From: a virus | Taxonomy: Duplodnaviria; Caudoviricetes | Reading direction: 5' to 3' (one strand) | IMG/VR virus record: IMGVR_UViG_3300048839_000441 | Coordinates: 1 to 50,759 of that record | Length of the DNA stretch: 50,759 nucleotides | Shown: positions 1-50,759 of the stretch, one piece after another | Numbering within the stretch: position 1 is the first letter of the stretch | How the letters are laid out: each line of letters begins with the position of its first letter | The notes under the pieces: model-generated | What the model was told of the DNA's origin: nothing | The model's database searches: none | What the model saw: only the letters and a program-made list of their open reading frames with translations | Made by a program: the position numbers and the translations under genes

Positions 1-127
1 AGCTATAATTATCCCGACACTTAAAACAGTCAGGCAGTACATCCAGAATTCAATTCTGCGGAATCGTTTAACGGCTTTCTTTACAAGTTCTGCGGCAGTT
101 ATAGCGTGGTCACAGTCGATTTTATTT
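1..127. repeat. Terminal direct repeat, copy 1 (circular assembly overlap)
   Basis: 1-127 is identical to 50633-50759; 127 is a common assembler k-mer; an ORF reads through the junction. Confidence 0.95.
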
Positions 128-523
128 CGCATCTCTAAGACCATTTGTTTTGTTTGGTTCATTCTGACTTAGTATTAGACAGTAGATTAGCCCCGTTAAT
201 AGGCCCGACACTGCTATTCCGCTCCACAGCACCGACCACGCCTCAGGTGACATCAAATAAAATCCAACATAACAACTTATATGATATACCAACTTAATCA
301 CAAAGTACGGAGGGAAAGCCCACCGGAAAAATACCTTTATAAAACCACTTGAAAGATAAGCAATATAAAGGCTCATGGTTAACAATAGGGAGTTTTCCGA
401 CAACGCCCACAGTGCTGACCATGACTTAGTTTCAGATCCTGCGACATGATAAAGGCTTATCACTATCGCAAACACAAGGCAAGCAATTAAAGTGATAAGC
501 CCTATTTTGTCTTTCTGCTTCAT
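122..523 (-). CDS. Multi-pass membrane protein (about 4 TM)
   Basis: 133 aa, four hydrophobic stretches; ATGA-coupled to the upstream polyproline ORF. Confidence 0.75.
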   Translation of the reverse strand: MKQKDKIGLITLIACLVFAIVISLYHVAGSETKSWSALWALSENSLLLTMSLYIAYLSSGFIKVFFRWAFPPYFVIKLVYHISCYVGFYLMSPEAWSVLWSGIAVSGLLTGLIYCLILSQNEPNKTNGLRDAK

Positions 524-585
524 TTCTTTGGAGGAGGCGGAGGGGGAGGCGGAGGATCAACGGGACGTGTCTTTTTCTTTTTCAT
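520..585 (-). CDS. 21-aa basic polyproline peptide MKKKKTRPVDPPPPPPPPPKK
   Basis: Hand translation; nine Pro encoded by mixed CCT/CCG/CCC/CCA codons; its TGA overlaps the next ATG. Confidence 0.7.
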   Translation of the reverse strand: MKKKKTRPVDPPPPPPPPPKK

Positions 586-616
586 AACTTCTATTTTTAT
601 AGTGTGGCAATGGTAA

Positions 617-724
617 TTACATCCAATTAGGCAATGATTCAGATACTCCCAATATCAGTTCTCCGGCCAGCACCACGAGCAGTGCTGCCTCAATGAGCTT
701 TGAGATAATGGTAAATGCTTTCAT
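617..724 (-). CDS. 35-aa hydrophobic peptide repeating the C-terminus of 727..1017
   Basis: MKAFTIISKLIEAALLVVLAGELILGVSESLPNWM; ELILGVSE.LPN is shared with the upstream gene, with synonymous differences. Confidence 0.65.
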   Translation of the reverse strand: MKAFTIISKLIEAALLVVLAGELILGVSESLPNWM

Positions 725-726
725 GG

Positions 727-1017
727 TCAGAAGTTTGGTAATGGTTCAGATACTCCAAGAATCAACTCTGCTGCGAGCCACAACGCAGGGCCAACTACAG
801 CCCCAGTGAAGCCCCAAAAGAAGTCGTAATAGTCAGGCGTCCCAAGGTGCAGCCACTTGTCGTAGATGACCTCTTTTGCTGCCGCTGCCAGTGTCGCTAC
901 AAAGTAGCCAAATGCCATGTCCCAATTATACAACATAGGGAACCACAGATGTGAGGCCGCTATCGCTGCTATCGCAATGACTACTGCTACTAAAAAGTGT
1001 TTAAGTTTATCGTTCAT
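727..1017 (-). CDS. Small membrane protein (DKxxH...KE..D type, DUF2279/VanZ-like)
   Basis: DKLKHF, KEVIYDK and GTPDYYDF motifs; 3 TM segments. Confidence 0.6.
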   Translation of the reverse strand: MNDKLKHFLVAVVIAIAAIAASHLWFPMLYNWDMAFGYFVATLAAAAKEVIYDKWLHLGTPDYYDFFWGFTGAVVGPALWLAAELILGVSEPLPNF

Positions 1018-1054
1018 ATCGTTCGTTTTTGGTGTATGACAGCGACTACACTAA

Positions 1055-2710
1055 TTACATCAAATCAATAAGTTCAGAATGTGTTATAATGTCCATCCCC
1101 AAAGATTTAGCAAAATCAATGATTTCCGCTAACTGAGATGATGTAATATTATTCTCTACGTCTATTGCATGAACATATAAAATGACAGCCGACCTTGATG
1201 TGTTGGCACTAACTAATAGCGGAGCAATCCTGTCCATATTTGCCTCTGCTGGAATACTAATACTGTATGATGGTAAATTATATTTATCGGTATTGGGTGT
1301 AACCAATCCTTCCGCTGTTCCCCGTGCCGAAGCCCTTACCATAGAAGTCCACGTCCTCACATTATCATTACTTTCACCAAATGGATATGCAGTATGTATT
1401 GGAATCCGCACTCCGTTGGCAGTAAACCTATCGTCAAGGTCAGTATATTCAGCCAACACATCGGCTTCAGAAAGAGTTGTAAGGTGTTTATGGTTATCGG
1501 TATGACACTGCACATCATGCCCGTCTAATAATAAATCCCTTATATCATCCCATGTTAAAAACGTACCCCCTATTAATCCGATTCCCGCACCGATTACATA
1601 TGTTGTACCTTTTACTCCTTTATCATTAAGCAAAGGAGCCACGCTTGAGATATAATTTTTATACCCATCATCAGCAGTTATAAGCAACTTACCATTATCA
1701 AACATCATTTTTTTTTTAAGATAATTGGTAATTATCGTAGTGTTGTCATTATCTACCAACACCCTGCTAAACAACAACTCCTTATATGCAAAACTGGCGG
1801 GTAATGTCAATGATGCAGTTGAACCAAGGGTAATCCCATTCATATTAGTTGCTCCGAAATTTCCTGTTATCGGAGCATTATCATCTACTTGCAATACACT
1901 ATTTGCTCCATTAAATACAATACGGACAATATGCCACTCGTTTAATGTTAAGTTCGCAGATTCGTTTGAATAGGCCGTACCTGCATAAACCGCTACATTA
2001 GGTGTTGTAGTCCTTTGTCGCAGAAGGCCGCTGTTGGTGTTTTTACCATCTATCAATGTCGCATTCCCACCCCATGTTAAGGGCTTAATCAATGCAAATA
2101 TGGTTGTAGGTTGATTTATTCCCACACCTGGATTTGTAACCAGATAATCGTTTATTCCGTCAAGTGTTATTGAATTATCAACCGCCCAAATAGGATATGT
2201 GGTTGCGCCCCCCGAACCGATAAGGGGCACATTTTCGGTGTTTTTATTTTTATGTAGGGAAACCTCTCCCGTACCTGCGTCTTTGGTTATGTTTGAAACA
2301 TCCCCCGCATCATACCACAGGAAGTCATAAACCCCTGCTGTCTGATGGCTAAGTATTGCCGGTTCAAGCGTTGTGTCAGAATCAATATTTGAGGCGGGAG
2401 AATAATTTGTACCTTTATATGCTTTTACCCTGTAATAGTAAAGCGTGTAAGGGGTTAACCCCGTATCTGTAAATGTTTCAGTACCTACCGCTACTGTATC
2501 AACCTCCGCATAATTTACTCCATCCTCAGACCTTTCGATAGAATAGCCGTCATAATCCTCCACTCCATTAGCCGTCCAATCTGCCGTAATTGATACGTCA
2601 GATACTACGGTCAGTGCTAAATCCGATGGTGTTCGTGTAGTCCAGTATGAACTCCACGAAACGCCCCCTCGGTTGAACGGTATGCAGTTTCCAATAGCTA
2701 TTCCCGGCAT
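1055..2710 (-). CDS. Tail fibre/spike-like protein: FN3 + LamG/ConA-like + CE4 (NodB) polysaccharide deacetylase
   Basis: FN3 signature (FTDTGLTPYTLYYYRVKAY); LamG-like WHIVRIVFNG..LQVDD; CE4 motifs TADDG, HTDNH, AYPFG, ILYVH; located at the end of the tail module. Confidence 0.75.
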   Translation of the reverse strand: MPGIAIGNCIPFNRGGVSWSSYWTTRTPSDLALTVVSDVSITADWTANGVEDYDGYSIERSEDGVNYAEVDTVAVGTETFTDTGLTPYTLYYYRVKAYKGTNYSPASNIDSDTTLEPAILSHQTAGVYDFLWYDAGDVSNITKDAGTGEVSLHKNKNTENVPLIGSGGATTYPIWAVDNSITLDGINDYLVTNPGVGINQPTTIFALIKPLTWGGNATLIDGKNTNSGLLRQRTTTPNVAVYAGTAYSNESANLTLNEWHIVRIVFNGANSVLQVDDNAPITGNFGATNMNGITLGSTASLTLPASFAYKELLFSRVLVDNDNTTIITNYLKKKMMFDNGKLLITADDGYKNYISSVAPLLNDKGVKGTTYVIGAGIGLIGGTFLTWDDIRDLLLDGHDVQCHTDNHKHLTTLSEADVLAEYTDLDDRFTANGVRIPIHTAYPFGESNDNVRTWTSMVRASARGTAEGLVTPNTDKYNLPSYSISIPAEANMDRIAPLLVSANTSRSAVILYVHAIDVENNITSSQLAEIIDFAKSLGMDIITHSELIDLM

Positions 2711-2722
2711 ATATTTTGAATT

Positions 2723-2745
2723 AAAAAGCCCCGAAAATGGGGCTT
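2723..2745 (-). terminator. Rho-independent terminator
   Basis: AAGCCCC-ATTTTC-GGGGCTT followed by a T run on the minus strand. Confidence 0.75.
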
Positions 2746-2748
2746 ATG

Positions 2749-3084
2749 TTACCACCCTACTAAAAATGTACCAGCAGTCCCCGTCTTATAAACAGTCCGG
2801 ATATTCAAATGTAGCCACTGACCTACATTAGCCCCTGCCATGACTGCGGTAATCGTAAAATCAGTACCATCAGCAAGTTGCACCTCAATCACCCCCGCAA
2901 CCTCAACCGCAATCCGAAACGTCCCATCGGGAGTATTCATATTTGCTGCTGTATAGTTTCCTGTAAGTGCAGTCATATCAACCACACCTACATCCTCATC
3001 GGTCCCGTTTATGAAGAACCCGACATAATTACCGAGAACATCCTTTGTTGCCCCCGGCGACTTGAAATCACCACATCCAGGCAT
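2749..3084 (-). CDS. Small virion protein preceding the tail fibre
   Basis: Beta-rich; C-terminal IRTVYKTGTAG resembles small proteins found before spike genes. Confidence 0.5.
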   Translation of the reverse strand: MPGCGDFKSPGATKDVLGNYVGFFINGTDEDVGVVDMTALTGNYTAANMNTPDGTFRIAVEVAGVIEVQLADGTDFTITAVMAGANVGQWLHLNIRTVYKTGTAGTFLVGW

Positions 3085-3359
3085 TACTCAGGATTTTGTA
3101 CTATGGTTCCGTCGCAGTTAATGAGCTTAATTGCCAAATTGCCACATCCGTCAAGGCCAAAGCCAAGAGGCAGGAGTGAAGCCCATTGTTCAGTATTATT
3201 GCAATCCAATACAGGAGTACAATCGCAAGCCTCGGCAGTATCAACCGTTACGTTGAAGCCGTATGATCCATCTGCTTTTACAACAATTGTTGAAGCCAGC
3301 AGTTTCAGAAAATCAACCGGGAAGGGGTATCCGCAAACTTCCGTTACATCTATAGCCAT
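3084..3359 (-). CDS. Cys-rich hypothetical structural protein
   Basis: 91 aa; TAATG-coupled within the tail operon. Confidence 0.55.
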   Translation of the reverse strand: MAIDVTEVCGYPFPVDFLKLLASTIVVKADGSYGFNVTVDTAEACDCTPVLDCNNTEQWASLLPLGFGLDGCGNLAIKLINCDGTIVQNPE

Positions 3360-3377
3360 CTCTTTACTTTTTAATTG

Positions 3378-3935
3378 TTATGCCATCGGAGATACGCACC
3401 TCAACGGTGAGAACTGAGACTTCCATTTTGCCGTACCAGTGAACTTAGCCAGTTCGGTAGATTCACGGGGTATGATATGATTAGCCCTGATCGTTGCTTC
3501 AATGCCGGTGTTTCCGCCGTAAAGCATTCCGTCCATCGTCTCATACCATAACTTAAACTTAAGATTGCACTCAAGTGTAAGTAGCCAGTTGTAGTTTACA
3601 TCGTTCGTTTCATCAACATCGAACGGGATAGTAAACTGTTTCAGCCCTACAGCAGTGCGGTCCCATGAAGTAGGAATTTCGCTCTGTTCGGGTTCGGGAA
3701 GATCAGCAAGCACAGGAAGTTCACGGATTTCATTACCCGTAACTGTAGCCGTGTCACTAAGTCTTGTGGTCCATTCAGCCAAGTCTTCTACATTTGAGAA
3801 GTCATCGGCATCAGCAGCAGCAATATAAAAAGTCTTAATCTGCCCGTAGTGATACTCCGGAGCACATAAGTCCTTTTCTATTGCAGGCAGTCCTGCACAT
3901 GATGTAGGACATTGGGGTAACAGCAAAACGCTCAT
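3378..3935 (-). CDS. Probable major tail (tube) protein
   Basis: 185 aa, acidic and beta-rich; TAnnTTTG box at 3961-3968; size and context. Confidence 0.55.
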   Translation of the reverse strand: MSVLLLPQCPTSCAGLPAIEKDLCAPEYHYGQIKTFYIAAADADDFSNVEDLAEWTTRLSDTATVTGNEIRELPVLADLPEPEQSEIPTSWDRTAVGLKQFTIPFDVDETNDVNYNWLLTLECNLKFKLWYETMDGMLYGGNTGIEATIRANHIIPRESTELAKFTGTAKWKSQFSPLRCVSPMA

Positions 3936-4002
3936 GATGTTTCAATTTTAATTAATTACTCAAAAATATTTACTATCTGTCTTTATACGTTAAATGTTAC
4001 AT

Positions 4003-4503
4003 TTAAAAACTATCTGCTGTTATATCCGTTTCATCGGCAGTAATAAGCGTAGAATCCGCTGTAAATCTCTCGACTTGTTCTACCGTTAAATTGTCGCAAC
4101 ATCCTGAAACAATAACCTTTTCATCCATATCAAATGTTATCGTAACAAGTGCCTGCCATAATCTTTTTTCAAACACCCACTCAGGCTCTATATCTACATT
4201 GTAAATCTGTTCTATTTCGCCGGTCTTAAAGGTTAGCTCAATATGATCGTGCAGCTTCATTCGCTGCATAGCATCAATTAAATAATCAGGAATTAATGTT
4301 GTTCTAATCCGATAACGTTTTAACCCTTTTCTATAAGTAGGAATAAATGTACCATCGCCATTCTCTTGTCCGTCCTCAACTTCCTCGTGAAAAGGCTCCG
4401 TAATGTCGCCGTCGATATAAAAAACAAAATGCTGACCGCCTTGATAATAAATATATCCCAGGTCGCATTCATTCCAGTATTCAAATCGCAAGTATTTATT
4501 CAT
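4003..4503 (-). CDS. Tail tip/baseplate-associated protein
   Basis: Position after the tape measure; C-terminal TADS/ITAD repeats. Confidence 0.5.
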   Translation of the reverse strand: MNKYLRFEYWNECDLGYIYYQGGQHFVFYIDGDITEPFHEEVEDGQENGDGTFIPTYRKGLKRYRIRTTLIPDYLIDAMQRMKLHDHIELTFKTGEIEQIYNVDIEPEWVFEKRLWQALVTITFDMDEKVIVSGCCDNLTVEQVERFTADSTLITADETDITADSF

Positions 4504-5353
4504 CGCAAACCTCCGTTAATATATTGCCAAACTCATCTCTCATGACGCATCCGTTAAAGTCAGTTAATGGTCGATATCCATCATGGATGTCCGATATATT
4601 ACACTCAGGCGCAAAGGGTACCGACCAGTAAGAATACGCACCATCAACTATCTCTATCTTATAAATACCACATTCAAGAAAAGTCTCTAAGCATCCACCC
4701 TCATAATAATAATATGTCATGCCAGCGATTGTTCTGACATGAATATCTAAGTCAATTTCCACTGCCTCACAATTATTGCAAACATCATAAAGATAAACCT
4801 CAAGCATTCCCTCTGTCGGGTTTGTCGTTGTAAACATAAACGGCAGGATGCTATCACATGGAGTAATTAATGGCAGGGTTTCAAATTGCTGTTCGGAGAA
4901 CTTAAAAGGGATCATTAATAAATCTCTTATTTTATAAGCATTCTCAGTGAATTCAAAATCCTCTACCATAATAGGCTCGAACCACCACATTTCACCAGCT
5001 ATCACTCTAAATTCATAAATTCCGCATTCAAGTTCTGGCGAAATAGAATCACCATTATATGAGTGAAAATAAAATCCTTCGCTAAACACACTATCAATAG
5101 TAAGCGTTATTTCTTCCCATACGCCTGACCCATAAACCGATATCTCGCATCTTTCAATATTGCCTGATGAAATTACCTGAAACGGGAGCAAAGAATATGT
5201 ATTTGTCACCAAAGCAGGGCAACAATCACCTGAATAAGTGATTTTATTCCGGGATATATATGACATCCACGGCTGCGGCTCCTGTCTATGGCAATTAAAT
5301 AATGACATAATCCATCGTATTAACCGAATTAACAAATCCCATATTTTTCTCAT
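4496..5353 (-). CDS. Tail protein with an internal two-domain duplication
   Basis: LPFQ...LECGIYEFRV...WFEP repeated as LPFM...LECGIYKIEI...WSVP. Confidence 0.55.
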   Translation of the reverse strand: MRKIWDLLIRLIRWIMSLFNCHRQEPQPWMSYISRNKITYSGDCCPALVTNTYSLLPFQVISSGNIERCEISVYGSGVWEEITLTIDSVFSEGFYFHSYNGDSISPELECGIYEFRVIAGEMWWFEPIMVEDFEFTENAYKIRDLLMIPFKFSEQQFETLPLITPCDSILPFMFTTTNPTEGMLEVYLYDVCNNCEAVEIDLDIHVRTIAGMTYYYYEGGCLETFLECGIYKIEIVDGAYSYWSVPFAPECNISDIHDGYRPLTDFNGCVMRDEFGNILTEVCDE

Positions 5354-5356
5354 ATA

Positions 5357-7390
5357 TTACCATTCTTCCTCAGATAAAATCACATTATAAACATCTCCGG
5401 CAACGGCAGCGGTCACGGTCACGGTTTTATTGCACTGATAGTTCTCTTTGCAATAAACCTCATCCCAGACATCATCCGCAAGATTCCTCTGGACTTTGAT
5501 ATAAACCGGATGCGAACTGGGAGTCGAACAATCATGCGGCTTAAATGTGAATGACAGTGAAGTAGAGCCGATTGATATCGTTCCGCTATGATTGTCAATA
5601 TACCAGGTTTCTCCGGCTTTAACTGAAACGACAACGGTAGGCAGTGCCGGAGGAGGAGGTTCACTACCGGCATCACCGCACTCTGCATCGGTAATCTGAA
5701 TGATCGGGAACAGTGGATCGTTAGGATAAGCACAACCCTCGCCGGAGTATTTGATTGCAACACCGTCAAGTGATGCAGATAGAAGATTGTATTTTAAATC
5801 ACCATATTCTATCGGGTCCATTCCGACAGTTGCATTGATGAGTTCTGAATGAGATAACTCACCTTCGAGAATAACATACTCCTGGCAGTTAGTTTCTTCA
5901 ATCCAAATCCAGAATGTCATATCAAACGGTGCAGGCTGATTCAGATAACAATGAACATAACTGTTATTATGAAGTGCCAAATCTTCGACAATCCACAGCG
6001 TAAAGTCCGGAGGTGTAGTTTCACCGCTGGCATTGGTTTCACCATACAGGAGGGTGAATCGCACCCCGCCATCAGGCTTTATTGTAGCTGATTTGACAAC
6101 TCCCTTTTCACCGTCGAAATAAGTCTCACCAAGTTCGGTTGTGATCAGATCATTCGGATCATAGTTATCTTCATAGCATACAATGGCATTTATTTCCTGT
6201 TGTTTGGTTGGTATGATTGATGCAAATTTAGTTAATCTGCCGTTCATGTAACCTTCTTCCAGTACCCGTCCGTGCCGGTGAAAGGCATCCTGAAGATTCG
6301 CCCATGACAGGTCCATATTGTATTTAAAATAAGTCCCGTATTTTGAATCAGCAAACCAGACATGAAGATCCGTACCGTCATAATAATTGGCTAAGAATAC
6401 AAATCCCTCGTCGGCTATTGTGAACGTATTAGCCTGGATCATCTCGATATCTGTAGTGACCGGCACCGTGTATTCACGGGTTTCACTCGATACACATGGC
6501 GAATCATACCAGATCGGCACCCCGACGAAAGCAATATTTGAAGCCTCTGCCCATAGGAATTTTTCATATTTTGGCATTTCCGGCTTATCATAGGAATACT
6601 TATTGCTCTTTACCGCTATCGCTTGTGTCTGTAAATCCAGTCCGGCAGTCTTCGAGAAATAACTATAATGCTCGACAATTATATTCACCCCATCGTAAAT
6701 CCAGTAAACATTGAACATCGTTTTCAGGATGTTCATAAAGTCATTCCAGGTTGTATTAGCTGCTGTTGCCGGATTTGAAGAAGTAGGCCGTTTAATATCT
6801 GATTTCTGTGCGACAGTGATAAGATTAACCCTGCTTGCAATGCCTGTCACATAGTTAGTCGCATCATTGAAGAAGCTTGAAACAACCGCAACACCGGGAA
6901 TGATATTATCTGCCAGGAACTCTATTACATCAATCAGCCAGCGGTTACGGGTATAGATTTCAGCTCCGCAGCTTGTAGTGACAACGGTAGGAACATCCAG
7001 GATATTGACCTCTTCTGCGCCCTTATTGTCAAATTCCATGTAATCATCATAAACCTTCGGAGTAATTGTAAACGTGCAGCGGTCTAGGTCAAACTCCCCA
7101 TCGGTTGTCGAGAACCAACCTGTCCAGTATTCATGATAAGTATCTGCTCCGCTATCCTTTTGTTCTATCTCCAATATCAGTCTTTCGCATGGAGAAGTGG
7201 CCTCAATGAGATAAAATAAAGAAAAGTCGTCACCCCCGTTATTGTCTGTAAAAATTAATGAGCCACTGAATGAGCGACGATAATAAATCTTGTCCTTTTC
7301 ACGGGCGTCAACAAGCGAGGTAGAACGGAAATTCAAAGGAAAAACCTCAACTCTCGACGACAACGCGGTTATGTAAAATCGATAATTCAT
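5357..7390 (-). CDS. Tail hub/tip protein
   Basis: 677 aa immediately downstream of the tape measure; ATGA-coupled. Confidence 0.6.
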   Translation of the reverse strand: MNYRFYITALSSRVEVFPLNFRSTSLVDAREKDKIYYRRSFSGSLIFTDNNGGDDFSLFYLIEATSPCERLILEIEQKDSGADTYHEYWTGWFSTTDGEFDLDRCTFTITPKVYDDYMEFDNKGAEEVNILDVPTVVTTSCGAEIYTRNRWLIDVIEFLADNIIPGVAVVSSFFNDATNYVTGIASRVNLITVAQKSDIKRPTSSNPATAANTTWNDFMNILKTMFNVYWIYDGVNIIVEHYSYFSKTAGLDLQTQAIAVKSNKYSYDKPEMPKYEKFLWAEASNIAFVGVPIWYDSPCVSSETREYTVPVTTDIEMIQANTFTIADEGFVFLANYYDGTDLHVWFADSKYGTYFKYNMDLSWANLQDAFHRHGRVLEEGYMNGRLTKFASIIPTKQQEINAIVCYEDNYDPNDLITTELGETYFDGEKGVVKSATIKPDGGVRFTLLYGETNASGETTPPDFTLWIVEDLALHNNSYVHCYLNQPAPFDMTFWIWIEETNCQEYVILEGELSHSELINATVGMDPIEYGDLKYNLLSASLDGVAIKYSGEGCAYPNDPLFPIIQITDAECGDAGSEPPPPALPTVVVSVKAGETWYIDNHSGTISIGSTSLSFTFKPHDCSTPSSHPVYIKVQRNLADDVWDEVYCKENYQCNKTVTVTAAVAGDVYNVILSEEEW

Positions 7391-9861
7391 TTTCTTATTA
7401 TCCTCGTTTTATTGCCTCGCTTTTCTATTCTCATATTTGGATAGTCCTGAACATTTGGACGTGACATGATAAATTCATTCTGCCGGATAAGCTGATACTC
7501 GACTTTATCCAGTCGTTCGCTTAGTCCGTTTACATCAATATTGATATTATTGACCGCATCACTCCGGTCAACAACCAGGTTATCACGATTGAAGTTATTC
7601 ACTATCTCGGTGAATGCTTTACCATACTTAGCAGAAGCACGGCGGTTCAGCACTCCGAACATCTCGCCCCTCTCGACCTCAACATGATCCAGTAATCTCT
7701 CGCCGCCCTGTTTATGAGTCCTGCCTGTTATTACTCCGGTATCGTCACCAACACCACCCTCGGCAAGTTTGGTTACTTGTGCGGACTTAATCTTAGCAGC
7801 GGCAAAGGCAGTGAACATTGTGGCAATTGTGGCAATGGCAGCGACAATTCCAATCGGCCCCAGAGGACTGAGTGACTTGAATATGTCTGCTGATGCTGTT
7901 ATGAGTGATGATACTTGGCTCACCGTATCCAATGCCCTTTGAGCTTTCAGGGCCTTTTCTTCTTCTTTTAGTGCTGTTGCGCGGGCGACTTTTAATTGTT
8001 CGAGTTCTTTTCTCTTGGCATCGACATTATTAGCAAATCCCTCCTCCATTAACCGTGTTTCGGTATCCAATGCCCTCTGAGTTTCAGCTATCTGAGTATC
8101 ATAAAGCTCGCGTGTACGCTGTGCATCTTCGAGTCGTGCGGCAAAAATATCATCCAGCACGCCTTTCATTGTTTCAACACTATTCTGAATAGCCTCCTGC
8201 GCTTCAGGCGAATCCCCTAATCCTATGTAATCCCAGATGGTTTTTTCTGCCTGTTTGCCTGCTAATTCTTTATCAATTAATCCTAATTGAAGTTCAAGCA
8301 GTTCGGCCTGTTGCTGAAGTATTGGGTCCTGAGATGATTTTAAAAGGTCAATCCGTGCCTGTATCCATTTTTTCTGAATCTCAAGTTCTTTCTCCCCGGT
8401 AAGTTCTCCGGCAAGTTCAGCAGTTTTAAGATCGAGATTCTCCCTGAAGTCAAGAAAATCCATTCTTTGCTTAATGGCCTTATCGTAGGTCTCAGTCCAG
8501 AAATCAGTCGTCGCTTGTTGCTCCTGCCGCGTTGCTATTTCTGCATCCCTGATAGCCTTTGCCCGTAACCCTTCAATCCATTTATAATGATCTTCGGTAA
8601 GTGTGCCAAGTGATTCAAGGTGTGCCTGAAGCATATCATATTGCCGGAGTTGATAGTCGCGTTCGGCAATGATTTTATCCTCACCCGTCAACCCTTGTAT
8701 GACTATCTGTTCATATTCCTGTTGAAGTTTCAGCGAAGCGTCGGTAAATTCTTTGAGGTTTTTAAGTCTTTCTTCTTCTGCCTTTTTGCGATTCTCATTT
8801 GCTTCTCTGTTTATTTCCTCCTCAAATCCGGTCATGCGTGACAGGTTTCGCTTATTCTCTTCATAATAACGGGTATCGAGATCAATCCAAGTAGCATAAA
8901 GTTGGTCAATGTTATTTACTTTATCTTCATTACGGTTGAATAAGTCTTTTACTGCCTGATCTGCAAGTTCTCGCTCTTTGTCGTCCATTTTAACGAAGTT
9001 AAGAAGCTCTAACTCTGTGACCTTATTTTTAGCAGCAAGAACCTTAATCTCTTCATCAATTTTTCTGCGGACAAACTCCCTTTGTGCATTAACCTCTTGA
9101 AGTCCTAAATCCAACGCTTCCTGAAGTGCTTTTTTTCTTTCGGCAGAACTTTTCGCTCTGTCCTGTGCCGTAAATTCTAACCGGGCTATCTTATTTCTGT
9201 TTTCAGCAGCAGTAGATACATAGTTTTTTTCAGCATCTTCAATAGCATCAATAGCATATACATAATCATAGGCAGCCTTTGTCGCATCTCTCATTTGATC
9301 ACCTATTCCGGTAAATGATGCTTTCATATCTTCACCGGCCTGCTTCCAATTGCCTTTGAATAAATTGCCAATAGCAGACGTAAAGTTTAATACCCTTTGC
9401 CGGAGAACATCCATTATAGCCCTTAACTGCTCGAATCGTGCCTGTATCGCATTGGCTCCACTGTCTGTTGATTTAAATATCTTAATCAATCCGGCCAACG
9501 CTCCGACAATAGCAGTTATAACCAATACAATAGGATTAGCCAATAACGCCTTAAAAGCGGCACTCAATGATCTCACCCCTCCGACGGCACGACCAGCAGC
9601 CCCGCCCATACCCTGAACGGCATCAGCGGCCTGCTTGGTTTTGGCAGTGTGAGCCTCCATGTCTTTCGTATCAAAGGCTTTCTTTCGCTCTGTTGCCGCT
9701 TTCTCGTATGCTTTTGAGGTTTGATTAATGACGTTTTGCTGATTTTTACCAAGCTCCTTGCCTTTATCATCTAATTGCTGAGTCGCTTGCGTAGCATCCT
9801 TCAGTCCTTTAACATATTGCGAGTTATCTGCTACTATTTCAAATTCTATCCGTTTCGCCAT
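7387..9861 (-). CDS. Tail tape measure protein
   Basis: 824 aa helical, A/E/K-rich; hydrophobic segments (ALLANPIVLVITAIVGAL, GPIGIVAAIATIATMF); C-terminal LAEGG...GRTHKQGGE; follows the chaperone pair. Confidence 0.9.
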   Translation of the reverse strand: MAKRIEFEIVADNSQYVKGLKDATQATQQLDDKGKELGKNQQNVINQTSKAYEKAATERKKAFDTKDMEAHTAKTKQAADAVQGMGGAAGRAVGGVRSLSAAFKALLANPIVLVITAIVGALAGLIKIFKSTDSGANAIQARFEQLRAIMDVLRQRVLNFTSAIGNLFKGNWKQAGEDMKASFTGIGDQMRDATKAAYDYVYAIDAIEDAEKNYVSTAAENRNKIARLEFTAQDRAKSSAERKKALQEALDLGLQEVNAQREFVRRKIDEEIKVLAAKNKVTELELLNFVKMDDKERELADQAVKDLFNRNEDKVNNIDQLYATWIDLDTRYYEENKRNLSRMTGFEEEINREANENRKKAEEERLKNLKEFTDASLKLQQEYEQIVIQGLTGEDKIIAERDYQLRQYDMLQAHLESLGTLTEDHYKWIEGLRAKAIRDAEIATRQEQQATTDFWTETYDKAIKQRMDFLDFRENLDLKTAELAGELTGEKELEIQKKWIQARIDLLKSSQDPILQQQAELLELQLGLIDKELAGKQAEKTIWDYIGLGDSPEAQEAIQNSVETMKGVLDDIFAARLEDAQRTRELYDTQIAETQRALDTETRLMEEGFANNVDAKRKELEQLKVARATALKEEEKALKAQRALDTVSQVSSLITASADIFKSLSPLGPIGIVAAIATIATMFTAFAAAKIKSAQVTKLAEGGVGDDTGVITGRTHKQGGERLLDHVEVERGEMFGVLNRRASAKYGKAFTEIVNNFNRDNLVVDRSDAVNNINIDVNGLSERLDKVEYQLIRQNEFIMSRPNVQDYPNMRIEKRGNKTRIIRK

Positions 9862-10079
9862 TTCTTCCGCTTTTGTTCCTCAACTCTTTTCCTTTGTTCT
9901 TCAACTTTCCATTCATAGTTTGTAAGAAAAGCAAAAAACTCAAACACATCAAATCTTGTCAGCCGGTCTATCTCTGAAGGCTCACCCCCGCAGACAACAT
10001 ATAACAGATCAGACCAGTATTTTTCATTTTCAACTAACTCTAAGTAAACGTTCCTTACTCCTTTTCGCTCTCCTTTTTT
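9846..10079 (-). CDS. Tail assembly chaperone GT extension (-1 frame)
   Basis: Open -1 frame from the slippery site A-AAA-AAG (10079-10073) to 9846, just before the tape measure. Confidence 0.75.
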   Translation of the reverse strand, partial: KKGERKGVRNVYLELVENEKYWSDLLYVVCGGEPSEIDRLTRFDVFEFFAFLTNYEWKVEEQRKRVEEQKRKKWRNG

Positions 10080-10537
10080 AAAGTATTTCGCGTAATGAGC
10101 CTGTAGGCTGGCATCCAACCGTCCACTAAGCTGGCTGCCAAGTGAAAGAAAGGGCTTACCTCCAGTTCTTTTGACCAGCACTCTATTTTTTCACGCATCT
10201 TTTTCTCATCAATGACCGTTGTATCTTCGTCCTTTTCATTAATAAACAACGCACACAAACGGAGTGCGGCAGGGTCTTTCTCTTCGATCTGACCTACACC
10301 GGCTAAAATGTTGTAAAGCGTAACCGACACATCAGCATAATTTTTCGAGGTCTGCATCAGGTCATAACACTTCTGAACATCTTTAAACAGATCGATAAAA
10401 GTACGTGAGAACCCAAACTCAATCGATAGCCTCTGAAGTTCACGGTAACGGTTAAACGAAAGCGAATCCTCTACAAAGAAAGTCCGCCCTCCGCAGGTAA
10501 ATTGTTTGTCTTTCAGGTTAAGGGTTTTAAGTTCCAT
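10055..10537 (-). CDS. Tail assembly chaperone (gpG-like)
   Basis: Upstream of the tape measure; in-frame T-TTA-AAA-AAG slippery sequence near the 3' end. Confidence 0.75.
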   Translation of the reverse strand: MELKTLNLKDKQFTCGGRTFFVEDSLSFNRYRELQRLSIEFGFSRTFIDLFKDVQKCYDLMQTSKNYADVSVTLYNILAGVGQIEEKDPAALRLCALFINEKDEDTTVIDEKKMREKIECWSKELEVSPFFHLAASLVDGWMPAYRLITRNTLKKESEKE

Positions 10538-10820
10538 AATTTATTAATTTGTCTATAAATAATACTGTTAAAATAACGGCACTGATAAAAACAATGTGAT
10601 CAAAAAAGTTATATGAATGAAAATTAGCTATAAGGTAATACCATAGCGCACACTGCCCCGAAAAGCATGCCATACACCCGCCCAGAGGTTTATACAGCCA
10701 ATCCTGTTTCATCTTCTGTATCAGTCGTCCGTACCAGCCAAAAATCATGCCCTCTTCAGTCAGAAGAATAAACACATAAGCTACTATCGCAACTTTTAAG
10801 AAGTCTAACATTCCGTGCAT
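10527..10820 (-). CDS. Small membrane protein with CxxC (DUF1360-like)
   Basis: KPLGGCMAC motif and 3 hydrophobic segments; start may be the ATG at 10811. Confidence 0.55.
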   Translation of the reverse strand: MHGMLDFLKVAIVAYVFILLTEEGMIFGWYGRLIQKMKQDWLYKPLGGCMACFSGQCALWYYLIANFHSYNFFDHIVFISAVILTVLFIDKLINYGT

Positions 10821-11389
10821 CCTCCGGGTGCTGGTTCAATACATTCGGTTATTATATGAAACCTCGTTATAACGTCCAAAGCAAAATAATCGTATGGAAT
10901 CATAAGATATTGAGAGTGAAGTTCATCAAACGTGTACTTTGAAAATATGGCCGGTGAACGTGGAACCTGGGACTGAACCGTGACCGATAAGGCTAACAGA
11001 TCACCAATGTTCTGCGGCATAGCTGGCAGGGCTTTCAGAATAGAGATAATATAATCACCGGATGACCCGCATCCGCCTTCAATGAGCTTATAATTGAGCC
11101 AACAAACTAACCGCAGTCGGCTCTCGTAATAAATCTTATTCCCCTGCTGACGACTGAAAGTAAACGAACCGTCCTCGAAGAATAGAACAGAACGCCGCTT
11201 CGAAGATGGCATCAGCTCATCATAACACCCTTCGACGCAATCCTCATCAGTCATATCGCATGAAACAGGGAACCTTTTTATGACTTCGCCCTGTTTCATC
11301 TGGGCTATTTGTGTCATGCCCGCTATCTTATCCACCCATGCAAGCGGAGTGAGATAACCGACTATTATATTTGCTATTTTGCTATTCAT
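10805..11389 (-). CDS. Neck/tail terminator-like protein
   Basis: Position between head completion and chaperone genes. Confidence 0.5.
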   Translation of the reverse strand: MNSKIANIIVGYLTPLAWVDKIAGMTQIAQMKQGEVIKRFPVSCDMTDEDCVEGCYDELMPSSKRRSVLFFEDGSFTFSRQQGNKIYYESRLRLVCWLNYKLIEGGCGSSGDYIISILKALPAMPQNIGDLLALSVTVQSQVPRSPAIFSKYTFDELHSQYLMIPYDYFALDVITRFHIITECIEPAPGGCTEC

Positions 11390-11972
11390 CCCACTTTGCG
11401 ACTAACCAGTTTTCAAATATCTCGCTTACTTCATTTATTTCTTCATTTGAGAGCATCAGAATATCGCCCCTTCGGTCAGTATTACCGGCTAACTTTGTGT
11501 TCTGTTCGTCCGAGAGAGTGCTTAACCGCGCCAATCCCTGCCGGTGTTCATCATCAGAGCTTGTGACCTGGATATCTTTCATCATCTCGCCGGTCCACGT
11601 GAAGTCAACAATATCAGTCCGTCGTCCGTGAAGTTCACGGAATTGTTTATACCCGCCTTCAAGTTCAAACACTCGTGCTGGTCTACCTCCTTTATTTACC
11701 GTTACCCACTTCAGGTCTTTTCGCTTTTCTTTTGACCCGGCCAACTGATTACAGACTGCGACACTCATGTATTTTGATGAGCAGTTAACAAGCATTGGTT
11801 TCTCTGAGTAAGGCGCAAATGCCTCACCATCGGCATTCTTTCCTGTCTCGGTTACTCTTTGGCGGATAAGTGTATTAGCCGACTGAGCCACCTGCAACAT
11901 GACATCGCCAAACTCACCGACAGTTTCGACGGTGATCTGATTCATGTATTTTATGGCTTCATCTGCGGTCAT
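11382..11972 (-). CDS. Tail completion / virion morphogenesis protein
   Basis: G.NADG..FAPYS and VDFTWTGEMM motifs; start moved to 11972 for ATGA coupling. Confidence 0.6.
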   Translation of the reverse strand: MTADEAIKYMNQITVETVGEFGDVMLQVAQSANTLIRQRVTETGKNADGEAFAPYSEKPMLVNCSSKYMSVAVCNQLAGSKEKRKDLKWVTVNKGGRPARVFELEGGYKQFRELHGRRTDIVDFTWTGEMMKDIQVTSSDDEHRQGLARLSTLSDEQNTKLAGNTDRRGDILMLSNEEINEVSEIFENWLVAKWDE

Positions 11973-13045
11973 ATCCTCTGTGATCTCATACGCATTCCGT
12001 GAGGCGAACGGCAAACAATACAGTCGTTATCTTCCATTGAAGCGGCGATCCAATCCAAAAGAACATTATACCGTTCAGCATAATAAATTCGGTTTTCGTT
12101 CAGTTGTTCAGTGCCTAACAGTGTATAACGGCTCACCTCAGTTGATCCCATGATGTAGGTCGTAAGGAATTCGCCTGTTTTGTACCATATCGCATTTGCA
12201 ATTGCCCGGTCAACATCGTTATTAATGAAGTCAACATCATCTTCACAAAGCCTCGCCAATGGGTCGCAGGTGAAGTTACCATGCAGAATCATCCCTGAAG
12301 CCTTCTCTGAGATAGTCCAGTCCTCGCGGTCATTCAGATCAGCCCCATAAATACCGCCTATCATGGCCCACTCTGTCCAGCCTTCGCGCGAATCTTTGTA
12401 GCATGGATTGTCAATATTAAAACACCACCGGAATCCCCCACAGTTACAGGTCAGTTTATTCGCATAAGGCACACCCGTAGGATTAATCAGAAAGTAATAA
12501 TTCCGGTCTAAGGTCAGTTCAATAGGAGTGAAATCAGTTCTGAAGGGCCTATGAGCAAGCGACCCTAAAGGAATAGTATAAAGCAAATCATACTCATCGT
12601 AGATTTCAAGGTCAACCGCTTCAGCATCGTTCAGGATCAATGAAACGCCCCGGAGAATATATTTACCTCCTTTGATGTCAGAGTACATCCTCAGTCCGTA
12701 GTAATCGCTTGCCGTGACCAGTGTTGATACTTTCTTCCCTGTCCCCGCGTACCTTCCGCCAATGTCCCCGGAATAGGCCCGTCGCGCGGGTTCTTTATAC
12801 TTCATGAGTGCCTGGGACAAGTCAACGCGAAAAGAATTGATAGCATTCTCACGCGCGCGCGTCATCTTCTCCCAAAGGTCCTCACACCCACCGAGAGAAT
12901 CCAGCATCCGGAGTGACATGCCCTGCAACTCCGAGACATAAAGCCCGCTGTCAGAGATAGCATAATCAGTTGTGAAATCATCAATACATTCACAATCTTC
13001 CGGGGCGAAGCCAATAACATACTGCAAGCAATTTCCGAGGCTCAT
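11969..13045 (-). CDS. Head-tail adaptor / head completion protein
   Basis: 358 aa; first large gene after the capsid gene. Confidence 0.5.
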   Translation of the reverse strand: MSLGNCLQYVIGFAPEDCECIDDFTTDYAISDSGLYVSELQGMSLRMLDSLGGCEDLWEKMTRARENAINSFRVDLSQALMKYKEPARRAYSGDIGGRYAGTGKKVSTLVTASDYYGLRMYSDIKGGKYILRGVSLILNDAEAVDLEIYDEYDLLYTIPLGSLAHRPFRTDFTPIELTLDRNYYFLINPTGVPYANKLTCNCGGFRWCFNIDNPCYKDSREGWTEWAMIGGIYGADLNDREDWTISEKASGMILHGNFTCDPLARLCEDDVDFINNDVDRAIANAIWYKTGEFLTTYIMGSTEVSRYTLLGTEQLNENRIYYAERYNVLLDWIAASMEDNDCIVCRSPHGMRMRSQRI

Positions 13046-13125
13046 TTTATTACTCTTTTGGTTCTTGGTTTGACAACTATCACCGTTTTGGGACGGCGGC
13101 TGCCACAGTTACATTTCTCTTCCAT
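13042..13125 (-). CDS. 27-aa basic peptide MEEKCNCGSRRPKTVIVVKPRTKRVIK
   Basis: Hand translation; ATGA overlap with 13045. Confidence 0.5.
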   Translation of the reverse strand: MEEKCNCGSRRPKTVIVVKPRTKRVIK

Positions 13126-13131
13126 AGCTTT

Positions 13132-13168
13132 AAAAAAGAAGGACACTCAAATATATAAGTGCCCTTTC
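13132..13168 (-). terminator. Terminator after the capsid gene; its loop contains a TATATTTG promoter-like box
   Basis: GAAAGGGCACT-loop-AGTGTCCTTC-TTTTTT. Confidence 0.7.
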
Positions 13169-13193
13169 ATTTCTGGTTAAACGTAACATTTAT

Positions 13194-14201
13194 TTAACTC
13201 CCGCAGGTGAACTGAAGGATACCGGTGTTATCTTCATCACACGGGGCAGGATTAACAGCAAAAACTCCGTGAAGCTGAATCTTCGAGGCAAGATAAAACT
13301 CATTGCTCTCGCAGGTTTCCTTTGTGATGATGTCATAATATACACCGGGGATGTTCGAGGACTGTTCTGACCACAGGGCGTAAATACCTGCTTCACTCTG
13401 TGCGTTCACAGGACCGAGCGGGTTCCATGCCTTGTTAATGAAAGCAGCAGCGGTCTTGTGGATCAGGAACGTGGAAGCAGGAGCAATGGTTTCGACGTTC
13501 TCCGGGTCCTGGTAAATCTTCTTAATCGTCCCGACCTTTGACATTGCAGCCTTGCCTGCATCAGTCATTGATTCGTGCATACGGTTGAAGATATACTGGA
13601 AAAGGTTTGTTCCGGTGATCATATACGGGTCCTTGATTTTGTTCATCCTGTTAACCAGGTTGAAATATCCCCATATCGTATCATCCCAGAAGTTCGGATT
13701 AAGGGTCGTAACGGTCCCCGCAACGGTTCCTATACCCGGATATGCGTTAACCCCGGCATTGGCAGCCAGCCCCGTGAGAATATACTGGGCCAGCCACTCA
13801 TCGAGGGCTTTCTTGTGCTGGAGCATGTTGAACATGTAAGCCTCCTGAAACTCAATAGTCCTCTCACGATATGCTCTTTTGGGCATCTTGAAGGACGTTT
13901 CCTGAAGGCATTCAATTTCGTACTCCTGGCACATCGGATCGGCATCGTCGCCGGTTATCGTACAGTCATCCGTGCAATCGGTAGTAGTAACGTCACACTT
14001 TGACAGCCATTCGACTGACATGATGCGTTTCTTCTTTCCGGTTATCTCGGTCATTTTTACCTGCTGGTTTTCAAGTACCGCTTTAGCGGACTCAACGTCA
14101 CCAACATTATCAACGTTTGTCTGAGGGTCTGTCCAATGCTTGTCGAGCATCCCCTGGTACATGGCTAAAAAGCCGCAATCAATACTTCCTATTTGGCTCA
14201 T
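13194..14201 (-). CDS. Major capsid protein
   Basis: 335 aa, directly after a scaffold-like gene and followed by a terminator. Confidence 0.75.
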   Translation of the reverse strand: MSQIGSIDCGFLAMYQGMLDKHWTDPQTNVDNVGDVESAKAVLENQQVKMTEITGKKKRIMSVEWLSKCDVTTTDCTDDCTITGDDADPMCQEYEIECLQETSFKMPKRAYRERTIEFQEAYMFNMLQHKKALDEWLAQYILTGLAANAGVNAYPGIGTVAGTVTTLNPNFWDDTIWGYFNLVNRMNKIKDPYMITGTNLFQYIFNRMHESMTDAGKAAMSKVGTIKKIYQDPENVETIAPASTFLIHKTAAAFINKAWNPLGPVNAQSEAGIYALWSEQSSNIPGVYYDIITKETCESNEFYLASKIQLHGVFAVNPAPCDEDNTGILQFTCGS

Positions 14202-15055
14202 TTTGATTTAAATTTTTCGTAAGACTCCGTTATCGCTATACGATCTTCGGGGGTCTTTGCGGCCTTTAAACGAGCGAAATATTCATCGTCGTTTGTCGGT
14301 GCTTTTACCGGAGGCTTGCCTGGTTCACTACGATTGCCTGACGATGAGCGATCGTCCGCTTGCTGAAAATCAAAGAATCCTGAAGCAGTCTCACGGGCGT
14401 AGTCCTCAAATGTGACCTTATGTCCGTGACTGTCTTTAACAGGCTCTCCGTCTTTCAACAGAATGATATCGCCGTCAATTTCTTCGTAGTCAAACGTGCG
14501 GAACTCATCAATGTACTTTTCCTTCCATCTCTGGGCTTTCTTTGCATCAGAAGGTAGGATAGGACGCAACCTTTCAAGTTCTTCGACAGCCCGGCGTTCG
14601 ATCTTTGACATGATAGTCTTTTTCTGAAACTCTTTTTCTTTTTCAGCGATCTTATCGGCCAGTTCCTTGTCTTTGGCTTTCAGTTGCTTTTCCCATTCGT
14701 GCTGTTGACGCAAAAAGTCAGGATGTTTGGTAATGTCATCTTTCGTTCCTTGTGCCTCGGTGATTTTCTCTGTAAGAATAAAATCAACAAGCTCAACCCC
14801 TTCGAGATCAGATTCAAAACCATACTTATCTTTTACTGCCTTCTCAATCTTTGATGCGCCTTCTTTCACGCCCCTCTTAAATTGGTCAGAACCGACACCT
14901 CCGAGTTTTTTTACTCTTTCAGAATCGGCTTTTTCAGCAATAGATAAATCAGTTAAATCTCCGGCGTCGTTATAAAGGCTTGCCAGTTCCTCAGTGCCGA
15001 TTTTTAAGGTTTTCGACAAAAAACCCTCTAAGATTTTCTTTTCAGAATCAGTCAT
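14198..15055 (-). CDS. Capsid scaffolding protein
   Basis: Charged coiled coil, low-complexity linker (SSSGNRSEPG), short C-terminal helix; precedes the capsid gene. Confidence 0.7.
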   Translation of the reverse strand: MTDSEKKILEGFLSKTLKIGTEELASLYNDAGDLTDLSIAEKADSERVKKLGGVGSDQFKRGVKEGASKIEKAVKDKYGFESDLEGVELVDFILTEKITEAQGTKDDITKHPDFLRQQHEWEKQLKAKDKELADKIAEKEKEFQKKTIMSKIERRAVEELERLRPILPSDAKKAQRWKEKYIDEFRTFDYEEIDGDIILLKDGEPVKDSHGHKVTFEDYARETASGFFDFQQADDRSSSGNRSEPGKPPVKAPTNDDEYFARLKAAKTPEDRIAITESYEKFKSK

Positions 15056-15236
15056 TATGTTTTGGTTTGGTGACTTTCTTTACTTCTGGTTTCAGAATTG
15101 TCGGTGCTTTTGCAATGATAGGTTTCACTTCACGGACGTTGTACTTCTTATGCCTGCCGTTTCTGACAAGCTCATTATAAACGTCATCACTGACAAATTG
15201 CACCTTGCCGGTTTTCTTTGAGGTTAGTTCTTTCAT
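15048..15236 (-). CDS. Small basic hypothetical protein
   Basis: 62 aa, K/P-rich tail, coupled to neighbours. Confidence 0.6.
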   Translation of the reverse strand: MKELTSKKTGKVQFVSDDVYNELVRNGRHKKYNVREVKPIIAKAPTILKPEVKKVTKPKHND

Positions 15237-15586
15237 TTCTTGGCTTTTTTGGCCGGAGTCCGCTTTGATTTCGAAGGTCCAGGAACTACAGCGGCAGGAT
15301 CACCACCGGATTCAACAGTCTCTTCAACTTTCTCTGTCATCGGATCACCCTGCAATTCTGCGGGCATCTCAGGAGCCTTGACTTCAGGCTCTCTGATCGC
15401 CGGTTTAATCATCACTGGTTTGATTGTCGGCCTCAGTAGCGGCTTTTCAAGTTCAGCCGGGCGGGCTTTTCTCAGGTCTTCTTCACTGATTGCCCCGTAA
15501 AAACGTGATGCAATTTTATAAGCGGCTTTGCTTAACTTCTTAGTCTTGCCGTTTATAATTGCTTTTACAAGTTCTTCTCTTGCCAT
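15233..15586 (-). CDS. Basic/Pro-rich hypothetical protein, first gene of the capsid operon
   Basis: 117 aa; TACCTTTA promoter-like box at about 15608-15615. Confidence 0.6.
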   Translation of the reverse strand: MAREELVKAIINGKTKKLSKAAYKIASRFYGAISEEDLRKARPAELEKPLLRPTIKPVMIKPAIREPEVKAPEMPAELQGDPMTEKVEETVESGGDPAAVVPGPSKSKRTPAKKAKK

Positions 15587-15667
15587 GATAATTATGTTAT
15601 TCGGACGTAAAGGTATAAATATCTTTTAATATCATTATCATTTTATCTGTTATTTTTTAAACACAAT

Positions 15668-15693
15668 AAAAAAGCCCGGATTTCTCCGAGCTT
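15668..15693 (-). terminator. Terminator closing the pentamer array
   Basis: AAGCTCGGA-GAAA-TCCGGGCTT-TTTT. Confidence 0.85.
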
Positions 15694-15696
15694 AAT

Positions 15697-15928
15697 TTAA
15701 CTCACCCAACCGGACCTCACCCAGCCTCGCCTCACCTCACCGTACCAGTCCGGACCATTCCCCACCGCTACTGCCTCAACATACCAGGGCCTACCTTGCC
15801 GCACCGCACCTCACCGCACCGTACCGCACCGTACCACACCGAACCTTTGCTTACCAAGCCTCAACTGCCAAACCAGACGTAACCTTACCACAACTCTTCA
15901 TTCCCGTCCAAAACATACCTTATCTGCC
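15697..15928 (-). ncRNA. GGY-NN pentamer array, three GGCAG-N4-headed units (candidate guide RNA array)
   Basis: 41 pentamers in 5-nt register (10+17+14); 40 start with G and 29 are GGY; lies between a stop codon and a terminator. Confidence 0.8.
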
Positions 15929-16384
15929 TCAGTCAATCGCTTCAATAGCTTGATTGACGTATTCGAGAACCTTGTCGAATTGCTTGTAAAGTTTCAGTTT
16001 ATTCTTCAGTGTATTCAACTGCTGAATAATCCCGGCTTTAACATATTCGATGTTATCCGAAGTGAAAGTATCAATACTTTGATACCCTTCTTTTTTACTC
16101 GTAACTTCATAAACATCAATCTCACGGGCTTCACCGTCAGAGATAACTGACACCTGGATATTGTTCAATAGTATCCGGGCCTGTTGTACCCTCCATAACC
16201 TACCGGCTTTCGTGTCGTCCCATTCAAAGAATTTATGAAGAACAGAACCCTCGTCCTCTGCCGCCTGAACAATAAGTTCGGGAGTTATAGACCCGTAAAG
16301 AGATTGGATGCGATTCAGTTCGTTTACGGCATCTTCAGGATTGATCCCTTTTGCCAGTCCTTTTAATTTCCAGTTGTAGTTCAT
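15929..16384 (-). CDS. Partner protein of the Cas7-like gene (151 aa)
   Basis: LHKFFEWDD..A...WRVQQAR motif; start at 16384 gives a TAATG overlap with the upstream stop. Confidence 0.8.
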   Translation of the reverse strand: MNYNWKLKGLAKGINPEDAVNELNRIQSLYGSITPELIVQAAEDEGSVLHKFFEWDDTKAGRLWRVQQARILLNNIQVSVISDGEAREIDVYEVTSKKEGYQSIDTFTSDNIEYVKAGIIQQLNTLKNKLKLYKQFDKVLEYVNQAIEAID

Positions 16385-16980
16385 TACTTTTCCTCCGCTA
16401 ATTTGAAACGACCATAATTGAACTTTGTTTTTTCGGGCCGCATCTCGCCAATACCGCACCCATAACCAGCAGCCTTGACAAGTTGGTAAATCTGATCCAA
16501 ACTAACAACCCCGGAGTTAAACTCCACAGTGAGAATAGCAGACCATTCAGGATATTCCGGCCTGTAACGTATGTCAGCAGAACCCATGCCAACCCGTACC
16601 ATGTCGGTACGCATACGGCAGTCACCATAAATTCTGACAAGTTGTGTTTCTTCGCAGTCAGCCTTAATAAAGAATGACGTTTGCGTGTCCTTCATAACCA
16701 TGCCGATCATCTTCGCACCCCGGATCATTGCGGCCTTGAAGCCTGCGGCGGGGAAACCATCCCATCCTTCGGGCGATTTGTGCTTTGCCTGTTCAAAGTC
16801 ATCTTCAGGCACACGAATATCGTGTTTCTTGTTCTTAGCCTTACCTGCCTGCTTGTCGGAGATTTCACGCATTGCTTTCACGCTCCACGCATGAATAATA
16901 AGCGGAGAAATACCGACGATAGGAATTTTTACCTCCCGAATGTTAAATTCGAGAACTTCAACAGATTTTGAATTTTTCAT
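16384..16980 (-). CDS. Stand-alone Cas7/RAMP-like RNA-binding protein
   Basis: RAMP-like motifs: IVGISPLIIH, FPAAGFKAAM, thumb-like DMVRVGMGSADIRYRPEY, and C-terminal Gly loop GYGCGIGEMR...YGRF. Confidence 0.75.
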   Translation of the reverse strand: MKNSKSVEVLEFNIREVKIPIVGISPLIIHAWSVKAMREISDKQAGKAKNKKHDIRVPEDDFEQAKHKSPEGWDGFPAAGFKAAMIRGAKMIGMVMKDTQTSFFIKADCEETQLVRIYGDCRMRTDMVRVGMGSADIRYRPEYPEWSAILTVEFNSGVVSLDQIYQLVKAAGYGCGIGEMRPEKTKFNYGRFKLAEEK

Positions 16981-16995
16981 AATGATTTGTTTTGC

Positions 16996-17098
16996 AAAAG
17001 AGCCTTTTCAGCACAAAGGCAAGTCCGCGACGCAGCGGCTTCGTGCTTACTCAGGCTCAATGTCTTTGATTTTTGCGTCATCTTAGAGTCACTTGCTG
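16996..17098 (-). ncRNA. C4/CI-like structured leader RNA, copy 1
   Basis: Nested stems GAGCCU/AGGCUC, AGCACGAAG/CUUUGUGCU and CCGC/GCGG; loop-E-like AGUA/GAA; loop and bulge complementary to upstream sites. Confidence 0.7.
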
Positions 17099-17102
17099 AC
17101 CT

Positions 17103-17110
17103 CAAAGATA
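17103..17110 (-). promoter_or_regulatory. Bacteroidota -7 promoter box TATCTTTG
   Basis: Matches TAnnTTTG directly upstream of the leader. Confidence 0.7.
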
Positions 17111-17136
17111 AACTATTTTTTTAATATGCAATACCT

Positions 17137-18093
17137 TTACTGATTATTTTGTGCCTTTAACATTCTTTCAGCAATAGAATCTACTAACCATGAAATCCAA
17201 TGACGGCAGCGATAACCGCCCCGGTCAGTCAAAGGATCATAACCCGGATAGCTCAGGTAACTCGGTACTTCATCCTGATTTTTCTGTTTGACCTTGTAGC
17301 CTTCAGGATAAACTCCCTGCGACGGAGTCCATGTTCTCCACTTTTCGGCATCCTCACGCTTGAATACTTTATTATTGTGAGCAACGCAAAAATCACGGCT
17401 GTCTTTAACTAACCCGCCCTGATAGATAAAATACTTCATCCCCGTTTCGTCGGCCATTGCAGTTGAATAAGCACTGGCATACTGATGATAAACGTCGTGA
17501 GCATAACGGTTAAACTGCCGTTCAATCCCTCCTAATTTGCCTTCGTCGCCGTTAATCAAAGTGTTCAGCCCTTTGATATAGTCCTTCATTGGTATCTGAG
17601 CCGTCACCGCCTGGGCTGTCATCTGCTTGACCTCTAATAGCAGAGATTCATTCTTTATCAGAGTATCAAAGAAACCACCTGAGACAATTGATCCGCCGTC
17701 TAAGCCTAACCTCAGTCCCATCTTTTTAGAGACACTTGCCGCAACGGCCTTAAATGTATTAGGCGTTTCAAATCCCATCATCACCTGAAAATAGTTAATC
17801 GTCCGGGAGTTTATTCCTGACAATGTATCGCCAACTTCTTCAACAAATGCCACACGTTGCCCATTCTGAAAGTCGTTATAGACCTTATCCAATGATGAAA
17901 GTATTCGGAAGTTTTTAACTGTACTCCTAATTTTCCCATTGCTCACATCTAACTGAGGGATGATTTCGGCGGTGATCTTTGACAATAACATTCCCTGCAT
18001 CTTCCGCAGCCGAACATTAAGTGCCGTTTCACTTGCGGTCAGAAATTCATCTTTACGACGGACCAACTCTTCAATTCTCTTTGGCAGACGCAT
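17137..18093 (-). CDS. Minor head protein (SPP1 gp7/Mu F-like)
   Basis: C-terminal SRDFC...GGYRCRH motif; between portal and scaffold. Confidence 0.75.
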   Translation of the reverse strand: MRLPKRIEELVRRKDEFLTASETALNVRLRKMQGMLLSKITAEIIPQLDVSNGKIRSTVKNFRILSSLDKVYNDFQNGQRVAFVEEVGDTLSGINSRTINYFQVMMGFETPNTFKAVAASVSKKMGLRLGLDGGSIVSGGFFDTLIKNESLLLEVKQMTAQAVTAQIPMKDYIKGLNTLINGDEGKLGGIERQFNRYAHDVYHQYASAYSTAMADETGMKYFIYQGGLVKDSRDFCVAHNNKVFKREDAEKWRTWTPSQGVYPEGYKVKQKNQDEVPSYLSYPGYDPLTDRGGYRCRHWISWLVDSIAERMLKAQNNQ

Positions 18094-18310
18094 ATAGTTC
18101 TTTTTTCATCCTTGAATACGTCGAGATAGCACTTTCAATATTAAAGTCCTCTATACAAAGATACTTAAAATATAGGAAAATGCTCTCTTCAATCGTCACC
18201 GCAGGAACTAATCGCCGCTGGCCCTCGACCCAAAAGAACATACCGGTATCCTCAAATGAGTTGCGGTAGAACTTCTCAATTACGCTTATGTATTCTTTTT
18301 TGCGGGGCAC
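18071..18310 (-). CDS. Hypothetical protein
   Basis: 79 aa, fills the gap in the co-oriented operon. Confidence 0.55.
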   Translation of the reverse strand: MPRKKEYISVIEKFYRNSFEDTGMFFWVEGQRRLVPAVTIEESIFLYFKYLCIEDFNIESAISTYSRMKKELYASAKEN

Positions 18311-18923
18311 GGGTATATTGCATTCGTGTTTTACGGTCTGTTTTATTCAAGGTCTGAGATGTGATGTGATTCACTTGTACGGCACAGATTAAATAGTGAT
18401 CTATCCCGGCGCGTTTCAACTGTTCTGCATGAACGTTATCAGAGTACCAAAACTCATACGATGTATCTAAAGGATAGATTTTATCCCATACTGATTTATG
18501 CTGAAAGATACACCAACCACAAAAAAACGTGCCTATTGTGTAGCCTTTATAAGCCTTGTAATCATTTGGCATACCATAATGCGACCGGCTCTCGCTCCGG
18601 GCGCAGGCTGAAAGTATCCCGTTTGCCTCCATAATACCGCCAATCTCTGACCAGCCTTTCATGAAAATCACGTCATTGTTGGATAAGATTTGAACGTCGC
18701 CGGTACGATATTTTAATCCTTCATTTAAACAGGCGTTGTAATTAAATGGTTTGTTCCAGAATATTGTCTGATTTACTCCCCGGTATCGCGCACGGGTAGC
18801 GGTTTCAATTAAGATCACATTCACATCAGCCCCGTCAGCTAAACAGGAATCAATAGCCCGTTGTGTCATCTCAACTAAGCTGTGATCTTTTGAGGCTGCT
18901 ACTATGATGAGGTCGTACTTCAT
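18276..18923 (-). CDS. GT2-like glycosyltransferase
   Basis: YDLIIV, FNYNACLNEG, ILSNNDV and FWYSDN motifs. Confidence 0.8.
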   Translation of the reverse strand: MKYDLIIVAASKDHSLVEMTQRAIDSCLADGADVNVILIETATRARYRGVNQTIFWNKPFNYNACLNEGLKYRTGDVQILSNNDVIFMKGWSEIGGIMEANGILSACARSESRSHYGMPNDYKAYKGYTIGTFFCGWCIFQHKSVWDKIYPLDTSYEFWYSDNVHAEQLKRAGIDHYLICAVQVNHITSQTLNKTDRKTRMQYTRAPQKRIHKRN

Positions 18924-19318
18924 ATGTATTTATAAATCTCCTCAGTTAAGTGCTGCATCAGATAAGCATAAACTTCTGTTGTATCTTCACTGAGCGGTGC
19001 ATTTAAAACATCGGCACAAAAGAAATGGACTGCGTGTAAAAGTTCATGGTTCAGTAGTGCCATATCAGTCGCCCTCCCCTTTTGGGGAAACCGGGTTAAT
19101 CGGATAACGCTTTGGTGTCCCCTGAACATTAAATACCGTCCATCGGCCTCGCATAGCTTTTCCATCTCAATAACAAGCCTAACTGAAGGATCGTCTAAAT
19201 CTTTAATTCCATATTGTTTTAAGGAATTAGTGAATTCCGCATCCGATTCATGAAATGAGATCATTAAGTCAAAAGGATAATGACCTATCTGTATTATTTT
19301 ATTTAAACTCTTTCTCAT
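18920..19318 (-). CDS. HExxH zincin-like protein
   Basis: LNHELLHAV...EVYAY. Confidence 0.6.
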   Translation of the reverse strand: MRKSLNKIIQIGHYPFDLMISFHESDAEFTNSLKQYGIKDLDDPSVRLVIEMEKLCEADGRYLMFRGHQSVIRLTRFPQKGRATDMALLNHELLHAVHFFCADVLNAPLSEDTTEVYAYLMQHLTEEIYKYI

Positions 19319-19935
19319 CAGAATACATAAACATCACCAGGTGTTGACTGATTCAATCCGATATGCCTCATTGCATAATCTTTCAGATAACAAGGAGGGC
19401 AGCCATTAAGACGGTAAAAGCCACCGATTGAATAATCGCCTTGTTTCAGGTGAACAAAGTCCTCACACAGCATTGTAACATACTTCGTCGGAGCCAACTG
19501 AAAAGCTCCGCCGGTGTGGGATACATATTCAACATTCAATCCTCCTATCTTTCGCCGTGAAAGAATCCGGGGATAGAAGTTAGGATCAATCAGCAGGTCA
19601 GGTGGTGAGACAGCATGAGGACCGTTCTTTTCAATGAACTCGACGATCTTCGCAATGATATCCTCTGTGACGGTTTCAACGTCGTTGTCAAGTTTGAGAA
19701 TATAATCATAGTCCTGCAACTGCTGAACGCCGTAATAAAAGGCTGCTGCTATGCCTTCATTCTTACCTAACTCAATCCGGTTCCTGTCTTTCAGCCACTC
19801 CAATGTTCCGTCCGTAGAACCATTGTCAATGAACAAATGAAAGTCAACTCCGGTCTTACTCTCAAAACTCTCTATTGTCCGCTTCGTAAGTTCGAGTCGG
19901 TTGTAGGTGATTGTTACTGCTGCTACTGTTGGCAT
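19318..19935 (-). CDS. GT2 glycosyltransferase
   Basis: TITYNR, IDNGSTDGT, KLDND. Confidence 0.85.
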   Translation of the reverse strand: MPTVAAVTITYNRLELTKRTIESFESKTGVDFHLFIDNGSTDGTLEWLKDRNRIELGKNEGIAAAFYYGVQQLQDYDYILKLDNDVETVTEDIIAKIVEFIEKNGPHAVSPPDLLIDPNFYPRILSRRKIGGLNVEYVSHTGGAFQLAPTKYVTMLCEDFVHLKQGDYSIGGFYRLNGCPPCYLKDYAMRHIGLNQSTPGDVYVF

Positions 19936-20393
19936 TTGCTTAATATTAATTTTTTTATTGATTCAAATGTATCAGGATATTCTCTTTGCAACAAAATATC
20001 TCGATCTTCTTGTGTTAATGAAGATAGATATGTAATTTCAGAGGGACGTAATTTTATCTTTTTTGCTCTACTTTTATATTTGTAAGAACCAAAATACTCA
20101 GCCAATACGTCGTTCATCTGTATAACTTCAATAACAGAAAAACACCTATTTGCATTTAATAGGTAATTATAAATATCTCTTTCCTTAGCAATACTTAATC
20201 TTTTAGTGCCCTTCCGTGCATTACATCGCCAACACAAGGTTAAAAGATTATCCACAATATGTAATTGATATTTAGGTTTAGGTAGAACATGATCTAAGTT
20301 TAGATTATCGGAAGACCCACATTCATAACATTTATTATTATCGCGGGCAAAGATCATATTTCTAACATCCTGTATTGTCATTTTATTACTCAT
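19923..20393 (-). CDS. HNH endonuclease
   Basis: RDNNKCYECG...LDHVLPK...NLLTLCWRCNARKG; AT-rich insert. Confidence 0.85.
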   Translation of the reverse strand: MSNKMTIQDVRNMIFARDNNKCYECGSSDNLNLDHVLPKPKYQLHIVDNLLTLCWRCNARKGTKRLSIAKERDIYNYLLNANRCFSVIEVIQMNDVLAEYFGSYKYKSRAKKIKLRPSEITYLSSLTQEDRDILLQREYPDTFESIKKLILSKCQQ

Positions 20394-20992
20394 AAATCAT
20401 AATTCCCCGGTATGTGCATCACGAAATACTCCGGCGTTGCAATCTTACCATACTTCCGTGACTTCATCATCAGTGATTGATTGAAGTGATGATCATGAGC
20501 ATACCCCCGGTGTGCCCATCTTGCGCCCAGTTCTCTTTTATGACAGATGTTTGATGTCCCGTTCATCCCTAACTTCCGTATATCACAAGTGCGCTCAACC
20601 CATTCACCGCCGGAGAAGATCAAATCATTAAAGAACACCCAGTCATACTCACCCAATCCTTCAGCTATTTTCCTTAAATGACCGTCGCCCCAGTAATCGT
20701 CAATGTCAAGGTAAGCAATAAACTCGCCTTTTGCAAGTTCAATCCCTTTGTTTCGTGGCGCGCCGTCCCACAATGGAGCCTTCTGAATCTTCACGGCCTC
20801 AACTCTCTGATCAGTGAATTGCTTCATTATCTCCATTGTCAGATCGCACCCATCAGCAATGACCTTCAGTTCAAAGTCAGTGTAAGTCTGATCCAATACA
20901 GACCGAACAGCACGGACAAGTTTTTCATCACGGCGGGAGGCCGCACCCGGATATTGGCCTAAGAACGAGGGAATAACACAGGTAAATTTCAT
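20390..20992 (-). CDS. GT2 glycosyltransferase
   Basis: SVLDQTYTDFEL..IADG, RNKGIELAKGEFIAYLDIDD. Confidence 0.9.
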   Translation of the reverse strand: MKFTCVIPSFLGQYPGAASRRDEKLVRAVRSVLDQTYTDFELKVIADGCDLTMEIMKQFTDQRVEAVKIQKAPLWDGAPRNKGIELAKGEFIAYLDIDDYWGDGHLRKIAEGLGEYDWVFFNDLIFSGGEWVERTCDIRKLGMNGTSNICHKRELGARWAHRGYAHDHHFNQSLMMKSRKYGKIATPEYFVMHIPGNYDL

Positions 20993-22770
20993 TCTTCAGG
21001 CTCATTAAATTGAACAACCGGCTCTTTTGGTTTGGCTCCATCCATCTTTGCAATGTACTCTTCTGTCTTGGCTTTTACCCTTTCTGAGATGTATTCTTTT
21101 GCCATGTCATAAATCCATTGCTTTTCTTCGATCTCCAGTTCATTGAAGATCGATTCAAGATTTGCCCACAGGACAGCGTTATACTTAGTCGTCAGGTTCT
21201 GAGCAATCGCAAGCCTAACGTTTTCTTCTGAATAGCCCCGGAACGGATTGTAATCATTTTTTATCCTTATGACCTTCAGCTCTTCGGGCCGGTCAGCGTA
21301 CAGGAGTTCGTTAATATCATCCTCTATTTTCGCAATGGTCGATGTTGAGGCTCCGGCATCTTTTGCCTGTTTCAATTCAAGCATCAACTCGGTCTGTGAT
21401 TTAAATTTAAAATCCTCCGGATACTGGTGTTGAAGAATTATCCCGTCCCCCATGTCAACAAACGTTGCGATATCTTCAACCACAAACTCCCATGTAGTCG
21501 AAAGCGACTGAGCAAACGGTCGCAGGGTGTCGTTAATATTGTCCTCTGTTATCCGCACTTCTGTTGCTGTCGAACTCAGTTCGTTCCGGGTCATCAGCTC
21601 TTTGTTGAACATCATCAGGAACACCGAAGCCCGGAGATTCTGAACATACTGCTCCTGGAACTCAAGTAACTCAATCGGAGGTGATTTATAAACAAGCAGC
21701 TTTTCGAGGTCAATCATCTCAACAGGATCGCGCGGCAAGTCCAAAGTGACAACGTCCATTGTCGATGAATGAATCGGTTCTTTACCCGTTCCGCCGCAGG
21801 TTCCGCAAGCCTTTCCGTCTAACAACGTTCTTGCCCCGTGACACTCAGGACAGGGATTGACATAGCGAAACCTCTGAGGAAAAGCCGTCATAGCCGTCGA
21901 AAGATCAAGTTCGCTGTCTATCTTCAGTGTCTTACTCAGGTAAGGAATCACATCATGAAAAGCGGATATAAACGTCCGACCCTGAGTCTCGCCGTCAGGC
22001 TTATAGCCAAATCGCCGTGCCGGGATCTTCTTTCCTTTCGGTTTAAAAAATTCGACAAGATAGTATTTACCTGCTATCTCAACCCCACCCGGAAGGTCTG
22101 AGGTAATATCTATAGTTGGTTTATCTTCGACCTCAGTAAACTGGATTGTATCCTCACCCAGATAAATAGTGTACTTAAACCCTTCTTTCGGTTTGCCCTC
22201 TTTGTCAATCCATGAGATCGGAAGCCGCACAACCAGGTATTGAAGAATGTTATTCTTAAACTCGAACATTATCGCTTGCTCCGATGTAGCGATAAACGGA
22301 TAAGGTTTTGCTTTCTCGACTTTCGGATCAAATGTGTCAAACTCGGTAATCAAAAAAGCGTTCGGGTCGATATAATTGTAATCCACATAAGCATATTCCA
22401 GGAACTTTTCAAGCGATCCGTCACCCCAGTAAGTGCTTATGCGATCTTCGACTAACTTCAGATTCTCTTCAGGCTTTTCAGCGTCCCAGTCAATCACTCT
22501 GACCTTCGGCTTCTTTCTTACCGCCTTCTGAAACGGCAGTTTTGTTGAGGCGAGCGTCGGGGGGATAATTGAGTTTGTCAGTCGTTTCCGCTGTTCAAAC
22601 TCTTCTTCTGATTCGCGGGTAACAATTCTTTCCAATAGGTCGCTTATGCCGTCACCTGTGACCATTTTATAATACATATCCGCTAACTCACAGACACGCT
22701 TGTAATCTTTGTGTCTGACACCCCCGGCAATAATTCGCCGCAGTTCCTGAAATCCTTCGAGTTTATTCAT
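20989..22770 (-). CDS. Portal protein with a CxxCxG zinc-finger insertion
   Basis: 593 aa immediately after TerL; CPECHG...CGTCGGTG. Confidence 0.8.
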   Translation of the reverse strand: MNKLEGFQELRRIIAGGVRHKDYKRVCELADMYYKMVTGDGISDLLERIVTRESEEEFEQRKRLTNSIIPPTLASTKLPFQKAVRKKPKVRVIDWDAEKPEENLKLVEDRISTYWGDGSLEKFLEYAYVDYNYIDPNAFLITEFDTFDPKVEKAKPYPFIATSEQAIMFEFKNNILQYLVVRLPISWIDKEGKPKEGFKYTIYLGEDTIQFTEVEDKPTIDITSDLPGGVEIAGKYYLVEFFKPKGKKIPARRFGYKPDGETQGRTFISAFHDVIPYLSKTLKIDSELDLSTAMTAFPQRFRYVNPCPECHGARTLLDGKACGTCGGTGKEPIHSSTMDVVTLDLPRDPVEMIDLEKLLVYKSPPIELLEFQEQYVQNLRASVFLMMFNKELMTRNELSSTATEVRITEDNINDTLRPFAQSLSTTWEFVVEDIATFVDMGDGIILQHQYPEDFKFKSQTELMLELKQAKDAGASTSTIAKIEDDINELLYADRPEELKVIRIKNDYNPFRGYSEENVRLAIAQNLTTKYNAVLWANLESIFNELEIEEKQWIYDMAKEYISERVKAKTEEYIAKMDGAKPKEPVVQFNEPEE

Positions 22771-24230
22771 TTGTAATAATTATTATATACCTCAACTATC
22801 AGATAATCTAGTGTATCGGAGCAATGCCCGTATTTCTGATATTTATCACCCGTTTCTTTATCAGTTACAATGTGTTTGTCTTTCGCCCCGTTAATGTCCT
22901 GTTTGACATACATCATATCCGCAATCATCAATTTACAACTCTCATCAATGACTATCTTTATCGGTAACTTCTCTTCAAAGATACGATTTATAAAGTCACG
23001 ACGTTTTGTTACTGACGGATTTTGCCGGGCCATCCGTGCCGAAGTCTTATTTAAAAATCTCCTTAGTTTAAACTCAATGATCTCATAGTGATGTTTAAAC
23101 TCTTTATTCATCGTTGAACGTGCCTTGCCCGAAGCATCGCCATAATAGTAAATTGTTGACTGATGATGCGCATATCGCATTAAAATCTCATCACAAACCT
23201 CTTCTGTTGAGTTCCTGGGGTTCTGAAGGGCGATCTCATCGATGCAATACGAATACCAAATCTCCCCTTTTCGTTCAAACTGCCAAATAGAACACGAGTT
23301 ATAAGGTACTGAGTTCTGATCAAAAGAAATATGCAAAGGTTTTGTTTTGTCGTATTCACATTTTGAGACGTGTTTCAGACGGTCAAAGGATGAATAGAAC
23401 TCGCCCCCGACAAGCGTAAAAGGATTTGCATATATCAATGCCCGGCCCCGTTCCTCGGTATTGTTTGCAAGTATGTTATTGATATAATTCTCCCCGACGT
23501 TATGAACATTATGCCAAGTCGAAGATATGCAAACAAACTTATCATCTATCCGCTTAAAAAAGAACTTATCCTTACTGTAAATTGTGCTGGTAATTTCGTC
23601 AATATGATCTTCAAGTTTGAACCAAGTATTAATCCAGTCCACTTTAGCCGGTGAGGTTGCAATGAATAAAGGATTGTATTGTTGCTCCGGCGTTCCTTTG
23701 TCTGACAACTCCCCATCAATAAGAAACATCCCCTTTTGCCTGATACGTGCAATAACTATCTCCTTAACATCTGATTCATCCGTATCCTTTGTTTCATCCA
23801 ATACAGCCCAACCAAATTCTTTTCCTTCGTGTGATGCTGCCCGTTCAAGTGAACCGATAAAAATAACACATCCATTGATAAAAGAGATGATCCCATAATA
23901 GTCATCAAAGTTATGACCTTCGACATTAAAGTGTGACGGCGGTTTCTTCCCTACAACATAGTGACCTTCAGGATGCGATTCTTTATCATATTCGACGATT
24001 CCGATTGACTTCCAGTATTCACGAATGCAAAATAAAGTTGACTGAACGAGCTGTAAATATGTGTTCGCCCCCACAAAGCCCCTGACCTTTGGAAACTTTC
24101 TGATAAGCTGATAGGTCTTTATTCCAAGTAAATGAGTTTTTCCCGATCCAACGCCTGAGAGAAATAAATTAATCGGAGCCGTTGACTGCAATATGCTTTT
24201 TTGTGGGGCTGATACAACTTGCTCTATCAT
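22767..24230 (-). CDS. terL: Terminase large subunit
   Basis: Walker A GVGSGKT, Walker B AVLDE, nuclease acidic motifs (ISFDQN, GDASG, HCSDTLDY). Confidence 0.93.
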   Translation of the reverse strand: MIEQVVSAPQKSILQSTAPINLFLSGVGSGKTHLLGIKTYQLIRKFPKVRGFVGANTYLQLVQSTLFCIREYWKSIGIVEYDKESHPEGHYVVGKKPPSHFNVEGHNFDDYYGIISFINGCVIFIGSLERAASHEGKEFGWAVLDETKDTDESDVKEIVIARIRQKGMFLIDGELSDKGTPEQQYNPLFIATSPAKVDWINTWFKLEDHIDEITSTIYSKDKFFFKRIDDKFVCISSTWHNVHNVGENYINNILANNTEERGRALIYANPFTLVGGEFYSSFDRLKHVSKCEYDKTKPLHISFDQNSVPYNSCSIWQFERKGEIWYSYCIDEIALQNPRNSTEEVCDEILMRYAHHQSTIYYYGDASGKARSTMNKEFKHHYEIIEFKLRRFLNKTSARMARQNPSVTKRRDFINRIFEEKLPIKIVIDESCKLMIADMMYVKQDINGAKDKHIVTDKETGDKYQKYGHCSDTLDYLIVEVYNNYYK

Positions 24231-24775
24231 TTGATGATTATATCAGGCAATTGAGCAACATTGACCTTTAATTCTGTTTTGACCGGAGCATCAAAACCCA
24301 GCATCTTTGAAATGCTGTCGAGAGCTTTCTGTTTGTCGAACAGTTTTATCCTGATGTATTCAACCTGAATCGGTTCTTTCTCTTTTGAATCAGGATTATA
24401 TTGATATTCGTACCTGATCTTTGTATCAATTTCAGCAATGGATGACTTTTGGTCGTCAGTAAGTTCGTCAAACTCTTTTCTTTGAATCCATGTATTATGA
24501 AGATCACTTATAGAAGAAAAGGCGAGTTTCTTGTGTTCATTCAAAACCCTCAATCTGCTAACACCCGCTGTTTCAGCAAGATTGTCCTGCAATTCCTTAA
24601 TTCGAGCCTGAATGTTCACTTTTGTTAACAGAGTTGAAGCAATAGAACGGGCTGTATTTTCTGAATATCCTGATCTTATCGCGGCCTGAGTTCCATTAAA
24701 GTCAATGCAATATTCATAACAGAATCTTTCCTGTTTATCGTTTAATTGCAGTATATCTTCTGTTTCTTCGCTCAT
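24227..24775 (-). CDS. terS: Terminase small subunit
   Basis: LNDKQERFCYEY..DFNGTQAAIRSGYS; KLFDKQKALD. Confidence 0.93.
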   Translation of the reverse strand: MSEETEDILQLNDKQERFCYEYCIDFNGTQAAIRSGYSENTARSIASTLLTKVNIQARIKELQDNLAETAGVSRLRVLNEHKKLAFSSISDLHNTWIQRKEFDELTDDQKSSIAEIDTKIRYEYQYNPDSKEKEPIQVEYIRIKLFDKQKALDSISKMLGFDAPVKTELKVNVAQLPDIIIK

Positions 24776-24900
24776 TTCTTCCTCTTAAAGTATTAAATCT
24801 GCCCCAGTCGTTTCTCTGCGGCTTTTCTACTCATTGGCCCTGACAGCCTTTTGCCTTTCTTTGAATAGACGATACATTTATCTTTTTTACAACGTATCAT
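24772..24900 (-). pseudogene. Small basic ORF with an in-frame TAA near its end
   Basis: MIRCKKDKCIVYSKKGKRLSGPMSRKAAEKRLGQI*YFKRKK*; the second stop is ATGA-coupled to terS; promoter TACCTTTG at 24905-24912. Confidence 0.55.
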
Positions 24901-24916
24901 AACGCAAAGGTACAAA

Positions 24917-25135
24917 TTATATCAATTGACTGTCAAAATCATAATTAACCGTTCCAATGTTATAAACCGGAGTACACCGGCTGACAAGTTTAATCAAATC
25001 CGCTTCGGCTTCAGGTATCTTGAACTCTCTGCATTTCTTACTAATGTAATCCAATGAGAGTGCACTGCCGTCGCGGTGCATTTCTTCAATGTCAAGTAGA
25101 ATATTCGCTGCAAAAATTAAATCTTTTATTATCAT
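24917..25135 (-). CDS. Hypothetical protein
   Basis: 72 aa, ATGA-coupled. Confidence 0.55.
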   Translation of the reverse strand: MIIKDLIFAANILLDIEEMHRDGSALSLDYISKKCREFKIPEAEADLIKLVSRCTPVYNIGTVNYDFDSQLI

Positions 25136-25656
25136 CTGTAAATTCTTTTCATGCCGTCAATCTCGATCATGCTGATATCAATATAATTACTCCCTAAAAT
25201 AGTACACGGGCCGCCTTCATTATCTTGGAATTCGGCGAAGTATTTAAAATAAACGTGCCAATCGGTTATGTTTGCAAATTTCGCAGCAGCAGGTCCGACA
25301 ATAGCCCAGTTTGCCATAGCTTCCGTGTCGTGTATTACCATAAAATCAGTCTTATCACGATATCTATCAATAACCTCTAACCTTGCTTCCCATGTACCGT
25401 TATCAACAAATACAACACCCCATGATTCAGGAACTATCCAATTAGGAGAGTTGTACAATAAATGGTTATCACTTTCAAGGTGCATGAATTTCAACAGCCA
25501 GTCAGCATTATTCTCAACTGTTACCAATACTCTGCCCTTGCAAAGCTCGTGAAGCTGCGGCGTAGAGAAGTCCCCTGCACCAAACTCAATAACATTTTTA
25601 TCAGTTAGCTCAACTGCTTTAAACAATACTTTTTGATGCGTTCCGTAATTGTCCAT
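25132..25656 (-). CDS. Class I SAM methyltransferase-like protein
   Basis: VIEFGAGDFST, VTVEN...W, VFVDNG, VIHDT; within the glycosyltransferase cluster. Confidence 0.65.
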   Translation of the reverse strand: MDNYGTHQKVLFKAVELTDKNVIEFGAGDFSTPQLHELCKGRVLVTVENNADWLLKFMHLESDNHLLYNSPNWIVPESWGVVFVDNGTWEARLEVIDRYRDKTDFMVIHDTEAMANWAIVGPAAAKFANITDWHVYFKYFAEFQDNEGGPCTILGSNYIDISMIEIDGMKRIYR

Positions 25657-26449
25657 CTCTGATTAAATTACTTATCAAATTATCCTGTAAATTTTCAAGC
25701 CCTCCGTTTGTGTCTCTGATAAACCTTCCCCACATTGGATGACCGCCGTACCAATGACACCCGATTGATTTTTCTGTAAATCGTCCTTTTTTAAGTTTAA
25801 TCAAATCCCCCTGGTTAAGCGCATCGTGAGCATACACTACATCCACTGACAAATTAACGCCGCCAGGGATCTTATTTCTGAAATACTTATTAAACAAATC
25901 CGGACCTAAGCATTGATACGATCCGGGGCTGAAACATTCCGGGATTCTGTTTGCAAGCGTTTTAAACATCCTGCTATCCGGCTGTGCCATTACGAATCCA
26001 GTCGAATGACCATAATGTGCTATACATCCAAATGCTTCCTTATCTTCATACTGAGGTTTATTGACATATAATTCATTCATTGGTTTGAAGTAAATTATAT
26101 CCATGTCAGACCATAACCCGCCGTAATGATTCAATAGGGTGATTCTCATATAATCAGCCTTGTGAACTTCTGCGCTGTTTCGAGTGAAACCATACTCACT
26201 AAAGTCAATTACCGTATGGATAACCGGTAATTTCAAAAGGTAAGGCATATAGTCGCGGCAAACAACCTTGTAACTATTTTCACCGGAACACCATGATACA
26301 TTATTTGATTCTACCATCGGGGTCCATAGATACACATCCCAATCAGGATTCAAGTCAATAAACGTTTTAACCGTAAGATACCTCATGTACGGGAGCGTAC
26401 CGCCACCCCAGTATATGTGAAGCATTTTCGGGACCCTTAAATTCCACAT
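25619..26449 (-). CDS. GT32-like (DxD) glycosyltransferase
   Basis: VPKMLHIYWGG, KADYMRITLLNHYGGLWSDMD, LGPDL. Confidence 0.85.
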   Translation of the reverse strand: MWNLRVPKMLHIYWGGGTLPYMRYLTVKTFIDLNPDWDVYLWTPMVESNNVSWCSGENSYKVVCRDYMPYLLKLPVIHTVIDFSEYGFTRNSAEVHKADYMRITLLNHYGGLWSDMDIIYFKPMNELYVNKPQYEDKEAFGCIAHYGHSTGFVMAQPDSRMFKTLANRIPECFSPGSYQCLGPDLFNKYFRNKIPGGVNLSVDVVYAHDALNQGDLIKLKKGRFTEKSIGCHWYGGHPMWGRFIRDTNGGLENLQDNLISNLIRDGQLRNASKSIV

Positions 26450-27222
26450 AAGTCAGGCGTTATTAAGTGTTTGGCACGATATTCTTTCAAAGGGATAATA
26501 TCATATAATACCCTTTCGTTTGCTTTCCACAAGTCATAATATTGGCTCATTTTTTGAGTATTAGGATGCCACTGGTGAACGACAAAAGGAAATTCAGTTA
26601 TATTAATCTTCAATCCTAAATTACGCACTTGTCTTACAAGGTAATCATCGTCAAAACTTAAACCGAAAGCAAACCGTTCATCAAAGCCGTTTAACCGGAT
26701 AAGGTTCTCAGTTCTCAAAGCACAGCAATAATGAAAAGCCACGGGGTCATAAACAGGATGATTAGCCCACCCGTTACGATTACCCCAGTCGCCGTTCTCA
26801 TCCGTTGTTGTTACGTGATTATCGTTTGCTATGACTTTATTTATGTCATAATCACTCTCTGAGGTTTCGCGATCAACCATGTAACACCCAAAAGAAAGGT
26901 ATTCATCTTCTTTTACATCTCTGGCCCTTAACAGTACATCGCCTACATGATAACACTCAGGATTATGGATTACAACTACATCAGGATTGAATTTTAAGGC
27001 TTCATTGAATCCCTGGTTAAATACTGGTACGGAATTAATAGCCTTTACTTTGTTTTTGATTACCTTAACTTCAAACGGAAGCTCCGGTAAAACAATATCT
27101 TCCGGCGAACAATCATCAACAATAACAACATTAAAATCCCTGTATTTACTTTCACTCATTGAGATTAGTGTCCTCGTGAGTTGTGCCTGCCGGTTATAGT
27201 ATGCCATTACCACGCTTATCAT
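26437..27222 (-). CDS. GT2 glycosyltransferase
   Basis: ISVVMAYYNR, IVDDCS, NGFDERF...DDD, VHQWH. Confidence 0.88.
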   Translation of the reverse strand: MISVVMAYYNRQAQLTRTLISMSESKYRDFNVVIVDDCSPEDIVLPELPFEVKVIKNKVKAINSVPVFNQGFNEALKFNPDVVVIHNPECYHVGDVLLRARDVKEDEYLSFGCYMVDRETSESDYDINKVIANDNHVTTTDENGDWGNRNGWANHPVYDPVAFHYCCALRTENLIRLNGFDERFAFGLSFDDDYLVRQVRNLGLKINITEFPFVVHQWHPNTQKMSQYYDLWKANERVLYDIIPLKEYRAKHLITPDLCGI

Positions 27223-27965
27223 AAATCCTGGGTGATGAGATGCTTGGCGCGATACTCTGTATTATTTTTAAGCGAAGTCCATATCTGTTCATTATATGCA
27301 GTCAGGGCAGGATTGCGCGGCTCAATTGAATGCCATTGATGGTAAACAAACGGCTCGTGAATAAACTTAACATCAAGTTTCAGATTCTTAATCTGATGAA
27401 CAAAGTAATCGTCCTCATAACAAATACCCTTCGCGAATCTTTCGTCAAATCCGTTTAATCTTTTAAGGTCACGGGCGTTTATTGCTGAACAAAAATGAAA
27501 CATTGTCGGACGTACCATTTCGTGGTTATACCAGCCTTCATCACCGGATTCCAATGGAAGTAAATCACGCCTCTCTACGCCTATCTTCTGATCTTTGGCA
27601 AGTGAATAACAATGATAAGTAAGATACTCATTAGGCTTTATCTGTGAAGCATGAGTAACAATATCGCCTTCATGATAGCACTCTGCATTTTGAATGATTA
27701 TCACATCCGCGCCTTTGTCAATCGCATACTTAAATCCGATGTTATAAAGCGGACCCGGATTAGATGAAATCTTTTCTACAAGCCTGTAAATGTCAACTTG
27801 AAATTTATAATCGCCTATTCCTGAGATTTCCTGTGGTGAAGCATCATCAATTATAATTACTTTGAAATCCTTGTACCTGGATTTGTTAATTGATTCCAGT
27901 GTCAACCGCAATTGTTCAATGCGGTTATAATAAGTCATGACAACAACAACATTTAGCTTGCCCAT
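27219..27965 (-). CDS. GT2 glycosyltransferase, tandem paralog of 26437..27222
   Basis: VVMTYYNR, IIDDAS, NGFDERF...EDD, YHQWH, shared C-terminal YRAKHLIT; start placed at ATG 27965. Confidence 0.85.
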   Translation of the reverse strand: MGKLNVVVVMTYYNRIEQLRLTLESINKSRYKDFKVIIIDDASPQEISGIGDYKFQVDIYRLVEKISSNPGPLYNIGFKYAIDKGADVIIIQNAECYHEGDIVTHASQIKPNEYLTYHCYSLAKDQKIGVERRDLLPLESGDEGWYNHEMVRPTMFHFCSAINARDLKRLNGFDERFAKGICYEDDYFVHQIKNLKLDVKFIHEPFVYHQWHSIEPRNPALTAYNEQIWTSLKNNTEYRAKHLITQDL

Positions 27966-28129
27966 GACGGAGTAGATAAAAGATGGACGTGACAATTAAA
28001 GTCATACATAGCTTCAGGTTTTTGTCCTATGAATTCCCACAGAAAAAGCGGCGAATGAGTTAAATCAAAATGACAAACATCGATATTGATAGTATAGAAA
28101 AACATCAGCCACTGATCATGCGTTGCCAT
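27953..28129 (-). CDS. 58-aa hypothetical protein
   Basis: Hand translation MATHDQWLMFF...; TAATG-coupled to the upstream ORF. Confidence 0.4.
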   Translation of the reverse strand: MATHDQWLMFFYTINIDVCHFDLTHSPLFLWEFIGQKPEAMYDFNCHVHLLSTPSWAS

Positions 28130-28341
28130 TAGTTCATTGAAATACTGTTCCAGAAAACTCTCTTTTTCATCCTTCGCCTCAAATCTCTATATCCTCTTTC
28201 GGCATTTATTTCATCCAACAGGTTAACCAGGGCTTCGGATTTGGTTCCGCCTTCAGCATAGTAGTGGCCGTAGATAGCTATATAACCGCTATCATTCATG
28301 CTTATTTGGCATTTGTTTACTATGTCTTTTACCCTTATCAC
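28129..28341 (-). CDS. Hypothetical protein
   Basis: First ORF after the TATATTTG box at 28359-28366. Confidence 0.55.
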   Translation of the reverse strand: MIRVKDIVNKCQISMNDSGYIAIYGHYYAEGGTKSEALVNLLDEINAERGYRDLRRRMKKRVFWNSISMN

Positions 28342-28385
28342 CTGTTGTAATCATGTGCCAAATATACAAATAATTAATTACAAAT

Positions 28386-28417
28386 AAAAAACAAGTCCCC
28401 ACACTTGCAGGGACTTG
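28386..28417 (-). terminator. Rho-independent terminator
   Basis: CAAGTCCCTGC-AAGT-GTGGGGACTTG-TTTTTT. Confidence 0.8.
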
Positions 28418-28452
28418 AACGGATCAAAATACACAAAGGATGAACAGGGAAA

Positions 28453-29034
28453 TTAGTAATCTATTGGAATAATCAAAGTATCACCCGGATTAACAAACGT
28501 ATGGATACGATTACCGGGCAGTCCGAAGGCAAGGCCCGGAGAGGACCATGTTAACATGACTTTGTTGAAATACTCGTTTGTCGGTTGAAGTGAATCGGGT
28601 ATCCCCGCTGCAGCCCAATCAAAATTAGCATCAAACCACATCTCTTCATAAGCTAACGTCCGGTCAGCAACGTTGTAAAGTGTAGAGATTTTACCGAACG
28701 CATCGGTGATTAGTGTCGTGTCCCATCGTACAAGCGCAGGGCCGATTGTGTCAATTAGTTCAACTGAAAATAATACATCGGTGTGGTTCTGAAAGTTGTC
28801 GATAGCCCTTATGAGTACAGTGTTGTACCTCTGAGTTAACCATGAACCAGGCGTGGGTGTTTGCTCAACCGTATCAATCTGACAATTATCTGTGAAGGTC
28901 ATCCGCAGCCGGTAGTCAGGCAGTGCGGCTCCGCAGGATTGATCAACGTACAGCGATTGTGACGGTATCTGTGACATTACACAAGTGCATGACGTCATTA
29001 TTGCTGCAAATAGAATAAGAATTAGTTTTTTCAT
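28453..29034 (-). CDS. Lipoprotein-like secreted protein with a HYR-like domain (moron)
   Basis: MKKLILILFAAIMTSC signal; CGAALPDY...TDNC...QTPTPG; own promoter TAACTTTG (29039-29046, apparently leaderless) and own terminator. Confidence 0.65.
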   Translation of the reverse strand: MKKLILILFAAIMTSCTCVMSQIPSQSLYVDQSCGAALPDYRLRMTFTDNCQIDTVEQTPTPGSWLTQRYNTVLIRAIDNFQNHTDVLFSVELIDTIGPALVRWDTTLITDAFGKISTLYNVADRTLAYEEMWFDANFDWAAAGIPDSLQPTNEYFNKVMLTWSSPGLAFGLPGNRIHTFVNPGDTLIIPIDY

Positions 29035-29053
29035 ACCTCAAAGTTATTATTTT

Positions 29054-29149
29054 TTACGCAAAAAGCAAAATAGCCAAAATAATACCACCGGCCAGTACCG
29101 CAGCAGCGCAAAGGCTGCCGATTAAGTTGTCACGTTTACTTGCTTTCAT
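29054..29149 (-). CDS. 31-aa single-TM peptide
   Basis: MKASKRDNLIGSLCAAAVLAGGIILAILLFA. Confidence 0.5.
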   Translation of the reverse strand: MKASKRDNLIGSLCAAAVLAGGIILAILLFA

Positions 29150-29450
29150 TTTTTTCTCCTCCTTTTATGCGGTTGCGAAACCACTCAACCATCTTTAATA
29201 TCGCACTTCTTGTCATAGCTATCTCTGTTGTTGTGTAATTATCTATTTCAACATCAGTATAGCAGTCAAAATGATTATTGAAATACTGCAACGCCTCTTC
29301 CTCGCTCGGCATCTTCGCCTCTACCGACTTCAATCTTATTACTTTCTGTTCAAGCCATATCACATAATCAATATCAGGTTCTCCTTGTGAGTTCTCCCAT
29401 GATATGCCCTGTTCATTGTGAAATTGATGCCTTAAATCTTCTGCTGTCAT
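29136..29450 (-). CDS. Hypothetical accessory protein
   Basis: Coupled ORF; MPSEEE motif shared with 30623..30982. Confidence 0.6.
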   Translation of the reverse strand: MTAEDLRHQFHNEQGISWENSQGEPDIDYVIWLEQKVIRLKSVEAKMPSEEEALQYFNNHFDCYTDVEIDNYTTTEIAMTRSAILKMVEWFRNRIKGGEKNESK

Positions 29451-29827
29451 TTCCTTATGTTTTGTTTCCAGTATTCAAAAAGTTCATCAAGAGACTTAAA
29501 ACCACCGTAATTATTGGTTATTAGTTCTTCACTTAGGTTTCCATAAAATAGTTCCTCATCATAAATACACCACTTCACAAACTCTTTCGGATACATCCCT
29601 TTTGTTGCCTCGGCTACTCTGAGGGCGATTTCTTTGTCAATGATTTTACAGAAGTCATTCCCTATTATGTGCAGTATTTCCTCTCTCTTAAACAGCGGTG
29701 TCTTAGTATAGCCGTTATTTTCATCCATCAGGTTACGTGGCACATAATCAACATAACAATGTCCAGTGTCAGTATTATGCCATTCATAAGCGATTATTTT
29801 CTCTGCCTGTTTTCTTTCGGGGATCAT
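29447..29827 (-). CDS. Hypothetical accessory protein
   Basis: ATGA-coupled on both sides. Confidence 0.6.
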   Translation of the reverse strand: MIPERKQAEKIIAYEWHNTDTGHCYVDYVPRNLMDENNGYTKTPLFKREEILHIIGNDFCKIIDKEIALRVAEATKGMYPKEFVKWCIYDEELFYGNLSEELITNNYGGFKSLDELFEYWKQNIRK

Positions 29828-30036
29828 GACTGTGATCTTTTGTTGTCAGAAATTATGATATTCTCAATATCTTCTACCACACCAAAATCCGCCTCTCCTT
29901 TTAAGTTCTTTGCCAATTCTGGTTCGTGTTTTTCAATGCAGGGCATACACATCCACCCTGCATCAGATTGTCCTACAGGATTAGTTCTATGCAGCATCCT
30001 GTCAAACATTGAACATCCACATTTAATACATTTCAT
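29824..30036 (-). CDS. Small zinc-finger protein
   Basis: CIKC...CMPC. Confidence 0.6.
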   Translation of the reverse strand: MKCIKCGCSMFDRMLHRTNPVGQSDAGWMCMPCIEKHEPELAKNLKGEADFGVVEDIENIIISDNKRSQS

Positions 30037-30054
30037 TTTTTCTCTGTTGTTTAA

Positions 30055-30237
30055 TTATTCCCACGGATTCTCTCCGGTGATCTTTACAAACACATCCTTC
30101 ATCTCCTGCACCTTTTCGGGGAGTATCTTCTTTAGTTGTTCTACATGAAGCTCGGCAGACATATTAGTTTGCAATGCAAAGCTGAGATTTTCAATGTCAT
30201 CAATCAGTGTTCCTAATTTTTCGTAGTCGTCGTTCAT
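30055..30237 (-). CDS. Hypothetical protein
   Basis: 60 aa; starts within the junction repeat. Confidence 0.6.
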   Translation of the reverse strand: MNDDYEKLGTLIDDIENLSFALQTNMSAELHVEQLKKILPEKVQEMKDVFVKITGENPWE

Positions 30238-30265
30238 CTCTCTGTTGTTTGGGGGTTATTGATTA
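30233..30265. repeat. 33-bp gene-junction repeat, copy A
   Basis: Identical to 33328-33360; 27-bp core also at 33072-33098. Confidence 0.9.
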
Positions 30266-30626
30266 AAATAATTCCGCAAATCTTTGATCTTATTTGCATT
30301 ACCAACTTGTAGAAGTTCTCATAATGTTCTGCCTTCTTTTCTTGACGTATCTCTTCTGGAAGGCCCGTCCCGTCAAACTCAATTACATGACCTAATTCAT
30401 GAGCTATTGTCTCGGCGAGATCGTTTTGTCTGCAATCCCTGGGGACATATATCCATATTTCACCATCTTCAGGCTGGGCAAATCCCATACATTCAGATTC
30501 AAGCTCTTCCCTATTATCAAGCGTAGAAAAATCAATATCTTCAGGAACGCCATAAAACATCCTGCCCCATTCTTCAATGTCCCGACAAATATTGACTTTG
30601 TGACCGAGTACTGTAAAGCGTTTCAT
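30234..30626 (-). CDS. HExxH metallopeptidase-like protein
   Basis: ETIAHELGH...EKKAE; start at MKRFTV (ATGA overlap). Confidence 0.6.
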   Translation of the reverse strand: MKRFTVLGHKVNICRDIEEWGRMFYGVPEDIDFSTLDNREELESECMGFAQPEDGEIWIYVPRDCRQNDLAETIAHELGHVIEFDGTGLPEEIRQEKKAEHYENFYKLVMQIRSKICGIILINNPQTTER

Positions 30627-30982
30627 TCCCCACCTCCTTCCGTCTTTTGGTTTGTCAGGCGGGAGCGAAGCCACTTAACGCCATCCTCAAATCCCGAATA
30701 ATAATCTATTTCACAAATTGGAGCATTTTCATATTCCAAAAGTGACTTTTCTTGGATTTCTTCTATAAGCTCATCGCTCGGCATCCTCTCCGCTATCCTG
30801 CGCTCCACCTCCTGATTGATATGCTCTTCTGCCTCATCTGCCGTAAATTGGGACTGATCTATCCGTAAGCAGATTTCGTCACGGACGGTGGCGCAATCAG
30901 ACTCCGTACAAATACTACCCCATTTTTCGGCATAATTAAATAGCACATCAAATACCTGCCCCCTAATTAATTGGTTTTCCAT
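30623..30982 (-). CDS. Hypothetical accessory protein
   Basis: RMPSDE...GFEDGVKWLR. Confidence 0.6.
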   Translation of the reverse strand: MENQLIRGQVFDVLFNYAEKWGSICTESDCATVRDEICLRIDQSQFTADEAEEHINQEVERRIAERMPSDELIEEIQEKSLLEYENAPICEIDYYSGFEDGVKWLRSRLTNQKTEGGGE

Positions 30983-31118
30983 GGCGTTTTTTGATTAATG
31001 TTAGTATTGAGCCTTCCGCCGATGCGTTTGTTTTATACCACTTTGTGCGGACAAGCATATCACAAGCCTCTTTAAATGCGAGCTTGTAAAGTATCTCCTT
31101 TGTGAACGGCTTCTCCAT
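30963..31118 (-). CDS. 51-aa hypothetical protein
   Basis: Hand translation MEKPFTKEILYKLAFKEAC... Confidence 0.45.
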   Translation of the reverse strand: MEKPFTKEILYKLAFKEACDMLVRTKWYKTNASAEGSILTLIKKRHGKPIN

Positions 31119-31120
31119 AA

Positions 31121-31222
31121 TTAGTTCCACTTAAATGTATCTCCAAATGCTTTCATAAGCCACCACAACAGGGCAACCAGCCCCACCACCACAACACTCA
31201 AAATAATTATCGCTGCTTTCAT
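31121..31222 (-). CDS. 33-aa single-TM peptide
   Basis: MKAAIIILSVVVVGLVALLWWLMKAFGDTFKWN; ATGA-coupled. Confidence 0.55.
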   Translation of the reverse strand: MKAAIIILSVVVVGLVALLWWLMKAFGDTFKWN

Positions 31223-31452
31223 CTCTCGGTGTTTTTGATTGCGGCTTCAATTTTATATGGGACCAATACCCCATCCATATCATTCAACCATAACTCAAAT
31301 TTCTGGTGACAGTTGCCACACGTTACTTTTGTTCTTGGTTTCTCATTGACAAATAAAACCCTATGCACAAGTTTATTGTCTTTATCCTCTATGTCAATGC
31401 CGCAATACGGACACTGAAATTCGGGGAATCTTCTCTCAAATTTTAATTTCAT
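31219..31452 (-). CDS. Zinc-ribbon protein
   Basis: CPYC...CGNC. Confidence 0.65.
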   Translation of the reverse strand: MKLKFERRFPEFQCPYCGIDIEDKDNKLVHRVLFVNEKPRTKVTCGNCHQKFELWLNDMDGVLVPYKIEAAIKNTER

Positions 31453-31627
31453 TTTTTATCGGTGTTAAGTCCTCAACCTTTACAATGATCGTATTTGCAT
31501 ATTCCTGCTTACCCCACATAATCGATATGGGGTATGGGTCGACAAGGCAGACTGCAATAGAATCGTATAACTTCTTAATTTTTACCTCCCGTCTGGATGG
31601 CATATGTATGTGGGTTGCATCTGTCAT
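31436..31627 (-). CDS. Hypothetical protein
   Basis: Coupled small ORF. Confidence 0.55.
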   Translation of the reverse strand: MTDATHIHMPSRREVKIKKLYDSIAVCLVDPYPISIMWGKQEYANTIIVKVEDLTPIKNEIKI

Positions 31628-31956
31628 ACCTCAGTACTTTCGGCACATTCCTTGCAGAGAATAATAGCAGAGCCACGCTTTAATTTTACCTCACAATACA
31701 TACAGCTCACATCCTCGTCGAAAAGATTGAAGTATAATCTTTTCTGTTCTTCCAACGCCTCCATCAGTTCATCCCGCTGCCGAACAGCCTCATCGTACTT
31801 AGCCTTTTCTACATACCCTTCGCTGATGATGGCGGTGAGGTCGGAAAGACATTGCCTTGTTCTGTCATTATCAATAAGAAATCCCTCGTCGGTTTTGTCC
31901 TGCGAAAATCCCCACTTATCGGCAAATTCTCTGAGTTTATCTGATGTATTACTCAT
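31624..31956 (-). CDS. Hypothetical protein with C-terminal zinc finger
   Basis: CMYC...CKEC. Confidence 0.6.
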   Translation of the reverse strand: MSNTSDKLREFADKWGFSQDKTDEGFLIDNDRTRQCLSDLTAIISEGYVEKAKYDEAVRQRDELMEALEEQKRLYFNLFDEDVSCMYCEVKLKRGSAIILCKECAESTEV

Positions 31957-32236
31957 GTTTGTCTCTCCTTTCTTTCATTAACATTGACAGAACCTCTATG
32001 ATGTCCCGCAGGCACCCGTCATTCCACACCGTGTCAAATTCGAGTGAGGGAAAGAAGCAGTACTGCCGCCATGCCCCGTACCATTCGATTGTGGCAATCT
32101 CATCTTCTGATCGCTTATTGATTACATGGATCACCTTTGTTTTCTTCCCGGGCTGTTGCTCTGAGATGAAATTCAGGTACTGGGTTTCTTTGAGGAGTTT
32201 ATCTGATGTTGTCATGGCTGATCTATTTATGTCCAA
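31949..32236 (-). CDS. Hypothetical phage protein
   Basis: IEWYGAWRQYCFFP...CL motif. Confidence 0.65.
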   Translation of the reverse strand: MDINRSAMTTSDKLLKETQYLNFISEQQPGKKTKVIHVINKRSEDEIATIEWYGAWRQYCFFPSLEFDTVWNDGCLRDIIEVLSMLMKERRDKHE

Positions 32237-32489
32237 ATAACAATTCCATTACGGTCTTTTTGGGTCTGAGATACACCGTAAACTCACAGTGCCCAGTACA
32301 GGTCTGATGATATATTTCCATGAACCTTTCATGATATTTGAGTTTAATGGCAGTAACTATAACATTCCAATACGGTTCTTCGGCTTCAGTAAATCCAATC
32401 ATAGACTTACAATGTACGCCCATCTCTCTTGGCTCGCACGCATAATGCGACGGCAGAATGTCTTGAATAAACATCGTTTCTTCTATCAT
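32223..32489 (-). CDS. Hypothetical protein
   Basis: Coupled ORF. Confidence 0.55.
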   Translation of the reverse strand: MIEETMFIQDILPSHYACEPREMGVHCKSMIGFTEAEEPYWNVIVTAIKLKYHERFMEIYHQTCTGHCEFTVYLRPKKTVMELLFGHK

Positions 32490-32671
32490 CTTTTCTGTTT
32501 GTTTTTGTATTCTATTTCAGCTTTAATTGAATCCATGTTATCGGCAATATAGGCTCGCAATTCACCGTAACACTTGCCTTCATCGTATAGCCACAGGAGA
32601 TATTCAGGAGGTACATTTGCCAGCTTCTCTCCTTTGTGCTTGCCAAATGGCATGATACTTTCGTCTGTCAT
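32486..32671 (-). CDS. DUF3820-like small protein
   Basis: MPFGKHKG...VPPEYLLWL. Confidence 0.75.
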   Translation of the reverse strand: MTDESIMPFGKHKGEKLANVPPEYLLWLYDEGKCYGELRAYIADNMDSIKAEIEYKNKQKR

Positions 32672-33069
32672 GGCTGTGGCTGATAAGATATTTTTGTAAG
32701 AATTTCAAATCTCGTAATTTCAATTAACCCCGTATTTTCAGGGTGAGGATCATGGGCCATTCCATTTTTCCAAACCACAGCATGATTAACTCCCCTATTA
32801 CTTTTGCCAATCGCAATAGAATAGCCGTCGGTGTCAGGGCAATCAAGTATCCCTTGATGTGCCAAACCAACTGGCACAGTGCTATAATAGTATCCCAATA
32901 ATACCAAAATATTCATAACCTCATCCCATTCGTCAGCCCAAGCTATATCTCCATTATGATATGGGAATGTATCAATATCGCACTCCAAAATAGAGGCAAG
33001 ACAAGCCCTCCAGCAATCTCCATGCTGCTTATCGGGAATATGCAAATAAATCTGTTTAATAGGTTTCAT
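32668..33069 (-). CDS. Papain-like (C39-type) fold hypothetical protein
   Basis: GDCWRACLASIL...HAVV...HDP. Confidence 0.55.
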   Translation of the reverse strand: MKPIKQIYLHIPDKQHGDCWRACLASILECDIDTFPYHNGDIAWADEWDEVMNILVLLGYYYSTVPVGLAHQGILDCPDTDGYSIAIGKSNRGVNHAVVWKNGMAHDPHPENTGLIEITRFEILTKISYQPQP

Positions 33070-33140
33070 TTTCTCTCTGTTGTTTGGGGGTTATTGATAT
33101 CACAAATTCTTATTATTGCCGCAATTTCTTTCTTCGGGGG

Positions 33141-33332
33141 TCATGGCTCATCCTCCAATCTTAGTGTAAATTCGATTTCATAAAACAACCACAATAGACA
33201 GATCGAGTGTTCGACTTTATGGTTATATAACCCGGTCAAATAACCAATAGTGGGGATAATGGCGAACATGACACTGTACTTCTTCATATTCTTTCTACCC
33301 CAGAAGTGTACGGAAAATTTCCATTTTTTCAT
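33141..33332 (-). CDS. Hypothetical protein
   Basis: Starts within the junction repeat. Confidence 0.5.
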   Translation of the reverse strand: MKKWKFSVHFWGRKNMKKYSVMFAIIPTIGYLTGLYNHKVEHSICLLWLFYEIEFTLRLEDEP

Positions 33333-33360
33333 CTCTCTGTTGTTTGGGGGTTATTGATTA
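33328..33360. repeat. 33-bp gene-junction repeat, copy C
   Basis: Identical to 30233-30265. Confidence 0.9.
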
Positions 33361-33489
33361 CTTTAAAAACCACATACTTATAGGCCATACGGCACCAAGT
33401 AATAGATGATCTATGCGCCGGAAGTCCAGGTCATAAAATAACATGAACACAAGGGCGCAAACTTAAAAGGCATATTGTCTGCCATCGTC

Positions 33490-33771
33490 TTATTTCTTTA
33501 TCCTGTTAAACCTTGCATCAAATACCTCTTCGCAAATATCAACTATGTGAAGGGCCTTTTCATCTTCACTCAGTGACCTTTCGCTTTTTATCCGGTCTGA
33601 AATATATGCCCGGTTCTTTTCATTCATGTGACAGGTTCCAACAAAATGGTAAAAGTCCCACAGGTCAGAATACTTTCTTCGTGAAACACACTTCCGGTTT
33701 ATCTCTGATTGCTGCACCCATAAAATATAGACAGCAATTCCAATGACTAAAAGAATGAGTAGGATTTTCAT
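33490..33771 (-). CDS. N-terminally membrane-anchored protein
   Basis: MKILLILLVIGIAVYILW. Confidence 0.65.
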   Translation of the reverse strand: MKILLILLVIGIAVYILWVQQSEINRKCVSRRKYSDLWDFYHFVGTCHMNEKNRAYISDRIKSERSLSEDEKALHIVDICEEVFDARFNRIKK

Positions 33772-33786
33772 GGTTTTTATTTTGGT

Positions 33787-33972
33787 TTATAATCCAGGAT
33801 ATGCATCAGAATAACAATTCCCAAAAGCATCAACATCCAACTCATCAGGACGAAGATAATCTTCGGGTTTAGATACTTTTACATACGGGTATCCGTAAAG
33901 GTTCTTATATTCCTTTGCTTCGGCCAATGTTTCGACCTCAATACTTCCGGCGGGCGTTATTACTTTGTACAT
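33787..33972 (-). CDS. Hypothetical protein
   Basis: Start at MYKVITPAG, just after the TAAATTTG box at 33987-33994. Confidence 0.6.
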   Translation of the reverse strand: MYKVITPAGSIEVETLAEAKEYKNLYGYPYVKVSKPEDYLRPDELDVDAFGNCYSDAYPGL

Positions 33973-33986
33973 GGTCGTTTTTATTT

Positions 33987-34031
33987 CAAATTTAAAATAT
34001 TTTTTGAATAGTAAACAATGATTTTCGTCAT
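33987..34031 (-). promoter_or_regulatory. Promoter plus palindromic operator CAATGATTTTCGTCAT
   Basis: Same motif and spacing at 42851 and 45533. Confidence 0.65.
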
Positions 34032-34033
34032 AA

Positions 34034-34276
34034 TTAAAGGTTTTTTTCATGAATCTTTGTTAAAACATCTTTGTGTAAATAGGTTTTTTCAAGTCCATGA
34101 GCAGCGTTGTGGCACTTCCGGCATAGTGCCATCAAATTACTTATGACATCCCTCCCCTTGCCCCTGCCGTTTATATGATGGATATCCACAGCCCTGGCTC
34201 CGCACACTTCGCAAAGAATTGTATCCTGTTCTCCGTAGCCAAAATAATTCATGTATATTTTAATATGCGTTTTCAT
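34034..34276 (-). CDS. Small HNH nuclease-like protein
   Basis: CEVCG...DIHHI...NLMALCRKCH. Confidence 0.8.
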   Translation of the reverse strand: MKTHIKIYMNYFGYGEQDTILCEVCGARAVDIHHINGRGKGRDVISNLMALCRKCHNAAHGLEKTYLHKDVLTKIHEKNL

Positions 34277-35009
34277 TATTCAAGGCTTCCTTTTCGGCTA
34301 TTTTCTTTAAGTAATAATTTGGCTTGTATTTATGTTTTTTCTTTTGTGCCGCCTCCGCTTGTTCCTCCGTGAATACCTTTCGCTTATAATTGCCCTGCCT
34401 GATTGGTTTGTCTATGGCATCATTTATATTCCAGCCCCGCTTAATCCTACATCTGATAGTAGCTTCGTGTCTAAGCAATTTCTTTTTTCGTATCAACACC
34501 ATGTATGGCATAGTCTCCCCATGATAATTAACATAAATAGTGTCTGACTTATTATTGGCGTTTTCAAATACTGTTACAAAACGACAATTTGCTGGATAAT
34601 ACCCCTTATTATTATCTATTCTGTCAATTGTTAGCCCTCGCTTGTATCCGTTATTCATTGCCCACTCCCTAAACTTTGAATAACTATGCCTCCACTCATC
34701 ACAAACAGTAATATTATTTGCGGTGTATGAATTAGGGAAGGATGGCATATAACAACGATTAATCATGCCACGCCATCTTCTGTATAAAACGGTTCCTGTT
34801 CCCCCATGAATCTCACCCCCCAGGCATCCACAAGACCTTATTCTACCTCGAATTAAATGTAAAAGCCTAACCGAAGTCTGCTTGCCACAATCACAAACAC
34901 ATCTAATTACTCTATTAGTCTGTCCGCATGGGAGTACTTTATGATCTTCCTCATACATAACTACTAACTTCCCAAATCTATCGCCTTCGGTTATTTCTAT
35001 TTTTCTCAT
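34260..35009 (-). CDS. HNH homing endonuclease
   Basis: CVCDCG...SCGC, WRGMINRC, TIDRIDNNKGYYPANCRFVT...NANN. Confidence 0.85.
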   Translation of the reverse strand: MRKIEITEGDRFGKLVVMYEEDHKVLPCGQTNRVIRCVCDCGKQTSVRLLHLIRGRIRSCGCLGGEIHGGTGTVLYRRWRGMINRCYMPSFPNSYTANNITVCDEWRHSYSKFREWAMNNGYKRGLTIDRIDNNKGYYPANCRFVTVFENANNKSDTIYVNYHGETMPYMVLIRKKKLLRHEATIRCRIKRGWNINDAIDKPIRQGNYKRKVFTEEQAEAAQKKKHKYKPNYYLKKIAEKEALNNENAY

Positions 35010-35106
35010 AACTCATATATTACATATTCGAGTGCAATATACATATTACTTTTTAAATGAGCAAATATTTCGGGCAGAAAACAGGCTCCACGCCTCTTCT
35101 TTGAGC

Positions 35107-35652
35107 TTACTGAGTGACTTCTTTTTCTTCATTTAACTTCTGTATTTTTCTTTTTAATCCCAGTATTCGCATAGTACCAAGTCTCGCAAGCTGCAGGCGT
35201 TGTGCTTCGGTCCATCTTATTGCTGTTGTGTTGACCTTGCAGGGCCTGACCTCTGTAACTTTCACGTATTCAATTTCACGAGATGCGCCGTATGGGCCAT
35301 ACCACTTCTTAACGGCATTTGACACAACCAATAGTCCGGCATGGTCGGGGATAGATTCAAGAGCGATTTCCTTCAACTCCGCAGGTACAGCAAAGTACAG
35401 GCGACGGATGAGATTGTGATGATGCCCGTGTTTTTTCTCCCGGTCTTTCAATAAGTCGGCTTTACTGATTTTAATCTCAACCTCCGTTGCGTAACTATCA
35501 CCGCTCAGAATAAGAACATCGCACTCATGCAATGACTTATATTCCTTATTGTGAAGCCCCCAGCTAACATTAGGGACGACGAGATTCTGTCGGGGCCGAA
35601 AATAATCAATAACCGCAATCTCTATATCCAGTGTTGTAAACTTTTTTACCAT
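35107..35652 (-). CDS. MmcB-like PD-(D/E)xK nuclease
   Basis: ECDVL...EVEIKISKADLLKD...LYFAVP. Confidence 0.7.
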   Translation of the reverse strand: MVKKFTTLDIEIAVIDYFRPRQNLVVPNVSWGLHNKEYKSLHECDVLILSGDSYATEVEIKISKADLLKDREKKHGHHHNLIRRLYFAVPAELKEIALESIPDHAGLLVVSNAVKKWYGPYGASREIEYVKVTEVRPCKVNTTAIRWTEAQRLQLARLGTMRILGLKRKIQKLNEEKEVTQ

Positions 35653-35828
35653 ATCCGTATTCCTCTCAAATTATCGTAAACAAGTTCTATTAATGCCCAC
35701 CGGCTTTCATGCGTCATCTCCCTGATCTCACACTTCTTCTGAGGGTCAGCCTTAAATACCCATTTGCCGTCAACATTGGTTAACGTGCCGTACATTCTTA
35801 CAAGTCGGAGTTTCTCTGCAGGGGTCAT
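35646..35828 (-). CDS. Hypothetical protein
   Basis: TAATG-coupled. Confidence 0.55.
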   Translation of the reverse strand: MTPAEKLRLVRMYGTLTNVDGKWVFKADPQKKCEIREMTHESRWALIELVYDNLRGIRIW

Positions 35829-36350
35829 TAGAATAGTTTTTTTTGATTAAACATAGATTGCAAGTGTTTATGATCAGATAATTCTCTTAATGCCGTATCA
35901 TTTTTTTTCTTAAATCCCGGAGGATCCATAATAAAACATGCAATATGACGACCTGTTCCAGTTCCCGCCTCCCCGTCTTCGGTAGAGAGCCATTTTATGT
36001 CTCTCAGGTTCCTGACTGTTGCGCCTGCTTCTAACATCATCAAAACCCATTTGTCTACTGGGTACACAAAAACTACCCGCTTGCCCTTCTTAAATTCCTT
36101 AATAGCCTTCTTTGCCCATGCCGTTGGCCCGTATTTTTTATTTGTTACTCTATCCTTGTAACTCCCAAACGGAGGATTAACATAATTACTCTCCCCCCCA
36201 TTCAGCCTCAAGTCCGTTATAATCATCAGGCTTTGGATAAGGACAGGGATCATAATCAAAATCAAACTCAATTCTTAACTGCTCATATAAATCGGGCGGA
36301 GTAAGCCAGTAGTGCTTACTGTCTCTCTTATTTCCTTTGGAATATGACAT
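35828..36350 (-). pseudogene. Phage DNA N6-adenine methyltransferase (Dam-type), frameshifted at a G7 tract
   Basis: 5' frame WLTPPDLY...FDYDPC; 3' frame YVNPPF; a G6 tract at 36193-36199 would join them. Confidence 0.75.
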
Positions 36351-36371
36351 CGGTTTATCTTCTTATCTCGT

Positions 36372-36548
36372 TTACCATACCATTACTTTCATTACTTTAT
36401 CCCCTGAATTATTGATGTTTAGAGTAAACTCAGGCCAGCCGTACTGCTCCGCAATCATCGTTTTAATTGCACCCAGCTGATAAGCATTTACCTTTAACCA
36501 CACTTCAGGCTGCATCTCGCTTGTTACCCATTGTTTAAGTTCATCCAT
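36372..36548 (-). CDS. 58-aa hypothetical protein
   Basis: Hand translation MDELKQWVTSEMQPEVW... Confidence 0.5.
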   Translation of the reverse strand: MDELKQWVTSEMQPEVWLKVNAYQLGAIKTMIAEQYGWPEFTLNINNSGDKVMKVMVW

Positions 36549-37026
36549 TTGCTATAACGTACTTCTGAAGATTGTATTTCTGAACGTCGTTTGCATGTAC
36601 CCACACTGTTTTAGGCATGTCAGGATATTTAACCGCTAACCACTCCCGCCAAATACTATCACTGGTCAATGCTTCTTTACACATCTCGTCATAGGTTTTA
36701 AATTTAACAGTTCGATCATAACTGATAAAATTTGCTATTGTTGGAGTAGGGTATGGGCAGTTGTCAATAACATACGAAACGGCATCTTTCAATCTTTCAT
36801 CACAAAACCCCTTATCTTTTATTCTCTCTGACAACATATCATAAAATCCTGGAGTAAGCAATGGGAATGCCTTTGCTATTTTGGCCGTCTGATCAACCAC
36901 ACATTTAGCAGTCAACTCTCCATGATATAGGCTAATAGTTTCCTTCTCTATCTGAGGCAAAATGTTTTCCGACTGCTCCTGCAATTTCGGCAGGTGTTGC
37001 TCCAGTATTTTTTTTATTGACTCCAT
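36541..37026 (-). CDS. Possible helicase loader/inhibitor
   Basis: Immediately after the initiator; C-terminal YPTPTIANFI. Confidence 0.45.
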   Translation of the reverse strand: MESIKKILEQHLPKLQEQSENILPQIEKETISLYHGELTAKCVVDQTAKIAKAFPLLTPGFYDMLSERIKDKGFCDERLKDAVSYVIDNCPYPTPTIANFISYDRTVKFKTYDEMCKEALTSDSIWREWLAVKYPDMPKTVWVHANDVQKYNLQKYVIANG

Positions 37027-37750
37027 TATCTTTTTCCTTGAATAGTCCGTCGTAATTTTTCGATGTTGAATATAAAATCATTTTTCGCAATTCTTCTGCA
37101 TTGCCTCCGGTATCCTGCATCACTTTAATCAATAAACTTTTTAACCCGGTTTCTTTATAAGTCTGTCGTTTTTCACTTTTGTATTTCAGCCACTCTAATA
37201 TTAAACTTTTAAATTCATCACTTAAAATTAAATTATTATCACTAATAACTTTATTAAACAATAAAACATAATCAGCATCTTTATTTACATCTCCAATGCT
37301 TTTTAAACGATCTGATATCCATTCGGTCAACCGTTCGGTCAACCGTTCGGTTTCGATCTCGTTAAATTCTGATACTTTAAAGCACTTTTTCAGAAATGCA
37401 AACTCTGTTTTGTTGTATCCTCCAAGTCGTAAAAGTGCTGCAAATGTGCCTGTTATTGTATTTATTCTTCCCCGTTCTAACCGTTCGGTCATTAGGTCGC
37501 TTAGCTTTCGGTTAACCAATCGGTTATCCGTTCGCTCAAAATGGACTGAAATAACCGACCATATTTTCAAAAAATATTCATCAGATAGGCCGACCATTTT
37601 TGCTAACCGATTTATATCAGTGGGCAAACTACCCCTTTGGTGTTGGTAGCAGAGCAAGTCAATATATACACCTTTTTCATCAGGCATATACTCCGCTGTA
37701 CCCTCTAACCAATCTTTAGAGTAAAATAAAAATGCCGGGTCTTTGCTCAT
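36932..37750 (-). CDS. Replication initiator (YdaU/DUF1376-type N-terminus)
   Basis: KDPAFLFYSKDWL...EKGVYIDLLCYQ; C-terminal EWLKYKSEK...NYDGLF; internal iterons. Confidence 0.8.
   Translation of the reverse strand: MSKDPAFLFYSKDWLEGTAEYMPDEKGVYIDLLCYQHQRGSLPTDINRLAKMVGLSDEYFLKIWSVISVHFERTDNRLVNRKLSDLMTERLERGRINTITGTFAALLRLGGYNKTEFAFLKKCFKVSEFNEIETERLTERLTEWISDRLKSIGDVNKDADYVLLFNKVISDNNLILSDEFKSLILEWLKYKSEKRQTYKETGLKSLLIKVMQDTGGNAEELRKMILYSTSKNYDGLFKEKDNGVNKKNTGATPAEIAGAVGKHFASDREGNY
37317..37560. repeat. Iteron-like repeats (AACCGTTCGGTY), putative replication origin
   Basis: Tandem copies at 37329 and 37341, a variant at 37317, another copy at 37479, degenerate copies to about 37560; AT-rich flank at 37200-37270. 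Confidence 0.65.
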
Positions 37751-37752
37751 GA

Positions 37753-38310
37753 TTAGAATCCCTCTTTTGAAAGCCTATAATCAGACATGTTTTCTTCGTT
37801 AAAACTCAATCCATCATAATCATAACTATATGTAAACACACGAACGTCGCCAAAAATTTCAAAATCATCACTACGGAAATGATTAAATAAATATAAATAA
37901 TCAGAATGCGTATCTATAGTTCTGCCGATCAATACTCCTTCAATTCTAATATTAGAGGGATAATAATATTTTTTCCTCCCCTGTATTTTTGCCCTTGTCA
38001 GCCAACTCTTAATCCCGGTCATATATCTCGTAACCTGAAGCAATGATTCCATATTAATAGTGTTCTGCTTCAACTCCCATACCCTTATAACCGTTGGCTC
38101 AAATACGAACCTCTCAATACTAACAGGAACCATTGTCGGTCTTTCAAGCGTAACAAGATCAGATGTTCCATAGTTGCCAATGGTAAGCTGCCTTTTAAAT
38201 AAGTATGGGAGGGGAATTACTAATCCTTTCTTCTGTAATTTTTCATATACATCATGATCACAAAAAGAATCATAGATGATTGTTTCAAGTTCCTTTTCTA
38301 AAAATTGCAT
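37753..38310 (-). CDS. NucS/EndoMS-like PD-(D/E)xK nuclease domain protein
   Basis: EKELE, RQL.IGNYG.SDLV, VWELK, LLQVTRYM. Confidence 0.6.
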   Translation of the reverse strand: MQFLEKELETIIYDSFCDHDVYEKLQKKGLVIPLPYLFKRQLTIGNYGTSDLVTLERPTMVPVSIERFVFEPTVIRVWELKQNTINMESLLQVTRYMTGIKSWLTRAKIQGRKKYYYPSNIRIEGVLIGRTIDTHSDYLYLFNHFRSDDFEIFGDVRVFTYSYDYDGLSFNEENMSDYRLSKEGF

Positions 38311-38322
38311 GGCCTTATAAAT

Positions 38323-38424
38323 AAAAGAGCCCTTTCAATACAATGGCTAACCCGTGACGCACGGCATCGCATTTACTCAGGCTCAATATTTTTGTGATTT
38401 GCGTCATTAGATGTATTGTTAGCT
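38323..38424 (-). ncRNA. C4/CI-like structured leader RNA, copy 2
   Basis: Same architecture as 16996-17098 with compensatory changes; promoter TACATTTG at 38429-38436. Confidence 0.7.
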
Positions 38425-38440
38425 GATACAAATGTACAAA

Positions 38441-38551
38441 CTATTTTTTAATCTTCCGCTTTTTTGGCAAAGATTTTTCTGTCACCGGTTTGATTATCCC
38501 GGCGAGTAGGTTGAATAGTTCTTCAGGGGTTAATTGCGCGGCGGGTTTCAT
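38441..38551 (-). CDS. 36-aa basic peptide
   Basis: MKPAAQLTPEELFNLLAGIIKPVTEKSLPKKRKIKK; ATGA-coupled. Confidence 0.45.
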   Translation of the reverse strand: MKPAAQLTPEELFNLLAGIIKPVTEKSLPKKRKIKK

Positions 38552-39036
38552 AGCTTACTTAAAAATCTCTGATACTCATCTTCAATCGCCAAAATTACCC
38601 GGTCAGATGTGGCCTTATCTTTATACAAAACTTGGATCACCTCGCCGTAAATGAAGGGTAATTGATTGCGCACATATTCCTCAAATGACTTTTGAGACAT
38701 CCGGCCAAATGCGATTGACTGGTATTCAATGAACTTTGTGCCGTCCTTAAACTCAAAGATGATTTTGTATTCACCTTTCAGATGTTTCAAAAATTGATAG
38801 AATCGGTCTTTGGGAATTGTCTCTTTAAATGTTTTCGGGAGCCAGTCGTAAATATAACCTATCAAAGAAAAGTAAGCCCGGTGAAAATTAAGGTCCCGTG
38901 CGCTCACCTCCTGAAAGGTTAGAACCTCCCCGGAGTGGCAGTTATCTAACAGCGAATGAGCAGCCTCATTTACCGGAAGATAACCGCCACCCACAGGAGT
39001 GAGTTCAATTAGTTTCGTGTAATCAGTGTCTTTCAT
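38548..39036 (-). CDS. DUF1367/NinB-like recombination-associated protein
   Basis: RDLNFHRAYF...SIAFGRMSQKSFEEY. Confidence 0.65.
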   Translation of the reverse strand: MKDTDYTKLIELTPVGGGYLPVNEAAHSLLDNCHSGEVLTFQEVSARDLNFHRAYFSLIGYIYDWLPKTFKETIPKDRFYQFLKHLKGEYKIIFEFKDGTKFIEYQSIAFGRMSQKSFEEYVRNQLPFIYGEVIQVLYKDKATSDRVILAIEDEYQRFLSKL

Positions 39037-39251
39037 TTCACCGTTCCTTCACCTTCATACAACTCATACCGGCTGCGCTTTTCTTTCAACTCTTTCATTG
39101 ACCGAAAAAAGTACGTCGCCCGGAGGCGGGGGATAGTCAGCATGACCTTCCCCCTTATGTCTCCGCACTTGGCAATCTGCCGTATCTTCTGCTTGTCTGT
39201 AAAAGCCCTTTCCCTGTCGGTCATCTGGGCTTCATCGTCGAGATTTTTCAT
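39033..39251 (-). CDS. Hypothetical protein
   Basis: Coupled ORF. Confidence 0.55.
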   Translation of the reverse strand: MKNLDDEAQMTDRERAFTDKQKIRQIAKCGDIRGKVMLTIPRLRATYFFRSMKELKEKRSRYELYEGEGTVK

Positions 39252-39613
39252 CAGAACGGCAATTTATCAATCTCATCACTGACCTCCATACTTGAAGTAG
39301 GTTCCGGCTCGGTCCATTCACCCCATACCCTAAGATTGCCAAGTATAGGAAGAGCTTTTTTCTGATCATCAGTCAGTACCTCATATACTTCTTTTGGCAA
39401 TGACTGTTTTACCAAGTGGGTATCTTTACTTTCTCCTTTCTTTTCTTTCAGCTCAAAGGCCGTAAGGTCCAGATAAATACCCTTTTCGCCCCTAAAAAAA
39501 TGGTTTGCATCAATAGGGAGTACAACGCAATCAATAGGTCCGTTTGCCCCGTCCATGCGACGGATAGCAGCTTTAAGCTGCATTAAATTTAATTTTCCTG
39601 AGATAGTTGACAT
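39251..39613 (-). CDS. Single-stranded DNA-binding protein-like
   Basis: GEKGIYLDL...PILGN; acidic tail ending DKLPF; in the recombination module. Confidence 0.7.
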   Translation of the reverse strand: MSTISGKLNLMQLKAAIRRMDGANGPIDCVVLPIDANHFFRGEKGIYLDLTAFELKEKKGESKDTHLVKQSLPKEVYEVLTDDQKKALPILGNLRVWGEWTEPEPTSSMEVSDEIDKLPF

Positions 39614-39615
39614 GA

Positions 39616-40185
39616 TTATTCTGTTTTTGGTTCTTCGTCAAGGTCAGCAAGTTTATCCTCCCGCTTAACCTCAGGGAGTGTATTATACATTATTTTGTCG
39701 GCCCGGTTCATGTCCTTGCCAAACAGTTTACCGATTTTTTCTGCTGCATCTTTTACGGCATAACTTTCGGCAGCGGGAGCAGCTTTCATCACTGCATCAC
39801 TTTTTGCTTTATCCCACTGCATTGCTCCGGCCCCCTTGTCGGTTTGAATCGGTGCGGCACCTATGCCGTCCTGCCACAGTAGATCATTAGAAAGAACGTC
39901 CTGATAAAACAGCCTTACGGTCACTACAACTGAATTAGCAATGACCTGCACCTGCCTGACCTCAACGTTCCACTTTTTGAATATCCGGGTCAGCATGTAT
40001 TCAATCCTTTCAATAGGCAGGTATTTCACGCCCTTTGCCATTGGATGATCTTTTAACCATGCCTTTGGCGGTTCTTCATTCAATAGCCGGTTAAGTTCAT
40101 TCTGTTGCCATTTCAGGGCAATGTCTCCGGCAACTAAATCCTGAATTGTTGGCAGCTTTATCACTGCCGGTGTTTGGTTTTCCAT
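39616..40185 (-). CDS. Single-strand annealing protein (Rad52/Sak-like)
   Basis: YLPIERIE...VVVTVRL...QDGIG...AAESYAVKDAAEKIG..FG.D; adjacent to the exonuclease. Confidence 0.75.
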   Translation of the reverse strand: MENQTPAVIKLPTIQDLVAGDIALKWQQNELNRLLNEEPPKAWLKDHPMAKGVKYLPIERIEYMLTRIFKKWNVEVRQVQVIANSVVVTVRLFYQDVLSNDLLWQDGIGAAPIQTDKGAGAMQWDKAKSDAVMKAAPAAESYAVKDAAEKIGKLFGKDMNRADKIMYNTLPEVKREDKLADLDEEPKTE

Positions 40186-40188
40186 GTC

Positions 40189-41103
40189 TTAGATTTTATG
40201 ATTAAAAAATTCAATTTTCTTTACTGCCCACGGCGGAAGGTTCAGTTCAACGTTACCGGACTTCCACGGACAAAATACCTGGTATCCGGGCCAGCGGCCT
40301 TCTTTCAGGCACATTTGATAGAGTTTCAGGAGTTGTTCGTATTCATACCTGCCCTGTCCGATAAATTGCGGTGAGGCCTCGAAGATGTTAAACGCATAAG
40401 GTTTGCGTTTTTCCTGAGCAATGAAATAAAATGACCAGCCCCGGCCGTCACCCGTGATCATCTCCAAAAGGTCAGAATAAAGTGCAGCCTGAATATGATA
40501 CCCTCCATCAGCAGCCGCACGGGCGAAACCGTCAATCGAAGCATCAAAGGTTGTTTTCAGATCAATGATAAAGTGTTTTTCTGGTCTGATATAATCCGGC
40601 CTGCCTTTCAGGTTAATATCTCCTTCAGTTGTATGAAGGACCCCGGTTATTGATTTCTCCGGTTCACCTTTTGAGAGTAAAGCCCTGCAATAATAATGCT
40701 GCATCAGCTTTTCTTTCATGTCTTTGATCTTCTGGAAGTCAGATTTGTCAATGGTTTTTCTGTCACCTATCAGTCTCATTTCGGATTCCTGCCACTCTTT
40801 GTATTGCTTGGTATTTCTGGGCGACTTGAATCCTTCGCCTATGAGTACCTGATAAATTGCATCATCATCAAAAACGTAATAAGTCTGCTCAAACTTTTCA
40901 GGTTCCAGGATATAGGTATGATAGGCCGAACCAAAAGCCATCGCATCAGTCTCAACTTCGGCAGGTTCATCTTTGTATTGCTTGTAATGTGCCGGGGAGG
41001 TTTTCAGATTCTTCAGACCTGAGTAGGAAATAAAATCTTTCAGGTCATAGTAATCTTCTTTTGCTGTAACGGGCGTAAACCCTGTAATAAATTCGCTTTC
41101 CAT
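40189..41103 (-). CDS. RecE/exonuclease VIII-like nuclease (DUF3799)
   Basis: ISYSGLK, FGSAYH..ILEP, KGRPD, IIDLKTT, YHIQAALY. Confidence 0.88.
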   Translation of the reverse strand: MESEFITGFTPVTAKEDYYDLKDFISYSGLKNLKTSPAHYKQYKDEPAEVETDAMAFGSAYHTYILEPEKFEQTYYVFDDDAIYQVLIGEGFKSPRNTKQYKEWQESEMRLIGDRKTIDKSDFQKIKDMKEKLMQHYYCRALLSKGEPEKSITGVLHTTEGDINLKGRPDYIRPEKHFIIDLKTTFDASIDGFARAAADGGYHIQAALYSDLLEMITGDGRGWSFYFIAQEKRKPYAFNIFEASPQFIGQGRYEYEQLLKLYQMCLKEGRWPGYQVFCPWKSGNVELNLPPWAVKKIEFFNHKI

Positions 41104-41119
41104 ATCTTAAAGATAGTTA

Positions 41120-41371
41120 TTATTTCTTTATCTCAATGTTGTCAACAATGATTAATTTGTTGCGTTCCAATATGCCGGTCCCTTCATATGTGAGGCCGTT
41201 TTGCGTTGCCGTCATCAGGTAATAAGTTGTAGTTCCGTCACGGTCAATGACTGACTTTTTGGTCCAGTATAGCTCATTCCATTTCGGCATCTCATTTGAC
41301 GGTTCAGGTGCGGTCATTTCTTCTCTCCACGCCCTGTCACGGGTCAGCCAGTGGTTTTCTATTGCTTGCAT
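41120..41371 (-). CDS. Hypothetical protein
   Basis: Co-oriented ORF. Confidence 0.55.
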   Translation of the reverse strand: MQAIENHWLTRDRAWREEMTAPEPSNEMPKWNELYWTKKSVIDRDGTTTYYLMTATQNGLTYEGTGILERNKLIIVDNIEIKK

Positions 41372-41373
41372 GA

Positions 41374-41667
41374 TTAGGCTTTTTTGAAGATTACGTATTT
41401 GCCGTCACCACGAAGCCTTGACGAACAATGGGGACGTGAGAAATTAAAGCAATTGATCGTTAAAAATGCACATCCGTCACAACCATTTTCATCTGAGACC
41501 TCAACCTCCCGATACGGATCACCGTTAATGATTACGGTGTCTATTGTCTTCAACTCTTCAACTTCCGGCCACACGATCCCCGGAGTATCCAGCAGCTTCT
41601 TCATCTTGTCCGATGCGGTCTGCATCTCTGGCAGGCACTGTTTTAATTCATCTGCGATAGTTGTCAT
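41374..41667 (-). CDS. Hypothetical protein with a Cys cluster
   Basis: CDGCAF...C...C. Confidence 0.6.
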   Translation of the reverse strand: MTTIADELKQCLPEMQTASDKMKKLLDTPGIVWPEVEELKTIDTVIINGDPYREVEVSDENGCDGCAFLTINCFNFSRPHCSSRLRGDGKYVIFKKA

Positions 41668-42704
41668 AACTCGTTGGTTTTCTCAACAATATACGAATTT
41701 ATTTTCAATATCAGCGCATGAACTGAGGATAAAATTACCTGTGCCTCAGTAGTTTTTACCTGTGGCAATGGGAATGATTTCAGATCCTCAGCCAGCTTCA
41801 GTAACTTGTCTTTATCGGGTGCGGCAGCGGCTTTCTTTGCGGCAGCTATACGGGCTTTTTCTTCTGCAATAGCACGTTCTTCAGCTTCTTTCTGCGCCCT
41901 TGCCTCGGCTTCTCTCTTTGCTCTTAGTTCAGCTTCGGCTTTTTCTTTTTCAAGCCTTGCCGCTTCAAGTTGCTCCCTATCCTTTTTTGCCTGTTCAAGC
42001 ATCTTCGCTTCGGCTTCTTTGCGGGCCTTCTCTGCTTTCTCTTTTTCAGCCTGTAACTTTTTGCGTTCAATCTCCTGCCTGCGCTCAAGTTCTTCACGCT
42101 CTTTTCTCAGCCTTTCGTTTTCAAGTCTGATCTCTTCCTGGCGTTTCTTCTCTGCTTCAATCGCCGCGAGTCTGTCCTCTTCAGCCTTGCGCTCAGCAGC
42201 TTTGCGATTTTCGTACTGAAGCTTCACACCTGCGAGATAGTTTTCCCAAACATCGGAGGCCATTTCGCCGAGCATAATCAGAGATCCGTCAACTTCATAT
42301 TTCTCAAGTTCGGCAACTCTTTCGGCTCTCAGTTTGGCTTTACGTTCTTTCTCAATGTTCTCCCAATATTTTTCAATACCTTCAAGGGTTTCTTCCACCT
42401 GTTCAATGGGTGTAGTCTCTTTGTTCTTCCATGCGTCAACGTAACGCCCGGCAGCGAGATAAAACGCTTTCTGTGTCCGGTGAATATCGGCAATGCCAGT
42501 TCTGACTTTAACAAACTTAAGCCTTAATGCCTTCGCCCGTACGCATAGCTCAGGTGTAATTTCTTCAGTGATCAAGGTTTCATAAACCTGCATCAGTCCG
42601 TCACGTTCAATGATCTTCGGCATAAACGCTTCTTCAATGGTTTTCACTTGTGCCTCTTGTAACCCGTATTCAGCAGGGTTAATCTTTGCGATTTCAGTTG
42701 TCAT
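41664..42704 (-). CDS. Coiled-coil protein of the recombination module
   Basis: Long E/K/R/A-rich helix; APDKDKL C-terminal domain. Confidence 0.7.
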   Translation of the reverse strand: MTTEIAKINPAEYGLQEAQVKTIEEAFMPKIIERDGLMQVYETLITEEITPELCVRAKALRLKFVKVRTGIADIHRTQKAFYLAAGRYVDAWKNKETTPIEQVEETLEGIEKYWENIEKERKAKLRAERVAELEKYEVDGSLIMLGEMASDVWENYLAGVKLQYENRKAAERKAEEDRLAAIEAEKKRQEEIRLENERLRKEREELERRQEIERKKLQAEKEKAEKARKEAEAKMLEQAKKDREQLEAARLEKEKAEAELRAKREAEARAQKEAEERAIAEEKARIAAAKKAAAAPDKDKLLKLAEDLKSFPLPQVKTTEAQVILSSVHALILKINSYIVEKTNEL

Positions 42705-42715
42705 CTTTGTAGGTT

Positions 42716-42802
42716 TTAATTTATTATTCCGATTAAAGTTATCACTAAAAAATAAGCCGTGCCGACTATCAGCAGGGCTTTGGTTAAGTTAATTCTTTTC
42801 AT
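42716..42802 (-). CDS. 28-aa single-TM peptide
   Basis: MKRINLTKALLIVGTAYFLVITLIGIIN; first ORF after the promoter at 42823. Confidence 0.55.
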   Translation of the reverse strand: MKRINLTKALLIVGTAYFLVITLIGIIN

Positions 42803-42822
42803 CTCGTTTGATTTTGATAGGT

Positions 42823-42870
42823 GCAATTAATAAAATGTTTTTCGCAAAATCAATGACTTCCGTCATGTTT
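42823..42870 (-). promoter_or_regulatory. Promoter plus operator CAATGACTTCCGTCATGTTT
   Basis: ATGAC-n4-GTCAT palindrome; flanking ATAGGTGCAATT also at 45498. Confidence 0.65.
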
Positions 42871-42882
42871 GTAGAAATAATA

Positions 42883-43311
42883 TCACGCTTCAATCATCTT
42901 TTTACCCGTCAATGAGCAGTAAGTTTCGGCCAAAAGTTTCAAATCATCTATTCTTTTGAATAGCATTTCGGCCAGTTCTTTATCGGTTTGCACCTTCAAT
43001 ATAATTTCCTCCGGGTTCATCATGCTGTTTATTTCTTTGATGTAGCCCTCTATTTTGCTGTTAAAACGCCTTTCGGTCTCCCTGCGATCAGAGATAGCCT
43101 TAACAGAGTGAATAGCCGTAGAGTGGTTTAAATTGAATATACCGGCTATCTCAGTCCATGTCAGCCTGTAAAAAAAGATACTCGCCAAATAAAAGCATAT
43201 TTGCCGGGCCGTCCTTATCCCTTCTTTACGACTTCTGATTGTCCGGGCCGCCTCCCAATCCTGAAACCCTTCCTTTGCTACAATGTAGCGACACATTTCC
43301 TGATAGGTCAT
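42883..43311 (-). CDS. DnaA C-terminal-like HTH protein
   Basis: ARQICFYLA...TEIAGIFNLNHSTAIHSVKAI. Confidence 0.8.
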   Translation of the reverse strand: MTYQEMCRYIVAKEGFQDWEAARTIRSRKEGIRTARQICFYLASIFFYRLTWTEIAGIFNLNHSTAIHSVKAISDRRETERRFNSKIEGYIKEINSMMNPEEIILKVQTDKELAEMLFKRIDDLKLLAETYCSLTGKKMIEA

Positions 43312-43991
43312 ATCAATAGTCTGTTTAGGTTTCTCTTCTGGTCAATAACCGTAAACTCTTTTAGGGCTTCAATGAGTTGCATCAGTTTTTCTTTTGACGG
43401 CTCCGGGAGGTGATTATTCCCGCTATCAGCCCCGATATTCACCTGCTTTGGTTCACAGATTTTAATGATGTCAACAAGCAGGTCAACATCAAAATCCATT
43501 ACAGGCTCAATAGTCACATACACATCAAAAGGCCACTCCCGTAAAAACAACGCACGGTCCTTCGGCCCCGGAGTGCAACCCATTTGCGGATACCATCGGT
43601 TTGTTTCAATGGTCGTGCAAAACTTTGTATCAGTTGTCAGGTGATTAAAAAAGTCTGAAAAACGGCGGGGATTCTTACTCTGAAAGAGGTAGGTGTTATT
43701 GAAGTCCATACACCGGAGGAGAGTTTCGGCAATCCACGGGTCCGGTATTTCTTCTGCCCACATATCACAGGACGAACCGACAAAGATTGTATGTCCTTGT
43801 TCCAGGTCGGTCATCATCTCTTTATGGTCAAACCTTACCGGCTTCTGTTTTCCCCATTTATGCATATAGCAATACTGGCAGTCATGCGGGCACTGCCCCT
43901 TGATTGTATTCCATGTGTGAGTAACCCATGAATACATATTGCCTTTTGATACGTTTAATCCCATATCGTTTATTTTTAAGTTATGCTGCAA
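43308..43991 (-). CDS. Radical SAM protein (DUF5131/Gp37Gp68-like)
   Basis: TWNTIKGQCPHDCQYCY (CxxxCxxC), IFVGSSCD, QSKNP, TIEP. Confidence 0.8.
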   Translation of the reverse strand: MQHNLKINDMGLNVSKGNMYSWVTHTWNTIKGQCPHDCQYCYMHKWGKQKPVRFDHKEMMTDLEQGHTIFVGSSCDMWAEEIPDPWIAETLLRCMDFNNTYLFQSKNPRRFSDFFNHLTTDTKFCTTIETNRWYPQMGCTPGPKDRALFLREWPFDVYVTIEPVMDFDVDLLVDIIKICEPKQVNIGADSGNNHLPEPSKEKLMQLIEALKEFTVIDQKRNLNRLLI

Positions 43992-44280
43992 TTAACAGTT
44001 GAATGATATCTTTGTCCGGCTCATGGTCAAGTGAGCGCACGACGCATTTAATGTATGAAATCCGCCGTTTCTTTGCCTGTCTCTGATAGTACCTCAGTTT
44101 TACCCCTCTCCCTAAGTCAATTGTAAAAGCTACCGGAAGAAGTCCAGCGACAAAAACAAATCCCACGACTGAGGCCGGAAGTACCGCCGCCGTTGTCAAC
44201 TCTCGCCAGCCTCTGGAATCACTGATTAAAAGTGAAGGATTGATAGGTTGCTTCTTTAAAATATAGTGAGTGTAGTTCAT
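43981..44280 (-). CDS. Hypothetical protein
   Basis: Co-oriented ORF. Confidence 0.5.
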   Translation of the reverse strand: MNYTHYILKKQPINPSLLISDSRGWRELTTAAVLPASVVGFVFVAGLLPVAFTIDLGRGVKLRYYQRQAKKRRISYIKCVVRSLDHEPDKDIIQLLIAA

Positions 44281-44294
44281 GGTCTACGAATCAC

Positions 44295-44543
44295 TTAATC
44301 CTCAAAACCATCCAGTATTACATGGCATTTATTGTCATACATAACGGTAACAAATTTATGCCTCACCTTATTCCCTAAGCAAGTTTTTGCTTTTTTATAA
44401 TAAGGTTTAGAGACTACCGTCACTAACTTAGCATGCTCAAATGCTGTCCCCGCCAATCGTGGTTCGTCTTTACTCCCGATAGTAAACGAATAGCTGTTGT
44501 CAATGGGAAATCCCTGTTCTCCGATTTTAAGATTTGTTCTCAT
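44295..44543 (-). CDS. Hypothetical protein
   Basis: Co-oriented ORF. Confidence 0.55.
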   Translation of the reverse strand: MRTNLKIGEQGFPIDNSYSFTIGSKDEPRLAGTAFEHAKLVTVVSKPYYKKAKTCLGNKVRHKFVTVMYDNKCHVILDGFED

Positions 44544-44558
44544 CTTCTGTTTTATTAG

Positions 44559-44936
44559 TTAGTTTGATTCAATTATTTGCCACTCGCCGTTAACCTTCTT
44601 TCTGTATCTCGGTTCATGGCTTTCGTATGGTTTTAATTTCTTTACCTTTTTGATCTTCAGATTTACGGCCTTTTTTCTTTTCAGTTTCTTTTTGTGCCAC
44701 TCCTTTTTGACCTTAACTTCATGCTCACAATGGAATTTATAATGACAGTCACGGCAAAGAGTTATAAGGCTTTTATTAGGATACTCCCACGGCTCCCGTC
44801 CTTCGACATAATATGTGTGATGTATCTGCAAATCTTTCTTTGATCCACAAACAGTACACTTTCGTTTGTCCCGGCGAAGTATTGCGGCCCGTTTTATTTT
44901 CCATTTGGGATTAAGGAGTTTATCCAAGTACTTCAT
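44559..44936 (-). CDS. HNH endonuclease
   Basis: W..KR..IL.RD..KCTVCG...LQIHH...LITLCRDCH. Confidence 0.85.
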   Translation of the reverse strand: MKYLDKLLNPKWKIKRAAILRRDKRKCTVCGSKKDLQIHHTYYVEGREPWEYPNKSLITLCRDCHYKFHCEHEVKVKKEWHKKKLKRKKAVNLKIKKVKKLKPYESHEPRYRKKVNGEWQIIESN

Positions 44937-45130
44937 TTGTTCAGCACCTTAAACTCTTTCCCTGTGTGCGCATTTGTCACCACCCACTTGCCGTTAAGAA
45001 AGTTAAACATCAGGTCATGTGAGATAAATGACTTCTTCCCATCAGCCTCGGCTTGCCTGCAGTAGGCTTTCTGCTTTTCGTTTAAGATGATCTCAGGCAT
45101 TCTTTTTGTATTTTGCTGTTGTGTAATCAA
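44933..45130 (-). CDS. Hypothetical protein
   Basis: Coupled ORF; start may be at MPEII. Confidence 0.5.
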   Translation of the reverse strand: MITQQQNTKRMPEIILNEKQKAYCRQAEADGKKSFISHDLMFNFLNGKWVVTNAHTGKEFKVLNK

Positions 45131-45479
45131 AGATGCTGTATTTTACCCTGCCGTCCTCTCTCAGTTCTCTCAGGCGGCGGAGAATGGTTCCATCCATCAA
45201 ATACTCACGGCCTGTAATTCTTCTGACTGAGCGCACCAAATCCAGCACACTGAAGATATCCCGCTGCTGGTTAAACGCTAATCGTGTGGCCTCGTAAACG
45301 GTGACATTGCCGACGGTTTTGATCTCGTTGAATCCGTAAATCGTGAATCCTGGTCCGCCGTCGAAGTAAACAGCTATTCCGGCAGCCTGTTCAGGATAGT
45401 TTGCACTGGCAATGACTTCTGCTATCCCCTCTCGGCCCTCGTTTAGGTCGCCCTGTTTGGTGATTTTTACACGTTGCAT
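45093..45479 (-). CDS. Protein with C-terminal winged-HTH-like domain, first early gene
   Basis: DGTILRRLRELREDG; start at MQRVK, after the promoter at 45504. Confidence 0.55.
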   Translation of the reverse strand: MQRVKITKQGDLNEGREGIAEVIASANYPEQAAGIAVYFDGGPGFTIYGFNEIKTVGNVTVYEATRLAFNQQRDIFSVLDLVRSVRRITGREYLMDGTILRRLRELREDGRVKYSIFDYTTAKYKKNA

Positions 45480-45503
45480 AGTTTGTAGGTTTAAATTATA
45501 GGT

Positions 45504-45552
45504 GCAATTTACGAATAAAAAAACGGCCCAAACAATGATTTTCGTCATGTTT
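45504..45552 (-). promoter_or_regulatory. Promoter TAAATTGC plus operator CAATGATTTTCGTCATGTTT
   Basis: Third copy of the promoter/operator unit. Confidence 0.65.
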
Positions 45553-45577
45553 AACGTAATAAATTACGCATTTCGTC

Positions 45578-45609
45578 AAAAAAAGAGGGGCCACCCTGAA
45601 TGACCCCTC
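45578..45609 (-). terminator. Terminator ending the late/lysis region
   Basis: GAGGGGTCA-loop-TGGCCCCTC-TTTTTTT. Confidence 0.8.
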
Positions 45610-45682
45610 GACAATTAACCCTAACCTGAACATGAAAAAACCTACTCTACAAAGATAACATATTTTGACGAAAACTGACAAC

Positions 45683-47362
45683 CTATTTTAAAAATCCACT
45701 GCCTGATTTCATAAATTTATTTCCTGACTTCTTAAATGCCTCCCCTGCCGGTGGCGGAGCAATAGACGCATGTTCATAAGCTCCAATGTCAGGTACAACA
45801 TTTTGCGGCACGAAATTACCCAGATAATCAGCACTTAACCCTACGTTTGTCCCCTCATCAATGCACGGTGATGAAGCCTGCAAACTAAAATCAGTTGACG
45901 AAGTAAATAGCGGATCAGTCGTTATGTTCCCACTCTCGATAAGATTTGTAAAACTCACACCCCCATCATAATAAATTGCCGTGCTGGTGTTGCCATAAAA
46001 GTTATTGGTAGAGATATTTGCGCTGTCAATAGTAGGTGTGCCTCCGTTAAGTGTAAACCGAATAGGACGTCCAAACCCCCCATAGATAATATTATTCTTT
46101 AAATTCAGGACATCAATATCACCCCAACAACTTACTAAAATACCCGAGTAAGAGGGTTGCCCAGCATCCATAACGTTGTTCTGTATGTCAATCTCCCGCA
46201 TTGGTGTGGGGTCGGTGTCGGCCCAATTCGACTGTATAAGTATTGCGTTTGAATATGCGTTTGTCGTGTTACCGACATTTTCAAAAATATTGTAATTAAT
46301 TTTTATCCGTGCTGCAGATGTATATGTGTTGTTTATTTTAATTGCTGTGCGGGAGTTGTTAAAGTGACACCGGGTAACTGTTATGTCATTCTCAAGGTCA
46401 AAACTTTCAAAGTCAAGATATGGCTCATCATGAGTAGTGGATGCAGGAGAAGATGTTGTGGAAAACGTGCAGTCCTCTATTATTGCCCCATAATTATAAG
46501 TACCCTTAACAACCCCTGACACATCCATGCATGCAGCTCCGTTAAATGTGCACTCATGTATATATAGGCCTCCGTGCGAAAAATGAAGCTCGGCAAAGAA
46601 ATTCCACTCAGTGCCGTTATCGTTATCCTTCGTAAATGTTACGCTGTCGATTTCTAAGCCATAATTTTGATACCCCCCCCAAAGGTTTCTATTTTGGCCA
46701 CTACCCCTGTCATCATTATATTGCGTTATACTACCACGCTGCCATAAAAAACCGCTCTGTCCGCTTAGTCTTACGTTTCCCGTTTCTCCCGATCCGGTGT
46801 ATTGTGTACAGTTATCAAACGTGCAATTAATGAGTTTATTTCCTGTGGGTAGCGTATTGGTTGGCGTTGCGTTCCATGCCCCGGTAGTGCCCAGCCACCT
46901 GACGCCGTTATAAAGAAAGTCCTTGAAGTCGCAGTCCTCAATAGTGACGTTTGACCGATAATAAACATCTATAGCCCTCAATGCCGTTGTGCCGTTACCG
47001 TCAAATGTCAGACCGGATACATGCTGATTCCCGTTCTGCGCATTGCCCGCTGCGGAGACGACTCTTAAAATGGGATTAAGTGTTGTACTTGAGGTAATGA
47101 TACACGTTGACTTATCCGTCCCTTCAATGCTCACCCCCAAAGAAAGTTCCGACTGAGCAGTTTCCGTGTACGTGCCGGGGTAAACGTGGATGATATCGCC
47201 CGAAGTAGTTACCTGCGTACAGGCGTATGCCAATGTCTGCCACGGATCATCAAAGGCTCCGGTACCTCCATTACTTCCGGCAGGATCAATATAATACGTC
47301 GTCTGCCCGAAGGTAGTAACAGAGAAAAGTAATCCTATGATTATATTTCTCAGTAGAACCAT
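45683..47362 (-). CDS. Secreted right-handed beta-helix (pectin-lyase-like) protein, depolymerase/adhesin candidate
   Basis: Signal peptide ending TFG-Q; YYIDPAGSN...DPWQTL...GDIIHVYPGTY; IEDCxF repeats; DPLF...LQASSPCID.G...PDIGAYE. Confidence 0.8.
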   Translation of the reverse strand: MVLLRNIIIGLLFSVTTFGQTTYYIDPAGSNGGTGAFDDPWQTLAYACTQVTTSGDIIHVYPGTYTETAQSELSLGVSIEGTDKSTCIITSSTTLNPILRVVSAAGNAQNGNQHVSGLTFDGNGTTALRAIDVYYRSNVTIEDCDFKDFLYNGVRWLGTTGAWNATPTNTLPTGNKLINCTFDNCTQYTGSGETGNVRLSGQSGFLWQRGSITQYNDDRGSGQNRNLWGGYQNYGLEIDSVTFTKDNDNGTEWNFFAELHFSHGGLYIHECTFNGAACMDVSGVVKGTYNYGAIIEDCTFSTTSSPASTTHDEPYLDFESFDLENDITVTRCHFNNSRTAIKINNTYTSAARIKINYNIFENVGNTTNAYSNAILIQSNWADTDPTPMREIDIQNNVMDAGQPSYSGILVSCWGDIDVLNLKNNIIYGGFGRPIRFTLNGGTPTIDSANISTNNFYGNTSTAIYYDGGVSFTNLIESGNITTDPLFTSSTDFSLQASSPCIDEGTNVGLSADYLGNFVPQNVVPDIGAYEHASIAPPPAGEAFKKSGNKFMKSGSGFLK

Positions 47363-48321
47363 ATTGAAGGTGTATTTGTATAATGCGTAACATCCCCGGC
47401 CGTCTCAGTTGCGGGTAAGGTTGTCTGTGCACCCACATAACCGGCTATTTTATTACCCGTACTCAGTAGGAAATTAGCCGAAGCCCAGGGGTCGCAGGCA
47501 TAAATTGATGGCGCTGTTGTTTGAGCCGAGGAATTATAGACCATTGCAAAGTAGTATATGCCGGGAACAGCCGTGTAGGGAGAAGTAAAGGCCTTTGTCC
47601 CCACGCTCAGGGCAGTGGTTTTCCATATATTTCCATCATCGGCAGATACTGCCACCTGTGTATATGTTGTACCGGATACAGAGTACAGCGCCACTCCGTT
47701 AAAGTTATCTGCAGTATATACCCCGGCCGTAGCAAGCACGAACCTCACTCCGGTAAATACCGTTGTGTCCCTTACCTGTATTACACAATAGTAGGCCCGC
47801 CCGTCTGCCATGGCAAAGTCGGCGGGGAACATCCGGGTATTACGCATATATGGCAAGGCCACAATGTCAGCACCCATTGATTGTAGAAGATCAACGAAGT
47901 CATCATTGCCGGTGTAGTTGTCATATTCGGCAAGTGACACACCCTCCGTTGCCGCCGCCAGCCTCGCAGCCAAGCTATCTGCTATCATCTGCATCACTTC
48001 TCCGTTACGGGCATAGTTGCCAAGCATTGAGGTGGTATCGTTTACGTCGAGATGGATATTCAGACTATCGCCCAAATGAAGTAAGAAATTAATGTCAGCC
48101 GCAGAGAGGTTATCCCATCCTATTGTATTGGCATGCTTGACAAAAACGTTCAGTTTTAAAAACGCCGTTCTTATGGGATCGCCAGTGCCGTCATTTGCAG
48201 TTGTGCCAACGTTCACAGTGTCGAAATCCCTCGACGTTCCGCTGTATATCTTCCGGTTGCATGATGATAAGATTATTATCAAAATGCCCGCACACATCAA
48301 AAAGGTAATTATCTTTTTCAT
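47350..48321 (-). CDS. Lipoprotein-signal protein with a baseplate/fibre-type N-terminal motif
   Basis: LSSC lipobox; VNVGTTANDGTGDPIRTAFLKLN; beta-rich C-terminal domain. Confidence 0.65.
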   Translation of the reverse strand: MKKIITFLMCAGILIIILSSCNRKIYSGTSRDFDTVNVGTTANDGTGDPIRTAFLKLNVFVKHANTIGWDNLSAADINFLLHLGDSLNIHLDVNDTTSMLGNYARNGEVMQMIADSLAARLAAATEGVSLAEYDNYTGNDDFVDLLQSMGADIVALPYMRNTRMFPADFAMADGRAYYCVIQVRDTTVFTGVRFVLATAGVYTADNFNGVALYSVSGTTYTQVAVSADDGNIWKTTALSVGTKAFTSPYTAVPGIYYFAMVYNSSAQTTAPSIYACDPWASANFLLSTGNKIAGYVGAQTTLPATETAGDVTHYTNTPSIWFY

Positions 48322-48761
48322 TCGTCGTAAATTTCAATCCAAACTTCCTCACCTTTCCTTTCGGATTCAATTATCTTTGAGTTTACCACATCACTCCACG
48401 CCCGGGAATTAACTAACTTGCCCCTGATGGTATTTTCCCCTACTCCGATGCAAGCCTTCGTTTGTGTTACGTCATTCAAGGGGTGTATCATTACGCCCGT
48501 AAAGCCCGGCACATCCTGAAGATACGGCATAAGCCGGTTGAAAGTTGGACTGTGAACCATCTTAATCCGGTACGAACCCGCAGGAATAGCCGTGTTGCCG
48601 TAAACTTTGCCCTCTCCTTCGTCATTAAAATCACCGTCGCCGTTAATATCCAATAGTTTTCTTACAGGCGGTTCTAACGAATCGCAATGAGTATCTGCAA
48701 AAAATAACCGGCCTATCGTGTAGGTAATATCTTTTATTTTTCTATAGAGCCTTAATTTCAT
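48318..48761 (-). CDS. DUF5675 family putative endolysin
   Basis: YTIGRL...LE...TAIPAGSY...VPGFTGVMIH...ACIGVG; near holin-like genes. Confidence 0.75.
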   Translation of the reverse strand: MKLRLYRKIKDITYTIGRLFFADTHCDSLEPPVRKLLDINGDGDFNDEGEGKVYGNTAIPAGSYRIKMVHSPTFNRLMPYLQDVPGFTGVMIHPLNDVTQTKACIGVGENTIRGKLVNSRAWSDVVNSKIIESERKGEEVWIEIYDE

Positions 48762-49078
48762 TTCAGAAATATTGCAATAAACGCAGCCGCCACGCCGCCA
48801 ATGCCAATAATAACGCTAACCGTCTGCCACCAGTTAGCAGATGACTTTTCTTTTACCTTCTCGCACGCCTGCACTTCGGTTCTGAAAATCTGCAACGCAT
48901 GAATGCTGGTCAATAAATTTTTTACATCGTTTTTCATATCAGAAACATCGTCCTGCATCGTTTTTTGATTCTGCAAAATAGATGCAACATGTTGAACAAG
49001 TCCGTCCTCTCCATTACCGAAAACAGCCTTGCTCAATCTATCAATCTCTTTTTCCTTCGTGCAGGCGTGCGGAGGCAT
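48758..49078 (-). CDS. Coiled coil plus C-terminal TM protein (lysis accessory)
   Basis: FGNGEDGL, heptad repeats, C-terminal hydrophobic helix. Confidence 0.55.
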   Translation of the reverse strand: MPPHACTKEKEIDRLSKAVFGNGEDGLVQHVASILQNQKTMQDDVSDMKNDVKNLLTSIHALQIFRTEVQACEKVKEKSSANWWQTVSVIIGIGGVAAAFIAIFLK

Positions 49079-49081
49079 AGG

Positions 49082-49549
49082 TCAAAAAGTATGTGAAATT
49101 CCCCAGAGAATAAAGTAATTGGCCTTAAATGGACTATCTTTCACGAAGTCGTACCCGAAGCCAATTGAAGGTGAAAGACCGTAGAGGTCGAAAGCACTGG
49201 CCGAGAGTATCAATCCCATATTAGGCCGTTCAATAGTCGCTAAGCTCAGTTGTGCTGCAAAGGAATACACATTGTAAGGCTGGTCATTGATGAGCTTATA
49301 CAGGCTGTATGATGCACCGAACCCCACACGCGAGGCGAAGGACACATCAAAGCTCGAAAACTTGCCGTCAACAAAAACAGGTTTAATCACGTTCCCTGCA
49401 ATAGTAAATTCAGGCCGGATCAGGAAAGTCCCTGTCAATGCTTTTTCACCGCTCTTTAACTGATCTGCTGTTACCGGAGTGAAAAAAGACTGTGCGCTGG
49501 CCCCTGCTACAAGTGCCACAAGCGCAAAAATCAGGAGTAGTTTTTTCAT
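49082..49549 (-). CDS. Secreted outer-membrane beta-barrel-like protein
   Basis: MKKLLLIFALVALVAGASA-Q signal (ATGA-coupled start); amphipathic strands; ends WGISHTF. Confidence 0.6.
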   Translation of the reverse strand: MKKLLLIFALVALVAGASAQSFFTPVTADQLKSGEKALTGTFLIRPEFTIAGNVIKPVFVDGKFSSFDVSFASRVGFGASYSLYKLINDQPYNVYSFAAQLSLATIERPNMGLILSASAFDLYGLSPSIGFGYDFVKDSPFKANYFILWGISHTF

Positions 49550-49773
49550 GCGTCCTTCGCTTTGAACATCAAGATGATTGAAGTCACAGCGCCCCAAATA
49601 AGCGCACCGGCCTCAACAACGGTAACAGCATGACCCTGAAGTTCGGCCTGCTGGTCAAGAGTAATAACCCCTGAAGCTCCAAGTATAGTCACCACAAGGG
49701 TAACAATCCCGGTAATGGTAGTCACAAGGTTCCGGGTAGGAACCGCTTTGTCGTAAAATGCTTTTGCACTCAT
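49546..49773 (-). CDS. Holin-like two-TM protein
   Basis: 75 aa, two TMs, charged C-terminus; TATATTTG box at 49808-49815. Confidence 0.65.
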   Translation of the reverse strand: MSAKAFYDKAVPTRNLVTTITGIVTLVVTILGASGVITLDQQAELQGHAVTVVEAGALIWGAVTSIILMFKAKDA

Positions 49774-49817
49774 AATTGATATTTTTGTTAAACCTTAAAA
49801 AGTCAGTCAAATATATA

Positions 49818-50609
49818 CTATAAAACTATTTTCTGCAAACAAGCGTTAATTTTATCATCAGAAACAAACCTGTCAAAATATAATCCCTCGTCCCTCCCGT
49901 CGGCTTCATCGCCTGATTTGTCGGCCTGCCACGAACCATGAGATGAGTTGTGAACTATTAATGTAGGCCCCTGTCCTATGATGCGTTCCTGAAGGAATTC
50001 CGGCCCCTCAATCGTTGGTATCTGATCCAGGTCAGCAGAAGGAAGATAAAGTTTAATTGAGTTAAACCACTCTTTCCACGTCATGCCCTGTTTCAAAGTC
50101 TTATAGGCATAATAAGAAAAAGCCCCTACATATTGACCACCGATTTGTACATCGGCAGCGGTTTGATGTTCTGAAGCTGCACTAATTGCAATCCATTTCA
50201 TCAACTCCGCACGGGCAACCTTTCTTACAGGCCCTGAAGGTTCTTTTATCTCCGGTCCAATAAACCGTTTTTTTATGTACTTTGGATTACCCATAAAATT
50301 ACGAGTTGCTGTGCCTGAGTAACAACTATCCATTATCATCACTACGGTTGATCCCGGAAGCAGTAAAGCAATAGATTGTTCAAGTGCTGTTAGGTAATTA
50401 CTCTCTGTAACGTCGTAATCCAGGTATCGGTGAATAGTCAGGCCCGGAATCGCTTTCCCGAAAGCCCCTATCATGTTATTGCTGTCATTGACACATCCCC
50501 TGAGATCATTGCCACCGCCGTAAAGATTGCGCCCAAAGGTCATAAAACGATGTTCAACGTAACCGGTTATCGGTTGTATCGGATATTTCTTTTTGAAACA
50601 CATAGTCAC
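49818..50609 (-). CDS. Caspase/metacaspase-family (C14) peptidase with permuted motif order
   Basis: LRGCVND, DSCYSG, QTAAD, GAFS, QIPTI, then SHG...GDEADGRDE at the C-terminus. Confidence 0.8.
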   Translation of the reverse strand: MTMCFKKKYPIQPITGYVEHRFMTFGRNLYGGGNDLRGCVNDSNNMIGAFGKAIPGLTIHRYLDYDVTESNYLTALEQSIALLLPGSTVVMIMDSCYSGTATRNFMGNPKYIKKRFIGPEIKEPSGPVRKVARAELMKWIAISAASEHQTAADVQIGGQYVGAFSYYAYKTLKQGMTWKEWFNSIKLYLPSADLDQIPTIEGPEFLQERIIGQGPTLIVHNSSHGSWQADKSGDEADGRDEGLYFDRFVSDDKINACLQKIVL

Positions 50610-50759
50610 AGTTTTGAGAATAAGATTACAATAGCTATAATTATCCCGACACTTAAAACAGTCAGGCAGTACATCCAGAATTCAATTCTGCGGAATCGTT
50701 TAACGGCTTTCTTTACAAGTTCTGCGGCAGTTATAGCGTGGTCACAGTCGATTTTATTT
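50606..50759 (-). CDS. 52-aa TM protein spanning the circular junction (ATG at 132)
   Basis: MRNKIDCDHAITAAELVKKAVKRFRRIEFWMYCLTVLSVGIIIAIVILFSKL; its stop overlaps the GTG at 50609. Confidence 0.65.
   Translation of the reverse strand, partial: NKIDCDHAITAAELVKKAVKRFRRIEFWMYCLTVLSVGIIIAIVILFSKL
50633..50759. repeat. Terminal direct repeat, copy 2
   Basis: Identical to 1-127. Confidence 0.95.

Follow-up and report, generated by a model that had tools for sequence, protein, structure and literature searches.

The transcription unit at positions 17110..15668 on the minus strand of IMG/VR record IMGVR_UViG_3300048839_000441 (50,759 nucleotides, the whole of which was analyzed and is called the window here) is very probably a Viral Interference Programmable Repeat (VIPR) system. 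Its carrier is an uncultivated tailed phage that lives in wastewater and activated sludge and whose host is probably a member of the Bacteroidota. The locus consists of a vipr gene, a conserved accessory gene and a GGYNN array on the same strand that ends at a terminator. The assignment of the unit to the VIPR kind is made with high confidence, while by analogy with characterized systems we lean towards the view that its output is to silence a rival element, be it a phage, a satellite or a prophage. VIPR systems have been described in four 2026 preprints, including 10.64898/2026.04.26.720920, in which a Vipr RAMP and a vap gene accompany GGY/NN vrRNAs, each repeat binds a single protomer and the target is gapped. 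The original prediction, a reading of the raw sequence alone, had recovered a genuine RNA-guided system first described only in 2026. Its own doubt about novelty was justified, since the VIPR kind is already in print and the locus opens no new category. What the window adds is a well-delimited natural example, located within the structural module of a wastewater phage with a Bacteroidota-like host, and a clean view of the staggered array form.

Analysis of the locus architecture recovered each element of the predicted transcription unit (promoter, leader, 198-aa gene, TAATG coupling, 151-aa gene, array and terminator) on the minus strand. The promoter-like box TATCTTTG (17103..17110), located by motif search and putative in function, fits TAnnTTTG, which we take to be the Bacteroidota -7 consensus. 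This box aligned in five of the eleven upstream regions compared (the window and related loci L001, L006, L012 and L017), and TANNTTTG occurs across the whole window without enrichment (43 found vs 46 expected). The leader or 5' UTR (16981..17102) includes a terminator-like hairpin at 17020..17002, displays marginal folding (MFE -34.5 kcal/mol, z -1.98) and retains 97-100% identity across L001-L005; a scan of both strands detected no GGY array within it. The vipr gene (16384..16980), identified through profile, structure and PHROG matches, encodes a 198-aa Cas7/Csm3-like RAMP and is followed by the 151-aa vap-like accessory gene (15929..16384), the ATG of which shares one A with the vipr stop codon TAA in a TAATG overlap. 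Downstream of these genes lies the array (15702..15928), and the unit closes with a short tail and an intrinsic terminator (15668..15701) whose hairpin (15693..15672) has nine pairs, a GAAA loop and a T run after it. The terminator hairpin is also found 3' of the arrays in L001, L003, L005 and L006. The array had been described as non-coding, and no open reading frame of at least 40 aa overlaps 15587..15928 in any frame. Searches detected no tRNA genes in the window and no Rfam family at E <= 1 in 15400..17300.

The unit had been placed between a minor head gene and a capsid operon, a detail that found only partial support. Its location inside the morphogenesis module stands, because terminase and portal genes (20989..24775) and a tape measure gene (7387..9861) flank it. 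As for the head and capsid identities, the upstream 318-aa gene matched Phage_Mu_F at E 0.089, which is weaker than the Pfam cut-off, and the genes downstream of the unit had no family match in Pfam or PHROGs.

Sequence comparison assigned the 198-aa protein to the Vipr family of minimal RAMPs. It matched PHROG 4652 (E 2.4e-27) and, as a single sequence, the PDB chain 36pp_D, titled SUSP1 Vipr protein (E 4.7e-4). The profile of its 63-sequence family matched the same chain at E 7.9e-14, and this match together with the preprint 10.64898/2026.04.26.720920 bears out the original suggestion that viral GGY/NN systems named VIPR exist. An hhalign comparison to SUSP1 agp039 returned a probability of 98.3% and an E of 2.4e-14 for a region that takes in the thumb strand, helix 2 and the G-loop; the alignment to the SUSP1 Vipr sequence covers only residues ~127-196, about the C-terminal third. 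At E <= 0.001 the family comprises 874 homolog clusters in a 90%-identity collection. Neither operon protein had a match in Pfam, NCBIfam or PADLOC.

Structural analysis of the protein agreed with the RAMP/Cas7 fold that had been claimed for it. The AF2 model (pLDDT 93.8, pTM 0.88) displays the features of a minimal RAMP, namely a single RRM core, a thumb and a glycine-rich loop, and a Foldseek search of the PDB returned 51 matches at E <= 0.001. Among the best 30 of these 51 matches, nearly all were Csm, Cmr, type VII or type III-D effector complexes, in addition to one Cas6. VIA-align superposed the model on chains of Cas10-Csm effector complexes with a Z of 11.5 (rmsd 3.4-3.6 A, 153-154 residues aligned) and on 5yjd_B, a chain titled Csm3, with a Z of 11.1. 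Like the Csm3/Cas7 chains 8do6_E, 9g9f_E and 5yjd_B, the protein has an RRM core, a thumb hairpin and a glycine-rich loop, with Z values of 11.1-11.5, rmsd of 2.7-3.6 A and 133-154 residues aligned, but the sequence identity is only 10-12%.

Despite this structural likeness, neither the repeat-spacer array nor the cas gene set of a class 1, type III-like CRISPR-Cas system was found. The window contains no repeat-spacer or CRISPR-like repeats, no cas family was detected in PHROGs (74 ORFs) or Pfam (6 ORFs), and the Cas models of NCBIfam and PADLOC did not match the operon proteins, in line with the absence of cas genes and CRISPR noted at the outset. The array period of 5 nt also differs from the 6-nt crRNA step (10.64898/2026.04.26.720920).

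To compare the Vipr protein with its characterized relative at the residue level, the contacts reported for Escherichia phage SUSP1 were transferred through the alignment. The cryo-EM preprint on SUSP1, a system treated in 10.64898/2026.04.26.720920 and 10.64898/2026.04.26.720927, describes each subunit as gripping GGY and displaying NN, as had been guessed from the sequence, with GGY contacts that include R138, D177, W178, R179 and C173; W178 stacks on G2. In the window protein R138 corresponds to R140, D177 to E179, R179 to R181 and C173 to C175, so that four of the five aligned contact residues are kept or conservatively replaced, while W178 corresponds to M180. The SUSP1 contacts H17, K33, E71 and M72 fall outside the aligned part. 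R140 is kept in 62 of the 63 family sequences and R181 in all 63; G172, G176, R181 and G190 are invariant in the family and G178 is nearly so. Methionine occupies the W178 position in the window protein and in 119 of 120 close homologs, and tryptophan occupies it in 40 of the 63 family representatives.

The accessory gene product matched PHROG 15946 (E 1.1e-14; 57 homologs). It is homologous to the vipr neighbors in Mycobacterium phage Quico (E 2e-15), Gordonia phage ODay (E 1.9e-12) and cyanophage Cy-LDV1 (E 9.5e-18), and a homolog lies beside vipr in three of the four cultured phages tested. Among the related loci, a vap homolog is found 3' of vipr in L001, L003-L010, L029 and L030. Comparison with SUSP1 vap1 showed no similarity (E 0.19, probability 0.3%), and an accessory family distinct from vap1 accompanies vipr across three bacterial phyla. 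The vap model (pLDDT 75) returned nothing from the PDB at E <= 0.001 with Foldseek, a wide VIA search gave at best a Z of 5.6 that was confined to a C-terminal helical hairpin, and the ESM Atlas contained matches to unnamed viral clusters only.

Downstream of vap, the array was characterized by a scan for chains of at least four GGY triplets at 5-nt spacing, with one consecutive non-GGY unit allowed; the array search of the preprint likewise used at least four units (10.64898/2026.04.26.720920). A scan of both strands of the whole window detected three chains only, all of them on the minus strand within 15702..15889, and Tandem Repeats Finder independently reported period 5 at 15714-15741 and 15799-15845; the pentamer periodicity is no product of chance. 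The first junction, GGCAG followed by ATAA (15920..15928), lies directly 3' of the vap stop codon. In-phase reading from this point gives block A (15865..15919), with 11 units that end in GGCAG; this block is degenerate, with GGY kept in 6 of its 11 units, and is identical in L005. A TTGA junction with a -1 phase shift (15861..15864) leads into block B (15771..15860), in which the scan and the in-phase reading together gave 18 units, 15 of them with GGY, again ending in GGCAG. The TAGC junction (15767..15770), read in phase and with the same -1 shift, precedes block C (15702..15766), which was delimited in the same two ways and keeps GGY in 11 of 13 units. No tail separates the three blocks, which meet directly at GGCAG junctions that shift the phase by -1. 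Apart from the terminal hairpin, the array RNA folds no better than shuffled sequences (z -0.35).

Pentamer arrays beside homologs had been proposed as a check, and this check came out in favor of the prediction. Arrays of at least six GGY units lie on the vipr strand in 28 of 34 related loci. Over the 152 kb of these loci 97 arrays were counted on the vipr strand and none on the opposite strand, and 20 mononucleotide shuffles of each of the 34 loci produced two arrays in all. Across the 97 arrays the unit composition is G in 98% at the first position, G in 91% at the second and C or T in 96% at the third, with positions 4 and 5 mixed, and 77 of the 97 blocks end in GGCAG. In L008, L009, L023, L025 and L043 the last G of GGCAG doubles as the opening G of the GGY unit that follows; the window junctions have the same -1 shift, but the first unit is degenerate. 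The strict strand bias, the placement of the tract within a transcription unit, with a stop codon on one side and a terminator on the other, and the family homology to SUSP1, for which transcription of the arrays and their co-purification with Vipr are reported (10.64898/2026.04.26.720920), make it scarcely credible that the tract acts as DNA (an iteron-like binding array or a recombination hotspot beside the gene of an unrelated RNA-binding protein), a reading with nothing specific in its favor.

The close relatives also display guide-like evolution, in that GGY is kept while NN varies. The Vipr proteins of L001-L005 are 99-100% identical at 97.2-97.7% DNA identity, and despite this near identity their arrays differ in block number and content. 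Comparison of the window with L001 by eye placed seven of seven substitutions in block B and five of six in block C at NN positions. The stretch, in whole or in part, is present in sequencing runs from 18 studies, and a genome-contig search with the single Vipr protein returned two loci. Contigs from four of four metatranscriptome runs (four studies) contain vipr, the leader, the array and the terminator, which provides weak support because DNA carry-over is possible; contigs, moreover, carry no information on strand or transcript ends. The contigs of all four runs also have a 35-nt (7-unit) skip in the array. RNA-library contigs at a likeness of at least 90% leave 15978..16193, in the middle of vap, uncovered; this gap is no surprise, given that strains share only about 90% identity in vap, and it has no bearing on expression.

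These observations place the locus close to VIPR type II of Escherichia phage SUSP1 (vipr agp039, vap1 agp038; PDB 36pp) without making it a member of that type. The window shares with SUSP1 a homologous Vipr, a phage-borne two-gene vipr-vap operon, same-strand GGYNN arrays, the conserved thumb arginine and the G-loop acid, arginine and cysteine, and the absence of cas genes and of a CRISPR array. Our array detector recovered the known SUSP1 layout, in which one array lies upstream and three lie downstream. The downstream SUSP1 arrays are separated by gaps of ~70-100 nt, and each runs into a conserved tail that opens with a GGGTAG-type sequence; the tail is described as a pseudoknot (10.64898/2026.04.26.720920). 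In the window, by contrast, the blocks abut at GGCAG plus 4 nt, a terminator hairpin follows the last block only, and there is no upstream array. Neither vap1 nor tail-capped vrRNAs, which define VIPR type II (the SUSP1 / P. fulva clade), were found. The locus thus differs from the characterized SUSP1 system in three ways: staggered tail-less blocks, an unrelated accessory gene and the replacement of tryptophan by methionine.

The junctions are best likened to the arrays called staggered in the legend of Fig. S18 of 10.64898/2026.04.26.720920, where vrRNAs derive from 1-nt overlapping positions and the end of one is the start of the next. The -1 phase junctions in the window and its relatives probably correspond to this form. 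The text of the preprint lists as confirmed by sRNA-seq ribozyme-interspersed arrays and single-vrRNA systems only, and not the staggered form.

By analogy with SUSP1, the operon transcript would give rise to three vrRNAs (A, B and C) whose boundaries fall at the GGCAG junctions, and Vipr protomers would polymerize at one per pentamer. Two adjacent protomers may clamp each GGY by means of the G-loop, the thumb arginine and helix 1 so as to leave NN exposed. The NN pairs would then read double-stranded DNA with one base skipped for every two read (xNN), and binding is predicted to silence transcription of a competing mobile element, a process in which the accessory protein may assist. A bolder proposal, which we regard as unlikely, is that the clade represents a VIPR type of its own, with an as yet undescribed way of making guides. 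Such a type would be defined by methionine in place of the G2-stacking tryptophan, by tail-less blocks and by an accessory protein with an 'FEWDD' motif that would be common to phages of Bacteroidota, Actinomycetota and cyanobacteria. The invariant GGCAG and its -1 shift would serve as an internal ruler or stop signal that breaks the register of the Vipr filament and delimits or triggers vrRNA cleavage with neither a pseudoknot tail nor a ribozyme. In that case the accessory protein might be a processing or loading factor, and the targets would reside in wastewater mobile elements beyond the collections searched.

Natural targets were sought under the xNN rule, with two bases read and one skipped, as exact sub-patterns or with at most three mismatches; no convincing match emerged from these scans. 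Nine exact-pattern scans were run, seven of them searching viral contigs for parts of guides A, B and C and two searching metagenome contigs, with a reversed control in addition. In viral contigs, units 4-14, 1-10 and 9-18 of guide B, units 4-13 of guide C and units 1-10 of guide A each returned 0 loci, as did the reversed control pattern, and units 4-14 of guide B also returned 0 loci in metagenome contigs. Units 1-10 of guide C matched 11 loci in viral contigs, with a near-identical target sequence in all 11, and 9 loci in metagenome contigs, where the translated peptides form three groups. In every one of these matches the remaining four units agreed at chance level (22-23 of 28). At L032, the sole locus examined, the site belongs to a 262-aa ORF in which an S-AdoMet-synthetase N-terminal domain was recognized; there NN coincides with codon positions 1-2. 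We rejected this S-AdoMet-synthetase-like gene as a target on the grounds that agreement beyond the ten units is no better than chance, that guide B shows no convergence on the records concerned and that more independent 10-unit matches appeared in the larger collection. Guide B had no site at up to three mismatches in five of the records matched by guide C, from which a Vipr homolog is likewise absent. At the same tolerance guide C was absent from both Bacteroidota MAGs that contain relatives and from each of the 301 genomes searched that belong to the same family as one of these MAGs.

Comparisons within the group of related loci gave a similar result. The guides of the window matched the window itself under skip 1 at best at 0.58-0.73, equal to shuffled guides, and no self-target was found; the preprint likewise reports no self-targeting for its VIPR systems (10.64898/2026.04.26.720920). 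Against the window, 58 guides of relatives gave two matches of at least 0.8 under skip 1 and three, one and four under skips 0, 2 and 3. Against 203 kb of related loci, 66 guides gave one match under skip 1 and ten and two under skips 0 and 2. For relatives' guides against the window or each other's loci, skip 1 does not rise above skips 0, 2 and 3. In the preprint, matches of at least 80% under a 1-nt skip were obtained for 44 of 63 guides of type III and 23 of 39 of type V (10.64898/2026.04.26.720920). The absence of targets is weak evidence, because exact-match scans are far less sensitive than the 80% nhmmer criterion of those authors.

The failure of the 1-nt skip rule to produce a target is one argument for a VIPR-family ribonucleoprotein whose role in this clade is something other than silencing of double-stranded DNA, such as RNA binding or sequestering, or silencing under another skip rule. 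The methionine at the W178 position, the accessory protein unrelated to vap1, the tail-less staggered array and the fact that the nearest solved folds besides Vipr are RNA-targeting type III backbones point in the same direction. We nevertheless judge this reading improbable, given the success of the same rule in types III and V, the failure of skips 0, 2 and 3 to do better here and the insensitivity of exact scans.

Still less probable is a decaying or orphaned VIPR locus, inherited and aimed at nothing, with an array that drifts by slippage and recombination. The low GGY content of block A, the missing targets and the gains and losses of whole units (the 35-nt skip and the varying block numbers of L001-L005) would suit such a history. 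However, the excess of protein over DNA identity among L001-L005 indicates strong purifying selection on Vipr, GGY is maintained while NN changes, and the promoter box, gene overlap and terminator are all retained. The number of homolog clusters and the occurrence in runs from 18 studies also argue against decay.

Loci like that of the window are present, without annotation, in cultured phages: Quico gp57/58, ODay gp19/20 and Cy-LDV1 g34/g33. Their Vipr proteins are 35-41% identical to that of the window, and the three loci share a vap homolog as neighbor and GGCAG-ended blocks on the same strand in annotated intergenic gaps. They differ from the window in their high-GC hosts and in GGC units that outnumber GGT. 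The loci of Quico and Cy-LDV1 stand beside immunity and excision genes, whereas that of the window stands among structural genes, and the Quico array is upstream of its vipr gene. Mycobacterium phage Quico and Gordonia phage ODay provide cultivable entry points for this array form.

VIPR systems were described in 2026 in four bioRxiv preprints (10.64898/2026.04.26.720920, 10.64898/2026.04.26.720927, 10.64898/2026.10.15.759431 and 10.64898/2026.10.21.760802), so the original prediction was correct in likening the locus to viral 'VIPR' systems with GGY/NN repeats. According to these preprints, a VIPR locus carries the gene for Vipr, a minimal RAMP, together with the accessory gene vap, and its guide RNA (vrRNA) is made of 9-16 GGY/NN pentamers, with one Vipr protomer per repeat. 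The NN positions pair with double-stranded DNA, each repeat passing over one target base, and the output is transcriptional silencing of competing satellites and prophages. Seven types are distinguished, among them "staggered arrays with overlapping vrRNAs". The mechanism proposed for the present locus from sequence, in which each subunit grips GGY and displays NN, is the published one. Our analysis confirmed the observation and supports its interpretation. The locus is very probably a bona fide VIPR system, of the staggered array form and with an accessory gene other than vap1, and it adds a further example to a kind already in print. Its mode of action would be that of Escherichia phage SUSP1, whose type II VIPR has been characterised and serves here as the analogue.

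All elements of the predicted transcription unit were located on the minus strand. A promoter-like box, TATCTTTG (17110..17103, by motif location), is followed by a leader of 122 nt, the 198-aa vipr ORF (16980..16384) and the 151-aa accessory gene (16384..15929), whose ATG has one A in common with the upstream TAA (TAATG). Next comes a non-coding tract (15928..15702), in which no overlapping ORF of at least 40 aa was found, and then a terminator hairpin of 9 pairs with a GAAA loop and a T run (15693..15672). The leader itself contains a terminator-like hairpin and T-rich run (17002-17020, minus) about 20 nt upstream of the vipr start. Possible roles for this hairpin are attenuation and stabilisation; the leader folds with a z-score of only -1.98, and in L006, L012 and L017, which are more distantly related, another hairpin occupies this position.

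Searches of Pfam, NCBIfam and PADLOC with the 198-aa protein gave no match, and PHROG 4652 (function unknown) matched at E 2.4e-27. At E <= 0.001 the family numbers 874 clusters in a 90 %-identity collection and 3,180 representatives in a 50 %-identity library. PDB entry 36pp_D ("SUSP1 Vipr protein") was matched by the single sequence at E 4.7e-4 and by a profile of 63 diverse family members at E 7.9e-14. A search of the SUSP1 genome with the same profile located SUSP1 vipr, and hhalign aligned the two with 98.3 % probability (E 2.4e-14) over a span comprising the thumb strand, helix 2 and the glycine loop. An AlphaFold2 model built from the alignment (pLDDT 93.8, pTM 0.88) gave 51 Foldseek matches in the PDB at E <= 0.001; among the 30 listed, nearly all were Csm, Cmr, type VII or type III-D effector complexes, and one was a Cas6. 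VIA-align placed the model on chains of Cas10-Csm effector complexes with Z 11.5 (rmsd 3.4-3.6 A, 153-154 residues aligned) and on a chain titled Csm3 with Z 11.1. These structural matches bear out the RAMP/Cas7 fold that had been proposed. The SUSP1 residues reported to contact GGY, R138, D177, W178, R179 and C173 (10.64898/2026.04.26.720927), are matched in the window protein by R140, E179, M180, R181 and C175 in both the PDB-profile and hhalign alignments. R140 is kept in 62 of 63 family sequences and R181 in all 63. In contrast to the SUSP1 tryptophan, methionine occupies the third position in the window protein and 119/120 close homologs, while 40 of the 63 family representatives retain Trp.

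To locate the array, chains of at least four GGY triplets at exact 5-nt spacing were sought, with one consecutive non-GGY unit allowed. A search of both strands of the whole 50,759-base window detected three chains, all of them at 15702..15889 on the minus strand, and Tandem Repeats Finder reported period 5 in the same tract. In phase, the tract reads GGCAG + ATAA, block A (11 units, GGY in 6), TTGA, block B (18 units, GGY in 15), TAGC, block C (13 units, GGY in 11), a short tail and the terminator; blocks A and B both terminate in GGCAG. The pentamer phase moves by -1 at every GGCAG + 4 nt junction. Folding of the array RNA (z -0.35) was no better than that of shuffles, the terminal hairpin excepted, which suits a protein-coated single strand. 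Whereas the SUSP1 arrays are set apart and each leads into a conserved tail, the blocks of the window abut. In relatives including L008, L009, L023, L025 and Mycobacterium phage Quico, the final G of GGCAG also opens the unit that follows, in agreement with the "1 nt overlapping positions" of the Fig. S18 legend in 10.64898/2026.04.26.720920. In the window each junction leads into a degenerate first unit, with an identical -1 shift. In that preprint, sRNA-seq confirmation is given for ribozyme arrays and single-vrRNA systems only.

Arrays were then compared across 34 related loci, comprising 28 IMG/VR loci, two MAG contigs and four cultured phages drawn from 37 matching phage records. Arrays of at least six GGY units numbered 97 on the vipr strand and 0 on the opposite strand, and mononucleotide shuffles (20 per locus) yielded 2 in all. 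The pentamer arrays expected beside homologs were present in 28 of the 34 loci. The other six are explained or weak: the sequence ends 408 and 265 nt past vipr in L002 and L019 and just past vap in L030, the match in L028 is a 33-residue fragment, and L018 and L027 hold chains of 4-5 units only. As a positive control, the detector recovered the one upstream and three downstream arrays of SUSP1, the layout given in 10.64898/2026.04.26.720920. Pooled over the 97 arrays, the units read G (98 %), G (91 %) and C or T (96 %), with positions 4-5 mixed, and GGCAG is the terminal unit in 77 blocks. Block number and content vary even among loci that share 99-100 % Vipr identity with the window (97.2-97.7 % DNA). 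Between the window and L001, one such relative, an eye count over equal-length blocks placed 7/7 differences of block B and 5/6 of block C at NN positions. A 35-nt deletion variant (exactly 7 pentamers; window 15802-15838) occurs in contigs from 4/4 RNA-library runs compared, and other contigs have blocks joined differently; the array is length-polymorphic by whole units in natural populations. In the four cultured phages (Quico, Gordonia phage ODay, cyanophage Cy-LDV1 and Pseudomonas phage LESphi2; L042-L045), unannotated intergenic GGYNN arrays adjoin a 'hypothetical protein' that is the Vipr homolog, at 2120-2360 in L043, 3129-3271 in L042, 3135-3316 and 3942-4074 in L044, and 2120-2424 in L045. 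The VIPR locus of Quico, Cy-LDV1 and LESphi2 lies next to repressor/Cro or excisionase genes.

The 151-aa accessory protein is homologous to the product of the gene adjoining vipr in Quico (E 2e-15), ODay (E 1.9e-12) and Cy-LDV1 (E 9.5e-18) and not to that of LESphi2 (E 0.73), and it has no similarity to vap1 of SUSP1 (E 0.19). Fold searches with its helical model (pLDDT 75) gave no informative match. The accessory gene evolves markedly faster than vipr, since DNA identity between the window and L001-L005 is about 90 % for the former and 97.2-97.7 % for the latter (leader, 97-100 %). In a more novel but less likely reading, the GGCAG junction together with this "FEWDD" accessory protein would mark a separate type that delimits its guides in a way of its own.

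Guides A, B and C, corresponding to the three blocks, were tested by the published xNN rule, in which NN pairs and one target base is skipped. No comparison made gave a convincing target under this rule, the scans of large collections having used exact patterns, which are much less sensitive than the 80 % criterion of the preprint authors. Self-targets of the three guides did not rise above shuffled-guide controls, and 10.64898/2026.04.26.720920 likewise reports no self-targeting for its systems. For the relatives' guides against the window phage and each other's loci, skip 1 performed no better than other skips. Of seven guide sub-patterns used in exact scans of viral contigs, one produced matches: units 1-10 of guide C matched 11 viral loci with near-identical target sequence. 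The reversed control pattern gave zero matches. At L032, the sole locus examined, the match falls within an ORF that carries an S-AdoMet-synthetase N-terminal domain, with NN on codon positions 1-2. We treated these matches as chance, given that the other four units of guide C match at chance level (22-23/28) and that five of the matched records contain no guide B site at up to 3 mismatches. In a larger metagenome collection the same units matched nine loci, with translated peptides in three groups and no extension; all remaining exact guide scans were empty. Within 3 mismatches, guide C was absent from both MAGs and from the 301 genomes screened in the family to which one of these MAGs belongs.

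The two cellular matches are contigs binned in Bacteroidota MAGs. The TATCTTTG box matches TAnnTTTG, the Bacteroidota -7 consensus, and when 11 upstream regions were compared it aligned in 5. Of 26 minus-strand matches to TANNTTTG, 10 (2806, 3961, 13148, 17103, 24905, 28359, 29039, 38429, 45650 and 49808) lie in inter-ORF gaps just upstream of a minus-strand gene; across the window the motif is not enriched (43 found vs 46 expected). This placement fits promoters of the Bacteroidota type and thereby a Bacteroidota host. The stretch or part of it occurs in runs from 18 studies of activated sludge, wastewater, anaerobic digesters and freshwater. Contigs from 4/4 metatranscriptome runs compared (four studies) cover vipr, leader, array and terminator, which is weak support for transcription because neither strand nor ends can be read from contigs and the libraries may include carried-over DNA.

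Elsewhere in the window, four ORFs match HNH-endonuclease PHROGs (19923-20393, 34034-34276, 34260-35009 and 44559-44936). The first of these and the glycosyltransferase-like genes around it (18276..18923, 20390..20992) occupy the interval from the portal gene to the VIPR unit. At 37317-37537, a 12-nt-based repeat (24-nt reference unit) is present in five copies that form two clusters 150 nt apart. The copies lie inside a 272-aa ORF (36932..37750) with a weak primosomal-protein PHROG match and look like replication-origin iterons embedded in an initiator gene.
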